Assembly (NCBI GenBank): GCA_029856365.1 | Contig: JAHQWW010000001.1 | Coordinates: forward strand, 17,548 to 81,547 | Direction: 5' to 3' | Length of the DNA: 64,000 bases | From: Candidatus Hodarchaeota archaeon | GTDB taxonomy: Archaea > Asgardarchaeota > Heimdallarchaeia > Hodarchaeales > Hodarchaeaceae | Part shown: positions 1-64,000 of the stretch, in pieces | How positions within the stretch are numbered: the first letter of the stretch is position 1 | Layout: every line of letters starts with the position of its first letter | Notes under the pieces: generated by a model | What the model was told of the DNA's origin: nothing | What the model saw: the letters and a program-made list of their open reading frames with translations, nothing else | Database searches by the model: none | Position numbers and translations under genes: made by a program

Positions 1-867
1 GGTAATGACCAATTTGTGTTGCCTATTCCGAGTCTAAATGTGATCAACGGTGGAGAGCATGGTGGAAATGATATTGCTTTCCAAGAATTTATGTTAATGC
101 CCGTAGATGCGCCTACTTTTAAGGAAGCAATGGTTTTAGGTGTCGAAGTGTATCATACCTTGAAAAAGATCATTAAAAAGAAACACGGAGTCACCGCTGT
201 TAATGTAGGTGATGAAGGTGGATTTGCTCCTCCTTTAAGCCTAGTTGAAGAGCCATTGAAGCTTATAATGGAAGCAATCGATGAGGCTGGTCATACAGGG
301 AGATTTCAGCTAGCACTGGATCCTGCAGCATCTGAATTCTACGAAAATGGAAAATATATCGTAGATGGCAAAGCGTTAGACAAAGATGCTTTTGTAGAGG
401 TATACGAAGGTTTTATTGAAAAATACCCTATAATTTCTATCGAGGATCCTTTTGATCAAGATGATTGGGCAACTTTTCAGAAATTTACTCTGAGAAATGG
501 AGATAAAATCCAAATTGTTGGTGATGATTTGTTGGTTACAAATGTCAACCGTATTCAAAAAGCCATTGATTCTAAAGCTTGTAATGCACTCTTGTTAAAG
601 GTTAACCAGATTGGATCAGTCACAGAGAGTATTAATGCAGCAAAACTTAGTCAGGATAATGGTTGGACAGTAATGGTGTCTCACAGATCTGGTGAGACAG
701 AGGATCCTTTCATAGCAGATTTAGTGGTTGGATTAAAAACAGGTCAGATCAAAACAGGTGCTCCATGTCGCTCTGAAAGATTAGCAAAATATAACCAGTT
801 AATCCGAATTGAGGAACTGTTGGGTGATCAAGCGACGTATGCAGGTACAAAATTCCAGCACCTCTGA
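1..867 (+). CDS. eno: Enolase (phosphopyruvate hydratase), 5'-truncated by the window edge
   Basis: Frame 1 is open from nt 1. The translation has enolase hallmarks: [43 protein letters not shown]. Confidence 0.95.
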
Positions 868-1163
868 ACCTCAGTCTTTTCTTTTACGAGAAATATCCTG
901 TTGTACGATAAAAAGGATTTTTCTCTTTCTTTTTTCTGATTTGCTTTCTTCTTTCTTTATTGAAAATCTCTGAACTGGATCAAAAGGACTTCCACTTTTT
1001 TAGAGTTTTCATAAGGTCATTATAAATTAAAAACGTAATCCTGTATTAAATTAAATATATATATTTTTGTTTAAAAGGGTCTACTTGGCGAAATAAACTA
1101 AATTCAGAAAGGAATTCGTCTTAATCTATAAATTTTATTACTAATTCATAGACGTGTTAAACA

Positions 1164-3608
1164 ATGTCGGAAAATAAAAGCGAAAAGTACGTTATCTGGT
1201 TCGATGAGCTCAGGATCGAAGATGTACCGTTAGTTGGAGGAAAGAACGCCTCTCTAGGTGAAATGTATCATAGTCTCAAGGAAAAGGGAGTTTTAGTCCC
1301 TAATGGTTTTGCTATAACTGCAGCTGCTTATCGTCATCTTTTAAAGGACGCTGGAATTGAAGATGCAGTTAAGGGAGCATTAGAAGGATTAGACACTCAT
1401 GATATTCGTAACCTTCAGGAACGTGGAAGAAAAGTTAGAGAGATAATTCGATACGCCAAACTTCCTGATGATTTGGAAGAGGAGATCCGAAAAGCATACC
1501 ATCGTCTTTGTGATGAAACAAGTACAGTTGACGTTGATGTTGCAGTCCGTTCCAGTGCTACTGCAGAGGATCTCCCTGACGCATCTTTTGCGGGCCAACA
1601 AGAAACTTATCTCAACATTCGAGGAGAAGAATCTCTTTTATTTGCCTGTCGTTCATGTTTTGCTAGTCTTTTTACGAATCGGGCGATAAGCTATAGAGAA
1701 GACAAGGGTTTTGGGCATTTTGATGTTTATCTTTCAATAGGAGTGCAAGTAATGGTACGCTCCGATGCCGCCTCTTCTGGTGTAATATTTTCTATTGATA
1801 CTGAATCTGGTTTTAAAGACGCGGTATATATTACCGGTGCTTTCGGTCTAGGTGAAAATGTGGTGCAAGGAGCTGTGAATCCTGATGAATTCTACGTCTT
1901 TAAACCGACGTTAAAGGAAGGAAAGCGCCCTATCATTGGAAAACGTCTCGGGACCAAAGAAGAAATGATGGTTTACACCTCAGATCAACGTCGGCCAACT
2001 AAAAATGTTGACACACCTGAATCTATGCGAAGATCTTTCTGTATTAATGATGACGAAGCTATCCAGCTTGCTAAGTGGGCAACAATAATTGAGGATCACT
2101 ATGGAAAACCCATGGACATAGAATGGGCTAAAAACGGAGATGGAGATTACGAGGGTGACGGAAAACTCTATATAGTTCAAGCACGACCAGAAACAGTGCA
2201 TTCTCAAAAAGCATCTAATGTAATTGAGACTTATGTTTTGAGTGAAAAGGGGAAAGAACTAGTTAGAGGTCAAGCGGTTGGATCTAAAATAGGACAGGGT
2301 AAGGTTAATGTCATTGAGAAATCTTCACGAATTCATGAATTTAAGAAAGGCGAAGTCTTAGTTACTGATATGACGGATCCTGACTGGGAGCCAATTATGA
2401 AAATAGCATCTGCAATTATTACAAATCGTGGTGGGCGTACTTGCCACGCAGCTATTGTTTCACGAGAGCTCGGGATTCCAGCAGTTATTGGAACAGAAAT
2501 CTCAACTAAAGTGCTGAAAGATGGAATGGAGGTCACTGCTTCATGCGCAGAAGGACAAGAGGGTATTATTTACGAGGGTATCCTTCCTTTCAATGTAGAA
2601 AGAATATTCTTAGATGAAATGCCTAAAACTCGAACTAAAATTATGATGAATGTTGGTATTCCTGAAAAAGCATTCGACCAAGGCCAGATACCCAACGATG
2701 GGGTTGGATTAGCAAGAGAAGAATTCATCATAAACTCCTATATAGGAATCCATCCCCTTGCTTTACATCACTACGATGAGCTCAAAGAAAAAGCTGATAT
2801 AGATGGTGAAATTCGAGAAATTATTCGTAAAATTGATGAGAAAACTGCAGCATATGAAGATAAAGAAGAGTTCTTTATTGAAAACCTAGCAATGGGAATC
2901 GGCCGTATTGCTGCTGGTTTCTATCCTAACGATGTTGTTGTCCGCTTATCAGATTTTAAGACAAATGAGTATGCTAATCTAATCGGAGGATCACTTTATG
3001 AACCTGATGAATCCAATCCAATGATCGGTTGGCGGGGTGCTTCACGTTATTATGATCCAAGCTTCAAACCTGCCTTTATCATGGAATGTAAAGCGATTAA
3101 ACGCGTTCGAGATGAAATGGGCTTAACTAATGTCATTACCATGATTCCTTTCTGTCGCACAGTAGAAGAGGGCCGGAAAGTCATTGTGGCTATGGCTGAA
3201 GCGGGCTTGAAACAAGGTGAGAATGGATTAGAAGTCTATGTGATGGCTGAGATTCCGTCTAACGTGATTGAAGCTGATGGTTTTGCTGAAATATTCGATG
3301 GATTTTCCATTGGGAGTAATGACTTGACACAGCTTGCTCTTGGTCTTGATCGTGATTCCGAATTAGTTGCTCATATTTATGATGAACGCGACACATCAGT
3401 GAAACGGCTAGTGAAATCAGTTATTGATACTGCTAAGGAGAAAGGTAAAAAGATTGGCATCTGTGGGCAAGCGCCAAGTGATTTTCCAGAGTTTGCTACT
3501 TTCCTTGTCGAATGCGGTATTGATTCCATGAGCTTAAATCCTGATACTGTTGTAAAGACTAAACTTGATATCGCTAAAAAGGAAAAGGAATTAGGCATTC
3601 AACCCTAA
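1164..3608 (+). CDS. ppsA: Phosphoenolpyruvate synthase (pyruvate, water dikinase)
   Basis: 814 aa with an N-terminal ATP-grasp (VGGKNASLGEM), a swivel domain with the phospho-His motif GGRTCHAAIVSRELGIPAV, and a C-terminal PEP/pyruvate TIM barrel (SIGSNDLTQL). Confidence 0.95.
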   Translation: MSENKSEKYVIWFDELRIEDVPLVGGKNASLGEMYHSLKEKGVLVPNGFAITAAAYRHLLKDAGIEDAVKGALEGLDTHDIRNLQERGRKVREIIRYAKLPDDLEEEIRKAYHRLCDETSTVDVDVAVRSSATAEDLPDASFAGQQETYLNIRGEESLLFACRSCFASLFTNRAISYREDKGFGHFDVYLSIGVQVMVRSDAASSGVIFSIDTESGFKDAVYITGAFGLGENVVQGAVNPDEFYVFKPTLKEGKRPIIGKRLGTKEEMMVYTSDQRRPTKNVDTPESMRRSFCINDDEAIQLAKWATIIEDHYGKPMDIEWAKNGDGDYEGDGKLYIVQARPETVHSQKASNVIETYVLSEKGKELVRGQAVGSKIGQGKVNVIEKSSRIHEFKKGEVLVTDMTDPDWEPIMKIASAIITNRGGRTCHAAIVSRELGIPAVIGTEISTKVLKDGMEVTASCAEGQEGIIYEGILPFNVERIFLDEMPKTRTKIMMNVGIPEKAFDQGQIPNDGVGLAREEFIINSYIGIHPLALHHYDELKEKADIDGEIREIIRKIDEKTAAYEDKEEFFIENLAMGIGRIAAGFYPNDVVVRLSDFKTNEYANLIGGSLYEPDESNPMIGWRGASRYYDPSFKPAFIMECKAIKRVRDEMGLTNVITMIPFCRTVEEGRKVIVAMAEAGLKQGENGLEVYVMAEIPSNVIEADGFAEIFDGFSIGSNDLTQLALGLDRDSELVAHIYDERDTSVKRLVKSVIDTAKEKGKKIGICGQAPSDFPEFATFLVECGIDSMSLNPDTVVKTKLDIAKKEKELGIQP

Positions 3609-3664
3609 TTTCAAATCCCTTCTTTTATTTAAAGATCGTTTTTCTGCAAAATAAGCTTTTTTTC

Positions 3665-4021
3665 TTATTTTTCACTTTCAATTTTTTTTAATAGAATTAA
3701 TCTAAGACATTCAAGGCAAGCCTCGCCCAGACAGCGTTTTTCTGAAACTATCAAGAGCTTTTCAGGAGTCCTCTCAAGAGTAATAGCTGCAACAGGACAT
3801 ACCCCAATTACAGTGTTCTCAAAGTTTTTTAATTGTGTATGAAGATTAATCTGGTGGGAAATGTTCTGGATAGTATTTTTGTGAGGCGATTTTTTCGTAA
3901 ATTCCGTAAATTTATTTCGAGAGAAAAAACGGCTCACTAGATATATATTCAACGCTAATAAGGTAAGAAGAACAAATACTATCAAAATAAAAAATACAAG
4001 TTGTATCTGAGGTGATATCAT
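3665..4021 (-). CDS. Small membrane protein with N-terminal TM helix and Cys-containing C-terminal part (CP...C-x4-C-x2-C), function unknown
   Basis: Hydrophobic N-terminus LVFFILIVFVLLTLLALNIYLV. The start lies 3 nt after the stop of the upstream NuoD-like gene. The Cys spacing is only a ferredoxin-like remnant. Confidence 0.4.
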   Translation of the reverse strand: MISPQIQLVFFILIVFVLLTLLALNIYLVSRFFSRNKFTEFTKKSPHKNTIQNISHQINLHTQLKNFENTVIGVCPVAAITLERTPEKLLIVSEKRCLGEACLECLRLILLKKIESEK

Positions 4022-4024
4022 TAT

Positions 4025-5164
4025 TTATCCCTCTAAATCATATCCCATTTCAGGATCGAAAAAGAGTAAAATAATAGGTCTCATAGAGATTGGATAGCTT
4101 GAAAGAATTTTTATGAATCCTGTTATATTTGACATTTGGGGGGGAATAAAATTGAAATAATGGACCATATTATCCGATATATTCACTGTTAAATGACTTT
4201 CACCAAGAACAGTTGAAAAAGATGATGTAGCTTCGCCATTCAAAGGTTTAATTGATGTATCTAAGGATTTGATTGGGAAATTTTTGAGTAATTGAGAAAT
4301 TCGATTTATTGCTAAAATCAATTCAACATAACCAACTCTTAATACATTCAATAGATTATTATCAGTCGCATATGCGTACTTGAGAAAAAGCTGTGCTGAT
4401 TGTCTTGTAGGAACAGAAGACGGTGTAGTTAATGAGGGAATAGCTCCCGAGGCTCGTGCTATAGGCCCAGTAATCCCTGTAGTTTTTACATTATCTAAAG
4501 AAAGAATTTTCGGCTCTGCAAGAGTATTTTCAATCTTTAACTTTCTCTCGATATATTTTGCTATCAACCAAGCGTTTTTTTGTTGGAAAAGAATAATATT
4601 TTTAATTTCTGGAATTTTCGAAAGAATTAAAGGCTGGATTATGGATGCTGGGCGAATTAAACCAAATGGAAATCTAACCTGCCATAAAGATTCAAAAATA
4701 TATTGAAAAGAGGAATAGGATTCAAAAGAGATTATTGCAGTTTTATGTTCCTCAAAAAAACGGAAAATCCAATAAAATAGGCAAAAATAGATCATTGCTC
4801 TTTCTATATTCAGTAGTAACCCCCTATATTGCTTAATGTCATTTGAGACTATTGTCCCTGTAATTAATTCAATAGTTTCAGATAATTGGACTTGATGTGA
4901 GATAGCATTGATGGGTTGTTCTCTTTCAAGGAGGAAAAATAGTTTAGAAAGAGGAATATCAGTTTTTAATCTCTGCTTATTACGTTTTTTATGCAGATAC
5001 TTTCTTAAATCATTGATAGTTATTGTTGTCAAAAGTTGTGAGAATATTTCAGGGAAAAAACGGAAATTATTTATTTTTTTTGTAGTTTTAATCTCAATAT
5101 TCTCCATTTTGGAAACCTTGTTGTTACTCGGGATTTTACGGACAACTCTTTCATAAATCAACAA
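4025..5164 (-). CDS. Highly divergent NuoD / group-4 [NiFe]-hydrogenase large-subunit-like protein lacking metal-ligand cysteines
   Basis: Motif-level resemblance to the NuoD/HycE fold: TGITGPIARASG (cf. GxxGPxxRASG), LRVGYVELILAINRISQLLKNFP, and a C-terminus F-IPPQMSNI...FFDPEMGYDLEG (cf. R-PSFxNL...S-D-xxGExDR). There is no RxCGxC or DPCxxC. Confidence 0.45.
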   Translation of the reverse strand: MLIYERVVRKIPSNNKVSKMENIEIKTTKKINNFRFFPEIFSQLLTTITINDLRKYLHKKRNKQRLKTDIPLSKLFFLLEREQPINAISHQVQLSETIELITGTIVSNDIKQYRGLLLNIERAMIYFCLFYWIFRFFEEHKTAIISFESYSSFQYIFESLWQVRFPFGLIRPASIIQPLILSKIPEIKNIILFQQKNAWLIAKYIERKLKIENTLAEPKILSLDNVKTTGITGPIARASGAIPSLTTPSSVPTRQSAQLFLKYAYATDNNLLNVLRVGYVELILAINRISQLLKNFPIKSLDTSIKPLNGEATSSFSTVLGESHLTVNISDNMVHYFNFIPPQMSNITGFIKILSSYPISMRPIILLFFDPEMGYDLEG

Positions 5165-5327
5165 ATTTGTCTTTCTTTCTTTTTTTTTCTCCTTATATTA
5201 CAATATAAATTTCATCCTTATTTCATAAATTTATCGCGAAATAAATAATAATTGAAATCCTAAAGTCGAGAATTAATTGCCAAGGACATTCCACGGAGGC
5301 GTACGTTTGGGTTTTCGCCCAGAAAAA

Positions 5328-7445
5328 ATGAATATTGCCAAAATCAGAGTTAAAAAGGAACTAGGAAGGCTGTTCCTTAATGAAATTAATAGGAAATTCG
5401 AACTAGAGATTATTGACTTAGTAAAGACAGCCCAGTTTGAACCGTTGTCATTATCAGATGTAGAAACAGAAACCATCAACCTATCTGCTGAGTTTGTCCA
5501 AATAACAAAAATTTTGGGCAATATGGATTCAAAATACAGCGGAAGCATGAATCTTGAAAACCTTTCGTTATCTGATCTTAATGATAAAGCACAATCCTTA
5601 TTAAAATCAACTCAACCTTTAATAAAAGAATTAAAATCTATAAAGAACATTGAGGAGGAAATTTCTGATTTTAAGAAAACGATCAGTTCATTAAAGGCGA
5701 TCAAAAACATAGATATCCAAAATATCCAGGATATAGGAGAGGGAAGCCATTTCTATGCTGTTCTTGGATTTTTAAAGGGAATTCGTCAGTATCGTCTTGA
5801 AATGGCGCTTGATCAACTCACCGGGGGAGATTTTATATTTATTCCTTCTCCTTCCAGAAAAGCTAAGGTGATTTGTCTCGTTGGAGTAATGAAATCATAT
5901 CAAGCAGCACTGAATCGCTTACTCAGTGGATTAGGTTTTGATGAAGTTAAATTCCCTAAAGAACTTAAGGGTACTCCTACTGAAGCTATTGAGCAAGCAA
6001 AAACGGAATTAACAAAACGTAATAAAGAAATCAAAACTCTGCGACAAAATGTAAAAGAGATGGTGGAGGAACATGAGCTAGAAATTCGTGCTATGAAAGA
6101 ACAACTATCTTTAGAAGAAAATAGATTGAGAATTCTCCAACGGACCCAACTAAGAAAGCAACATTATATTATCTGGGCCTGGCTCCCAGCAAAAGCATCA
6201 AAACGATTTCTTAAGAAGATTCAGCAAATAGATCCTTCAATAACAGCTGAGATTATTAAACCGAAGCTTGAAAGTAGTGAATTTCCCACCAAAATCCGTA
6301 ATAATATCTATTCACGTTCATTCGAGGGTCTTGTTTATGGGTTTGGTGTCCCTGGATATAAAGAATGGGATCCCACCAAATTCTTGAGTATATTAATTCC
6401 TATCTTTTTTGGTATAATGTTTGGAGATGTTATTGACGGGTTGATAGTTCTTCTTATCGGACTTTATGGCTTAACTTTGAATCCTAAGAAGTATTCCAAA
6501 AACTCTATGCTTGCTGAACTTCAGAGTTACATTGATAAAGGGGGCCTAATTCTAATCACAGTTGGTACAACTGCTATGATATTCGGGTTCCTTTTCGGGA
6601 CTTATCGAGGGTTAGGGGGTCATCATGCCTTAGAAGTTGGCTTACCTGTTCTATGGTTTTCCCCAGAAATCGAGGGGGGGCAATTTGCTTTGTTAGAGCT
6701 TGCAATCTTTATAGGAGCATTAGTTATTGGATCTGCTTTAGTTATACAGTTTATGGGAGCATTGGGTCATAATAAGAGTGAGGCGATATTTCTTCCAGGA
6801 ATGTTCCTTCTTTTCTACATTGGTTTAGTATTTCTAGTATTCACTTTTGGCCCAAATCCAACACAATGGTTAACAGCCACAGAGGGAGTATTTGACTTGA
6901 AAGCCTTACAAACGATTGCTCAATATCAGCAGGAATTAATGCAACATCATCACATCGACTTCACCAGTCCAATTGGTACTATATTTGAAAGTCTAGGTTC
7001 TGCACATTGGGGAATTCCAGTATTTTCTGTCCCTGGAATAAATATAAGTTATCCACTCGCGTTAATGTTGTTTCCTCTAATCTTATCAGCAATTTATCAT
7101 TTTAGACATGGAATGGATGGAATCGGTGAATTACTTGACTACCTAATTACAATGATCTCAAATACAATTTCATTTGCGCGTATTTTCGCCTACACCATGG
7201 TTCATGGCTCTCTTTCTCTAGTTTTCATTCAACTGTTCTCTGGCAATGCACATACTCTTGTTGAATTTCTTCCTGGTATGATTTTAGGAGGGTTTGTAGT
7301 AATCCCTCTAGAATTATTAGTATCATTTCTTCAGTCTTTACGTCTTTGTTGGGTTGAATTTTTTTCAAAAATTCACTTTCAAGGATCAGGTTATTTATTT
7401 CAACCATTTATCGAAACACGATTATATACTACGACAGGTAGCTAA
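5328..7445 (+). CDS. atpI: A-type (A1Ao) ATP synthase subunit I
   Basis: About 705 aa from the ATG at 5328; the ORF-track start at 5277 is a TTG. It has an N-terminal cytoplasmic coiled-coil domain and a C-terminal multi-TM domain with the conserved Arg motif ISFARIFAYTMVHGSL. Confidence 0.9.
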   Translation: MNIAKIRVKKELGRLFLNEINRKFELEIIDLVKTAQFEPLSLSDVETETINLSAEFVQITKILGNMDSKYSGSMNLENLSLSDLNDKAQSLLKSTQPLIKELKSIKNIEEEISDFKKTISSLKAIKNIDIQNIQDIGEGSHFYAVLGFLKGIRQYRLEMALDQLTGGDFIFIPSPSRKAKVICLVGVMKSYQAALNRLLSGLGFDEVKFPKELKGTPTEAIEQAKTELTKRNKEIKTLRQNVKEMVEEHELEIRAMKEQLSLEENRLRILQRTQLRKQHYIIWAWLPAKASKRFLKKIQQIDPSITAEIIKPKLESSEFPTKIRNNIYSRSFEGLVYGFGVPGYKEWDPTKFLSILIPIFFGIMFGDVIDGLIVLLIGLYGLTLNPKKYSKNSMLAELQSYIDKGGLILITVGTTAMIFGFLFGTYRGLGGHHALEVGLPVLWFSPEIEGGQFALLELAIFIGALVIGSALVIQFMGALGHNKSEAIFLPGMFLLFYIGLVFLVFTFGPNPTQWLTATEGVFDLKALQTIAQYQQELMQHHHIDFTSPIGTIFESLGSAHWGIPVFSVPGINISYPLALMLFPLILSAIYHFRHGMDGIGELLDYLITMISNTISFARIFAYTMVHGSLSLVFIQLFSGNAHTLVEFLPGMILGGFVVIPLELLVSFLQSLRLCWVEFFSKIHFQGSGYLFQPFIETRLYTTTGS

Positions 7446-7468
7446 GAATATGCATTGAGCGTATAAAC

Positions 7469-8551
7469 ATGGGATTTGGGCAAATAACTGAAGCAAAGCG
7501 GTATTCGTACATAAATACCCGAATTAAGGCCCGGAAAGGACAGCTACTAACTGCTGCAGATTATGAACGACTGTTATCAAGTACACTGAAAGAAGGTTTG
7601 ACTTATCTTCAAAACACTCCACGTTATCAAGAGTCATTCTCTACTTTAGATCCAAACTCTATGAATTTCACCAATGAATTGGAGCGGCTCCTTTATGAAA
7701 ATGTTTATAATGAAGTATTTAAATTAACTAAAGATGCTCCTGAGAAAGCTCGTGATGTTATAGAGTTTTATTTAAAAAAATCTTATATTAAAAAATTAAA
7801 ACGTATAATTCGTCTAATTCATACGAAAGAACTCGTCTCACTATCATTAGAGGAGTTCTATGCCGTAACTTCAGAAGAAAAAGTCGAATTATCCATTATT
7901 TCAAAAACTGAAAGTATTGAAGAATTAATTCAAAGTCTTCAGACTCACTGGGTTGTAGAAGCCCTGAAATCAGTAATGGTTGAATATAAAGAACAAAAAA
8001 ATGTATTATTATTAGAAAATGCTCTTGATCACTTTTATTACAAGCAATTATGGGAAACAATAATACCATATCAAAATAAAAGGGATCTTGAGGTTGCACA
8101 AAAGATTATAGGAATGGAAATTGATCTAAATAATATAAATATCATTTTAAGAAGTAAAATACTTAACTTTCCACCAGAAGAGATTTTCACTCAATTAATA
8201 CCAATAAATCACCGATTAGGCTCTAATTTGTCTCAAGCAGTTAGGGCTTTCTCGTTTTCTGATGCTATAGATAGTTTAAAAACCACAGTATATTCTGATC
8301 TAGTTCAGGCGATTTATCGTGAGTATAGGGAGAAAAAAAAATCCATCATTAAGATTGAACAGCTTCAACAGGAATGGTTTATTCAAGCATTATTTGCAAT
8401 GTTAGCTCGATATCCATTTCATATCGGTATATTTTTGTCTTATGTTATATTTCGTTTACAAGAAACAGAGAACTTGCGAATAATCTTTGAAACAAAATGG
8501 AAAGGAATAGATCTCAAATTTGCCCGTGAACTGTTAATTTACTTCAAATAA
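7469..8551 (+). CDS. atpC: A-type ATP synthase subunit C (V-ATPase d homologue)
   Basis: 360 aa. The N-terminus YSYINTRIKARKGQLLTAADYERLL is typical of AtpC/Vma6-like proteins. It sits between atpI and atpK. Confidence 0.85.
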   Translation: MGFGQITEAKRYSYINTRIKARKGQLLTAADYERLLSSTLKEGLTYLQNTPRYQESFSTLDPNSMNFTNELERLLYENVYNEVFKLTKDAPEKARDVIEFYLKKSYIKKLKRIIRLIHTKELVSLSLEEFYAVTSEEKVELSIISKTESIEELIQSLQTHWVVEALKSVMVEYKEQKNVLLLENALDHFYYKQLWETIIPYQNKRDLEVAQKIIGMEIDLNNINIILRSKILNFPPEEIFTQLIPINHRLGSNLSQAVRAFSFSDAIDSLKTTVYSDLVQAIYREYREKKKSIIKIEQLQQEWFIQALFAMLARYPFHIGIFLSYVIFRLQETENLRIIFETKWKGIDLKFARELLIYFK

Positions 8552-8618
8552 CATCATCTAGCCAATTAAAAAAAAAGAATGAACATAATAACAAAAACTA
8601 AATGGTTGTGAAACATGA

Positions 8619-9011
8619 ATGAACATCCAACAGAAGAAGCAAATTATAAAATTGCAACTCTTTATAGGTCTAATGGCATTAATTCTTCTCAGTCTATTAA
8701 TAATGGTTAGCTCTGTGGTAGCTAGTCCTGTAACTACTCAAGAACCTCAGGAACCAACTCAGGAATTAGATTATGGACAAGCGATCTTCGGATTGGCTAT
8801 TGGAGCAGGGATAGCCATGGGACTTGCAGGAGTAGGAGCTGCACTTGCTTTGGGAACTGCCAGCTCTGCTGCTATTGGTGCAATTGCTGAACGTCCAGAA
8901 GTATTTGGGCGGACTATTATTTTCATTGCTTTCATAGAAGGTATTGGTGTCTTTGGTTTCGTTATTGCTTTTATGCTCTACCTAGCTATTGGACAAATAA
9001 TAGCTCCCTGA
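8619..9011 (+). CDS. atpK: A-type ATP synthase proteolipid subunit K (c subunit), with an N-terminal extension
   Basis: A two-helix hairpin GAGIAMGLAGVGAALALG...ERPEVFGRTIIFIAFIEGIGVFGFVIAF with the ion-binding Glu. It is preceded by about 50 extra residues containing a hydrophobic segment. Confidence 0.9.
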   Translation: MNIQQKKQIIKLQLFIGLMALILLSLLIMVSSVVASPVTTQEPQEPTQELDYGQAIFGLAIGAGIAMGLAGVGAALALGTASSAAIGAIAERPEVFGRTIIFIAFIEGIGVFGFVIAFMLYLAIGQIIAP

Positions 9012-9019
9012 TTTTCTTA

Positions 9020-9331
9020 TTAAAGACAGTCCTCTTCTTCCTCCTCCTCTTCTTCTGCGGTTATTAGCTTGTTTAGACCTGGAAATGAGGATTTCGAAGA
9101 AAACCGTTGAAATGGCTGTTTACTTACCGTGTAGTAAAGCTCAACTATTGCTATGGCAAAGAATAGGATGGGCATACCAATTATTACAACATCTCGTAAT
9201 GGAGATTCTTGGTTTGCTGATAAGAGGTACCCAATGATTAATCCTGCAATAACCATCACTGGAATGTTGAAGGCGGCCGCAGCGATAGATGCTGAAGTAG
9301 GTAATGTTCGTTTTCTCCTTTCTGGTGACAT
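9020..9331 (-). CDS. Small two-TM membrane protein with poly-Glu C-terminal tail (AtpZ/AtpI-like is speculative)
   Basis: Two hydrophobic helices plus an EEEEEEEEDCL tail. It is the last gene of the long minus-strand operon. Two other overlapping ORFs on this stretch were judged spurious. Confidence 0.4.
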   Translation of the reverse strand: MSPERRKRTLPTSASIAAAAFNIPVMVIAGLIIGYLLSANQESPLRDVVIIGMPILFFAIAIVELYYTVSKQPFQRFSSKSSFPGLNKLITAEEEEEEEEDCL

Positions 9332-9348
9332 CTATGCTTATTCCTGAT

Positions 9349-10287
9349 CTAGTCAACTTTGCGAATGCAGGTTTTTCCTATAAAAGAATTCGCTTCTTTT
9401 GCTACAGGTTCACATTTTGAACGAAAGAGACACCATACTGATTGATCCCAATCATATTCAGGAAGAGTTTCATAGTGACCCATCCCTTTTGCAATAATTA
9501 AGTCAGTTCTTCTAATGGTTTCACGAAATTCGTCTGAGACTTCATCTAAAAGTAAACCTACAGAGTTTGTACCTATAGAGATAATTTCTGGACGAGTTGC
9601 AAGATCTAATTCCCACCAAAAATCTCGTAAGTCCGATAAAGTAGCATCATTCAGAATTGGCTTACTTTTTCCTGCAACAGTTACCTTTTTGCCTTGCTCC
9701 AGAAGAATGTCAATAACTTTAAAGTCAAATATAGCCTCTCCTGCATTATCTGTCAAATAAAGAATAGTAGACGCCCCTGCAATTTCAGAAAAAAAAATAG
9801 GAAGGAGTTCAATAGAAAATGTATCCCAATCTTTTTCTGCAGAATCAAAGACATTTTGAAGATTTTCTTCTAAATTGAATTCATTTTCTTGGCCTAAAAG
9901 GTCATACTCGATGATATTTGCTGCAGTAGCTAGTGCTAAAGCTAATTCAAATTGTTTTTTTGGATTATTGATAGAATTTACCTTTCTTTGAATCATATGC
10001 CAAAGTTTGTTAGTTTGCGCTTTCAAATGTGCTTTTTCCTGCTTATAAGTGTCGTCTACTTGGAAGTAATTTTGTAGAAACCTATCACGTTTAGTACCAA
10101 TATAGCTGGGACAAAGTCGAAGAGGATGAAGAATTCTTTCAGAAGCATTGGAATTCACATGCTCCGAAATAATCTGAATGACACCTACTAGAGCATTGAA
10201 ACGAAGCTCCTCATCTGTAGTTAACCTTTCAACTTGTTTTTTTGCCCGATAATACAAACAATAAAGGCAATCTGACTTTATTTTCAA
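9349..10287 (-). CDS. DUF89 (ARMT1-like) damage-control phosphatase family protein
   Basis: N-terminal CLYC, the metal-site motif LTDNAGEAIFD, and a C-terminal AKGMGHYETL, all typical of DUF89 subfamily I. Confidence 0.8.
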   Translation of the reverse strand: MKIKSDCLYCLYYRAKKQVERLTTDEELRFNALVGVIQIISEHVNSNASERILHPLRLCPSYIGTKRDRFLQNYFQVDDTYKQEKAHLKAQTNKLWHMIQRKVNSINNPKKQFELALALATAANIIEYDLLGQENEFNLEENLQNVFDSAEKDWDTFSIELLPIFFSEIAGASTILYLTDNAGEAIFDFKVIDILLEQGKKVTVAGKSKPILNDATLSDLRDFWWELDLATRPEIISIGTNSVGLLLDEVSDEFRETIRRTDLIIAKGMGHYETLPEYDWDQSVWCLFRSKCEPVAKEANSFIGKTCIRKVD

Positions 10288-10356
10288 TTAAATACCAGCA
10301 ATTTATCTTTATTTCCTAAAAATGACATTCATTGAATAAAGTTTGTATATATTGGA

Positions 10357-10827
10357 CTATTCTGATGAGATGGAACTAACTGCGAGTATTGAATCAATAA
10401 TTTGCTTATAGCCAGTACATCGACAAATAATCCCATTCAATAAATGTTCAATCTCCTTTCTTTCTAGTGGCTTGCCCTGTTTTAAAAGGTAATGGCCCAT
10501 AAGAAGAAATGCAGATGTACAAAAACCACATTGCACGGCCCCATTGTTAATAAATGATTCTTGGAGCTTTGAAACGCTCCCTTCTATTGATAAACCCTCA
10601 ACTGTTATTACTCTTTTATTATCAGCTTCGTAAGCCAATACTAGGCAAGATTTAATGGGAACACCTTCAAGGAGAATCGTACATAGTCCGCAATCACCTT
10701 GCCAGCAGGCTGCTTTGACAGATGTGATACGTAAGTGGTTACGAAGAATGTCAAGAAGGGTTTCATTGGATTTTATTAGGATTTCATGAATCTTGTCATT
10801 TACTGTAAGTGTTATCTGCTTTTTCAT
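10357..10827 (-). CDS. Xanthine dehydrogenase/aldehyde oxidoreductase family, [2Fe-2S] small subunit
   Basis: CWQGDCGLCTILLEG, QCGFCTSAF and CRCTGY motifs. There is a 4-nt overlap with the upstream FAD subunit gene. Confidence 0.9.
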   Translation of the reverse strand: MKKQITLTVNDKIHEILIKSNETLLDILRNHLRITSVKAACWQGDCGLCTILLEGVPIKSCLVLAYEADNKRVITVEGLSIEGSVSKLQESFINNGAVQCGFCTSAFLLMGHYLLKQGKPLERKEIEHLLNGIICRCTGYKQIIDSILAVSSISSE

Positions 10828-11687
10828 AAAATTATCTCCTTGAGGATCAATCTGGTTAAAATTTCAGTAATGTGGATTCGATAATCTCTACTGGAACGGA
10901 CATCTGTAATTGGGCTAATTTTTGAATCAATTTCTTTCCAAATAGATTGAAATACATTTTCAGATATTTTTTTCTCAATAATAAGATTAGAAATATCTAG
11001 AAAGACAGGCGTAGGAGCAACAGCTGTGAAACCTAGGTAAGTGTGCTCCTGATTATGTGATCCTGCAGCCCCCACTAGTGCCAAATCTTCTGCTCCTCGT
11101 TTCATCTTCATAAAGGCTGATTTAGTATTAATAGTAGGTTTAGGCATATTAATCGACACTATGAGCTCATCTGGAGCAAGATCACTCTTTTTTACCCCTT
11201 TGAAGAATTTATCAATCGCTATTAATCTACTCCCTTTTGATTTGGACTGAACCTCGACAACAGCTTGATGAGTATAAAGCGGGCCTGCGGTGTCAGCAGC
11301 TGGAGAAGCTGTTGCAATATTTCCCCCTATAGTTGCCCTGTTTCTTAGAATTTCATCACACATATCATTAAGAGCTTGATATAATGCAGTATAATACGTT
11401 TTTATTTGAGACAGTGTCAATACTTCGGAAATAGGTACTGCTGCGCCAATTGTTAGCTCATTTGGAGTAAATTCAAGCTTCTTTAACTCAGGAATGTTTT
11501 TTACATCAATAATCACATTTGGTTGAATCAATCGATGACGAAGGTCCACAAGTAAATCAGTTCCTCCTGCAAGAGGTTTGCAATTGGTCTGATGAATATG
11601 AAGTAAATTTAATGCTTCTTCTAAGGAGTTAGGAACTTCTATTTCGAATTTAGGTAGGCCTACATATGAAATGGTTTCTGTCATCAT
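10824..11687 (-). CDS. Xanthine dehydrogenase family, FAD-binding medium subunit (CoxM-like)
   Basis: 287 aa with the LAGGTDLLVDL FAD-binding motif. It is translationally coupled on both sides. Confidence 0.85.
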   Translation of the reverse strand: MMTETISYVGLPKFEIEVPNSLEEALNLLHIHQTNCKPLAGGTDLLVDLRHRLIQPNVIIDVKNIPELKKLEFTPNELTIGAAVPISEVLTLSQIKTYYTALYQALNDMCDEILRNRATIGGNIATASPAADTAGPLYTHQAVVEVQSKSKGSRLIAIDKFFKGVKKSDLAPDELIVSINMPKPTINTKSAFMKMKRGAEDLALVGAAGSHNQEHTYLGFTAVAPTPVFLDISNLIIEKKISENVFQSIWKEIDSKISPITDVRSSRDYRIHITEILTRLILKEIIL

Positions 11688-14056
11688 TAATCCTCAAATA
11701 TTTTCTGTTTTAAAGACGCCAACAATTCTGGACGTTGTTGTTGGATTTCTGACCATACTTTCTCTGGGGAGAGAGGTAAATCATTAATTTGGACACTTAT
11801 TGCGTTAAAAATGGCATTCCCTATTGCAGCGGGTACTCCTAGCATTGTTAACTCCCCTATGCCCCTTGCACCATAAGGCCCATCTTCTTGTGGGTTCTCT
11901 ATTAGATAGGATACAAATTCTTCTGGAATATCAGCTGCACGAGAGATTACATAGTCTACTAGATTTGGATTAAGGAGGTTGCCCTCCTCATTGTACTGTA
12001 GTTGTTCATTCATTGCAATTGATAATGCCATTACACCTCCTCCTATGATTTGACTCTTACACAATTCAGGATTAATTGCTTTCCCAATATCAAACGCAGA
12101 TACTAAGCGTTTGATGGTAATTTCTCCCGTTAGAGCATTTATCTTTATTTCGACCCCTTGAGCTCCAAAAGTTTCAAAAATCGTAGGTTTTCCTGCACCT
12201 GTTTCTGGATCTAACATAGTCATTTTTGCTATGTATTTTCCTCTCCCAATAATGGGTCCTCCAATTGATTCACCAGTAGGATACATATATCCCATAACTA
12301 GTTCAGCCAGACTCAGATGTTTCCATTTTTCGCCTTTTGGGAAGATTAATTCATTTTTAAGGATTAAATCTTCTGAAGGGACACGTAAAACTTGACTTGC
12401 AATCTCAAAAATTTGTCCTTTTGCATCTTTACAGGCATCTCTGACCGCATTTCCATCCATGAACAGAGAGCGAGATCCCACAGTTTGCCATGTGTAAGCA
12501 TCGCGATCAGTGTCACGGTCTCCCATAATTTTAACTTTTTCAATAGGAAGACCCAGTTCTTCAGCTGCTATTTGGGCAAGACTTGTAATAGTCCCTTGGC
12601 CCATCTCTGATGTTCCAACAGAGACTAAAATTCCCCCATCTTCACTAAATTTAACATAAGCCGAAGAAGCACTATTTGGAGGTTGAGCAGGACCTTTCAT
12701 AAAGCCTGCAATTCCAATTCCCCTAAAAAACCATGGTTTTTCAGGAGATGTTTTAGATAAATTCTCCCTTAGGTCGATCCAAACTTTGTCTAAACATTGA
12801 TCGATACTTCCTGCATCCTCTCTAAGACGGTCTTGGTTAGCGGTCACTGATTTACCAGGTTTTAATGTATTGGACTTCCGAAATACAACTGGATCCATAC
12901 CAATCTTGTTTGCAGTAAAATCACGTTGTCGTTCAATAACCCAGTGCAATTCCATATGGCCAAACCCACGAAATGCGGTCGCATAAGGTTTGTTTGTATA
13001 AATAGTGTAAGAATCGGACTTGATATTGTCAATGTCGTAAGGTCCAATAGACACATATCCAGCTGCTCGACCTACATTGACAGCATAATCAGCAAATGCT
13101 CCCGAATCCCAGATATATTCGATTTCTTCTGCAGTGATTCGACCATCTGACGTTACACCCGTTTTAATATGAGCCATCATCCCTACGCGAATAGGAGCAC
13201 TTCTAAAATTTTCTTCACGAGTCAATCGAAGTTTTATTGGTCTATTACCTGCTTTACGTGAGAGTAAAACTACTAAAGGTTCGAAATTAAGGCCTGCTTT
13301 TCCCCCAAATCCTCCACCTATATAAGGAGTATAGACTGTGATATTTGAAATCGGTACAGCAAATGTCACTCCCAGAAGATATCTTACAGTAAAAGGTGAT
13401 TGTGCGGATGACCACACTTCAATAGTTCCATCAGAACAATAATGACCAATAGAAACTATTGGTTCCAAATAGGCATGAGCTACTTGAGGCATTCTGAAAG
13501 TATTTTCAATAACTAAGTCAGCTTTAGAAAAACCATCTTTAATATTTCCTTTCCGTAATTTAAATAGATTTGCTATATTGGTACCAGGAACAGGATTAAA
13601 AGCAGACGAGTGTCCATACTCTGCCATCTTCTCGTGGACAAGAATCTCATTTGAATCTTTAGCAGCCACAGGATCAAGAATTGCTGGAAGTATCTCATAT
13701 TCGATCTCAATTGCCTCCAATGCTCGTTCAGCAATCTCCTCAGTTTGAGCTGCGACTGCAACTACTGGTTGACCGATCCAAACTACCTTTTCTACAGCTA
13801 AAATGTCACGATCTCCTGCATATAATCCTATTTTTACGGGCCAATCCTTACCTGTTGCGATTGCTGCGACTCCAGGAATTTTTTCTGCACTTGAAGTATC
13901 AATAGAGACAATTCGGGCGTGAGCATGGGGTGAAGTTAGAAATTTACAGAACAGCATGTCTGGAATATTGTCTATATCAAAAGCATAAACAGCAGCACCT
14001 GATACTTTGTCAAAAGCATCTTTTCGAGGAATTGATTTTCCAATGTAATTAGTCAT
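11687..14056 (-). CDS. Xanthine dehydrogenase/aldehyde oxidoreductase family, molybdopterin-binding large subunit
   Basis: About 790 aa with IGGGFGGKAG and ATAFRGFGH motifs. The CODH loop VAYRCSFR is absent. Probable ATG at 14056; the ORF-track start at 14071 is a GTG. Confidence 0.9.
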   Translation of the reverse strand: MTNYIGKSIPRKDAFDKVSGAAVYAFDIDNIPDMLFCKFLTSPHAHARIVSIDTSSAEKIPGVAAIATGKDWPVKIGLYAGDRDILAVEKVVWIGQPVVAVAAQTEEIAERALEAIEIEYEILPAILDPVAAKDSNEILVHEKMAEYGHSSAFNPVPGTNIANLFKLRKGNIKDGFSKADLVIENTFRMPQVAHAYLEPIVSIGHYCSDGTIEVWSSAQSPFTVRYLLGVTFAVPISNITVYTPYIGGGFGGKAGLNFEPLVVLLSRKAGNRPIKLRLTREENFRSAPIRVGMMAHIKTGVTSDGRITAEEIEYIWDSGAFADYAVNVGRAAGYVSIGPYDIDNIKSDSYTIYTNKPYATAFRGFGHMELHWVIERQRDFTANKIGMDPVVFRKSNTLKPGKSVTANQDRLREDAGSIDQCLDKVWIDLRENLSKTSPEKPWFFRGIGIAGFMKGPAQPPNSASSAYVKFSEDGGILVSVGTSEMGQGTITSLAQIAAEELGLPIEKVKIMGDRDTDRDAYTWQTVGSRSLFMDGNAVRDACKDAKGQIFEIASQVLRVPSEDLILKNELIFPKGEKWKHLSLAELVMGYMYPTGESIGGPIIGRGKYIAKMTMLDPETGAGKPTIFETFGAQGVEIKINALTGEITIKRLVSAFDIGKAINPELCKSQIIGGGVMALSIAMNEQLQYNEEGNLLNPNLVDYVISRAADIPEEFVSYLIENPQEDGPYGARGIGELTMLGVPAAIGNAIFNAISVQINDLPLSPEKVWSEIQQQRPELLASLKQKIFED

Positions 14057-14089
14057 GAAAATATTCACCACATTTTTAGATTCTCTTTA

Positions 14090-14383
14090 TCATCCTCCCC
14101 CAACAATCTCAAGAAATCCAAGACGATCGACAGTGACACGATCTTTTGTGCTGAGTCTCAAGTCTAATACAGACTTGGATCTATCAACAATATGGCCATT
14201 TACTAAGAGAACAGTGCCGTGGTTCAATTTATTATTCTTAAGAAGCAGTGATTCAAGCGATGGATCTTTTTGGACTAATGCATGAATAACTTTACGAATT
14301 GTAGGTACTTCTAAGAATTCAAATTCGACATTGGATCCCAAATTCGCTCCAAGTCGTCCGAATAATCTCACTTGTAATTTCAT
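14090..14383 (-). CDS. MoaD/ThiS-family beta-grasp (ubiquitin-like) protein ending in Gly-Gly-Gly
   Basis: About 97 aa, MKLQVRLFGRL...VNGHIV...TVDRLGFLEIVGGG-stop. The size, the N-terminal beta strand and the diglycine C-terminus are typical of MoaD/SAMP proteins. It is the first gene of the Mo-enzyme operon. Confidence 0.6.
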   Translation of the reverse strand: MKLQVRLFGRLGANLGSNVEFEFLEVPTIRKVIHALVQKDPSLESLLLKNNKLNHGTVLLVNGHIVDRSKSVLDLRLSTKDRVTVDRLGFLEIVGGG

Positions 14384-14474
14384 CATAAGCATTGTATCCT
14401 GTTCTGAAGATCATTGAAAAGTATTCTTCCACAATCTGTGATGAAGTTTAAATAGATGAACAAAGACAAGAAGG

Positions 14475-15872
14475 ATGATGTCCCGACGAGAAGTTAAAAA
14501 AGAATTGATGAAGTTTGTGCGAAGAGAGGTGAAAGAGAAAGGTACCGAATGGGGCGAATTACGTCGCATAAAAAGACAAATTGTCATCAAAAAAGGATTA
14601 CCAAATGTACCGAGTCTTGTTCTGAAGAGTGATTCAGGATTATCATATATAGCGCTAATTCATTCCAAAAAAGAGTTGCGATTGTATCTCTTTGATATCG
14701 AGGGGAAGATTATTCATGGTCAATCATATTTCCAAGTCCATCATAACCTAGAAGATGTCTATAAGGATATCTGTGCTAAATCAAAAAAAGTAGCCCGATA
14801 TCCTCCAGCTGAAAAGTCTGTAACTCGTGCTCAACAAGACTATCAGCTAGATAGACGTTTTCAACGACTTTGGGTTAAATTAGCAAAAAAGCTAATGATT
14901 TCTAAGAGTCACCGTCGAAAACGGCCATTAATAAAAGGAATAAACAAGGAAGCTAAAGGAATTTTTGGTACTCTACCAGGAAAAGACTTTATTCAAGTTC
15001 CTTATCAAAGTCCACATTTGGGAAATATTTTTGCTTATTACTCAATTTATTATTTTCTTCCTTCTCCAATTCGACAGAATGAGGATCTAGCAGAAGCACT
15101 CGCGTTAAAAATTCTTATATCGTTCAAAAAATATAAAAATACACCAATAATGCAAAATCGAAATTCATTTGAAATTCTAAACAAATTGGATCCATGGAAT
15201 ACATTGGAGCTCACTGATCTCTTTAATATACTATATAAAGTTTCATTATATTATGATTTTCCATGGAAAACACAAGACTTTATTATATTTATTAATCTCC
15301 CATTAAATCTTGTTAAGATGTCCTCACGACATTTTTTACCCAATTTATTTGGTCAATTATTCTCTAATAGCCAGAATATGAATTTTCTTACGTTAGCATG
15401 TTTTCTTGGCATCCCTTTTGACCTCAATTACCATATTCCCCCAGAAATCTCAAATAAAGTCTCTATTTTGTTATGTAATTGGTTAAAAACGTGGCAATTT
15501 TCTAAAATCCTTCCTGTATTGCAGCAAAAACGGATACAATTTTCTCCAGGGCAAATAAAAGCAATTGAAGAAGCTCTTCATTTTCAGTATTCTAATGTTT
15601 TGCATATTGATCTCAATAAAAATGGAGTATTTAAGGTTAAAAATAAATCAGATATTCGTATCATTTTAACATCTGTTGTTGAAATTCTACCAGATGGAAT
15701 CGAAACCGAAATCACATTTCAACCAGTGACTCTTAATGCAAATTCTACAATCTCCTTCGATTTAAACTCCTTAAATGTTAAAGATAAATTTCCTTTACGT
15801 ATCCAATATTCGCTTGTTAATTCACCAGAAGACATTTCACGTCCAATTTTTATTGGAACTCTTGTCATTTAG
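14475..15872 (+). CDS. Hypothetical protein (465 aa), basic N-terminus, no recognisable motif
   Basis: A long uninterrupted ORF with coding-like composition. I cannot assign any family. Confidence 0.5.
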   Translation: MMSRREVKKELMKFVRREVKEKGTEWGELRRIKRQIVIKKGLPNVPSLVLKSDSGLSYIALIHSKKELRLYLFDIEGKIIHGQSYFQVHHNLEDVYKDICAKSKKVARYPPAEKSVTRAQQDYQLDRRFQRLWVKLAKKLMISKSHRRKRPLIKGINKEAKGIFGTLPGKDFIQVPYQSPHLGNIFAYYSIYYFLPSPIRQNEDLAEALALKILISFKKYKNTPIMQNRNSFEILNKLDPWNTLELTDLFNILYKVSLYYDFPWKTQDFIIFINLPLNLVKMSSRHFLPNLFGQLFSNSQNMNFLTLACFLGIPFDLNYHIPPEISNKVSILLCNWLKTWQFSKILPVLQQKRIQFSPGQIKAIEEALHFQYSNVLHIDLNKNGVFKVKNKSDIRIILTSVVEILPDGIETEITFQPVTLNANSTISFDLNSLNVKDKFPLRIQYSLVNSPEDISRPIFIGTLVI

Positions 15873-16055
15873 GTCAAATTGACACCATCCTAGGAATAAA
15901 AATATGTTTATATTTATTCAACGAATTTTAAAGAATATAATTACTTCAACAAACGGCTTTTGGAATTTTTTGCGATCTTTTTAACCCCTCTCTTAACGAA
16001 ACCACTGTTATTTTTCTCATCCCACCACTTTCAGGGTTTAGCTGACAATCTCTTT

Positions 16056-16574
16056 TTAGGCGAATCGTTTTTCCCATTCTTGTCTAAGAATTATTCTCTT
16101 AACATCTGTCAAGTGATCTGTTGCGAGGATGCCCTGTAAGTGATCTGTTTCATGTTGAATCAACTCTGACATATCCTTCTCGAACTCCTTCTCCATTCTT
16201 TCTCCTTTTTCATCCTGATACTTAATTTTTATTTTCTTATGACGTAAAATTTCTACAAAAAAAGCGACATCAAAACTGAAACAACTATCCCATACCCAAA
16301 ATTTTTCTTCACTTTTCAAGGTTATTCTTGGATTTACCATTATAAAGGGTTTTTCTGGTAAGCCGTAATAAATAACCTTTTTCATATATCCTATTTGAGG
16401 AGCAGCTAGAGCTCTACCAATTTCCTTAGTTCCTTGAAGATGTGTAAGAGTATCCTTCAAATCTTGTATTATTTTTGTGAGATTTTCTCCAAAATCAGAT
16501 ACATCAGAAGATTGTTCTCTGAGTTTTGGATTTCCAATCATCAAAACCTCTTTTATTGCCAAATGAACCACCAA
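16056..16574 (-). CDS. def: Peptide deformylase-like metallohydrolase
   Basis: Motif 1 is GRALAAPQIG and motif 3 is QHETDHLQG. Motif 2 is the variant DSCFSF, with the Cys ligand kept, versus the usual EGCLS. The 16574 start is a TTG; an ATG alternative lies at 16541. Confidence 0.8.
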   Translation of the reverse strand: MVVHLAIKEVLMIGNPKLREQSSDVSDFGENLTKIIQDLKDTLTHLQGTKEIGRALAAPQIGYMKKVIYYGLPEKPFIMVNPRITLKSEEKFWVWDSCFSFDVAFFVEILRHKKIKIKYQDEKGERMEKEFEKDMSELIQHETDHLQGILATDHLTDVKRIILRQEWEKRFA

Positions 16575-16605
16575 TCAATACATAATCATGTTTTGAATCC
16601 TTTTT

Positions 16606-17469
16606 TTAATTCCTTTTTGAATCTAAGAGCTCCATTAGTTTATCTAGTTTCACGTCTCTCAAGTAAAGTGGATCTTTATTTTTTTTATATATTGGTAGAT
16701 TTTCTTCAAAAGTAAGTTTTGTAGTAGTATAAAAAATACCTAGGGGAATTTTCCCTTTCTCTGTTGCTCGTTTGAAAGCTTCTACTTTATTATTGGGGTC
16801 ATATGAGTCTTCTAAGTAGTAAATGTTCTCTTTGAACCATTTCCAAGTGTTTATCTTATTAAATGTTACACATGGTTGTAAAATATCAACAAATGAATAC
16901 CCCTTATGAATAATTGCCGCTTTAATGATTTCTTTTGTTTGTTCTTGATCTCCTACAAAAACTCTAGCAACAAATGCTGCATCAAGAGCTATTGCTAATG
17001 TAATTGGATTAAATGGTTCGTTTGTGACTCCTTGGACTTGAACGGGGGTAATAAAACCATATTGACTTGTGGGAGAGGCTTGACCTTTAGTAAGACCATA
17101 AACCATATTGTCATGTGCAAGGTGGATGATATCAGGATTTCGAAGGATATTGTGAATGAAGTGGTTACCTCCTTCTCCAAAGGAACATCCGTCTCCAGTT
17201 TCGACAATTACTTTAAGATTAGGGTTTACAGCTTTGATTGCAAATGCAGCAGCTACTGCTCGTCCATGAAGACCATTATATATGTTTGTTCTAAGGTAAT
17301 GAGGAGTTTTCGCTGCTTGTCCAATACCTGAAACCATTACCAATTCTTCTGGTTTAATATTCAGCTCTGTTAGTGCTGTTTTTACTATACGTAGAATTCC
17401 AAAGTTTCCACATCCAAGACACCATGCAATATCAGTATCTTTAGGCATATCAAACAATTCTGTTGTCAT
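16606..17469 (-). CDS. korB: 2-oxoacid:ferredoxin oxidoreductase, beta (TPP-binding) subunit
   Basis: [11 protein letters not shown] and the TPP motif [13 protein letters not shown]. It sits immediately downstream of the alpha subunit. Confidence 0.9.
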
Positions 17470-17480
17470 TCTACAAACCC

Positions 17481-19199
17481 CTAAATTTTGTCAAGATAAG
17501 CTATAACTTCCTCTGCAGAGAAAGGCATACCATTGTATTTGAGAAATTTCTCATTTATATCAAGATCAAGTTCTAATTTGAGTACTTTACCAAATTGTGA
17601 TGTTGCGTTGTTTTCTAAGATAACTGTTTTCTCTGCTTTCTCTAGAAACTCACTAATGTTAGAGTTTAATGGATAGACTTGTGAGAAGTGAAGGAATGCA
17701 ATGTCATCTTTCCCAAGATTTTCGATGGCTTCCTTAATTACACCATATGTAGATCCCCACCCAATCACTAGTATTTTATAATCCTTATTTCCTATTAGTT
17801 CAGGTTCTAAAATCTCTTTCCTAAGCAAATTGAGTTTTTTGTAGAGTCTTTTTTCAACCATCTTTGGTCTAGTTTCATGAACATCTTCAGTGATGTGGCC
17901 ATCTTCATCATGCTCGTCACTGTCAACATTTACGAGTCCATCGCCATAACCTGGAATACCTCGGGGGGATATTCCGTCATCAGTAAGCCGATAGCGTTTG
18001 TAGTCTCGATTTGTTTTCACAATATACTTATCGTTCTTTATGCTGGATAAATCTAAATCTGGGATGGAATAGTGTGAATCAAGGAAAAATTGGTCTGTTA
18101 ATATGAAGACTGGGATTTGATATTTATCTGCAAGATTGAATGCTTTTTGTGTTAAATAGAAAGCATCTTCAGGTGTTCCAGGTGCTAAAATGACTCTTGC
18201 AAATTCTCCGTGCCCTGCATTTAAAACATGCTGTAAATCTTCCTGACCAGTTCTTGTGGGTAATCCTGTTGCTGGGCCAGGGCGTTGGCCGATGTGTAGA
18301 ACCATAGGTATTTCAAGCATACCCGATAATGACACTCCTTCGGTCATTAATGCAAAACCTCCTCCAGATGTTGTTATCATTGCCCTTCCACCAGCATACC
18401 ACGCGGCAATACCTTTATTGATGGCTGCTATTTCATCTTCGGCCTGATCAACTACTATGTCAAAATTCTTCGCATAATGAGATAAAAACACAAGAACACT
18501 TGTGCTTGGTGACATTGGATACGAACTAATAAAATTACATCCTCCTGCAATCGCCCCCATTCCAATAGCTTCAGCACCACTCAGAATAATGTCATTAAGT
18601 ACTGAATTATCCTTCTGGAGTGTATTTCTAAACTTTCTAGAATTAACTAGCTCATTCCCGATTGAATATCCTCTTTTACATGCCTGAATATTCTGTTCGA
18701 CTATTTTACTTCCTTTTAAAGTAAACATTTCAATCAGATATGTTTGTGATATCTCTTCTTTAACTTCAAAAAATGCTAAAAAGACTCCAACCGCAACAAT
18801 GTTAGTATAGATAACTCCACCTACTTCTTTCGCAATTTCGGAGAATGGTACTTTAATTATCTGTTCTCGGTTATCACAATATTGTTCATCTATATTCTTT
18901 TCTTCTCCCAGAATAATGGTTTTTGATGTTATTCTGTGTTTAAGGTGTGGTAAAGCCGAAAAATGAAGAGGAATTAAAATGTCAATGCGATCAACGAATG
19001 TAGGGTTAATTCTATTAGACGAAACTCGTATTAAGGTTGAATTTGTGCCTCCTCGTATTCGTGACATGAATTCACTAGTACTATAACAGTGATATCCAGC
19101 CTGTTTCAGAATACCAGTAAGTAAATCTTCTACTGTGGCAATACCTTGGCCTGCTGCACCACAAATTACAATGGCAATATCATTCAATCTCCTAACCAT
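17481..19199 (-). CDS. korA: 2-oxoacid:ferredoxin oxidoreductase, fused gamma-alpha subunit
   Basis: An N-terminal gamma-like domain ([14 protein letters not shown]) is followed by an alpha domain ([27 protein letters not shown]). This is the two-subunit archaeal OFOR architecture. Confidence 0.9.
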
Positions 19200-19403
19200 C
19201 CAATCACTTATGTAATCATGTTTTTCTCAGCAATTACGTCATTAACTACTACTAATAATATTTTTTTTTACTTGTTCTTTAATCCTTTAATGGTACGTTT
19301 ATCGAAATCATTAAAAATTGGTAATCTGATCACATATAATAATATACTCCGAGATGACCTTAACATTATTATTTGGATATATTCATTCAATAATGCCAGA
19401 ATA

Positions 19404-19604
19404 TTACGCTTTTCTTTCTTTACATTTGGTTACAATAAATATATCTCCAAATGGTCTTAGCTCACCAATAACAAATTTTAGTAAACTAATATTGCCTTTT
19501 TTGGATAATAACTTCTCCTGATAATTATTTAATTGAGAATTAAGTGAATTTTTATATCTGGAAGATTCTTCGCCAGCAAGAAGGATTATTGCTACTTTTC
19601 TCAT
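19404..19604 (-). pseudogene. Possible truncated MobA-like nucleotidyltransferase fragment (66 aa)
   Basis: MRKVAIILLAGEESSRY resembles the N-terminal LAGGxSxRMG loop of MobA/MocA-type NTP transferases. The ORF stops after 66 codons, and I derived the next roughly 110 nt of the same minus-strand frame and found it closed by two further stops. Confidence 0.25.
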
Positions 19605-19657
19605 TTTATTCTGGCTAAAAAAAACGATTAATACCTTGATTGAAGAAGCTATTTTTA

Positions 19658-20344
19658 TTAGGAAAATTGATCCAAATACCGCTTAATGAAATGTTTGACA
19701 TTCTTTTTTCCCTTAGTAATGCCAAAATGACCTTCACATAAGTAATCAGGCTGTAGATCAAGAATTTTTTCCATGGATTGCCGCCATTGACCAATGTCTG
19801 ATTTGAATTCTGGCATAAATGGACCATGAATATCCTGACCAAATAAAACACGTTCTTTAGGAGTAGTTAACAATCCCACAACACTCCCTGGGGTATGTCC
19901 TGGCGTTAAAATAATATCAAAGACACCACCTGAAAGTTCAATAGTATAGGTTTGTGTAATCTTAATGTCAATATCTACAGAATGAAGCTCAGTTCGATAC
20001 CATTTCGCAGCAGACAATACAGCATCTTCATTTTCGATCACCTTGGCTGCATAGGCATGAGCAATGATTTTCGCTTGTGGTAAATACCCTTTAATATTTT
20101 TTAAGCCACCAACATGATCGATATGAGCATGTGTGACTAAAATGTACTCAACTTGAGTAGGATTCACAATAGCTTTTATGTTGTCAATAATTGCTTTAAT
20201 GGACTCTTTACTTCCCGTCCCAGCGTCGACAAGAATAGAAGCATTAAAATCAGAAACCAAATAAACACAGCAATCATTTGGAAAAGAAAGTCGCTCACTT
20301 CCGACCAAATGGATGGTTATTTTATCGAGCTGAATTTTGATCAT
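19658..20344 (-). CDS. MBL-fold metallo-hydrolase
   Basis: The HxHxDH motif (THAHIDHVGG) plus later His/Asp ligands (TPGHTPGS). 228 aa. Confidence 0.85.
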   Translation of the reverse strand: MIKIQLDKITIHLVGSERLSFPNDCCVYLVSDFNASILVDAGTGSKESIKAIIDNIKAIVNPTQVEYILVTHAHIDHVGGLKNIKGYLPQAKIIAHAYAAKVIENEDAVLSAAKWYRTELHSVDIDIKITQTYTIELSGGVFDIILTPGHTPGSVVGLLTTPKERVLFGQDIHGPFMPEFKSDIGQWRQSMEKILDLQPDYLCEGHFGITKGKKNVKHFIKRYLDQFS

Positions 20345-20445
20345 CTGATCACATCTTTTGACGACAGGAATCTCTTAAATTTGGGAAGATTATTATAATC
20401 AATGATTTGACCAATTTGATGTTGAATTTTAGATAAACAAGTAAG

Positions 20446-20847
20446 GTGATTTTAACCGTGGGAACTCACGCAGTCATCAGTGTTATGGAGGAAACCTTTG
20501 GTGGGATAAAATTACCTGGCACCTGCATTTCTCTTGTAGATTCTGATGGTTTGGTGATTCACAATGAAGGTGAGTGTGATGATTTACTGATACTAGAAAG
20601 TCTGAATGCTCACCTAATTACTTCCTTCGAAAATACTTTATCGCAACTAATATCTTTAAATCAAATCCTCGACTCTGTTGTGCTTAACACAGGTGAAACT
20701 GTTTACTACATTGATGATCTAACTGGGGGAACAGGATTGTATCTCATAATTAGGACAAGTCACAAATTGATGAACAAGGTGATGCCTTTTTTAAAAAGTA
20801 TTACTGAAACTATTGAGAAAGCATTACAAGCCATGTCTCAGGGATAG
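20446..20847 (+). CDS. Roadblock/LC7 (MglB-like) domain protein
   Basis: About 120-133 aa. The pattern ISLVDSDGLVIH...(helix)...LDSVVLNTGETVYYI...LYLIIRTS...(helix) fits the alpha-beta-alpha Roadblock layout. Start is a GTG at 20446 or an ATG at 20485. Confidence 0.5.
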   Translation: MILTVGTHAVISVMEETFGGIKLPGTCISLVDSDGLVIHNEGECDDLLILESLNAHLITSFENTLSQLISLNQILDSVVLNTGETVYYIDDLTGGTGLYLIIRTSHKLMNKVMPFLKSITETIEKALQAMSQG

Positions 20848-21080
20848 CCTATTTTTCATATATTAAAAACCTCAGACATTAATTATTTGTATAAACATTT
20901 GTACCATCAACTATCTTCATCTTACTAAATGCTTAGGTTTGTGTTTAAAAAGGAGTAAAAGATTATTTAAGACTTATCAGGTGTCAAACCAAAAAGTAAT
21001 TTATTTCCAATGAAGGAGGGTGAGACTGTTTTATAATATGTCTTAAATTGATTTATCAGTTCCAAAGGAAGATTGATGCT

Positions 21081-22166
21081 ATGAGTAAAATTCGAGTCGC
21101 AATTGCAGGTCTGGGTAACTGTGCTTCAGCCTTGATTCAAGGTGTTCATTATTATCGCAATGAAAAAGAGGATTCTACTGTCCCTGGATTGATGCATGTT
21201 AAATTTGGCGACTACCACGTGCGGGATTTAGAGTTCGTTGCTGCTTTTGAAGTCAATAAGGATAAAATAGGCAAAAAAATTAGTGATGCGATTTGGGTTC
21301 ACCCTAACTGTACTCCTAAATTCTCTGATGTTCCTGAAACTGAAAGTATAGTCTATCCTGGCCCAATCTCTGATGGTGTTCCTCCTCATATGATCAAACC
21401 GTTTCATTGTTACGATGAAGCTCAAATGAAACCTATTGATATCATTGAAGTACTTCAAGAGACAAAGACTGATATTTTGGTTAATTTTCTTCCTGTTGGA
21501 AGCGAAGAGGCTACTAAAATTTATGCAGATGCATGTTTAAAAGCTAATGTGGCATTAGCTAATGGAATTCCTACATTTATTGCATCAGACCCCAAGAAAG
21601 AGTGGCCGAAGAGATTTGAGGAGAGAGGGATTCCCTGTGCTGGAGATGACATTAAGTCTCAATTGGGAGCTACAATTTTACATCGGGTATTAGCCCAACT
21701 AATGCTTGATCGCGGTATCGAAATTGAAAAAACATTCCAACTCAATGTGGGAGGTAATACAGACTTCGAGAACATGAAATTCGAATCTCGACTGAAGACT
21801 AAACGAATCAGTAAAACTGAAGCAGTAACTAGTATATTGCCTCATGATACGCCGACTCGGATAGGTCCGTCTGACTTTGTACCCTTTTTAGAGGATCGGA
21901 AAATTTGTTATTTATTACTCGAAGGAAGAAAATTTGGTGATCAACCCCTTTCGATCGAAGTTAAGTTGAGTGTAATAGACAGTCCAAATTCCGCAGGTGT
22001 AATGATAGACGTTATACGTGCACTTAAGACAGCTATAGACCGTAATATTGCTGGCCCATTAATTTCTATCTCGAGCTACGCGTTTAAGCATCCTCCAGAA
22101 CAAATTCCTGATTTTGAAGCGCGTGATAGAGTGGAAGCTTTTATTCGTGGTGATGTTGATAGATAG
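21081..22166 (+). CDS. myo-Inositol-1-phosphate synthase (archaeal/bacterial short type)
   Basis: IRVAIAGLGNCASALIQGVHYY Rossmann N-terminus, and GDDIKSQLGAT and NSAGV motifs. The ATG is at 21081; the ORF-track start at 21048 is a TTG. Confidence 0.9.
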   Translation: MSKIRVAIAGLGNCASALIQGVHYYRNEKEDSTVPGLMHVKFGDYHVRDLEFVAAFEVNKDKIGKKISDAIWVHPNCTPKFSDVPETESIVYPGPISDGVPPHMIKPFHCYDEAQMKPIDIIEVLQETKTDILVNFLPVGSEEATKIYADACLKANVALANGIPTFIASDPKKEWPKRFEERGIPCAGDDIKSQLGATILHRVLAQLMLDRGIEIEKTFQLNVGGNTDFENMKFESRLKTKRISKTEAVTSILPHDTPTRIGPSDFVPFLEDRKICYLLLEGRKFGDQPLSIEVKLSVIDSPNSAGVMIDVIRALKTAIDRNIAGPLISISSYAFKHPPEQIPDFEARDRVEAFIRGDVDR

Positions 22167-22186
22167 TGTTATCATGAGGAGATCAT

Positions 22187-23164
22187 TTGTCTCTAAAAAC
22201 CTTTTTTCACGATATATATGACCTCACACGATTACCCCTTGGGATCATGGGAGCTGCGGCTGGGTTAACAGCAGGAATGATTGTAGTATTGGTTCACCAT
22301 CAAGATCCTTCTAAAAATACCATATTAATTGTTTTGGAGCTTCTTCCAAAGTATTGGGAAGTTGCTATTTTAGGCTTAGCAATTCCATTCTTAATAGTTG
22401 GAGCTTCAATGGCCATCAACGATTACCACGATTATGAAGCAGATCGGATAAACAATCGAATGGATCGCCCTTTGGTTCGAAATCCAGACTTAAAGCCGCA
22501 ATTCGTTCTGATTTTATCTTTATCGATGATATTGACTGGTATTTTGCTTTCATTCGTCCTTTTCAGTGACAATCTTTTGGTAGTCATCGGAGTGACGATC
22601 TCCAGTTTTTTAGCTATTTCTTATAATATTTGGACGAAAGAAAAAGGATTAATGGGTAATATGACTGTTGCTGCTTGTGATATGGCCCCATTCCTCTTAG
22701 CCCTAGTAGCAATGGCAGGAAAAGAAGGAGGAACAGATATTTTTTATTTATTTACCGCTGAAATAATAGAAACAACTTTAGTTGTGCTAATTATGACTGC
22801 TATAACTTTTTTTGGTGTTGTTGGGCGGGAATTGATTAAAGGGATAATGGACATGGAAGGAGATCGTGCTACAAGCTCTCACACTTTTGCTGTGAGATAT
22901 GGACCAAATCGAGCTGTACAATTGGCTTCGATATTTTTTATGATTGTTATTGTTTTAGCCCCAATTCCGTTATTCATAAAATTTCAAAATAATGTATTAT
23001 ATGCAACATTTATGCTTGTTTCAATTATTTTACTTTTTTACAGTGTTTTAATCCTATCTCGTGATCAATCTGTTGCTGCTGGCAAAAAAGGTCGAACTTA
23101 CACTCGAACTGCTTTATGGTCTGGAGTTCTTTCTTTCTTGGTGGGTGCATTAACTATGACATAA
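22187..23164 (+). CDS. UbiA-family prenyltransferase (DGGGP-synthase-like)
   Basis: A multi-TM protein with the Asp-rich motif NDYHDYEADRINNRMDRPL and a second motif (GIMDMEGD). The TTG start is preceded by a GAGGAG Shine-Dalgarno-like sequence. Confidence 0.85.
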   Translation: MSLKTFFHDIYDLTRLPLGIMGAAAGLTAGMIVVLVHHQDPSKNTILIVLELLPKYWEVAILGLAIPFLIVGASMAINDYHDYEADRINNRMDRPLVRNPDLKPQFVLILSLSMILTGILLSFVLFSDNLLVVIGVTISSFLAISYNIWTKEKGLMGNMTVAACDMAPFLLALVAMAGKEGGTDIFYLFTAEIIETTLVVLIMTAITFFGVVGRELIKGIMDMEGDRATSSHTFAVRYGPNRAVQLASIFFMIVIVLAPIPLFIKFQNNVLYATFMLVSIILLFYSVLILSRDQSVAAGKKGRTYTRTALWSGVLSFLVGALTMT

Positions 23165-23201
23165 TGTAAGCGTAAAGATTAAGTTATTTTAGGTTTTAAC
23201 T

Positions 23202-24581
23202 ATGTTTGGTGATCCTCAAACCTTTTGTAGATCAATTGCAGAGAAAAGTAACCTACAGGAAGGTACGAAGGGCGTTGAACGAATAATTTTAGAGATGTAC
23301 AGACGACAAACCCAAAAAATGACCAATAAAGAGCTTTCAAGGCATGTTCGTATCCCTATTCCTGTACTTTCTGCCGTTCGAGGTGAGATGTTAAAGGTAG
23401 GATTTCTAGAAACAAAGAGTATTTTATCAAGTACTGCTATTAAATGGATTCAAAAAAGAATGGGACTGTCTTATTCTTATGAATTTTTTCAGGATTTTAA
23501 CATAGACTCTTCGTTTAAGGTCTCAAAAAAGTACCTTGAATTTTTTAATCCAGTAATTGAATATTTAAATCGCCGTCCTCCTCCTGAATATAAATACGAT
23601 CAGTCTCGCAGTATTCCTGAAACTGTGTTGAAAAGAACACTGTTAATGTTAAGAAATGGAGATGTGGAGGGGAAAAGGATAGCCATCTTAGGAGATGATG
23701 ACGGTGTTTCTTTAGCGTTAGGATTTCTCGGATGTGCAAAAGAAATTCTTGTCATTGATATCGATTCCCGCATTCTTGAGTTTATTGATTCTTTTGCTCA
23801 TGAGAAAAACTTGGTAAATGTGTTGAACACGCAACTATGGGATATAAGAACTACATTTCCAAAAAAATGGCAGCAACATTTTGATACTTTTGAAACGGAT
23901 CCACCTTATACCGTTTCGGGTTTCAAACTATTCATTGATCAGGCCCTTACTCTCCTAGATCCAATGGAAGGTGGGAGAGGTTATGTTTCATTTGGAACTA
24001 AGTCACCTCACGATACCTGGGCGTGCCAACAACATCTTCTAGAAGCAGGTTTTTCGATTGAAGAGTTCTTTCAGGATTTTAATCGTTACCACGGAGCAAC
24101 AATTTTAGGTAATACTTCTAATCTGTATGTCATAAGTTCTGTTCCTCAAAAATTGCGCCTCTTAGAAACAAAACATTCTGAAAAGACAATCTATACTTTT
24201 GATGAAAAGAAAGTAAAAGACCTCCCAACTGTGGGTTATCAAATTATTGCTGAATTTTATGGAGTTAAACCCACTTATCTGAATGAAGCTAAGAAATTAA
24301 CCAATATCCTTCAAAGTGGTATCAAAAAAAGTCAGCTCCATATGGAGGAAATGTTTGTTAAAGAGTATTCTCCATATGGTTTGTCAATTATAGCCATTTT
24401 AGTGGAAAGTCATTGTCATTTGCATACATGGCCAGAATGGGATTATCTTTCCCTCGACATATTTGTATGTGAAGCGAGAGAAAAAGCGGAAAAATTATTT
24501 CAATATCTATTAAAAATAATAGATCCATTGGATTATCATAAATTCCAATTTTTTCGAGGTCGGCCTCCATCAATAGATTAG
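23202..24581 (+). CDS. Fusion: BpsA-like (DUF43) aminopropyltransferase + pyruvoyl-dependent S-adenosylmethionine decarboxylase (SpeH-like)
   Basis: An N-terminal wHTH, then GKRIAILGDDDGVSLA and FETDPPYT (BpsA family). The C-terminal roughly 115 aa carry LVESHCHLHTWPEWDYLSLDIFVC, the AdoMetDC self-cleavage ES|H site. Confidence 0.75.
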   Translation: MFGDPQTFCRSIAEKSNLQEGTKGVERIILEMYRRQTQKMTNKELSRHVRIPIPVLSAVRGEMLKVGFLETKSILSSTAIKWIQKRMGLSYSYEFFQDFNIDSSFKVSKKYLEFFNPVIEYLNRRPPPEYKYDQSRSIPETVLKRTLLMLRNGDVEGKRIAILGDDDGVSLALGFLGCAKEILVIDIDSRILEFIDSFAHEKNLVNVLNTQLWDIRTTFPKKWQQHFDTFETDPPYTVSGFKLFIDQALTLLDPMEGGRGYVSFGTKSPHDTWACQQHLLEAGFSIEEFFQDFNRYHGATILGNTSNLYVISSVPQKLRLLETKHSEKTIYTFDEKKVKDLPTVGYQIIAEFYGVKPTYLNEAKKLTNILQSGIKKSQLHMEEMFVKEYSPYGLSIIAILVESHCHLHTWPEWDYLSLDIFVCEAREKAEKLFQYLLKIIDPLDYHKFQFFRGRPPSID

Positions 24582-24600
24582 ACTCAATAGTGATGTAACA

Positions 24601-25296
24601 ATGGGTGAAACAAAAAAACAGAGTTCTGAAGAATTCAAGTTTCTCAACGAATTAGGGCGGAAATCTATACATCTCTCTGTTTGGGCGATTCCTTTGGCCT
24701 ATCACTGGATTTTACCTTGTTTAGGTTTGTCATCCGAAGGTTCCCTTTTTTTTATCCAACTCTCTTTACTTGGATTTCTGTGTTTTTTTATTCCCTTGGA
24801 AATTTATAGGCTAAAATTTAATCCAAACACTTGGATAAATCATTTTACTCGTGCTTATGAAAAAGAACGTCCTGCTAATTATATCTTAACAGCTGCGGTC
24901 TGGTTAATGTTACTACTAGGTGTAAACTTTTTTTATGAGATGGAAGTAGTAGAACTTGTATTAATCACTACAGTGATGGGTGATTCTGCTGCCGCCTTGG
25001 TTGGGAAAGGAATAGGTCACAGAAGACTCCCCCTTACAAAGGAAAAAACTGTAGAAGGATTTATAGCTGGATTATTAACAAATTATTTGATTGGTTTTTG
25101 TTTTCTCATGATAGTGTGGAATAATTTATCCTCATCTTACCAGATATGGTTTATATTCGTCTTACCACTCATTCCAACGATAGTATGGGGATCACTTGAT
25201 TTCTTTGAGGATTTACCCTGGTATTTAGCTGACAATCTATTCAATCCTCCACTTGCTGCGATAATTGTTGCAATGCTAGAGATTATCTTGAATTGA
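24601..25296 (+). CDS. CTP-dependent polyprenol (dolichol/phytol) kinase / CdsA-superfamily membrane protein
   Basis: Multi-TM with VMGDSAAALVGKGIGHRRLPLTKEKTVEGFIAG, the signature of the cytidylyltransferase-1/dolichol kinase family. Confidence 0.65.
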   Translation: MGETKKQSSEEFKFLNELGRKSIHLSVWAIPLAYHWILPCLGLSSEGSLFFIQLSLLGFLCFFIPLEIYRLKFNPNTWINHFTRAYEKERPANYILTAAVWLMLLLGVNFFYEMEVVELVLITTVMGDSAAALVGKGIGHRRLPLTKEKTVEGFIAGLLTNYLIGFCFLMIVWNNLSSSYQIWFIFVLPLIPTIVWGSLDFFEDLPWYLADNLFNPPLAAIIVAMLEIILN

Positions 25297-25304
25297 CTCC
25301 TTTA

Positions 25305-26033
25305 TTATTTTATGGGAATCATAGTATTTGAATGGCACACTTCACACCCGTTCCTTTCTAAGAAGCATTTTTTGCAATAAGGAGTATTACATCCAGGATT
25401 CCCACACATCACATCTGCAATGTTTCTACAATTAATACATTTCTTTTTTAGCCTAAAGAAATTATGAGTACGGCTATATCGTTGTATTCGGAGTACTACA
25501 AGAAGAAAGATCACTAGACTTATTAGAAACACGAGGGGTATGAAAAAGGGGATATCAAAGAGTGTTCCAGCGGGTTTACTTGCATCAAGTAAAATTTTTT
25601 TAACACGGATTTGGTAGAAGAGATCCTTGCCATAATGTGGATCAGTAACATTGTTGAATGCTTTTCCACTTGAAAAATCGATATTCCAGTTCTTTTCTTG
25701 TCCAGTCTTCATTCCTAAAAGTCCCTCTACAAAACCCAGATTAGGTGGCGCATATACATCTGGAAATTCTTCAATAATTTTGTTCGGAACACCTTCTCTG
25801 TCTATTATATCTGGGTCTTCCACATAGATTGTACCTTGTTGCTCATCTACTATTAGATTCTCGACCCATAAGGTGTAGTTTACACGTACAACATCATGCA
25901 TTTCTACTTTCGTATCAGGGGTGACCTCAATCGCTCTACTAGCATTGATAAAACTTGGGGAAAAAGCTACTAAGAAGCTTATGAATAGAAACGATGTTAA
26001 AACTAGTGATCTATAGAAACTCCTAGGAATCAT
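25305..26033 (-). CDS. Membrane-anchored protein with FKBP-like domain and C-terminal Cys-rich zinc-ribbon
   Basis: A signal/TM segment, an FKBP-like pattern (DVVRVNYTLW...GFVEGLLGMKTGQEK), a TM, then CINCRN...CGNPGCNTPYCKKC...CEVCH. Confidence 0.4.
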   Translation of the reverse strand: MIPRSFYRSLVLTSFLFISFLVAFSPSFINASRAIEVTPDTKVEMHDVVRVNYTLWVENLIVDEQQGTIYVEDPDIIDREGVPNKIIEEFPDVYAPPNLGFVEGLLGMKTGQEKNWNIDFSSGKAFNNVTDPHYGKDLFYQIRVKKILLDASKPAGTLFDIPFFIPLVFLISLVIFLLVVLRIQRYSRTHNFFRLKKKCINCRNIADVMCGNPGCNTPYCKKCFLERNGCEVCHSNTMIPIK

Positions 26034-26157
26034 TAAGTGTCAACCTATGTTCAGTTCTCTGTATTGATATTCTAAAGAGTTTTTGGTTTTCATACTAGAG
26101 AACAAAGACTTCAAAAAAGTATGAAAGAATCCTCCTCAAGAGCAAAAAAAGAGATAG

Positions 26158-26553
26158 ATGACAAGAATGGAAATAAAGAGAGAAAAAAAGGTAAAGATAA
26201 TCTTAAAGGGCTGGACTTCTAATCAAATATCTCAAACAGAGGGCTTTGCATTTATTTCACAAACTCCCAAAGCTGCTCGTGCCCAAATTCTCACTTTTCG
26301 TGATCAGACTCCTCGTATATTAATCTGTCCAAGCATTGATTGGTCTTGGTCTGATGTAGTTAATGAAGTCGCAGGTGTTGTGACTGATCATGGAACACGA
26401 GTCAGTCGTGGATCTGAAGTTTCAGGTATTGTTCAGGTTCCTGCAGTGTTAGGGACAAAAATAGCTACTCAAGAGATTAAAGAGGGGGATTTCATTGAGA
26501 TTATTTGTGAAGGAATGGAAGCAGTAGCAAAGGTTTTTTCAGGAAAGAAGTGA
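26158..26553 (+). CDS. Stand-alone PEP-utilizing-enzyme mobile (swivel) domain protein lacking the phospho-His
   Basis: ILICPSIDWSW...AGVVTDHGTRVSRGSEVSGIVQVPAVLGT aligns to GGRTCHAAIVSRELGIPAV of the ppsA in this window, with Arg in the His position. Confidence 0.5.
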   Translation: MTRMEIKREKKVKIILKGWTSNQISQTEGFAFISQTPKAARAQILTFRDQTPRILICPSIDWSWSDVVNEVAGVVTDHGTRVSRGSEVSGIVQVPAVLGTKIATQEIKEGDFIEIICEGMEAVAKVFSGKK

Positions 26554-26555
26554 TA

Positions 26556-27173
26556 TCATTCAGTCTCGGAATAATCGGCTGGTGCTACAATCTCACGTTC
26601 AGCAAGTTTAAGTTTAAGATAGCTATCCCATTCTTCCTGATTTTTTTGAAGTTTCGCTTCCCAGTCAGCATTTAATTGATTAATTTGACGTGTTAATTCT
26701 TCATTAGCACTTTCAAGGCGATTTTCTAGCTCAATAATGGTTGAATTCATTTTAGAAGCCTGAAGTAGTGTTTCTTCTTTCTCATTTTCGAGGATCTTAT
26801 TTCGTTGTTCTAAAGATTTAGAATGTGCTTGTAATCCTTCGATTTCTTGTTCTTTTTTGGCGAGCTGTTGTTTAAACTCTTCAAAGTTGCTTTCCAAAGT
26901 TTGAGAGCTTTTTTTACTAGCACTGCGGGCTTTTTTAGCGATTGAAATGGAATATTGATTTAATAAATCTTGATTAATTCGAATTAATCGCTCAGCTATA
27001 TCTCGAACGAACCTTTCGGCTTGCGCGATTGTCACACTGGATCGAGAGGAGACCCTACGAGGCATTTCTTGCAGGAAGGATTTTTGTGATTCATTCAACT
27101 GATTTTTTGAATCAGCGATCAGCTCATCAAACAATTTCATAATATATTGGCCTAGATCTCTATATTCTGCCAT
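26556..27173 (-). CDS. Coiled-coil protein, function unknown
   Basis: 205 aa, rich in heptad-like E/K/Q/L. No enzymatic motif. Confidence 0.5.
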   Translation of the reverse strand: MAEYRDLGQYIMKLFDELIADSKNQLNESQKSFLQEMPRRVSSRSSVTIAQAERFVRDIAERLIRINQDLLNQYSISIAKKARSASKKSSQTLESNFEEFKQQLAKKEQEIEGLQAHSKSLEQRNKILENEKEETLLQASKMNSTIIELENRLESANEELTRQINQLNADWEAKLQKNQEEWDSYLKLKLAEREIVAPADYSETE

Positions 27174-27431
27174 AATGGCTCACATCATTCAGAAAGAACA
27201 ATATTTTCTATATTACTGATTATCCTTTTATTTTATCTCGGAATGAGATCAGTATCAACTATAATAAAATCATATTATATAGAGAGGGTACAGCTTGCTA
27301 TGAACTTAATATTAACTTAGAACACATTAGAATTTTATGCTCATAAATTGTCCCCAAAAATTTATCTTATTTTTAAAGATCAAAAATAAATACATTATTT
27401 GATCGTGTTAATAAAAGGGTTGAATAAGCAA

Positions 27432-28304
27432 ATGCTAGACAAACAGACCGAAAAACTCGTGTTGCATGCTCAAAAAAATGAAATCACAGAATACCACATT
27501 TATAAAAAATTAGCGAAATCAACTAAAGACCCTCATAACCAAAAAATCCTCAACCAAATTGCTGAAGATGAGTTAAAGCATTATTCTTTTTGGAATCAAT
27601 ATACTCAACGAGAAGTAAGTCCAAGTAGAAAAAAGTGGTTCTATTACTTTATTGCAAGAATATTTGGTTTAACATTTGGTATTCGTCTAATGGAGCTCGG
27701 TGAAGGACAGGCTCAAGTCTTTTATACCACTATTACTAAGCTTATTCCTGAAGCACAATCCATCATCGAAGATGAAGAGGCTCATGAAAAAGAACTCATC
27801 AGTCTCATCGATGAAGAATTATTAGATTACATAGGATCTGTTGTTCTTGGTTTAAACGATGCGTTAGTAGAACTCACTGGGGCTCTCGCTGGATTGACAT
27901 TAGCCTTTCAGAACGCTCAACTAATTGCTCTAGCAGGTTTGATTACAGGAATCGCTGCCTCCTTGTCCATGGCCGCATCAGAATATCTTGCAACAAAAGA
28001 AGAACAAACAACGAAAAATCCTTTAAAAGCGGCAATATACACAGGTATCGCATATGTTGCTACTGTTTTTTTCCTTATTTTACCTTATTTAATCTTTAGT
28101 AATCAATCCCCACTTGTATGTCTAGCGATCACCCTTATCAATGCTATCCTTATAGTCTTAGTTTTTACATTCTATATTTCCGTGGCCAAGGATCTCTCGT
28201 TCAAGAAAAGATTCTCTGAAATTGTCGGAATCAGTTTAGGAGTAGCCAGTTTAACTTTCATTATTGGATTAGTTGTACGATCAGTCTTGAACATTGATAT
28301 ATGA
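27432..28304 (+). CDS. VIT1/CCC1-family iron/manganese transporter with N-terminal ferritin-like domain
   Basis: An Er/ferritin-like N-terminus (EITEYHIYKKLA...EDELKHYSFW) and a VIT1 core (GSVVLGLNDALVELTGALAG, SMAASEYL). ATG at 27432. Confidence 0.85.
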   Translation: MLDKQTEKLVLHAQKNEITEYHIYKKLAKSTKDPHNQKILNQIAEDELKHYSFWNQYTQREVSPSRKKWFYYFIARIFGLTFGIRLMELGEGQAQVFYTTITKLIPEAQSIIEDEEAHEKELISLIDEELLDYIGSVVLGLNDALVELTGALAGLTLAFQNAQLIALAGLITGIAASLSMAASEYLATKEEQTTKNPLKAAIYTGIAYVATVFFLILPYLIFSNQSPLVCLAITLINAILIVLVFTFYISVAKDLSFKKRFSEIVGISLGVASLTFIIGLVVRSVLNIDI

Positions 28305-28413
28305 TCCTCTCATATTAGAGAGTTTTTAATGTATTTGAGCAAGTTCTGGAAAGAAAACATTCTTAACATTAGTAAAACTGTGATAAAACTATAAAATTGC
28401 CGAGGGTATCATC

Positions 28414-29916
28414 ATGAGGATATTGAAATATTTCTCTTGTTCTGTTATTGGTTTCATTCTCTTATTAGCGATTACACCGATAGGTGGAGTCAAGGGCTGC
28501 ACTAATGCAGTCAGTGATTACTACTTCTCTGTCCCAGAAGAAATAGTAGAAGTAAGTATCAACTTAGATGGATCTGCAGATATTGAATACTGGATTACTT
28601 TTGTAGTAATAGATGGAGGTGATCCCATTGATATTGTGGATATTGGTTTTCCCAACAAGTTTTACAAACCCGGAAGTATAATAGCGGATGTTAATGGGAC
28701 ACCAGTGACAGATATTTCGAAATCTGCCGTAATTGACATTGGTGTTGAAATTCATTTACACGAATCCACGATTACAGGCACAGGAGTACTACATGTAAAG
28801 GGAAACCAACCGTACATGATATTTGAAGATACTGAAGAGGAAGATATGGCTTCTGTAGAATTCGGAAATACATGGTGGGATTCCACCTATACAACTGGCA
28901 CTACAAACTTAACTACTCGAATTATATTTCCTACAACTGTAGATGAAACAACATATACCAAGTATCACTATTCCGATAAACCAGATCATGAATATTTTTT
29001 ACTAAATGGACGTAAAGTATTCGAATGGAACGAACCATCCGCTTCTCCCTCAAGTCAATATACATATGGAGTTTCCTTTCCTAAAGCAGGAGTGACATGG
29101 TACACAAGTTATCCTCTCACCATAGAGGAACTTTTAATTATTGTGGGTATTAGTAGTGTTATACTAATTGCTATTGTGGTTGCTATTGTAAGTTATATAA
29201 GGAAACGACGTCGATTGATGGATTATATTCCTCCTTTTGTCTCAGTTCCCACCGCTGGTCCTAGAATGGATCTCCGTAGAGAAGAAGTAGCCATTGTTTT
29301 AGAAAAACCCGTGAATGTCACAATTTCCATGATTATTCTCACATTAATCCAAAAGGGCCTATTAAAGCAGTTTTCATCTGAGAGTCCCCTCCTTGAGCCC
29401 ATCAAAGGTGCTTCGAAAAAACACCTCCGAAAATATGAGCAAATAGTTCTGAAATCCATTCATACAGACCTCAGTATCGATGAGGATGATTTAGTGAAAG
29501 CAGTATCCAGTTTGGTTAAATCCACCCAACGTAGGATTCGAGGATATTCGTATGAAAGAACTGTGGAATATTATGAAAGATTAATTCGAGAATCTGTTGC
29601 AACAATTAAATCAGAATCCGATCCACGGAATGTTTCTACAGAAGCTTGGTTTTGGGCAATTCTGGATGAGGAATTCTTACCAGACTTAGAAGTGCAAATA
29701 ACTGAGCGTGAAGAGTATTACAATTATTACCCATGGTATTATCATTATGGTTATCATCGATGGCATTGGATCCCTCGTGGCCGATCCTTCACCCGCCGTG
29801 TGACAAGGATCAGTCATCCCATCCCCCGAGGAAGTAGTGGGGGTTCAAGAGGAGGTGGGGGTTGTGCTTGTGCTTGTGCTGGTTGTGCCTGCGCCTGTGC
29901 TGGAGGTGGTCGTTGA
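28414..29916 (+). CDS. DUF2207-like membrane protein with C-terminal Gly-flanked (Cys-Ala) repeat tail
   Basis: A signal/TM segment, a beta-rich ectodomain, a TM followed by RKRRR, a DUF2207-like segment (VAIVLEKPVNVTISMIILTLIQKGLL), an aromatic stretch YYNYYPWYYHYGYHRWHW, and the tail GSSGGSRGGGGCACACAGCACACAGGGR. Confidence 0.7.
   Translation: MRILKYFSCSVIGFILLLAITPIGGVKGCTNAVSDYYFSVPEEIVEVSINLDGSADIEYWITFVVIDGGDPIDIVDIGFPNKFYKPGSIIADVNGTPVTDISKSAVIDIGVEIHLHESTITGTGVLHVKGNQPYMIFEDTEEEDMASVEFGNTWWDSTYTTGTTNLTTRIIFPTTVDETTYTKYHYSDKPDHEYFLLNGRKVFEWNEPSASPSSQYTYGVSFPKAGVTWYTSYPLTIEELLIIVGISSVILIAIVVAIVSYIRKRRRLMDYIPPFVSVPTAGPRMDLRREEVAIVLEKPVNVTISMIILTLIQKGLLKQFSSESPLLEPIKGASKKHLRKYEQIVLKSIHTDLSIDEDDLVKAVSSLVKSTQRRIRGYSYERTVEYYERLIRESVATIKSESDPRNVSTEAWFWAILDEEFLPDLEVQITEREEYYNYYPWYYHYGYHRWHWIPRGRSFTRRVTRISHPIPRGSSGGSRGGGGCACACAGCACACAGGGR
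29863..29901 (+). repeat. In-frame (TGY GCY) hexanucleotide repeat encoding CACACA-G-CACACA
   Basis: tgt gct tgt gct tgt gct ggt tgt gcc tgc gcc tgt gct. The second block uses synonymous variants. Confidence 0.9.
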
Positions 29917-31242
29917 ATGAAACGGACAGGAAGTGCGGAATTAGTACATTTAAGAGAAGGGGAGGATGGAGATATTCGATTACATCTCCGTCGTCAAGGT
30001 GATAGTGGCCTTTTAATTATCAACGCGTCGAGAATATTGAACCTCAATTCTACTGCAACATTCTTTGTGGAAAGGATTCTGAAGGGTAAGACAGATTCAG
30101 AGATTATTAAGGAGCTCAAAGGTCTTTATCGTGTCAGTGAACAGCAAGCGAATCTAGATCTTCAATCATTGAAAGATATGATTCATACATTATCAACAAC
30201 AGATGATATTTGTCCCATTCATTCCCTTCAAATGGAAGAATCGGCTTTAACAGAACTATCACTAACTGCTCCTTTACGAATGGACTTAGCAATCACTTAT
30301 AGATGTAATAACAAATGTGCACATTGCTATAATCAACCGGAGTCACAAAATGCAGCTGAATTAGATACAAACACTTGGAAGTCCATTCTAGGACGACTTT
30401 GGGAGGTTTCTATTCCTCATGTGACTTTTACAGGAGGTGAACCCACGTTACGCCACGATCTGCCTGATTTAATTGACCATGCGGAGAATATTGGAATAGT
30501 TACTGGACTTATTACAAATGGTCGAAATCTAAAGGATGTAAACTATGTAGATGGGTTGGTAAATAACGGTCTAGATCATATTCAGATTACATTTGAAAGC
30601 GTAGATGAAAGGATTCACAACCAAATGGTGGGAAATGAACATGCGTGGGTAGAGACAGTTGAAGGTATAAAAAATGCTATAGATACCCCTATCTATACTC
30701 TGACGAACACTACATTGACTCGTTTGAATACTCCCAAGATAGAAGAGACCGTTGAATTCCTTAACAGTCTTGATGTGGAACAATTCGCCTGTAACTCAAT
30801 TATATATGCCGGAAAAGGGAAAAATGTTTCCAAGATAGCCTTAACAGAGAGTGAGCTAATTCCGATTCTCGAATCGATTCAGGATATAGCAGATGAATAT
30901 GGTATGCAGTTTATTTGGTACACACCGACTCGTTACTGTGAACTTGATCCGAATAACCTAGGATTAGGAGTGAAGAGATGTTCTGCTTCACATTTAGCAA
31001 TGGCTATTGAACCCAATGGAACCGTAATTCCATGTCAGAGTTACTATAAAGGATTGGGTCATATTCTGAATGATAGTTGGGAGAGTATCTGGAATAATCC
31101 TCTATCACAAAAGCTGCGAACTCATGCAAACGTCCCTGATGAGTGTCAAAATTGTAATCAACTTGATCTCTGTGGTGGCGGTTGTCCTCTGAGTTTCTAT
31201 CGCGAGGAATATATATGTCCCGAAAGTCAAGCCAACGATTGA
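29917..31242 (+). CDS. Radical SAM/SPASM-domain enzyme with N-terminal PqqD-like (RRE) domain, putative peptide/protein-modifying maturase
   Basis: CNNKCAHC (CxxxCxxC) at about aa 130, GGEPTL, the C-terminal SPASM cysteines (CSASH..PCQSY..CQNCNQLDLCGGGCP), and an N-terminal PqqD-like segment LNLNSTATFFVERILKGKTDSEIIKEL. The ATG abuts the upstream TGA. Confidence 0.9.
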   Translation: MKRTGSAELVHLREGEDGDIRLHLRRQGDSGLLIINASRILNLNSTATFFVERILKGKTDSEIIKELKGLYRVSEQQANLDLQSLKDMIHTLSTTDDICPIHSLQMEESALTELSLTAPLRMDLAITYRCNNKCAHCYNQPESQNAAELDTNTWKSILGRLWEVSIPHVTFTGGEPTLRHDLPDLIDHAENIGIVTGLITNGRNLKDVNYVDGLVNNGLDHIQITFESVDERIHNQMVGNEHAWVETVEGIKNAIDTPIYTLTNTTLTRLNTPKIEETVEFLNSLDVEQFACNSIIYAGKGKNVSKIALTESELIPILESIQDIADEYGMQFIWYTPTRYCELDPNNLGLGVKRCSASHLAMAIEPNGTVIPCQSYYKGLGHILNDSWESIWNNPLSQKLRTHANVPDECQNCNQLDLCGGGCPLSFYREEYICPESQAND

Positions 31243-32006
31243 GCTCAAGGGACTTATTAACAGTAGAAGATGATGCTAGGTATTTTACTGAGCTCTACCA
31301 AGGACAATTAGACTGGACTACTTCAACCAGAAAGCGATTATACAGACAAATGGATCTATTCCATGCACAACAGATTTTGGAAGTGGGTTCTGGCACTGGA
31401 GTGATTCTACGTGAGATTAAATCCATAAATCCAAGAGCCAGACTCATTGGCCTTGACCAAAACTTGCTAGCACTAAAATATTCACAAAAAATAGTGGCAA
31501 ATGATACATTGATTCAAGGAGACGGTGCTGTATTACCCTTCTCTTCCCAAAGCTTTGATATTGTGTTGTGTCACTATTTTCTTATGTGGGTTGAAAATCC
31601 CATTACCACTCTTCGGGAAATGATGAGAGTAACGCGAAATGGAGGATGGATTGCATGCTTAGCTGAACCAGATTATGGAGGGCGAATGGATTATCCTGAT
31701 AATGAAATCTGGATGGAACTGCTTCTAAATTCCATCTCTGGAGCAGATCCTTTCATAGGAAGAAAATTAAGGACATATTTCTATCAAATAGGACTTAAGG
31801 CACATGTGGGGCTGCAATCAATTGTTTTGCCTCCTGAAGCTGTAAATAACCTTTATGAGGCTGAATTAGCAAAATTGAAGCGATTTTGTTCCCCTGAAAA
31901 TCATCTAAAATTAGATAGATTAACTCAATTGTTCAGATCTCATAAACCTGGAGAATTATTTAGCTTTATGCCAGTACTTTTTGCTATAGCTCGAAAAACT
32001 GCATAA
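31215..32006 (+). CDS. Class I SAM-dependent methyltransferase
   Basis: Motif I is ILEVGSGTGVI. There is an acidic loop LIGLDQN and a post-II FDIVLCHYFLMWV. The ATG at 31215 overlaps the rSAM gene by 28 nt; the ORF-track start at 31182 is a TTG. Confidence 0.8.
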   Translation: MSRKSSQRLSSRDLLTVEDDARYFTELYQGQLDWTTSTRKRLYRQMDLFHAQQILEVGSGTGVILREIKSINPRARLIGLDQNLLALKYSQKIVANDTLIQGDGAVLPFSSQSFDIVLCHYFLMWVENPITTLREMMRVTRNGGWIACLAEPDYGGRMDYPDNEIWMELLLNSISGADPFIGRKLRTYFYQIGLKAHVGLQSIVLPPEAVNNLYEAELAKLKRFCSPENHLKLDRLTQLFRSHKPGELFSFMPVLFAIARKTA

Positions 32007-32013
32007 ATACTTT

Positions 32014-32256
32014 CTATTCCTTCTCTTCAAGGCCCAGTAGTCTTAAATCTAACAATTGATTAACAACACATCTTCGAACGAATTCAGAATAATTATCAGC
32101 TATTCCTAATTCAATAGCTTTTTTAATGGAATTATAAAGTGGGTCTGAAACCCGTAACAAAATTGTCTTAGCTTTCTCTTTCCTTTTAATGTTCGTTTCC
32201 CTCTTTTGAGTAGATTTCTCTAAGTTTTGAGATCTTGGCATAATTATTCCCATCAT
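32014..32256 (-). CDS. Ribbon-helix-helix (CopG/Arc-like) DNA-binding protein
   Basis: 80 aa. ILLRVSDPLYNSIKKAIELG...SEFVRRCVVNQL fits a beta-alpha-alpha RHH layout. Confidence 0.5.
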   Translation of the reverse strand: MMGIIMPRSQNLEKSTQKRETNIKRKEKAKTILLRVSDPLYNSIKKAIELGIADNYSEFVRRCVVNQLLDLRLLGLEEKE

Positions 32257-32363
32257 TTCTATCTTGATTCTTCAATGTGAATTTTCATTATGTGTAAATT
32301 CAGATATGTTTATATACTTATCGTTATCATTTGATAATCAAATATATTCTTAATGTGGTCTAT

Positions 32364-32564
32364 ATGGATAATTCTAACTTAATTGATGTTGGAAAAATAA
32401 CTGCTATTATGACTGGGTCTACGATTTTAGGGATTTTTCTTGGTTCTCGAACAGGCGGCACCTATATCTTCGAAATTGGGAGCAATTTAATGCTGGTCTT
32501 AGTGGTTTTCATGGTACTTGCCTCTAGTTTGGCGATTGCCAGTATATGGATGTCGAGACAATGA
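32364..32564 (+). CDS. Small two-TM membrane protein
   Basis: Two hydrophobic helices. It overlaps the start of the next gene, so the two are coupled. Confidence 0.35.
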   Translation: MDNSNLIDVGKITAIMTGSTILGIFLGSRTGGTYIFEIGSNLMLVLVVFMVLASSLAIASIWMSRQ

Positions 32565-33079
32565 CTAATCGCTCTAAAAAACCCCTTGTTGTCCCTATCT
32601 CTATGACTCTAATAATTTCCTCCATTGCTTTTCTTACATTTCTCTCTGCTCAACAAGTGCGAGTTGAACTTCCTTCTCATCCTGAAATCCACCCCAATCT
32701 TTCTCGAAATGGTTCTAGTTTCAGTGGTTTTATTGATGTTACCATTCCCTTTAATATTAGTAATCATTCACCTATTGCTTTAAAAAATGGTAAGATATTG
32801 GCTTCATTGTCTGTCGTTAGTATTGAGAATTTTGGTCTATTTCCTGATACGATATTAGTGAATATTTCAGAAAAAATTCAGACTATTAACCCAAATGATT
32901 ATGTACAGATTGATCTTCACGTTAATATCTCTTCTTGGATTCCCATGCTTGCGATTGTAGATGCCTATTTGGTTCTGGATATCGATGTCAGTTTGGATTA
33001 TAAATTTGGCTTTTTGTCCTTCCCCATTCATTTAATTGGACGTTTACAAGACACATGGGATGCTCCATTCTCGATTTAA
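32546..33079 (+). CDS. N-terminally anchored membrane protein with beta-rich ectodomain (LEA_2/NDR1-like is speculative)
   Basis: A single TM (LVVPISMTLIISSIAFLTFL) followed by about 140 aa with an alternating beta-strand pattern. Confidence 0.4.
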   Translation: MDVETMTNRSKKPLVVPISMTLIISSIAFLTFLSAQQVRVELPSHPEIHPNLSRNGSSFSGFIDVTIPFNISNHSPIALKNGKILASLSVVSIENFGLFPDTILVNISEKIQTINPNDYVQIDLHVNISSWIPMLAIVDAYLVLDIDVSLDYKFGFLSFPIHLIGRLQDTWDAPFSI

Positions 33080-33090
33080 TGACCTGACAC

Positions 33091-34320
33091 TCAATTAATG
33101 GTTAGTATATCAAATTGTTTGGTCTCTTCATCGTATTTTTCATCCTTACAGAGAAGAGCTTTAGAATCCTTTAAATTTATTAAACGTGTTTTTGTTAGCT
33201 CAAAAGCATATTTTGATGAATCCACTCCTATCCAACGTCTATTTAATTTTTCTGCTACTGCTAAGGTTGTACCAGATCCACAAAAGAAATCAGCAATAAT
33301 ATCACCCTCCTTGGAAGTCATCTTTATAATTCTTTCGATTAAAGCCTCAGGTTTTTGAGTCGGATAACCCAAGCGTTCTTTATCGTTAGAAGCGAGAGCT
33401 GGAATATCTGTCCATAAGTTTCCAATTTTCCTTCCTAGATATTCATCTGCATAACGTTTGTATCGTGGTCTTCCTTTCCCTGTCCAAAAAATAAGATAAG
33501 GATTTTTCGTTAATCTTTTATCAAATGTTTCTTGGGTCCAGCGCCAGCCCATCTTGGTTGTAACTTCTTTGCCATTAATTATTCTTTTCTCTCCAATACT
33601 ATATGCGTTCGAGCTCTGTTCAAGTTTCTCATGTGTAAATGTTCGTCCTGTTTCTTTTTCAATATGGGGAAATTTCTCTTTTTTTTCTTTCTCTGTTAAC
33701 GATTGGTATTGTTGGTGGTATACATAATCAGTAGTTTTACTATACCAAAGGATGACATCCGTCATTACATCCATCGTTGAAGATAAGTGGTGTCCTGGGG
33801 TTCGTTGCCAAATGATATCAGCTCTGAAGTTTTCATACCCAAAAATCTCATCCATTATCACCTTGACATAATGCACTGCATGCCAGTCTAGATGGACAAA
33901 AATCGAACCATTATTAGCCAAAAGCTTTGCTATCAGTAACAATCGTTGATACATAAAATTCAAATAAGCATCCATACCCCTTATTCCCCAAGTATCCCTA
34001 AATCCATTTTCTACAACAAGTGAAGAGTTGCTAGCTGTTTCTTCTTGACTACTTTCAGTTTGAGTGCTGATTTTGAATGTTGTTCCTGAAGCAAAAGGTG
34101 GATCAATATAGATAACGTTAATTTTTCCTGCAAACTCTTTTAGAAGGGACGCAATGACAAACTTGTTTTCCCCTAATATGAGTTTATTACTCCAGGCCTC
34201 TGAAGTTTTTAGAGGGTTTATAGATTCGACCACTTCAAGTGAGTGAGGTATTTCTATGCGTCTTCTTTTCACTTCAGATTTTCCCCGCCAAATAAGTTGA
34301 CAATTCTCAATTACTGTCAT
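33091..34320 (-). CDS. Beta-class N6-adenine/N4-cytosine DNA methyltransferase (type III Mod-like, stand-alone)
   Basis: Motif IV (VIYIDPPFASG) precedes YPTQKPEALIERII and motif I (ADFFCGSGTTLAVAEKLNRRWIGVD). The N-terminal LIWRGK is as in Mod proteins. Confidence 0.85.
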   Translation of the reverse strand: MTVIENCQLIWRGKSEVKRRRIEIPHSLEVVESINPLKTSEAWSNKLILGENKFVIASLLKEFAGKINVIYIDPPFASGTTFKISTQTESSQEETASNSSLVVENGFRDTWGIRGMDAYLNFMYQRLLLIAKLLANNGSIFVHLDWHAVHYVKVIMDEIFGYENFRADIIWQRTPGHHLSSTMDVMTDVILWYSKTTDYVYHQQYQSLTEKEKKEKFPHIEKETGRTFTHEKLEQSSNAYSIGEKRIINGKEVTTKMGWRWTQETFDKRLTKNPYLIFWTGKGRPRYKRYADEYLGRKIGNLWTDIPALASNDKERLGYPTQKPEALIERIIKMTSKEGDIIADFFCGSGTTLAVAEKLNRRWIGVDSSKYAFELTKTRLINLKDSKALLCKDEKYDEETKQFDILTIN

Positions 34321-34589
34321 AATTGTGGTTTCTCCTATGGATAATTCGGACTTGATTAATTGATGCGTAATATCTTATCGTTTACTCTAGCTTATATCTC
34401 ATAAATGATTGATATTTACCTTAAATCCATAATTCTTATATGATTTACTTAGTTTTATATAAATAAAGGAGACTAAGAGTTTTAATGTGTTTTTTCACTG
34501 TATTACATTATGCAAACATATATATCAGAACATATAATTACTTCTTTCGTATTTGTTATTACTATGTAAAGACAAATTGAGGTTTTGAA

Positions 34590-34958
34590 ATGAGCTACCA
34601 AGATACAATGAACTCTCTGATTCAAAATGGTTATATTTCTATTGTCACTATTCTTGACGCTAATGGAGGAACATACTGGACTAACCAACCTGAATGGCAA
34701 GTGGATGGTACAGCCGTGTTAACAGCTTGGAGGAATAAGGAACCAGGAGTTACCATCGGAGGAACCCGTTTCTCTGCAATAATGAATGAATGGGAAACTG
34801 GTTTTTTCGTGGCTCGAAATGTTGGCGGAGCAGGAATAGTCGTGATAGCCCGTGCCCCGAATGGATATTATTTTTTGACATGGACACCAGGGGATGTACA
34901 GATTCCTCCTACAAACATCCACGCTGAAGTGTCTCGGATGGCAGCCTTGTTCAAATAA
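34590..34958 (+). CDS. Profilin-like protein (Asgard-type eukaryotic signature protein)
   Basis: 122 aa. By eye it aligns along its full length with eukaryotic profilins as I recall them: SYQ (cf. SWQ), ILDANGGTYWT (cf. AAIxxxDGxxWA), GVTIGGTRFSAI (cf. GxxLxGxKYxxI), GGAGIVV, and a C-terminal helix. A GAGGT Shine-Dalgarno-like sequence lies 7 nt upstream. Confidence 0.7.
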   Translation: MSYQDTMNSLIQNGYISIVTILDANGGTYWTNQPEWQVDGTAVLTAWRNKEPGVTIGGTRFSAIMNEWETGFFVARNVGGAGIVVIARAPNGYYFLTWTPGDVQIPPTNIHAEVSRMAALFK

Positions 34959-35331
34959 AATCAGTATTGATACCACAACTTTCACATGAGGGTGCTTTTA
35001 AAACACCCCATACATTTTTTAACAAATGAAAGGAAGTCTAAAGCAATAATAGACCTATTATAACCCTATTTTGATCTCCCTAATCACTTATTTTCTGAAA
35101 AAACATTCTTCTTGATTTTGAACTAATTAGTTTGAATTTAAACGATTTTCTTGAGTTATGTGTGAAACAACGGATACCCTCATAAGTCTAATTCGCTATT
35201 CTCTTTACAATGAAGTAAGTGCTTCCTGTAGCTTCTTAATAGACCTAATGCAGAATTGCTTCTGATATAATATGAACTAATTCCTTTCTATCTCCTATAA
35301 GCTTCCATGGATATTTGAAGAGTTGTAATTT

Positions 35332-38300
35332 TTGAAATCAAAGATTGAAGAGTTCTATCCCCTCTATAGAAAAGTGGCAAGGTTTTTACTTCAAAACATA
35401 AATGGTATCCATGATAATGAGAGAAAGAAAGAATTTATTAACAATTTTATGATACAAATGTTGATATTCTGGTTTATCCAGAAAAAAGAGTTTTTCAACG
35501 ATGATAAGAATTACTTTATAACAAAATTTCATGAATTCGACATTAAAAACCCATTGCAGGGGAATAATAACTACTTCAACTTTCTTATCTATTTCTTAGA
35601 ACAAATTAACCTTCATTTAGATGATGGATATATTGAAGACAAGATTGTTGGAAAACTTGTAATTCCTAGACCAGTTATCTTTCTTAATGTAGATAATAGT
35701 GTCAAAAAAATCTCTATCCCCAATAAATGCCTTTACAATGAAGAAAAAACTGAACAATTGTTGAATAAGTCGTCTGGGAAAAGAAGTGGTGATTTACCAT
35801 TATTTAACTTATTTGAAAACGAGATAAACCAATTTAATGGCTTCCTTTTAGGTGAAATATATGAGAATCTAATTACTCATAAGGACAGGAAGATTTCAGG
35901 TTCTTATTATACACCTGAAGCAATTACTTTCTTTTTATGCAAAACCACAATTGAATCTTATCTTCTTGAAAAAGTGAATCTTAAATTCGATTCTAAGTTC
36001 AAAACTATAAACTCAATGATTAAATCTCATGATGTAAGGGTCATAGAATATCTATTAATGGAATTACAGCAAATTAAAATCCTTGATCCTGCTGTTGGTA
36101 CTGCACACCTTCTAGAAAGTGCTGTTAAGATTCTTACAGAGATATATGAAAAAATTTGGCGGGTAGCAAGGAAAATAAGCCTCAAGAAAGGTATAGAAGT
36201 TATAACAACTGAGAACGACGGGTGTTTAAAGCTCATAAATATCCTAGAAATTACTAATGAAGATGATTTTAAATTTTCAGTAATATTATACCATATTCTT
36301 CCAATGAATGTTTATGGCGTTGATATAAATCCTGATGTTTTGAAGATTGCAAAAGCAAGACTCTTCTTAATATCAATTGAGTATTTAAATATTCATAAAC
36401 ACTATTTTAAAAGTCTCCCAGAAGTCTACATCAATTTAAAGGAAGGAAATTCGCTTCTAGGGTACATACAGTTTGAGAAGGACAAATTGGTTAAACAATC
36501 AAAACTTGAGTCATATTTAACAGAAATAACTCCTGTCACTCCTTCGGAATCGATAAAAACGGATTTAATTTTGCTAGAATATTTACAAAATGCAGCTATT
36601 TCTTTGGATATTAGAGGACATCTAATAAATGAGGTGGAAGACCTTAATTTAATTTTAACTCAGAAAGAGATTAATATTATTAACACTCGAAAGGTTTTAA
36701 GGACTAAAGAAAAGCTACTCAAAATATTATATGCTTCTATGAATACTCAGTTTGCAAAACCGTTACAAAACCTTTTAAACAGAATAACAGACCAAATGAA
36801 CTCAAAATTGGATGAAAAGCTTTCTAATGAATTTAATATTGATTTAGATCAACTCAAAAAAGTTAAAACTTTCCATTGGATTTGTGAATTTTCCAACGTA
36901 TTTTTGAAAGAAGGAGGGTTTGATATTACAATAGTCAATCCCCCTTATTTGGGTGAAAGTGGGAATAAAGAGCTTTTCAGGGTTTATGCTAAGGCATCAC
37001 AAGAATATTATGAGGGAAAAATGGATCTGTGGTATTTTTTTCTTCATAGAAGTATAGATTTAATGGTTACTCGGGCTTATTCTTCTTTCATTGTATCAAG
37101 TTATTGGATCACAGCTTCAGGTGCAGCGAAATTACGTGACAGACTGCTTTCAGATACCTTTATTGTGCGATATATCAATTTTGGAGAAAACAGGATTTTT
37201 AGTACTGCTCAGGGAGTACATACAAACGTCATAACCTTTAAAAAAACAAGAAAGTCAAATAATAATATTGAATGTATCCTCTTTGATAAGACATATCCAC
37301 ATGGTACGGATCTTTTTCAAAAGATACCAGTACAACATATTTTCACAGCTGATCAGAAGAAACTCATTCTTAAGAATTGGGATCGATATCTTCATTTTTT
37401 ACCAAAGAATCTAGGAGTAATTATTGAGTGTATTACTGAAAATTCAACAACGCTGAAATCAAGCGGCTACTATGTAAAAGAGGGCATAGTAACAGGCCTT
37501 AATAACATAACAAAGCGACTAATTGGAAAATATAAGTTACCAGATGACTGGGCGGGGATAGGGGTGTTCATACTAAACAAAGAAAATCCTCAAGATTTGA
37601 ATGTAATCCAATCACTTTCTGAAGATGAAAAATTCCATTTAAAGAAGTTTTACAAGAATTCTGACATATCACGATATTCCACAACAGTTCAAACGACAAA
37701 AAATATTCTTTACTTAAACAGACATACTGTTAACTTGAATCAGCTCCCAAAAATAAAAATGCACATACAAAAATTCCGGGGAATATTAAAACAATCATTA
37801 GATAATCCACCATATATTAACAGGCCTCGGACACAAAACATTTTCACATCCCCTAAGATAATAACTCCACAAAGAAGTGTTCGAAATACCTTTGCCTACA
37901 ATTCGTATGATTGGTATGCTGCCCAAGATGTGTACTACATCTTGAATGAGGAGAACGACAAAGAGAAGCTAAAAAGGCTGTTACTAATCTTAAACTCAAA
38001 GTTGGGGTATTTTTGGTTATATTGGATGGGAAAGCGAAAAGGAAAACATCTCGAACTATTTGGTGAGCCATTAGGATTTTTTCCCATTCCCTCTGATTTG
38101 GAAAAATTTTCAGTATTGTCTAATATTTCTGATTACTTTCTCTTCCTCTACACGATCAAAAGCAAAGAGATTCGTTTTCAGCAAATTATTAGTTATTTTC
38201 AGGAAGAAATTGCAGATATGCTCGTATTTGAGCTTTACTTTATAAAAAAGATCCAAGGAAACAAAATTAATCAGTCTGAAAATTCTTCTTTATTAGAATT

Positions 38301-38538
38301 TTTATCAAAAGAGGTTAAGAACATTGAATATGATCAATGGGTTAAGCTCCACTACAAAGAACAGATTGAAAAAGGATTGAGTAAGGAAGAAAAACTTCAG
38401 AAATCGACTCTTGAGAATGAAAACTTAGAAATAATTGAAGAATGCTATACATCACTTAAAAAGAGTAAACAGGTTTGTAAGCTTATAACCCAAATAAAAT
38501 CAAATTATTTGGTTATGACAATAGAGGAAAGAACTTAA
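35332..38538 (+). CDS. Large gamma-class N6-adenine DNA methyltransferase (Eco57I/PglX-like architecture, no recognisable nuclease domain)
   Basis: SGSYYTPEAITFFL, motif I ILDPAVGTAHLL, and motif IV FDITIVNPPYLG. The N-terminal helical domain has an LPLFNLFE (cf. NGGLF) element, and there is a long C-terminal TRD-like region. TTG start. Confidence 0.85.
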   Translation: MKSKIEEFYPLYRKVARFLLQNINGIHDNERKKEFINNFMIQMLIFWFIQKKEFFNDDKNYFITKFHEFDIKNPLQGNNNYFNFLIYFLEQINLHLDDGYIEDKIVGKLVIPRPVIFLNVDNSVKKISIPNKCLYNEEKTEQLLNKSSGKRSGDLPLFNLFENEINQFNGFLLGEIYENLITHKDRKISGSYYTPEAITFFLCKTTIESYLLEKVNLKFDSKFKTINSMIKSHDVRVIEYLLMELQQIKILDPAVGTAHLLESAVKILTEIYEKIWRVARKISLKKGIEVITTENDGCLKLINILEITNEDDFKFSVILYHILPMNVYGVDINPDVLKIAKARLFLISIEYLNIHKHYFKSLPEVYINLKEGNSLLGYIQFEKDKLVKQSKLESYLTEITPVTPSESIKTDLILLEYLQNAAISLDIRGHLINEVEDLNLILTQKEINIINTRKVLRTKEKLLKILYASMNTQFAKPLQNLLNRITDQMNSKLDEKLSNEFNIDLDQLKKVKTFHWICEFSNVFLKEGGFDITIVNPPYLGESGNKELFRVYAKASQEYYEGKMDLWYFFLHRSIDLMVTRAYSSFIVSSYWITASGAAKLRDRLLSDTFIVRYINFGENRIFSTAQGVHTNVITFKKTRKSNNNIECILFDKTYPHGTDLFQKIPVQHIFTADQKKLILKNWDRYLHFLPKNLGVIIECITENSTTLKSSGYYVKEGIVTGLNNITKRLIGKYKLPDDWAGIGVFILNKENPQDLNVIQSLSEDEKFHLKKFYKNSDISRYSTTVQTTKNILYLNRHTVNLNQLPKIKMHIQKFRGILKQSLDNPPYINRPRTQNIFTSPKIITPQRSVRNTFAYNSYDWYAAQDVYYILNEENDKEKLKRLLLILNSKLGYFWLYWMGKRKGKHLELFGEPLGFFPIPSDLEKFSVLSNISDYFLFLYTIKSKEIRFQQIISYFQEEIADMLVFELYFIKKIQGNKINQSENSSLLEFLSKEVKNIEYDQWVKLHYKEQIEKGLSKEEKLQKSTLENENLEIIEECYTSLKKSKQVCKLITQIKSNYLVMTIEERT

Positions 38539-39287
38539 CTTAAAGCTTTTATATGATCAATAACTAATGGTAAAAATTCACCTGATTTGGCTTCAATACG
38601 AACATCTGCCATGGTGTCTAATTCAGTTTTCCCAACGTTAATTATTATGAGAAAAGCACCTAACCTTTTAGCGATGACAGGAAAACTAGCAGCAGGTACT
38701 ACACTCAATGTAGATCCAATTGCTAACATGACATCGCACTTTCTGGTATGTTTCTCTGCTTCCTGCATTTCTTTTTCTGGCATTGGATCATTAAAATTTA
38801 CTACCGAGGAAATAATCCTACATTCACAATAAGGACATCTCGGTTGATTCGACCTTGATTTTTCCGTTCGATATCCCTTTCCATGCAGGTGATCATCCCA
38901 ACCTATCTCTTGTTTTAAAAATCGAGTATCACAACCAAGGCACTTCATTTTACCAGAATTTCCATGCAGTTCAGCAAGGATTTCAGATGGAATTCCTGAT
39001 TTTAAATGAAGGTTATCAACGTTCTGAGAGATAAGATATTTTAACAAACCAAGTTTGTAAAGATCTACAATAGCAAAATGGCCAGGATTGGGCTGAACGA
39101 GATGCATTGGTTTTCTGGGTAACATTGGTTTAAGTCCTTTTTCGCGGAGTGTCCAAACCCCTTCTGGACCACGATAATCTGGTAATCCTGATTCTGTAGA
39201 GATTCCAGCACCAGTAAAAGCAACCAAATATTTTGAATTTGCTAAAATTTCAGCCACTTTTTGAACATCATTATTTGAAAATGACAA
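38535..39287 (-). CDS. cobB: NAD-dependent protein deacylase, Sir2 family
   Basis: GAGISTESGLPDYRG, QNVDNLH and a Zn ribbon CLGC...CPYC. The stop codon overlaps the stop of the convergent methyltransferase within TTAA. Confidence 0.9.
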   Translation of the reverse strand: MSFSNNDVQKVAEILANSKYLVAFTGAGISTESGLPDYRGPEGVWTLREKGLKPMLPRKPMHLVQPNPGHFAIVDLYKLGLLKYLISQNVDNLHLKSGIPSEILAELHGNSGKMKCLGCDTRFLKQEIGWDDHLHGKGYRTEKSRSNQPRCPYCECRIISSVVNFNDPMPEKEMQEAEKHTRKCDVMLAIGSTLSVVPAASFPVIAKRLGAFLIIINVGKTELDTMADVRIEAKSGEFLPLVIDHIKALS

Positions 39288-39380
39288 ACTTGGTCAATCC
39301 TCAGTTGTGAGATCTTATTTAAAATCAGTTTCTTGAACATATTGACCTCCATAATCCATCTGAATGCAATACACTCCTTT

Positions 39381-41057
39381 TCATTGCTCATTTAACATTT
39401 TAGCAATACGGATATCAAACAATCTTTTCAAGAAGTGTATTGGTATTCCCCCACTGTCCAGAATTGTGTTATGAAAGAATTGATTTGAATATTTGTCCCC
39501 TAACCTTTCTCTAACATGATTACGAAGATCAAGCAATAAAAACTTTCCAATAAGATAACTTAGTTGATAACCTGGGGTAAAAGTATATCGCTTCAATTCC
39601 GCAATTACGGCATTCTCATCCATACCAATTTCTTCAATCATTAATTCCTTTGCTTCATTAAAGGTCATACGTCCAGTGTGCAGTTTGATATCTACAATTA
39701 TTCGTATTGCTCTCCAAAGCTGATCCAGTAGCTGAATAAACACTTCTTTCTTTCCCAGAAACCCTTCTTCAGCCATTAATTGCTCACAATAATGAGCCCA
39801 TCCCTCGACTGTTTCATTTCCTTGCACAATGGTTCGAATGAGATTTGGTTGTAAATTTGCCGATGTCAGTTGTAAGTGATGTCCAGGATAAGCCTCATGA
39901 ACAGCAGTATTCTTACAGGAAGCATATGAATGCTCTTTTAACATTTCTTCACGGCCTTCAATAGGAGTGACAAAATATTGGCCAACCTGATTATCTGAAA
40001 ATTTTTCTGGAGAACTATAGGCGGCAAACGGGATTATAGGAACAAGGAACGATGGTGTAGGGATTACCTGAAGATCTTCACCTTCTGGAATCTTCATTAA
40101 GTTTTTCTTGCGAATAAACTCGCGAGCATCTTGAGTAAGTTCACGCACATGCTCAAGAACCATTTCAAAAGTTGGAGGATGGCTTACTTTGATGATCTCC
40201 CTCACTTCCTTCACAGTTTTATCTGGATAGAGATCTTTTGCTAATTCTTCCAGTTGTTTCTTAGTGTCCTCAAGAGCTTTTTCTCCTAATTGCAGAATTT
40301 CATTAGGAGACTTGCCTAGTTTTCTTAATTCAAGTAATCTAGCAAATTTTTGGCTGCCTATAACCCAATCATGCTGCGCTCTTGGTAATACTTCACTGTT
40401 TATCCAATCAATATATTCATTTATCACTTTACTGACAGTTTCAATTTCTTTTGCTAATTCTTGGAGTTGTTTTGGTTCTATATTTGGTTCTACAGTGTTT
40501 TGAATTAACTGTAGAAAACCAATAGTTCTTGGGCCTTCTTCAAGAACAAGGTTGACCCAAAGTTCAACAGGCCAAATCCAAATTGATTTTGTTTCTTCTA
40601 AAAATCGAGGTGCTGCTCTCAAACGACTGATAATTGCTGAAACTCGAGTATCTAGTGGCGCAAAGTCTCTCGAATAAAGTACATATATTGCCGTTGCTAC
40701 AGTTCCAATGGGACTTCCGAAGAGAGGATCTATCCCTCCTTTCCAAAGGGCAAGTTCATTCAATTGAAAATCCTGTGAGTTAAGAAAATACTTTATTAGG
40801 TCATAATCTAATTTCCCTTCGTCGGAAAGCTCTTTATAATCGATCTCTGTTTCTAATTTTCTTTTTTGCTGCAATAAACGTACTATTTCATCTTCTTTGG
40901 CATTAATCGATCCATCAGGTAATAAATGATCATATTTTTCATGTTTGTATCCTAATATTGTCGCTGCTACTGGATTATGATTCATCTCAATTTCAAATTG
41001 TGTTTCAAAATATTTTTTCAGTTTTTCATCCTCTTTCATTACACTGAACTCCGTCAT
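39381..41057 (-). CDS. DUF885-family protein (putative metallopeptidase-like)
   Basis: 558 aa with the HEAYPGHHLQ signature and DUF885-typical length and helical composition. Confidence 0.8.
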   Translation of the reverse strand: MTEFSVMKEDEKLKKYFETQFEIEMNHNPVAATILGYKHEKYDHLLPDGSINAKEDEIVRLLQQKRKLETEIDYKELSDEGKLDYDLIKYFLNSQDFQLNELALWKGGIDPLFGSPIGTVATAIYVLYSRDFAPLDTRVSAIISRLRAAPRFLEETKSIWIWPVELWVNLVLEEGPRTIGFLQLIQNTVEPNIEPKQLQELAKEIETVSKVINEYIDWINSEVLPRAQHDWVIGSQKFARLLELRKLGKSPNEILQLGEKALEDTKKQLEELAKDLYPDKTVKEVREIIKVSHPPTFEMVLEHVRELTQDAREFIRKKNLMKIPEGEDLQVIPTPSFLVPIIPFAAYSSPEKFSDNQVGQYFVTPIEGREEMLKEHSYASCKNTAVHEAYPGHHLQLTSANLQPNLIRTIVQGNETVEGWAHYCEQLMAEEGFLGKKEVFIQLLDQLWRAIRIIVDIKLHTGRMTFNEAKELMIEEIGMDENAVIAELKRYTFTPGYQLSYLIGKFLLLDLRNHVRERLGDKYSNQFFHNTILDSGGIPIHFLKRLFDIRIAKMLNEQ

Positions 41058-41164
41058 TGTTGGAAAAAAAGGGGTTTATTGTTTGAATTAATTTTTTTTT
41101 ATCTCTGAATATTTTTTTCTATAAGTCTAACACAATTGTAGTTATTTCTATTCATATCTGAGAA

Positions 41165-42583
41165 TTATAAGTTCTTCCAAATTGTACCAATTGCTTTATC
41201 CTCAAGAATAATCCCAAGTTCAGAAAGATTAGTGCGAATTTTATCCGAGATTACATACATTTCGGCTTGTCGTAACTCTTCTCTGATATCAATAAGTAAA
41301 TCAACCAAAGAAGATACTAATTCGTCCTGATCTCTCTTTAAAGGTGTTTTATCAAAGTTAATACCAAGAATTCCCAGTAATTCAACAATTTTTTCCTTTG
41401 CTTCCAATAAGATAAATTTCTGATTGGAAAAAGAAGAATTTACTTTGCGGATAAATCGCATAATGCTCTGGATCGCTGCAACAGTATTGAGATCATCATC
41501 CATTGCTTTAATGAATTCTTTTTCAACTTTATCAATCTCTTCCTGTAAATTAGATTCCTTTCCACTTGGAGTTTGATTAATAAGTTTAAAAGTATCTTTA
41601 ATTCGATTGAATAGACTTTGACTTTGAACAAAGGCATCTTCATTAAAATCAAGGTTCTTTCGATAATGACTATTGACCAAAAAGAAACGAATGGTCATTG
41701 GATCATATTTTTTCAACAGATCACGAACAAGTATATAATTTCCTAGTGATTTACTCATTTTGACTCCATTTACAATGAGGTGATTGGCATGAATCCAATA
41801 TTTGACAAATTTTTTCCCTGTTCGAGCTTCGGATTGAGCAATCTCATTGGGATGATGTAACATCAAGTGTTCAATACCTCCAGAGTGAATGTCAAGTGTT
41901 TCTCCTAGGTACTTTTGCGACATCACAGAGCACTCAAGGTGCCACCCAGGATAACCAAGACCCCAAGGAGATGGCCACTTCATAAGATAATTTTCAGGTG
42001 CCTTAATCCACAACGCAAAGTCGCGAGGGTTTCGTTTCTCTGGATTTACTGCTAAACGTACTCCCGCTGATTCTTCAGAGAAACTAGAAGGACTAAGTTC
42101 CCCATAGGATAAAAATTTTATCACATCAAAGTAAATAGAGCCATTAACCTCATAAGCATAACCTTTGTCAAGTAAATCTTTGATGAATTCAATCATTTCA
42201 GGAATGTGCCCTGTTGCACGGGGATAGATGTCAGCTCGTTGAATGTTCAACACATCGATATCTTCAAAGAAACGTTTAATTTGTGATTCAACAAGAACCA
42301 TCGGTTCTAGATTTTTGTCCCTAGCTGTTTTTACAATTCTATCTTCTCCAGAGTCAGCGTCGTCAGTTAAATGTCCAACATCTGTAATATTTTGAACCCA
42401 GAAAACATCATATCCCCGCCACCTCAGGTACCGTACTAAAACATCCCAATATGAATAAGTACGAGCATTCCCTAGATGGAGATCAAGGTAAATTGTCTGT
42501 CCACATGAATAGAAGCGAACTTTTTTGCCTTCTAACGGTTTAAATTCTTCCTTTTGTCTGGTTAAAGAGTTAAATAATTCCAT
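41165..42583 (-). CDS. cysS: Cysteine--tRNA ligase
   Basis: A HIGH-type motif (HLGNARTY), KMSKSLGN, and Zn/Cys-binding residues (CGQT..., WHLECS). Confidence 0.95.
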   Translation of the reverse strand: MELFNSLTRQKEEFKPLEGKKVRFYSCGQTIYLDLHLGNARTYSYWDVLVRYLRWRGYDVFWVQNITDVGHLTDDADSGEDRIVKTARDKNLEPMVLVESQIKRFFEDIDVLNIQRADIYPRATGHIPEMIEFIKDLLDKGYAYEVNGSIYFDVIKFLSYGELSPSSFSEESAGVRLAVNPEKRNPRDFALWIKAPENYLMKWPSPWGLGYPGWHLECSVMSQKYLGETLDIHSGGIEHLMLHHPNEIAQSEARTGKKFVKYWIHANHLIVNGVKMSKSLGNYILVRDLLKKYDPMTIRFFLVNSHYRKNLDFNEDAFVQSQSLFNRIKDTFKLINQTPSGKESNLQEEIDKVEKEFIKAMDDDLNTVAAIQSIMRFIRKVNSSFSNQKFILLEAKEKIVELLGILGINFDKTPLKRDQDELVSSLVDLLIDIREELRQAEMYVISDKIRTNLSELGIILEDKAIGTIWKNL

Positions 42584-42743
42584 AAGTTTTTTACCTCATA
42601 TCATCAAGCCATTATTTCTCACACCGCCAGAAGAATACAATAGAAGGGCAAAAATTCAGTCAATCAGGTGCCCACCGTAGACTCCTGGCTGGATGAAAGA
42701 ATTAACAACAACTGCAGTATTTAATACCAGGAATCTGAGTGGT

Positions 42744-42780
42744 CAAAGTTATCGTTTCATGATAACTTTGTATCTTTTTT
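42744..42780 (+). terminator. Perfect 10-bp hairpin (caaagttatc / gataactttg, 7-nt loop) followed by a T-tract
   Basis: Read directly from the sequence. It is oriented as a plus-strand terminator, yet no annotated plus-strand gene lies upstream. Confidence 0.3.
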
Positions 42781-42902
42781 ATAATTTTTCTTCTAGGTAT
42801 GATGATTTACTAGAATAGGGCAGTTCTTACCTCAAAATTAAATTTTAAAAGGGTAACATAATAATTAGTAGCATAAGTAAAATAAAACCGCTGGTTGTTA
42901 TC

Positions 42903-44159
42903 ATGAGGACGCGAAAACTGTCTTTTGTAAGTCTTAGTATCCTTATTTTTGCTTTTTCCTCCTCTGGGTTATTAATAACCTTATCTACTAGTAATTCTCC
43001 ATATTTTCAACTACAGAATGAGTTTGGTGTTAATTCTGAATCAGATACTAAATCTCGAGACTATTGGCCAACTTCAAGATGGTTAAATTCGACCCCTAAA
43101 AAGCAGAATATGGATTCTTCGATATTAAATGACATGCTAGCTCATATTTATGAACAAGATTACAACTTTGACTCAATAATTATTGTTCGTAATGGCTATA
43201 TGGTTTTAGAGGAATATCCTAATCCTGGGTATGATTCAGATGATCTCCACATCCTTTATTCTGTTACAAAAAGTATTACTTCCTGTTTGATTGGGATTGC
43301 AATTGATTATGGATTTATAGATAATATCTCTCAAAGAGTTATTGATTTCTTTCCCAACAAAGCTATCGCAAATTTAGATGCTCGTAAATAAAGAATAACA
43401 TTAGAGCATTTATTAACTATGACCGCTGGTTTCGAATGGGAAGGTCCAGATGATATGTATCATTCATGGGGAGACGCGGTATGGAGTGGAAACCCAGTAG
43501 AGCATGTTCTTAATCAATCCATGCAATATGAACCAGGAACAAACTGGTACTACAACGGGGGTTGCTCACATCTCCTTTCTGCTATTCTTACACGAACTAC
43601 TGGTAATTCGACTCTTAATTTTGCTAAAAAATATCTTTTTGAACCAGTAAATGTTACTAAAGTTTATTGGCCCATAGATCCTCAAAGAATTTACTACGGA
43701 GGGCAGGATATCCGATTAATACCCCCTGATATGGCAAAACTCGGTTATCTGTTTCTGAATAATGGCACCTGGAATGGTGAACAAGTTGTTTCTAAGGAAT
43801 GGGTACAGAATTCTACTCAAACCTCATTTTCGTTTAATGCAAATGAGGGTTATGGTTATCAGTGGTGGACATATAAACTACTTAATGCTTACTTCGCTTG
43901 GGGAAATTTTGAGCAAAGAATTATTATATTACCTGATCCAGATTTAGTCGTTGTATTTACAGCTGAAATTGATGATATCAGTATAGAACCCGATTTACTC
44001 TTTAATTATATATTACCAGCTGTTCTAGACAAGGAATATACAACGGTAGTAACCCATAATACCAGTGCAAGTACTCTTCTAAACGCTTTGATCAGTTTCT
44101 TTGGGGTAATACTCGTATCCTCTTGGTTTACAAAACAAAAAAGAAGAAAACGAATATAG
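42903..44159 (+). pseudogene. Beta-lactamase/PBP-family serine hydrolase interrupted by one in-frame TAA (43389-43391)
   Basis: ORFs 42903-43391 and 43419-44159 are in the same frame. The SxxK motif (YSVTKS) is in part 1. Homology runs straight through the stop (ANLDARK*RITLEHLLTMTAGFEW). It has an N-terminal signal and a C-terminal TM anchor. Confidence 0.7.
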
Positions 44160-44273
44160 CGGCTAAAATATTGATAAAATTGTATTAAAGCTGATTATTC
44201 CTTGAAAATATTGCTAACTCATTAGTTGATCGTGATTTTATTATGATATTTTTAGTGGTATAAAATTGATACT

Positions 44274-45389
44274 TCAGAATGTCACTTTATATACTGCAGA
44301 CTCACGAAACCCTGTTATTACTCTAACATAACCACTCAAGAGTTGGTTGATTTCATTATCTCCTGTATCAACTAGAAAAGGTTTTCCATAAAGGGAATTG
44401 ATCTTTTCTCTTGTTGATACAACTATTAAGTTTTCTTTTCCTGCTTGTTTGATAATATCAGGACTCATTTGTTGGTTTCCCCTTCCAAACAAGTACCCTT
44501 GACCTCCGATTGGTGTTACAATTAATTTTACTTTCTCTCCCTTAATGCATTCTAACAAATCTTTTTCATTAAGGTCTTTTCCAACAAGTTTTCTTTTGTA
44601 GATAAGATCAACACCTAATAATGTATAATCTAAGTTCAGCTTCTCCATGATAGAACGTGTTGTAGTACCTGGACCGACAACATAGTAGTAATCATCAGTC
44701 ATATTTTCTATAATCTCTTCAGCAATCGCTTCTTGAGAATACCTTTCACTAGGTGTTGTTCCAGATTTCATCCCTTGGACATGTCTTTTTTCAAATGGAA
44801 TCTTCAAGTACCCATATAATTTGGCCGAGATAATGCCATCTCTGAAGCTTTCCTCATCAATATCCATTACTTCAGCTTCTCTTATTTCTTGGATCTTTTC
44901 TTGAAAATATAACGCAGCTAAATCTCCTGCTCTCATTGGGTTCCAAGCATAGACAGCTGAATGCATTTTTACCCCTGTGGGAATACCAAGAACCACTATC
45001 TCTCCTTTGACAGCCTTATATATGTCCCTGGCTGTCCCGTCTCCTCCAGCGAAAAGTAAGAGATCAACTTCAAGATTTTTTAGGTCTTTAGAAGCTCTTT
45101 GTGTATCATTACTAGTTGTTTCACCTTTTCTTATAGACCCTATTACTTTTGGTTTGAATCCACATCGTTGAGATACATCTTCCCCCATTTCAGTGGGATA
45201 TGTGATTATTTCTATTTCATCTTTGAGGTGTACAAGTCTTTTCATCGCTTCTGTTGCACGTTTTGGAGATTCTGCTTCTGCTCCCATACGTTTAGCTTTT
45301 TCTAGAATATCTGCTCCATTTGTTCCTTTTAATCCTACTCTACCCCCCATTCCAGCAATGGGATTGATTATTAGTCCAAGTTTTCTCAA
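44274..45389 (-). CDS. ATP-NAD kinase-family protein (AcoX-like)
   Basis: [22 protein letters not shown]-terminus and an [10 protein letters not shown] motif. Confidence 0.75.
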
Positions 45390-45398
45390 TTTAACTCA

Positions 45399-46940
45399 TT
45401 ACTTTTTCCATTTTTTCAAGTAAGCTCTCCAAGTAATTGCCCATCTGGTTGGATCGTCAAGCGATTCTGTTTTGATTTTGTGGACAACACTGTTATGAGG
45501 TGCGTTTTTCACTATTTTAGGATTATTATAAGCTTCTTCAACTACTTTTTTTAATCCCGCAATATACTCGTCAATTTCAGATTTGGAGTAAGATTCAGTA
45601 GGTTCAAGTGTCATAGGTTGTTGCACAATGAACGGGTGGTGGGAAGACCACATGTGGAAACCAAAATCAATCATGCGGTTGGTAATGTCTTCTGTTGTGA
45701 CTCCTGTTTCATTCGTAAGATCTTCCCAGCTGTAGCGAACTTGTTCAATACGATGTCGACCTTTTGCATAAGGTGCACTGGCACCACGAATCTGTAAAAT
45801 TTTGTATAATAGATAATTATTGTTAAGTACTGCTATACGGGAAGCTTCTTTCAATCCCTCGCTCCCTAAACTCATGATCCATGCATATGCTCTCAATACT
45901 GCTGGTATTACGCCGTAATATCCTCTAACTTTCCCAATACTGTTTGGTACGTTATAATTCAGATAATATGTGTTTTCATTGAAGTCTACTAATGGAACTG
46001 GGAGATAATCTTTGAGTTTTTTTGTTACTCCTAAAGCACCAGTAGCTGGTCCACCACATCCATGAGGAGAGGAGAATGTCTTATGGAGATTAAAGAAGCA
46101 CATATCGAATCCAGCCTCCTTTGCTCTTGCAATACCTAATATGCCATTTGCATTCGCTTGATCGTAACCACAAATTCCTCCAGCATCATGAATCGTTTGG
46201 GTAAAATTAACAATTTCTGCATTAAAAATGCCTGTATCCTCTGGATTTGTGATCAGTAATCCAGCAGTGCGCTCAGATACCGCTGTTCGCAGAGCTTCAA
46301 GATCAGGTAAACCATCTTCATTTGGATAGATGGTTATAATTTTGAATCCCTTTACAGCTGCCGCAGCTGCATCTGATGGGTGGGAAAATATCGTTGTGAT
46401 TATTTCATCCTTTTTTACAGATTCCTCGTTGAAATCATGATACGCTCGAATTAATGAAGCCATTGCAAGTATTGCTTGACTACCTCCCCCTGGTTGAAAG
46501 GTAAAGTTGTCTAGGCCTGAAATCTCTCTGAGAAAAATATCAGTTTTATAGATAATTTCTAAAATACCTTGAACAGTGCTTTCGTCTTGGTTTGGATGAA
46601 GTTCTGTTAGTTTTGGAGAAGTAGCAAATTGTTCATTAATTTTAGGACTGTACTTCATTGTACAAGTACCTTGTCCAATATCAATATTCAAATCTGCTCC
46701 CAGATTTTCTTGTGATAATCTTAAATAGTGTTTTAAAACACGCATCTGGGACAGTTCTGGGAGTTGGGGAGCTTCTTTTCGCCTCATGATTTTGGGTATA
46801 GAGGAAAGACCATCACCAACTGTCTCTTCAATCTCCTTATCAATTTCTGGTAGTAATATCCCCCGTTCTCCTTTTGTGCTTAATTCAAAGATTATTGGTT
46901 CATCCCATTTAGCTTGATGAAAATTTGTTCTAAGTTTCAT
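45399..46940 (-). CDS. gcvPB: Glycine dehydrogenase (decarboxylating) subunit 2
   Basis: The PLP-Lys motif NLHKTFSSPHGCGGPATG. 513 aa, downstream of gcvPA. Confidence 0.95.
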   Translation of the reverse strand: MKLRTNFHQAKWDEPIIFELSTKGERGILLPEIDKEIEETVGDGLSSIPKIMRRKEAPQLPELSQMRVLKHYLRLSQENLGADLNIDIGQGTCTMKYSPKINEQFATSPKLTELHPNQDESTVQGILEIIYKTDIFLREISGLDNFTFQPGGGSQAILAMASLIRAYHDFNEESVKKDEIITTIFSHPSDAAAAAVKGFKIITIYPNEDGLPDLEALRTAVSERTAGLLITNPEDTGIFNAEIVNFTQTIHDAGGICGYDQANANGILGIARAKEAGFDMCFFNLHKTFSSPHGCGGPATGALGVTKKLKDYLPVPLVDFNENTYYLNYNVPNSIGKVRGYYGVIPAVLRAYAWIMSLGSEGLKEASRIAVLNNNYLLYKILQIRGASAPYAKGRHRIEQVRYSWEDLTNETGVTTEDITNRMIDFGFHMWSSHHPFIVQQPMTLEPTESYSKSEIDEYIAGLKKVVEEAYNNPKIVKNAPHNSVVHKIKTESLDDPTRWAITWRAYLKKWKK

Positions 46941-46951
46941 AATAATTCCCC

Positions 46952-48352
46952 CTATCTATTCAAGCATTCAGTTAACGCTTGAACCAACCGTTCAACATTT
47001 TCTTTTGTGTGAATCTCCGTAATACAGTATAAAGCGCATTCTCCTAACTCTATAAATTCATTAGAAAGATTTTTTCCTCCAAAAACCCCTTTTTCCAGCA
47101 GAAATTTATTGATCTGTTCTACTGTCTTACCAGTTCCACTAAAATCTACAACGAATTCTTTAAAATGGGAAGATTGAAACAATGGAGCATTTAATCCTTC
47201 AATTTCTGAAATTTTTTGCATTGCATACTGTGATTTCTGCAGAATTAATTTTCCCAATTCTTGCATCCCTTGTGGCCCCATCAGAGCTAAATAAACTCCT
47301 GTTGTAATCCCCCATAATGCGGCCATCGTTCCCACGAATTCTTTCCCTTGTTCTCGCTTATCGAAAGATGTTCGCCCATATGTTACATCCCCAAATCCCC
47401 ACTCACCTTCTACTTCTGTAGATGTTATACCAAAAAGACGTGATGGATATTCCATTACAAATTGTTCTTCATCCCGACTAGCGATAAAACCAGCCAATCC
47501 TCCTCCAAATTGCATGTGAATTCCTAATCCTTGTATGTCACCACATACAATATCTGCTCCATAATTACTTGGAGGAACTAGTACACCTAAGGAAATTGGA
47601 TCAACACCTACAATACTCAAAGCTCCAACTTCATGTAAGATATCTGAGATTATTTTGCCTTGATCCTCAATATTACCGAGATATGATGGATTTTCAAAGT
47701 AAAATCCAGCAGTTTTTGATGATATTTTTGCATTAAGATCCTCAAGATTAACTCCACCAGTGTTTAGATGACACTCTACTAACCTGATATCCATAACAGG
47801 TTGGCAATAATTTTGGATTATTGCAAGTCTTTCTGGAGAAATGAATTTTGAAATTAAAATCTCAGAGCGATTTGTAATTCTTTCAGCCATTCGAATAGAC
47901 GTGCTTGCAGCTTGACCCCAGTCGTATGTTGGAACGTTGACTACATCCATATCAAGAATTTCTCCCATCATGCTTTCATATTCAAAAAGTGCGTGAAATC
48001 TCCCATGATCTTCATAAGGTTCCCCAGCGTAGGCTGTTAGAAATTCAGAACGTTGATTTATTTCATCACAAATTGCAGGGACATAATGTTGCCAACACCC
48101 CCCACCTAAAAAACTGATATATTCGGTAGAAGTCTTGTTTTTTGATAAAATTTGGTCTATATGTCGTTTCAAATCATATTCAGAATATAAGGCATCTGGA
48201 AGATTTAATTGTCCCTTGAATCTTAAATGATTAGGTATGTCTTCATAGAGGGTTTCGATATTCTCGACACCAATTTCTTCCAGCATTTTTGCTTTGACTT
48301 CTGGTACAGAATTTGGAATGTAAGGATGAACCAGAACTTTCTTGTTACTCAT
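46952..48352 (-). CDS. gcvPA: Glycine dehydrogenase (decarboxylating) subunit 1
   Basis: 466 aa with typical N-terminal P-protein half motifs (FLGGGCWQHYVP, YQPEISQG-like region). Confidence 0.95.
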   Translation of the reverse strand: MSNKKVLVHPYIPNSVPEVKAKMLEEIGVENIETLYEDIPNHLRFKGQLNLPDALYSEYDLKRHIDQILSKNKTSTEYISFLGGGCWQHYVPAICDEINQRSEFLTAYAGEPYEDHGRFHALFEYESMMGEILDMDVVNVPTYDWGQAASTSIRMAERITNRSEILISKFISPERLAIIQNYCQPVMDIRLVECHLNTGGVNLEDLNAKISSKTAGFYFENPSYLGNIEDQGKIISDILHEVGALSIVGVDPISLGVLVPPSNYGADIVCGDIQGLGIHMQFGGGLAGFIASRDEEQFVMEYPSRLFGITSTEVEGEWGFGDVTYGRTSFDKREQGKEFVGTMAALWGITTGVYLALMGPQGMQELGKLILQKSQYAMQKISEIEGLNAPLFQSSHFKEFVVDFSGTGKTVEQINKFLLEKGVFGGKNLSNEFIELGECALYCITEIHTKENVERLVQALTECLNR

Positions 48353-48409
48353 ATTTATCTTCTCCGATCGAAGTTTAGATTTATTTTTTGCGTTTAAAAG
48401 GAGTTTAAT

Positions 48410-49189
48410 TTATGCAATACCTCCACCATCAACAACTAAAGTAGATCCAGTTACCCAACTTGAAAGATCACTCGCAAGATATAACACTGCATAAGCGACA
48501 TCTTGAGGTGTACCAACACGATTGATAGGTCGTTTTGCAGCTTCTTTCATGAATTCCTCCTCATTAACACCTAATTGAAGAGCTTCATTCCTTAACATGG
48601 GGGTGTCAATGTCACCAGGACAAACACAGTTGACACGGATTCCATGCTTACCGTGATCGATTGCCATTGCTCGTGTCATATTTACGACTCCACCTTTTGA
48701 GGCACAATAGGCTAGCGCATCAGATCCCCCCTTGAGCCCCCAACCTGATCCTGTATTAATTATACTTCCTCTTTTAGCTTTAATCATAATAGGTATTACG
48801 TATCGGGATAATAAAAAGATACCTTTAAGATTAACATTCAAAACTTGATCCCAATCTTTTTCCTTTAAATTTATTATATTTCTACGTTTTATTACTCCAG
48901 CATTATTGAAAAGTATGTCTATTTTACCAAATTCTTTATGAATTGCCTTAATTGTATGTCCACACTGTTCATCAGAAGTTATATCACAACAGTAGAATTT
49001 CACTTTTCCCCCCATCTTCCTAATCTCTGCAGCAGCCTTTTCTCCTTTAGATTTATGGACATCTAGTAAGGCTACACTTGCACCCATTTCAGCAAGAAGA
49101 GAAGCAGTCGCTAATCCAATACCCGATGCTGCCCCTGTAATAACACCAACTTTGCCATTTAGTGAGAGGAGATCTAAAATTCTTTTCAT
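48410..49189 (-). CDS. SDR-family oxidoreductase (FabG-like)
   Basis: TGAASGIGLA cofactor motif, NNAG, and the catalytic YCASKGG. Confidence 0.9.
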   Translation of the reverse strand: MKRILDLLSLNGKVGVITGAASGIGLATASLLAEMGASVALLDVHKSKGEKAAAEIRKMGGKVKFYCCDITSDEQCGHTIKAIHKEFGKIDILFNNAGVIKRRNIINLKEKDWDQVLNVNLKGIFLLSRYVIPIMIKAKRGSIINTGSGWGLKGGSDALAYCASKGGVVNMTRAMAIDHGKHGIRVNCVCPGDIDTPMLRNEALQLGVNEEEFMKEAAKRPINRVGTPQDVAYAVLYLASDLSSWVTGSTLVVDGGGIA

Positions 49190-49400
49190 AAATGTTACCT
49201 TCTAAAGACAATAGGAGTTCTAAAACATAATTCGATGATTCTTTTCCTTTAGTATGTCCGTTTTTTACATTTTTTATTATTGATCTTCTATTTGCATTTG
49301 AAGCTAATAAATTTATTTTTGAACTGTCTATTTTTCACTCATGAAGAGTATAATGCTTCTTATGTAGAAAAATAAAATATAATGGAAGATAGTCTTATGG

Positions 49401-49913
49401 TCAAGCAATGAAAGATTTGTGCTTTTTACACTTAAATCGTTTAAAAATCGGTCCCTCCCAATAGACAATCTTTTGCGGCAATGACCTGATTTTTACGCAA
49501 TTCTGTAGAATATCAATCCCTAGAATTTTAGAAACTACTTCAAGAGTATACTTCCTTTGGAAATTTTCTAAAATTTCATTAATCACTTCCTTAGAATCGT
49601 TGATATGGGTAATAGCTTCGATCATGATACCCTTGTTTAAAAAAGGATTAAGAGGGTGAACCTTGTCTATCGTTAGAGACGTTTTTGGATTTTGATAGAG
49701 ATTTTTTACCATTGAAGATTGTCTATTTGCCAAAAAAACAATGGAACATTTTCCAGGTTCATTAATGAATATTGTAGGTTGAATATGAGGTCTTTTGTGC
49801 TTACTAATTGTACTACAATATAGAATCGTTGAATTAGCGAAAAAATCCGTTAAGAAATCTGGCAAATCACAGATGCGCCCATTTAGTTCACATTTTATCT
49901 TCATTGCGATCAC
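49401..49913 (-). CDS. PNPOx-like (FMN-binding split-barrel) family protein
   Basis: TISKHKRPHIQPTIFINEPGKCSIVFLANRQSSMVKNLYQNPKTSLTID fits the pyridoxamine-phosphate-oxidase-like pattern. It is paralogous to the C-terminus of the upstream gene. Confidence 0.45.
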   Translation of the reverse strand: MIAMKIKCELNGRICDLPDFLTDFFANSTILYCSTISKHKRPHIQPTIFINEPGKCSIVFLANRQSSMVKNLYQNPKTSLTIDKVHPLNPFLNKGIMIEAITHINDSKEVINEILENFQRKYTLEVVSKILGIDILQNCVKIRSLPQKIVYWEGPIFKRFKCKKHKSFIA

Positions 49914-49919
49914 AGACTA

Positions 49920-58552: not shown

Positions 58553-60985
58553 ATGACACAAAATACCTCTGTATTTAGAATTAAACAATTACAAGAAGAG
58601 CATCCTGAGAAAACAAACAGAATTATTATTTTAGGATCTAAAGTCAATATTCTTGAAAACTTTAGGTTATTTTTTAAGGATTTACATCCGCGATTAATCT
58701 TTTTGGATCTTTCTATGTACTACTCCTCTATTAAAAAGGAGATAAAGGAGAGAGCTAACGATCATTTGAAAGAAATACGTTTTGAAAACTCAAAGGATAC
58801 GAAATATGCTCAAACAAGTGAAATTAAAGAGGAATTTTGGAGAGAAACCAAAAATTTAGTGAACAACTGTAAACTTGTGTTAGATGAAGAGGGTTTTTTC
58901 TCGGTTAAAGTAAATAGTACAATTAAGTCTCAATTGAAAATCATACTGGATAAAATCTTTGGATCTGAAAGGTTTGTCAATGAAATCATCATAGACTCTC
59001 CTTATAAGCTTTGGCACACTCCAAATTCTACAGTGTTTGAGAGAACTAATTACATCTTGCTTTATTCTCAAATCTTTGACCCACGTATTAATCCTGTGCT
59101 AAATGAAAAAGAAAGTGGCGGATATTGGCATTCTTTCGTCTCTAAAGGTCAAGGTACACCCAAAAAATTCATTTTTAGAGATATAGGAGAAGTAGTTTTG
59201 GCACCTCCTCCTGGAACTCACTGGAAATTAAAGCAAGAGACTATTTTGGATTTATGTGCAAAAGGTCAGATTCGGTTAAATAAAAAAGGTAACCCAGAGT
59301 ATTGGGTACCGCTGAAAAAAGGCCAAATAATTGATTCCAATTGGTTAGATTTACAAAGCTTTGATTGGGTCATAAATCAAAAATTTCCAAATTCTTCTAG
59401 TATTTACTATAGACTACTTAAATTGTGTTTAAAGGAAAATGAACTTTTTCTTGACCTTTCTGTTGATTTTGGAGTATCATTAGTTGTTGCAGACCGATTA
59501 AAGTTGAAATGGGTAGGGTTGAATGAAGTTACACATTCATTTGACGTTATATCAAAAAATTTAACAGGTAATGGCATATATTTTTCCGCTTACGAATACA
59601 ATTCTCTTCCTGATTCTTTAGATGACCCTAATAAATTTTTCCACCAAAATAATGTTATTAATATTGTCTCACATTCTAGGAACGAGAAAACCCTTCAATT
59701 AACTGAAAAGTTCAGATTAGAGAATCACATATCTAGTAAGGAAAAACCAGTGGATTGGACAAACAAACTGATTTTAGGAGATACTTTTGACGTTATACAA
59801 CTATTAGAGCCTTCTTTGCGGGAACAAATAAAGGTAATTTACATTGATCCCCCTTTCTTCACTGGAACTAATGAGAATATCGTGATTCCTATTGGTTTAT
59901 CAGCAGAGCAAGGTTATGACATAACAGAGGATATAAACTATCCAATTGAGGATTTAGCTTATAAAAATGTCCCCGATGATTCGGATCCTATTAATTCCTT
60001 TAAACAATGGTTCAAAAAACGTATTTTGTTGATGAAACATTTATTACGTGATGATGGATTCATTTTTGTGCGTTTTGATTATCATTTCGGTCATTACGCG
60101 AAAATAGTGTTAGATGAAGTATTTGGACGTCAAAATTTTGTTAATGAGTTTTTAGTACGAAGAATGAAGAAAAATCTATCCTTAAAGCAGGCATATAGTC
60201 AAACACATTTGATTGTTCATTCAGATTCAGTTTTCACATATCAAAAAAGTGAGAAAGCCAAATTAATAACTTCAAAGATCAAGAAAAGAAAAAGAAGAGG
60301 CCAGGACTTCGCCGAAAGCCAGTATTCTAATGATAACATCTGGCTTGATATCGCAGGTTATGAAAAACTTAAGAAAACACTCTATCCAACTGAGAACTCT
60401 GAGGCACTTCTCTCTCGAATAATCCAGATTTCATCAGAAAAAGGTGAAGTTATTGCTGATTTTTTCTGCGGATCAGGAACTACCGTTGCAGTCGCAGAAA
60501 AGTTAGAAAGAAAATGGGTTGGGGTTGATATTGGTCACTATTCTATTCATGAAATAAAGAAGAGAATTTTGAAGCTACCTCAATATAAACCTTTCAATAC
60601 TTTTAAAATTGCTGCTTCTAATGGTCTCAGGACTTCAAAGCACAGTTCTATTATTCCAGCAGTTAAATTAAAATCTAAAGTTATAGGTAAGACACTAGTA
60701 ATAACTATCACAGAATTCATTCCAAGTAAGTGTATAGAAATTTCCAAAAAGCATGATCTTATTGATTTTATCGATTATTGGGCGATAGATTGGAATTATC
60801 AGCAAAATGTTTTTGAAGCTCGTTGGTGTTCTTATCGGGAATTAAAAGGGAAAAAAGTGTTGAAACATATCCAAGTATCTGCCACTCATAAATACTCCAA
60901 AGCTGGGAGTTATATTGTTGCAGTTGCAGTTATCGATGTATTTGGGAATGACATAAAGCAATTTATCACTATTGAAACATGTTAA
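58553..60985 (+). CDS. Internally duplicated beta-class DNA methyltransferase (degenerate N-terminal copy + motif-bearing C-terminal copy) with PKD-like C-terminal domain
   Basis: The C-terminal copy has VIYIDPPFFTG and ADFFCGSGTTVAVAEKLERKWVGVD. The N-terminal copy aligns to it but reads LIFLDLSMYYS and LDLSVDFGVSLVVADRLKLKWVGLN. The tail has YWAIDWNY...ATHKYSKAGSYIVAVAVIDVFGN. Confidence 0.75.
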   Translation: MTQNTSVFRIKQLQEEHPEKTNRIIILGSKVNILENFRLFFKDLHPRLIFLDLSMYYSSIKKEIKERANDHLKEIRFENSKDTKYAQTSEIKEEFWRETKNLVNNCKLVLDEEGFFSVKVNSTIKSQLKIILDKIFGSERFVNEIIIDSPYKLWHTPNSTVFERTNYILLYSQIFDPRINPVLNEKESGGYWHSFVSKGQGTPKKFIFRDIGEVVLAPPPGTHWKLKQETILDLCAKGQIRLNKKGNPEYWVPLKKGQIIDSNWLDLQSFDWVINQKFPNSSSIYYRLLKLCLKENELFLDLSVDFGVSLVVADRLKLKWVGLNEVTHSFDVISKNLTGNGIYFSAYEYNSLPDSLDDPNKFFHQNNVINIVSHSRNEKTLQLTEKFRLENHISSKEKPVDWTNKLILGDTFDVIQLLEPSLREQIKVIYIDPPFFTGTNENIVIPIGLSAEQGYDITEDINYPIEDLAYKNVPDDSDPINSFKQWFKKRILLMKHLLRDDGFIFVRFDYHFGHYAKIVLDEVFGRQNFVNEFLVRRMKKNLSLKQAYSQTHLIVHSDSVFTYQKSEKAKLITSKIKKRKRRGQDFAESQYSNDNIWLDIAGYEKLKKTLYPTENSEALLSRIIQISSEKGEVIADFFCGSGTTVAVAEKLERKWVGVDIGHYSIHEIKKRILKLPQYKPFNTFKIAASNGLRTSKHSSIIPAVKLKSKVIGKTLVITITEFIPSKCIEISKKHDLIDFIDYWAIDWNYQQNVFEARWCSYRELKGKKVLKHIQVSATHKYSKAGSYIVAVAVIDVFGNDIKQFITIETC

Positions 60986-61037
60986 GAACCGTAATATAAT
61001 CAATAAAATAGAAAAAGAGAGATGCGATGTGAAAAAT

Positions 61038-61457
61038 ATGACAGTTTTTCAATCCGAAATACAACTAAAAGATACTCATGAAACTGAAATTGTAGATATT
61101 ACTTCTGAGTTAGAACGTGTTGTTAAAAAATCTGAAGTTAAATCGGGGGTTGTAAGTGTATTTGTTGCTGGTTCTACTGGGACGATTATTACTCTAGAGT
61201 ATGAACCAGGGCTTCTACGTGATATTCCAGTCTTTTTAGAGCGTATAGCACCTAAATCCATTGATTATTTCCATGAACAGACATGGCATGACGGCAATGG
61301 GCACTCACACGTTAGAGCATCTTTATTAGGACCATCCTTGACCATTCCAATTAATCAGGGGCAGATGATTCATGGCACTTGGCAGCAAGTTGCATTCATG
61401 GAATTAGATGTTAAGCCACGAAGACGTCGTTTATATGTCACTGTCATTGGAGAATAA
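61038..61457 (+). CDS. YjbQ/UPF0047-family protein (secondary thiamine-phosphate synthase-like)
   Basis: GSTGTIITLEYEPGL...HDGNGHSHVRASLLGPSLTIPI..G....GTWQQVAFMELD is the family signature. ATG at 61038. Confidence 0.85.
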   Translation: MTVFQSEIQLKDTHETEIVDITSELERVVKKSEVKSGVVSVFVAGSTGTIITLEYEPGLLRDIPVFLERIAPKSIDYFHEQTWHDGNGHSHVRASLLGPSLTIPINQGQMIHGTWQQVAFMELDVKPRRRRLYVTVIGE

Positions 61458-61628
61458 TTATTGATTAATATTACCTCTCTTTTTTGAACAGTCTTAAAAA
61501 AAAATAACGTTTCCATTAGACTCAATATTAAAACTTAGGATTATTTTAACAAATCAGGTTCATAAGTGCATTGTACGGGATCTTTTGAGAAGCATTGAAA
61601 AAAACACCCAAAGGTCTGGAATATAATC

Positions 61629-62072
61629 TTGCTTACAGTTTTTGACGACTCACACACGTATTTAAACAGCTCCATTAGGACATACGTTAATGCCGCCTCA
61701 ACACTGGACAAGCTCTTTGCAGTTAAGTTAGTTGTCCTAAGCATGATTGTAGCATCGGATGTTCTCATTGTGAAACTAGTAAAAACTAGTGATACGCCGT
61801 TTCAGAGTTCCCTGGAGGAATCTAGCCTATTTTTACCAATGGCAGCCTATGAACAGCGTCTAACTGAACTGTGTTTACTGGAGGAAAAAAATCTTATTCC
61901 CTCCCAGTTTGAACTTTCTCGTCGTTTACGTAAAGCATTAGATACTTTAAGGGTGATTCATGGACAGTATAGTTTACGTTCTCTATTAGCTATTAATATT
62001 AAAGAATTCATTAATGAATCACAATTTTTCATCTTGGACATTCAAACATTAGTGGAAGAGAATCCCCTTTAA
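61629..62072 (+). CDS. Hypothetical protein (possibly only the 78-aa part from the ATG at 61839)
   Basis: ORF only. It competes with an antisense 75-aa ORF. No motif recognised. Confidence 0.25.
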   Translation: MLTVFDDSHTYLNSSIRTYVNAASTLDKLFAVKLVVLSMIVASDVLIVKLVKTSDTPFQSSLEESSLFLPMAAYEQRLTELCLLEEKNLIPSQFELSRRLRKALDTLRVIHGQYSLRSLLAINIKEFINESQFFILDIQTLVEENPL

Positions 62073-62318
62073 TACATCTCTTGTAAAGTATTATCCATAA
62101 GGGATTCGTTTTTTGCGGCCCCATTTCGTTGGATTTTCAATTATTACTGATTTCGGAATAGAAGCACCGCTGTTTCAGAAATATCAAGATTTTCCCATTA
62201 CCACTTATATCAATCCTGATAAAAAAGAAAGAGCAGAACTTGAGGATTAGCTATCATTCATCGAGTAACCTCTCTAAAAGATAGGAAAAAGTATGAATTA
62301 ATAAAAAAGGTACGAGAA

Positions 62319-62705
62319 TTACGATTTACAGATGTTACAACCTTCGTGAACCAAACCATATTTTTTGTGAAACTCGCAGAGAAAACCACCGTTTTGAATG
62401 TACTTTAAAATTCGTTGTACTTCATGTGGTGCACTTCTTCCCTCCTCTGCTATTTTTCGGGCAGCCTCCTGAATTTTTTCTTTAATTTCGGCGTTAAATT
62501 CAATATCTCCGCGTGCCCCCTTCTTATATTGACTGATAGCTGGTTCTGTAAGTCTAAATCGTTGTGCAATGTCTTTTTGTGGAAGATGATAGTCTTTAAT
62601 AAGGGAATTTGTTATTGAACGACGAACAGCAGGAAGAATGTACCAAACAATGACTTCTTGAGGTTGAACGAGTTTCTTAAATCGCTTCTTCTTCTTAATA
62701 CTCAT
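62319..62705 (-). CDS. HTH DNA-binding protein with C-terminal Cys/His cluster
   Basis: LPQKDIAQRFRLTEPAISQYKKGARG is a helix-turn-helix. The C-terminal CEFH...HEGCNIC suggests metal binding. ATG at 62705. Confidence 0.5.
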   Translation of the reverse strand: MSIKKKKRFKKLVQPQEVIVWYILPAVRRSITNSLIKDYHLPQKDIAQRFRLTEPAISQYKKGARGDIEFNAEIKEKIQEAARKIAEEGRSAPHEVQRILKYIQNGGFLCEFHKKYGLVHEGCNICKS

Positions 62706-62886
62706 GATAATCAAATTATTTTAAGTGATATTCAGTTTACCTGACATCTACGTTTCTATCTTAACAATAGTATAGGGATTTAAAAACATATTTCCTCGAT
62801 AAAATTAATACTCTTGTTCTAAATAGCGATATTTTCTAAAAGTAAAATTGATTAAGATGGTTCTTGATACTTCTTGAGGTTTGTAG

Positions 62887-64000
62887 GTGCAGGAGTCTGA
62901 TACAGAAAATTCATTGCCAGCATCACGAGAATGTGTACTTTTACTGCCATTTCCTTTAGATGAACGTCAAAAGTTTCTGAATAAAGAAATGCGTCAGCTT
63001 CTAAAGTCAGCTCATTATTATATTTCTAAGGAGTTTAAGATTAGGACAAATAACTCAAAATTTCTATTCTCACCCTATCGACTTCAGGAGATCTGTTACG
63101 AGATAAATAATCCCACATTAGTAATTATTGGTTCACACCTAACACCCAAACAGGGTATTAATCTAGAGAACTTATTTGAAATTCAGGTAATCGACAAATT
63201 TGAACTTGTTTTAGAGATATTTGCAGAAAGGGCAATGACAGAGGAATCAAAACTTCAAATTGAACTTGCACGATTGAAATATGAACATCCACGAGAACGA
63301 TTACGCTTAATGCATAAATTAGGGTTAGAAGGTGCCTGGCACACAGAGAGGTCAGGCTTCTGGGGGCCCGGTGAAAATCCTTTAAATGTATTTGAAGCAA
63401 GTATGACAAAAACTGAGTCACAACTTAAGAATAGACTTGCTGAATTAAGCAAACAACGTGAAAAAGGTAGATTTTCTCGAAAGCGACATCATCACGACAG
63501 TTTATATGTAAGTATAGTAGGTTACACCTCCGCGGGTAAATCAACACTTCTGAATTCCTTAACTAATTCACAATCCTCAAGTGTCAGCTCTCGTTTATTC
63601 GAAACATTAGATACACGAGTTCGAAGCTTTAAACTCGAAGATCTGAAAGTCTTTATTACAGATACAGTTGGTTTTATTGAAGATCTCCCCACATTCTTAA
63701 TTGATTCATTCAAATCGACTTTAGAAGAAAGTCTTGCAGCTGATATAATTCTGATCATCGTTGATGCAAGCGAACCAATGGAATATATCCTCCGAAAGAC
63801 CCGTGTATCCCTCCAAACGATGAATGAAATTAACCCGCAGAATTACCGGTTAATTGTTCTCAATAAAATTGATCTTTTAAGCGTAGATGCTCTTAATCAA
63901 CGACTCGAATTCCTAAAGAATAAATTTTCTGAGATGCAGATTGTACCTATTTCAGCAATTGAGGATGTAGAACCTTTGATAGCTGAGATTGCGAAATTTC
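62887..64000 (+). CDS. hflX: GTPase HflX, 3'-truncated by the window edge (not in the ORF track)
   Basis: My own frame-1 translation from the GTG at 62887, which follows an in-frame TAG: LTPKQGINLENLFEIQVIDKFELVLEIFAERAMTEESKLQIELARLKYEHPR, G1 GYTSAGKSTLLN, FETLDT, and DTVGFIEDLP...TLEE. The frame stays open to nt 64000. Confidence 0.85.
   Translation, partial: MQESDTENSLPASRECVLLLPFPLDERQKFLNKEMRQLLKSAHYYISKEFKIRTNNSKFLFSPYRLQEICYEINNPTLVIIGSHLTPKQGINLENLFEIQVIDKFELVLEIFAERAMTEESKLQIELARLKYEHPRERLRLMHKLGLEGAWHTERSGFWGPGENPLNVFEASMTKTESQLKNRLAELSKQREKGRFSRKRHHHDSLYVSIVGYTSAGKSTLLNSLTNSQSSSVSSRLFETLDTRVRSFKLEDLKVFITDTVGFIEDLPTFLIDSFKSTLEESLAADIILIIVDASEPMEYILRKTRVSLQTMNEINPQNYRLIVLNKIDLLSVDALNQRLEFLKNKFSEMQIVPISAIEDVEPLIAEIAKF

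What the first reader, a model, noticed from the sequence alone, without database searches (positions are those of the whole stretch)
28414..32006. Membrane protein with a Gly-flanked (Cys-Ala)n tail coupled to an RRE-radical SAM/SPASM enzyme and a SAM methyltransferase
Seen in the sequence: a 500-aa ORF has a signal/TM segment, a beta-rich ectodomain, a TM followed by RKRRR, a DUF2207-like cytoplasmic part and an aromatic stretch YYNYYPWYYHYGYHRWHW. It ends in GSSGGSRGGGG-CACACA-G-CACACA-GGGR. Its TGA (29914-29916) directly abuts the ATG (29917) of a 441-aa protein. That protein has a CNNKCAHC radical SAM motif, a SPASM-type C-terminal Cys cluster, and an N-terminal segment of about 90 aa that reads like PqqD (LNLNSTATFFVERILKGKTDSEIIKELKGLYRVSEQQANLDLQSLKDMI). 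A class I SAM methyltransferase starts at an ATG 28 nt inside the rSAM gene. An RHH regulator lies convergent just downstream. Established knowledge: PqqD-like RRE plus rSAM/SPASM enzymes (PqqE, MftC, sactisynthases, SCIFF-type maturases) modify substrates encoded next door, and those substrates are normally short peptides. Inference: the predicted cytoplasmic CA-repeat tail of a large membrane protein is the substrate here, for thioether or other crosslinking and/or methylation. That would be a protein-anchored RiPP-like modification cassette, and I cannot match it to a described system.
Basis: partly seen in the sequence, partly recalled or inferred. Interest (0 to 1): 0.8.

Follow-up and report, generated by a model that had tools for sequence, protein, structure and literature searches.

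The report
Membrane protein tail with radical-SAM maturase
A 500-residue archaeal membrane protein ends in an almost invariant Cys-Ala repeat, and in more than ten phyla its gene sits directly before a peptide-modifying radical SAM enzyme, which points to an undescribed modification made on a whole protein rather than a short peptide.

Summary
The window comes from a Hodarchaeales (Asgard) genome. It encodes three co-directional genes:
- a signal/TM, beta-sandwich, TM, cytoplasmic-domain protein ending in GGGG-CACACA-G-CACACA-GGGR;
- an enzyme with an RRE (PqqD-like) domain, a radical SAM core and a full SPASM domain, whose ATG abuts the first gene's stop codon;
- an overlapping class I methyltransferase.

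The pairing is not local. A search with the tail removed still recovered a family in which 118 of the best 150 members carry (Cys-Ala/Val)n-GGGR tails. Of 116 genome loci found through the tail alone, about 100 have the rSAM orthologue starting just after the tail's stop codon. Of 78 metagenome loci found through the rSAM alone, 72 have a tail protein upstream. Tail codons vary freely at synonymous sites.

The universal core is the tail protein plus the RRE-rSAM, usually with a small TM/zinc-ribbon protein that this window lacks. The methyltransferase and a catalytically dead rSAM paralogue are lineage-specific accessories.

The tail is therefore very probably the enzyme's substrate. Thioether cross-linking is the leading guess for the chemistry, but it is untested. 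No Pfam, NCBIfam or PADLOC model and no searched paper describes the system. It is a new variant of RiPP-type maturation.

The parts
28414..29916 (+). Gene for the 500-aa CA-tail membrane protein, the proposed substrate protein
   Evidence: ORF. The AF2 model has pLDDT 82.8. Its family was recovered without the tail in the query. No Pfam or NCBIfam family matches.
28417..28473 (+). N-terminal hydrophobic helix (residues 2-20), a signal peptide or membrane anchor
   Evidence: AF2 helix at residues 2-20 and the sequence.
28525..29082 (+). Extracytoplasmic beta-sandwich domain (residues 38-223)
   Evidence: AF2 pLDDT is above 90 here. Foldseek gives weak matches to ribophorin I of OST and to the N-domain of M1 aminopeptidases, with TM-scores of 0.25-0.29.
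29122..29217 (+). Transmembrane helix (residues 237-268) followed by RKRRR, which places the C-terminal half in the cytoplasm
   Evidence: AF2 helix at residues 237-268 and the sequence. The cytoplasmic placement is an inference from the positive-inside rule.
29218..29784 (+). Cytoplasmic domain (residues 269-457): a winged-helix-like unit, a helical bundle, and the aromatic stretch YYNYYPWYYHYGYHRWHW
   Evidence: AF2 secondary structure. Invariant residues are K314, Y341, G377, Y387, W414 and W441.
29785..29826 (+). Conserved pre-tail motif SFTRRVTRISHPIP (residues 458-471), which reads FTxxVTxVTNPPP in bacteria. It is a candidate recognition ('leader-like') element for the RRE.
   Evidence: F459 and P469 are invariant and P471 nearly so. 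Its role in recognition is inferred, not shown.
29827..29862 (+). Gly/Ser/Arg-rich flexible linker (residues 472-483)
   Evidence: Sequence. Its length and sequence vary among homologues. AF2 pLDDT is below 50.
29863..29913 (+). Core tail CACACA-G-CACACA-GGGR (residues 484-500), the proposed site of modification
   Evidence: Invariant columns C486-R500. The identical tail occurs in 118 homologues. It is the family hallmark in the search made without the tail. Synonymous variation is free.
29917..31242 (+). Gene for the 441-aa RRE-radical SAM/SPASM enzyme. Its ATG abuts the stop codon of the tail protein.
29941..30198 (+). N-terminal RRE (PqqD-like) domain, residues about 9-94
   Evidence: Pfam PqqD at residues 35-85 is above its cut-off. 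AF2 shows four strands then three helices. R21, H23, L24, R25, L33, N36, N44 and A47 are invariant.
30304..30327 (+). CX3CX2C radical SAM cluster motif (C130, C134, C137)
   Evidence: Sequence. Invariant in 40 of 40 homologues.
30937..31221 (+). SPASM region with eight conserved Cys (341, 355, 373, 410, 413, 419, 423, 434), which would bind two auxiliary Fe-S clusters
   Evidence: Pfam SPASM. The CX12GX4C ... CX2CX5CX3C ... C pattern was read from the sequence.
31215..32006 (+). Class I SAM methyltransferase (263 aa from ATG 31215, with an alternative TTG at 31182). It overlaps the rSAM gene by 28 nt. It is an accessory member of the cassette.
   Evidence: Pfam Methyltransf_11 at E 2.6e-18. 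Orthologues follow the rSAM in Asgard, Planctomycetota, Zixibacteria, Coatesbacteria and many Chloroflexi. It is absent from most cassettes of the 'CV-long' tail subtype.

Best explanation
This is a protein-anchored, RiPP-style maturation cassette.

Shown:
- The membrane protein places its C-terminal half in the cytoplasm.
- That half ends in a conserved pre-tail motif, a flexible Gly/Ser linker and an invariant (Cys-Ala)n-GGGR core.
- The next gene is translationally coupled and encodes a radical SAM enzyme with an N-terminal RRE, a CX3CX2C cluster site and a complete SPASM domain.
- The two genes are inherited together across Chloroflexota, Zixibacteria, Acidobacteriota, Planctomycetota, Coatesbacteria, Fermentibacteria-like groups, Firmicutes and several Asgard lineages.

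Inferred:
- The RRE binds the pre-tail segment in the way a leader peptide is bound.
- The linker lets the CA core reach the active site.
- The 5'-deoxyadenosyl radical abstracts a hydrogen from the core, and the Cys thiols are modified repeatedly.
- The product stays on the protein, because the cassette has no protease or exporter.

The leading candidate chemistry is Cys-to-carbon thioether (sactionine- or ranthionine-type) cross-linking. I put this at about 0.4, given that the tail is the substrate. It would turn the floppy tail into a rigid cross-linked knot. Where the class I methyltransferase is present, as in this window, it adds a second step, probably S- or carboxyl-methylation. The Cys-less rSAM paralogue of Chloroflexi would act as a non-catalytic RRE partner.
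For: - Architecture: Radical_SAM, SPASM and PqqD all score above their Pfam cut-offs. The AF2 model shows an RRE-type strands-then-three-helices N-domain. Three rSAM-motif Cys and eight SPASM-region Cys are conserved.
- Nearest solved relatives are RRE-bearing RiPP maturases. By sequence: PqqE 4.6e-20, SkfB 2.5e-17, SuiB 2e-13. By fold: SkfB, SuiB, PqqE and CteB over up to 465 aligned columns.
- The tail is the family hallmark. A query without the tail found 529 representatives, and 118 of the best 150 end in (C-A/V)n...GGGR. Most of the rest are fragments.
- Tail-seeded genome scan: about 100 of 116 assessable loci have the rSAM orthologue starting within about 100 nt of the tail's stop codon.
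- rSAM-seeded metagenome scan: 63 of 78 loci have the tail's stop codon within 400 nt upstream, and 9 more have it on the same strand 0.06-1.9 kb upstream.
- Selection acts on the protein sequence: all 122 tail DNA stretches are distinct and every synonymous codon is used.
- The tail-protein body and the adjacent rSAM co-diverge, with r = 0.91 over 57 loci.
- The minimal Hodarchaeales cassette has no space for another precursor gene, and its flanking genes are not conserved.
- Topology puts the tail in the cytoplasm, where an oxygen-sensitive Fe-S enzyme works.
- From established knowledge rather than from a test here: characterised RRE-SPASM enzymes that act on Cys-rich cores (AlbA, SkfB, CteB, PapB, QhpD) make thioethers.
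Against: - There is no biochemical evidence of any modification.
- About 7 of 116 tail proteins have no rSAM next to them (L002, L005, L021, L024, L038, L105, L107).
- At least one rSAM-methyltransferase pair has no tail protein within 3.4 kb (L133).
- By HMM score the catalytic core is about as similar to the heme-modifying NirJ/AhbD enzymes as to PqqE, and it reaches no curated cut-off.
- Tail variants without the central Gly, such as (CA)5GGGR, or with only (CA)2-3, argue against one fixed hairpin cross-link pattern.
- Eight conserved SPASM-region Cys could fully ligate both auxiliary clusters, so there is no obvious open iron site for a substrate thiol. This is not decisive.
- The methyltransferase and the pseudo-rSAM are not universal.
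- AF2 gives no information about the tail, where pLDDT is below 50.
Confidence: 0.72

Rival explanations
1. The tail is the rSAM substrate but the chemistry is not thioether formation. Options include epimerisation of alternate residues to D-configuration (YydG/EpeE- or PoyD-like, giving an alternating D/L segment), oxidation of Cys to formylglycine (anSME-like), or a new transformation such as methylene or thioacetal bridging that uses the methyltransferase.
For: The strict two-residue periodicity (C-A/V)n suggests that alternate positions play different roles. Foldseek also lists anSME (4k37, TMq about 0.55) and the epimerase EpeE (8ai4) among structural neighbours. Tails lacking the central Gly do not fit a simple hairpin cross-link. 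Eight SPASM-region Cys resemble the fully ligated clusters of anSME (combined with established knowledge).
Against: The anSME target motif C/S-x-P/A-x-R is not present in CACACAGGGR (sequence). anSME and YydG-type enzymes have no RRE, whereas the best full-length structural matches (SkfB, SuiB, CteB) do. Most cassettes of one tail subtype lack the methyltransferase, so a methyl-dependent bridge cannot be the universal chemistry.
Confidence: 0.3
2. The CA tail is a metal- or Fe-S-binding (metallothionein-like CxC) or docking element and is not itself modified. The rSAM acts on another substrate, either a small molecule or another protein, and is merely recruited to or partnered with the membrane protein.
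For: CxC repeats are classic thiolate-cluster ligands (established knowledge). The rSAM core scores almost as well against the non-peptide enzymes NirJ2/AhbD as against PqqE. A few tail proteins and one rSAM occur without the partner next door.
Against: The enzyme carries an RRE, a domain whose known role is binding peptide substrates. Adjacency is near-obligate in both directions, with translational coupling. No candidate alternative substrate gene or small-molecule pathway gene is conserved in the cassette. Metal binding alone would hardly demand absolute invariance of the Ala, Gly and terminal Arg positions.
Confidence: 0.12
3. The tail is a precursor that is cut off after modification to release a small diffusible product or cofactor, as PQQ and mycofactocin are made from peptide C-termini. 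The 480-residue body would then serve as an oversized leader.
For: PqqE is the best-scoring curated family and the best PDB sequence match. Both PQQ and mycofactocin derive from residues near a peptide C-terminus (established knowledge).
Against: No protease, peptidase or transporter is conserved in the cassettes. The body of the protein is itself a conserved, well-folded multi-domain membrane protein with many invariant residues, which is not expected of a disposable leader. It scores far below the PqqE and mycofactocin cut-offs.
Confidence: 0.07
4. The tail is an accident of low-complexity or repetitive DNA, or of a miscalled frame, and its position next to an rSAM gene is coincidental.
For: Gly- and Cys-rich low-complexity tails are common on DUF2207- and TPM-type membrane proteins (recalled knowledge, not tested here).
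Against: The same 17 residues occur in hundreds of homologues with all synonymous codons in use. The tail was recovered by a query that lacked it. Co-occurrence with the rSAM holds in both directions.
Confidence: 0.01

Closest known systems
Sactipeptide and ranthipeptide maturases with N-terminal RRE and SPASM domain (SkfB, AlbA, CteB/SCIFF, PapB)
   Same: They share the domain order RRE, radical SAM, SPASM. SkfB and CteB are among the top structural matches, and SkfB is the second-best PDB sequence match. The substrate core is Cys-rich and encoded immediately upstream.
   Different: Their substrates are stand-alone peptides of about 40-60 aa with N-terminal leaders. Here the core is the C-terminus of a 500-aa membrane protein, and any recognition element lies within that protein. 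The curated models for SkfB, AlbA and StsB are matched far below their cut-offs. The window cassette has no protease or exporter.
PqqE/PqqD (PQQ biosynthesis)
   Same: PqqE is the best-scoring NCBIfam model (138.8 bits) and the best PDB sequence hit (6c8v). The enzyme has a PqqD-type RRE and a SPASM domain.
   Different: The score is far below the equivalog cut-off of 381 bits. The RRE is fused to the enzyme rather than being a separate PqqD. The substrate has no Glu/Tyr pair. There are no pqqB/C/F genes.
QhpD acting on QhpC, and anaerobic sulfatase-maturing enzymes (anSME)
   Same: These are precedents for SPASM radical SAM enzymes that modify Cys residues of a protein that remains functional, rather than producing a secreted peptide (established knowledge). 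anSME appears among the structural neighbours.
   Different: anSME has no RRE and recognises C/S-x-P/A-x-R inside a folded sulfatase. QhpC is an approximately 80-110-aa subunit with a leader. Neither has a repeat tail or a membrane-protein substrate.
Borosin-type RiPPs with fused precursors (e.g. OphMA), in which the core peptide is the C-terminus of a large protein
   Same: The core peptide lies at the extreme C-terminus of a protein of more than 400 aa (established knowledge).
   Different: In borosins the large protein is the modifying methyltransferase itself, acting on its own tail, and the core is later released. Here the body is a non-enzymatic membrane protein and the enzyme is separate.
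DUF2207 membrane proteins (PF09972/PF20990)
   Same: The overall plan is similar: an N-terminal signal/TM, an extracytoplasmic beta domain, TM segment(s), a cytoplasmic part and a Gly-rich C-terminal tail. UniProt labels the Ornatilinea orthologue DUF2207.
   Different: The Pfam models are not matched at their cut-offs. DUF2207 proteins are not known to carry CA tails or rSAM partners, and their function is unknown.

Membership tests
RRE-dependent radical SAM/SPASM peptide maturases (RiPP-maturase architecture) | CX3CX2C motif binding the radical SAM [4Fe-4S] cluster | tested here: met
   C130, C134 and C137 in CNNKCAHC. They are invariant in 40 of 40 homologues. Pfam Radical_SAM scores E 1.4e-22.
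RRE-dependent radical SAM/SPASM peptide maturases (RiPP-maturase architecture) | C-terminal SPASM domain with the seven-Cys motif for two auxiliary clusters | tested here: met
   Pfam SPASM scores E 1.1e-10. The pattern CX12GX4C ... CX2CX5CX3C ... C was read. Eight conserved Cys are shown.
RRE-dependent radical SAM/SPASM peptide maturases (RiPP-maturase architecture) | PqqD-like RiPP recognition element | tested here: met
   Pfam PqqD scores 25.8 bits against a cut-off of 23.4. The AF2 N-domain has four strands then three helices. SkfB, SuiB and CteB align over the full length.
RRE-dependent radical SAM/SPASM peptide maturases (RiPP-maturase architecture) | Substrate encoded next to the enzyme and co-inherited with it | tested here: met
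   About 100 of 116 tail-seeded loci and 72 of 78 rSAM-seeded loci pair the two genes. Co-divergence gives r = 0.91.
RRE-dependent radical SAM/SPASM peptide maturases (RiPP-maturase architecture) | Substrate is a short stand-alone precursor peptide with an N-terminal leader | tested here: not met
   The only Cys-rich candidate is the C-terminus of a 500-aa membrane protein. Family members have a median length of about 560 aa. The last 60 residues contain no Met (sequence).
RRE-dependent radical SAM/SPASM peptide maturases (RiPP-maturase architecture) | Demonstrated enzyme-dependent covalent modification of the core | not testable with these tools
   This needs anaerobic co-expression or in vitro reconstitution with mass spectrometry.
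PqqE (TIGR02109) | Score at or above the curated equivalog cut-off of 381.35 bits | tested here: not met
   The window protein scores 138.8 bits and the Ornatilinea orthologue 122.8 bits.
Sactipeptide maturases (AlbA NF012164, SkfB TIGR04403, StsB NF045574) | Score at or above the curated cut-offs of 850, 300 and 625 bits respectively | tested here: not met
   The scores are 79, 95 and 76.6 bits.
Heme-modifying radical SAM enzymes AhbC/AhbD/NirJ | Score at or above the curated cut-offs (500-650 bits) and, from established knowledge, no RRE | tested here: not met
   The scores are 94-123 bits. An RRE is present.
Anaerobic sulfatase-maturing enzymes | Target motif C/S-x-P/A-x-R in the substrate | tested here: not met
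   The tail reads CACACAGCACACAGGGR. No Cys is followed by x-P/A-x-R (sequence).
DUF2207 (PF09972 N-terminal domain, PF20990 C-terminal domain) | Match at Pfam's gathering threshold | tested here: not met
   The window protein has no hit at E <= 0.01. Among 62 homologues the best DUF2207_C hit has E 0.008 (12 members) and the best DUF2207 hit has E 0.078 (2 members).
Class I SAM-dependent methyltransferases (Methyltransf_11/25/31) | Rossmann-type SAM-binding domain matched above the Pfam cut-off | tested here: met
   Methyltransf_11 scores 66.9 bits against a cut-off of 21.2. No NCBIfam equivalog is reached; the best is BioC at 62 bits against 185.
Known anti-phage defence systems (PADLOC) | Specific match of the cassette proteins to a defence-system model | tested here: not met
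   There is only generic rSAM-core similarity to pVip and a methyltransferase-domain similarity. The tail protein has no hit.

The most novel reading that the evidence does not exclude
The (Cys-Ala)n-GGGR tail is converted by the RRE-rSAM into a structure not yet seen on any protein. Examples would be a ladder of several contiguous thioether bridges, or a new protein-bound sulfur-rich redox or metal cofactor. This would define a widespread class of protein-anchored RiPP-type modification. It would be used by anaerobic Chloroflexota, several candidate phyla and Asgard archaea on the cytoplasmic face of a receptor-like membrane protein.
Probability: 0.35. Interest if true: 0.85.

Novelty: new variant of a known kind. 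Interest (0 to 1): 0.7.

Why it matters
Peptide-modifying radical SAM enzymes are normally mined by looking for short precursor peptides next to them. That approach cannot find a system whose core peptide is the tail of a 500-600-residue membrane protein.

This family is large: 529 clusters at 50% identity, and more than 4,000 clusters at 90% identity. It is phylogenetically broad. Its 17-residue core is more conserved than almost any known RiPP core, which implies a precise and important product.

It offers a clean biochemical target:
- The minimal system is a single enzyme and a single defined tail.
- A cultured host exists, Ornatilinea apprima P3M-1.
- A three-gene version exists in Asgard archaea.

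Solving it could add a new reaction or a new product class to radical SAM enzymology. It could also give the first functional handle on a DUF2207-like family of membrane proteins whose role is unknown.

Tried and rejected
- Pfam and NCBIfam searches of the tail protein and its Ornatilinea orthologue found no family. A DUF2207 assignment was rejected as sub-threshold.
- PADLOC gave only generic domain similarity, so a defence-system reading was rejected.
- Seven literature searches found nothing on this system. The terms were DUF2207 plus radical SAM; CACACAGGGR; CACACAGCACACA plus radical SAM; Cys-Ala repeat terms; SPASM plus membrane protein plus cysteine-rich; RRE plus protein substrate; and DUF2207 alone. 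One apparent lead, the Methanococcus voltae proteomics paper PMC9431491, proved unrelated.
- I looked in the window for the small TM/zinc-ribbon partner that precedes the tail protein in most other lineages. tblastn with 81 such proteins gave no significant hit, so Hodarchaeales lack it at this locus.
- I considered the RHH-like ORF (32014-32256) and the ferritin-like/VIT gene (27399-28304) as cassette members. I rejected both, because neither has a counterpart next to the cassette in the related Hodarchaeales contig or in any of the 120 tail-seeded loci.
- The idea that the palindromic CACACA-G-CACACA forms one fixed Cys/Ala-paired hairpin is weakened by family members with (CA)5GGGR, (CA)3G(CA)4GGGR and shorter tails.
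- Foldseek of the membrane protein gave only weak beta-sandwich matches to ribophorin I and to the N-domain of M1 aminopeptidases, with no functional lead.
- A multimer model of the RRE with the tail could not be run with the tools available.

Full report
**1. Observation.**

- ORF 28414-29916 encodes a 500-aa protein ending in ...SFTRRVTRISHPIPRGSSGGSRGGGG-CACACA-G-CACACA-GGGR.
- The DNA reads GGA GGT GGT CGT TGA ATG, so the stop codon at 29914-29916 abuts the ATG at 29917 of the 441-aa ORF 29917-31242.
- A methyltransferase ORF overlaps the end of that gene. The ORF listing starts it at TTG 31182. The ATG at 31215, 28 nt inside the rSAM gene, matches the 260-aa orthologue and its 28-nt overlap in a related contig.

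Homologues identify the source as a Hodarchaeales (Heimdallarchaeia, Asgard) genome.

**2. The proteins.**

*The rSAM.*
- It matches Radical_SAM (E 1.4e-22), SPASM (1.1e-10) and PqqD (1.3e-5, above the gathering score).
- Its AF2 model (pLDDT 78) has an N-terminal domain of four strands followed by three helices, which is the RRE fold.
- C130, C134 and C137 and eight Cys of the SPASM region are conserved.
- No NCBIfam equivalog is reached. PqqE is the best at 139 bits against a cut-off of 381. NirJ2, AhbD, GeoRSP, ScmE, SkfB, mycofactocin and AlbA follow at 79-123 bits.
- The closest solved structures are PqqE, SkfB and SuiB by sequence, and SkfB, SuiB, PqqE and CteB by fold. All of these are RiPP maturases.

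*The membrane protein.*
- It has no Pfam or NCBIfam family. DUF2207 is touched only below threshold, and only in some homologues.
- Its AF2 model (pLDDT 82.8) shows an N-terminal helix, a beta-sandwich at residues 38-223, a TM helix at 237-268 followed by RKRRR, a cytoplasmic winged-helix-like unit plus helical bundle, and a disordered tail.
- The tail is therefore predicted to be cytoplasmic, where an Fe-S enzyme can reach it. This placement is an inference from the positive-inside rule.
- Foldseek gives only weak beta-sandwich matches to ribophorin I and to the N-domain of M1 aminopeptidases.

*The third protein.* It is a generic class I SAM methyltransferase.

**3. Is the tail real and special?**

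In the first homology search, all 118 full-length hits end in CACACA(CA)GCACACAGGGR, even though their bodies share only about 35% identity with the window protein. That search is seeded on shared words, so it could favour the tail.

I therefore repeated it with residues 1-440 only, against 1.84 billion representatives.
- It returned 529 hits.
- Of the best 150, 64 have the canonical tail and 54 have variants: (CA)5GGGR, (CA)3G(CA)4GGGR, CVCACAxCACACACVSCACACAGGG[AV][RG], and tails as short as HCACACAGGGR.
- Most of the remainder are truncated sequences.

All 122 tail-coding stretches in genomes differ at the DNA level, and every synonymous codon is used. Selection therefore acts on the peptide sequence.

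**4. Co-occurrence, tested both ways.**

- Most are Anaerolineae and other Chloroflexota. Others are Zixibacteria, Acidobacteriota/Aminicenantes, Planctomycetota, Coatesbacteria, Sabulitectum/Hyd24-12, Clostridia/Syntrophothermus, Hodarchaeota and Promethearchaeota.
- One is the cultured Ornatilinea apprima P3M-1.
- Where at least 400 nt of downstream sequence is held, about 100 of 116 loci have an rSAM orthologue (40-52% identity) starting within about 100 nt of the tail's stop codon.
- Seven loci are true exceptions. One of them (L021) is a second copy in a MAG whose other copy (L058) has the enzyme.

*Starting from the rSAM.* Of 78 assessable metagenome loci found through the rSAM alone:
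- 63 have a CA tail ending within 400 nt upstream;
- 9 more have one on the same strand 0.06-1.9 kb upstream;
- 5 have too little upstream sequence to judge;
- 1 (L133) has the rSAM and methyltransferase but no tail protein within 3.4 kb.

Pairwise identities of the tail-protein body and of the adjacent rSAM correlate at r = 0.91 over 57 loci.

**5. Anatomy of the system across lineages.**

Clustering the ORFs of the tail-seeded loci gives five recurrent families:
- the tail protein (117 loci);
- the rSAM and its paralogue (110 loci);
- a protein of about 125 aa with TM segments and a zinc ribbon ending ...CPYC..Y....EEPKW, placed immediately upstream of the tail protein (84 loci);
- the methyltransferase (62 loci);
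- in some Anaerolineae only, a PAS-like protein of about 113 aa (23 loci).

In Chloroflexi a second 'rSAM' lies between the enzyme and the methyltransferase. It keeps the RRE-like N-terminus but lacks both the CX3CX2C motif and the SPASM cysteines, so it is a pseudo-enzyme.

Among loci with at least 5 kb of downstream sequence, 35 of 40 have the active rSAM, 31 the pseudo-rSAM and 29 the methyltransferase. Cassettes of the long CV-type tail subtype mostly have neither accessory gene (13 of 14).

Among Asgard lineages:
- Heimdallarchaeaceae have the small protein, the tail protein, the rSAM and the methyltransferase.
- Hodarchaeales, including this window, have only the tail protein, the rSAM and the methyltransferase, and their flanking genes differ between contigs.

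The universal core is thus the tail protein plus the RRE-rSAM. In this window the cassette is 28414-32006. The ferritin-like/VIT gene upstream and the RHH-like ORF downstream are not part of it.

**6. Mechanism.**

*Shown:* the domain set of a peptide maturase, near-obligate genetic coupling to the tail protein, an invariant core, and no room for any other precursor gene.

*Inferred:*
- The C-terminus is organised like a RiPP precursor turned around. It has a conserved pre-tail motif: FTxxVTxVTNPPP in bacteria, SFTRRVTRISHPIP here, and an additional (L/I)PGA(D/E)FA motif in bacteria. A variable Gly/Ser linker follows, and then the core.
- The RRE would bind the pre-tail motif and feed the core into the active site.
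- Characterised RRE-SPASM enzymes that act on Cys-rich cores make thioethers (established knowledge). On that basis I rank Cys-to-carbon cross-linking first, at about 0.4 given that the tail is the substrate.
- Epimerisation, formylglycine formation and new chemistry remain open.
- Because no protease or exporter is conserved, the product probably stays on the protein.
- The methyltransferase would add an optional second step.

The biological role of the whole membrane protein is unknown.

**7. Rivals.**

- A metal-binding tail, with the rSAM acting on something else, is possible. It does not explain the RRE, the translational coupling or the invariance of the non-Cys positions.
- A released cofactor, as in PQQ or mycofactocin biosynthesis, is unlikely without processing genes and given the strongly conserved body of the protein.
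- Chance is excluded.

**8. Comparison and novelty.**

The system works like an RRE-dependent rSAM/SPASM maturation system and meets that architecture's enzyme-side criteria. It fails the criterion of a short stand-alone precursor peptide, and it reaches no curated family cut-off.

From established knowledge, there are precedents for SPASM enzymes acting on proteins (anSME, QhpD) and for cores fused to large proteins (borosins). None of them combines an RRE enzyme with a repeat tail on a membrane protein.

RefSeq and UniProt give the Ornatilinea proteins only generic names. Seven full-text searches found no description of the system.

I rate it a new variant of a known kind, with interest 0.7.

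**9. Limits.**

- No experiment was possible.
- No multimer model could be run.
- No reference-based phylogeny of SPASM enzymes was built.
- The genome loci are 8-kb blocks, so the counts for accessory genes are lower bounds.

Noticed in passing
window 34590-34958 (+): A 122-aa ORF matches Pfam Profilin (E 8.4e-6, 26.4 bits against a cut-off of 25). This is an Asgard-type eukaryotic signature protein and fits the Hodarchaeales origin of the window.
   Followed up: partly
window 23202-24581 (+): A single 459-aa ORF fuses a branched-chain polyamine synthase domain (BpsA_C, E 3e-47) to an S-adenosylmethionine decarboxylase domain (AdoMet_dc, E 1e-25).
   Followed up: partly
window 33091-34320 (-) and 35332-38538 (+): Two DNA-modification genes lie just downstream of the cassette: an N6_N4_Mtase DNA methylase, and a 1068-aa Eco57I/TaqI_C-type restriction-modification protein. 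PADLOC gave no link between them and the cassette.
   Followed up: partly
window 27399-28304 (+): This is a rubrerythrin/ferritin-like domain fused to a VIT1 (MbfA-like iron exporter) membrane domain, directly upstream of the tail protein. It is not a conserved neighbour in the related Hodarchaeales contig L201.
   Followed up: partly
window 29902-29908: The Gly codons of the tail (GGA GGT G) spell a perfect Shine-Dalgarno-like GGAGGTG 8 nt before the rSAM ATG. Other genomes use other Gly codons, so this dual use is local and does not explain the conservation of GGGR.
   Followed up: partly
It has no counterpart next to the cassette in other loci. Its strand-helix-helix pattern is plausible but unverified.
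   Followed up: partly
L044 (Ornatilinea apprima; WP_075064618.1), L059, L066, L203 5965-6354, and 84 tail-seeded loci in all: A protein of about 125 aa has N-terminal TM segments and a CxxC...CPxC zinc ribbon, and ends in the near-invariant ...Y(Q/E)(L/I/V)xEEPKW. It sits immediately upstream of the tail protein in bacteria, Promethearchaeota and Heimdallarchaeaceae, but has no homologue in this window. It is probably a membrane partner of the tail protein.
   Followed up: partly
L044 (oriented 4723-5883; WP_075064615.1) and 31 of 40 long Chloroflexi loci: A paralogue of the rSAM keeps the RRE-like N-terminus (RLHLR..G.G.L..NAS..LHLN.TA) but has lost the CX3CX2C motif and all SPASM cysteines. 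It is a pseudo-radical-SAM protein placed between the active enzyme and the methyltransferase.
   Followed up: partly
L121-L200, e.g. L129 1798-3432, L146, L188, L190: A distinct subfamily has longer tails with ten Cys, of the form CVCACA(A/H/S)CACACACVSCACACAGGG(VG/AR). Its pre-tail segment differs (IPGAEFANNIA...EKFANAI(I/L)P). Its cassettes usually lack both the methyltransferase and the pseudo-rSAM.
   Followed up: partly
L004 3871-4212, L109 4976-5323 (oriented coordinates), and 23 Anaerolineae loci in all: A small PAS-like protein of about 113 aa is inserted after the rSAM in a subset of Anaerolineae cassettes. Its best match is PAS_4 at E 3.5e-4, below the cut-off. In some loci (L004, L036, L067) an uncharacterised protein of about 335 aa follows it.
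   Followed up: partly
L133 3441-5628: An rSAM orthologue with its methyltransferase has no CA-tail protein within 3.4 kb upstream. A TPR protein and a 75-aa hydrophobic ORF lie there instead. This is the one clear exception among the rSAM-seeded loci.
   Followed up: partly
window 28525-29082 (ectodomain of the tail protein): The best Foldseek matches of the modelled ectodomain are ribophorin I of the human oligosaccharyltransferase complex (8b6l_O, 6s7o_E) and the N-domain of M1 aminopeptidases. TM-scores are low (0.25-0.29), so this may be no more than a shared beta-sandwich.
   Followed up: no
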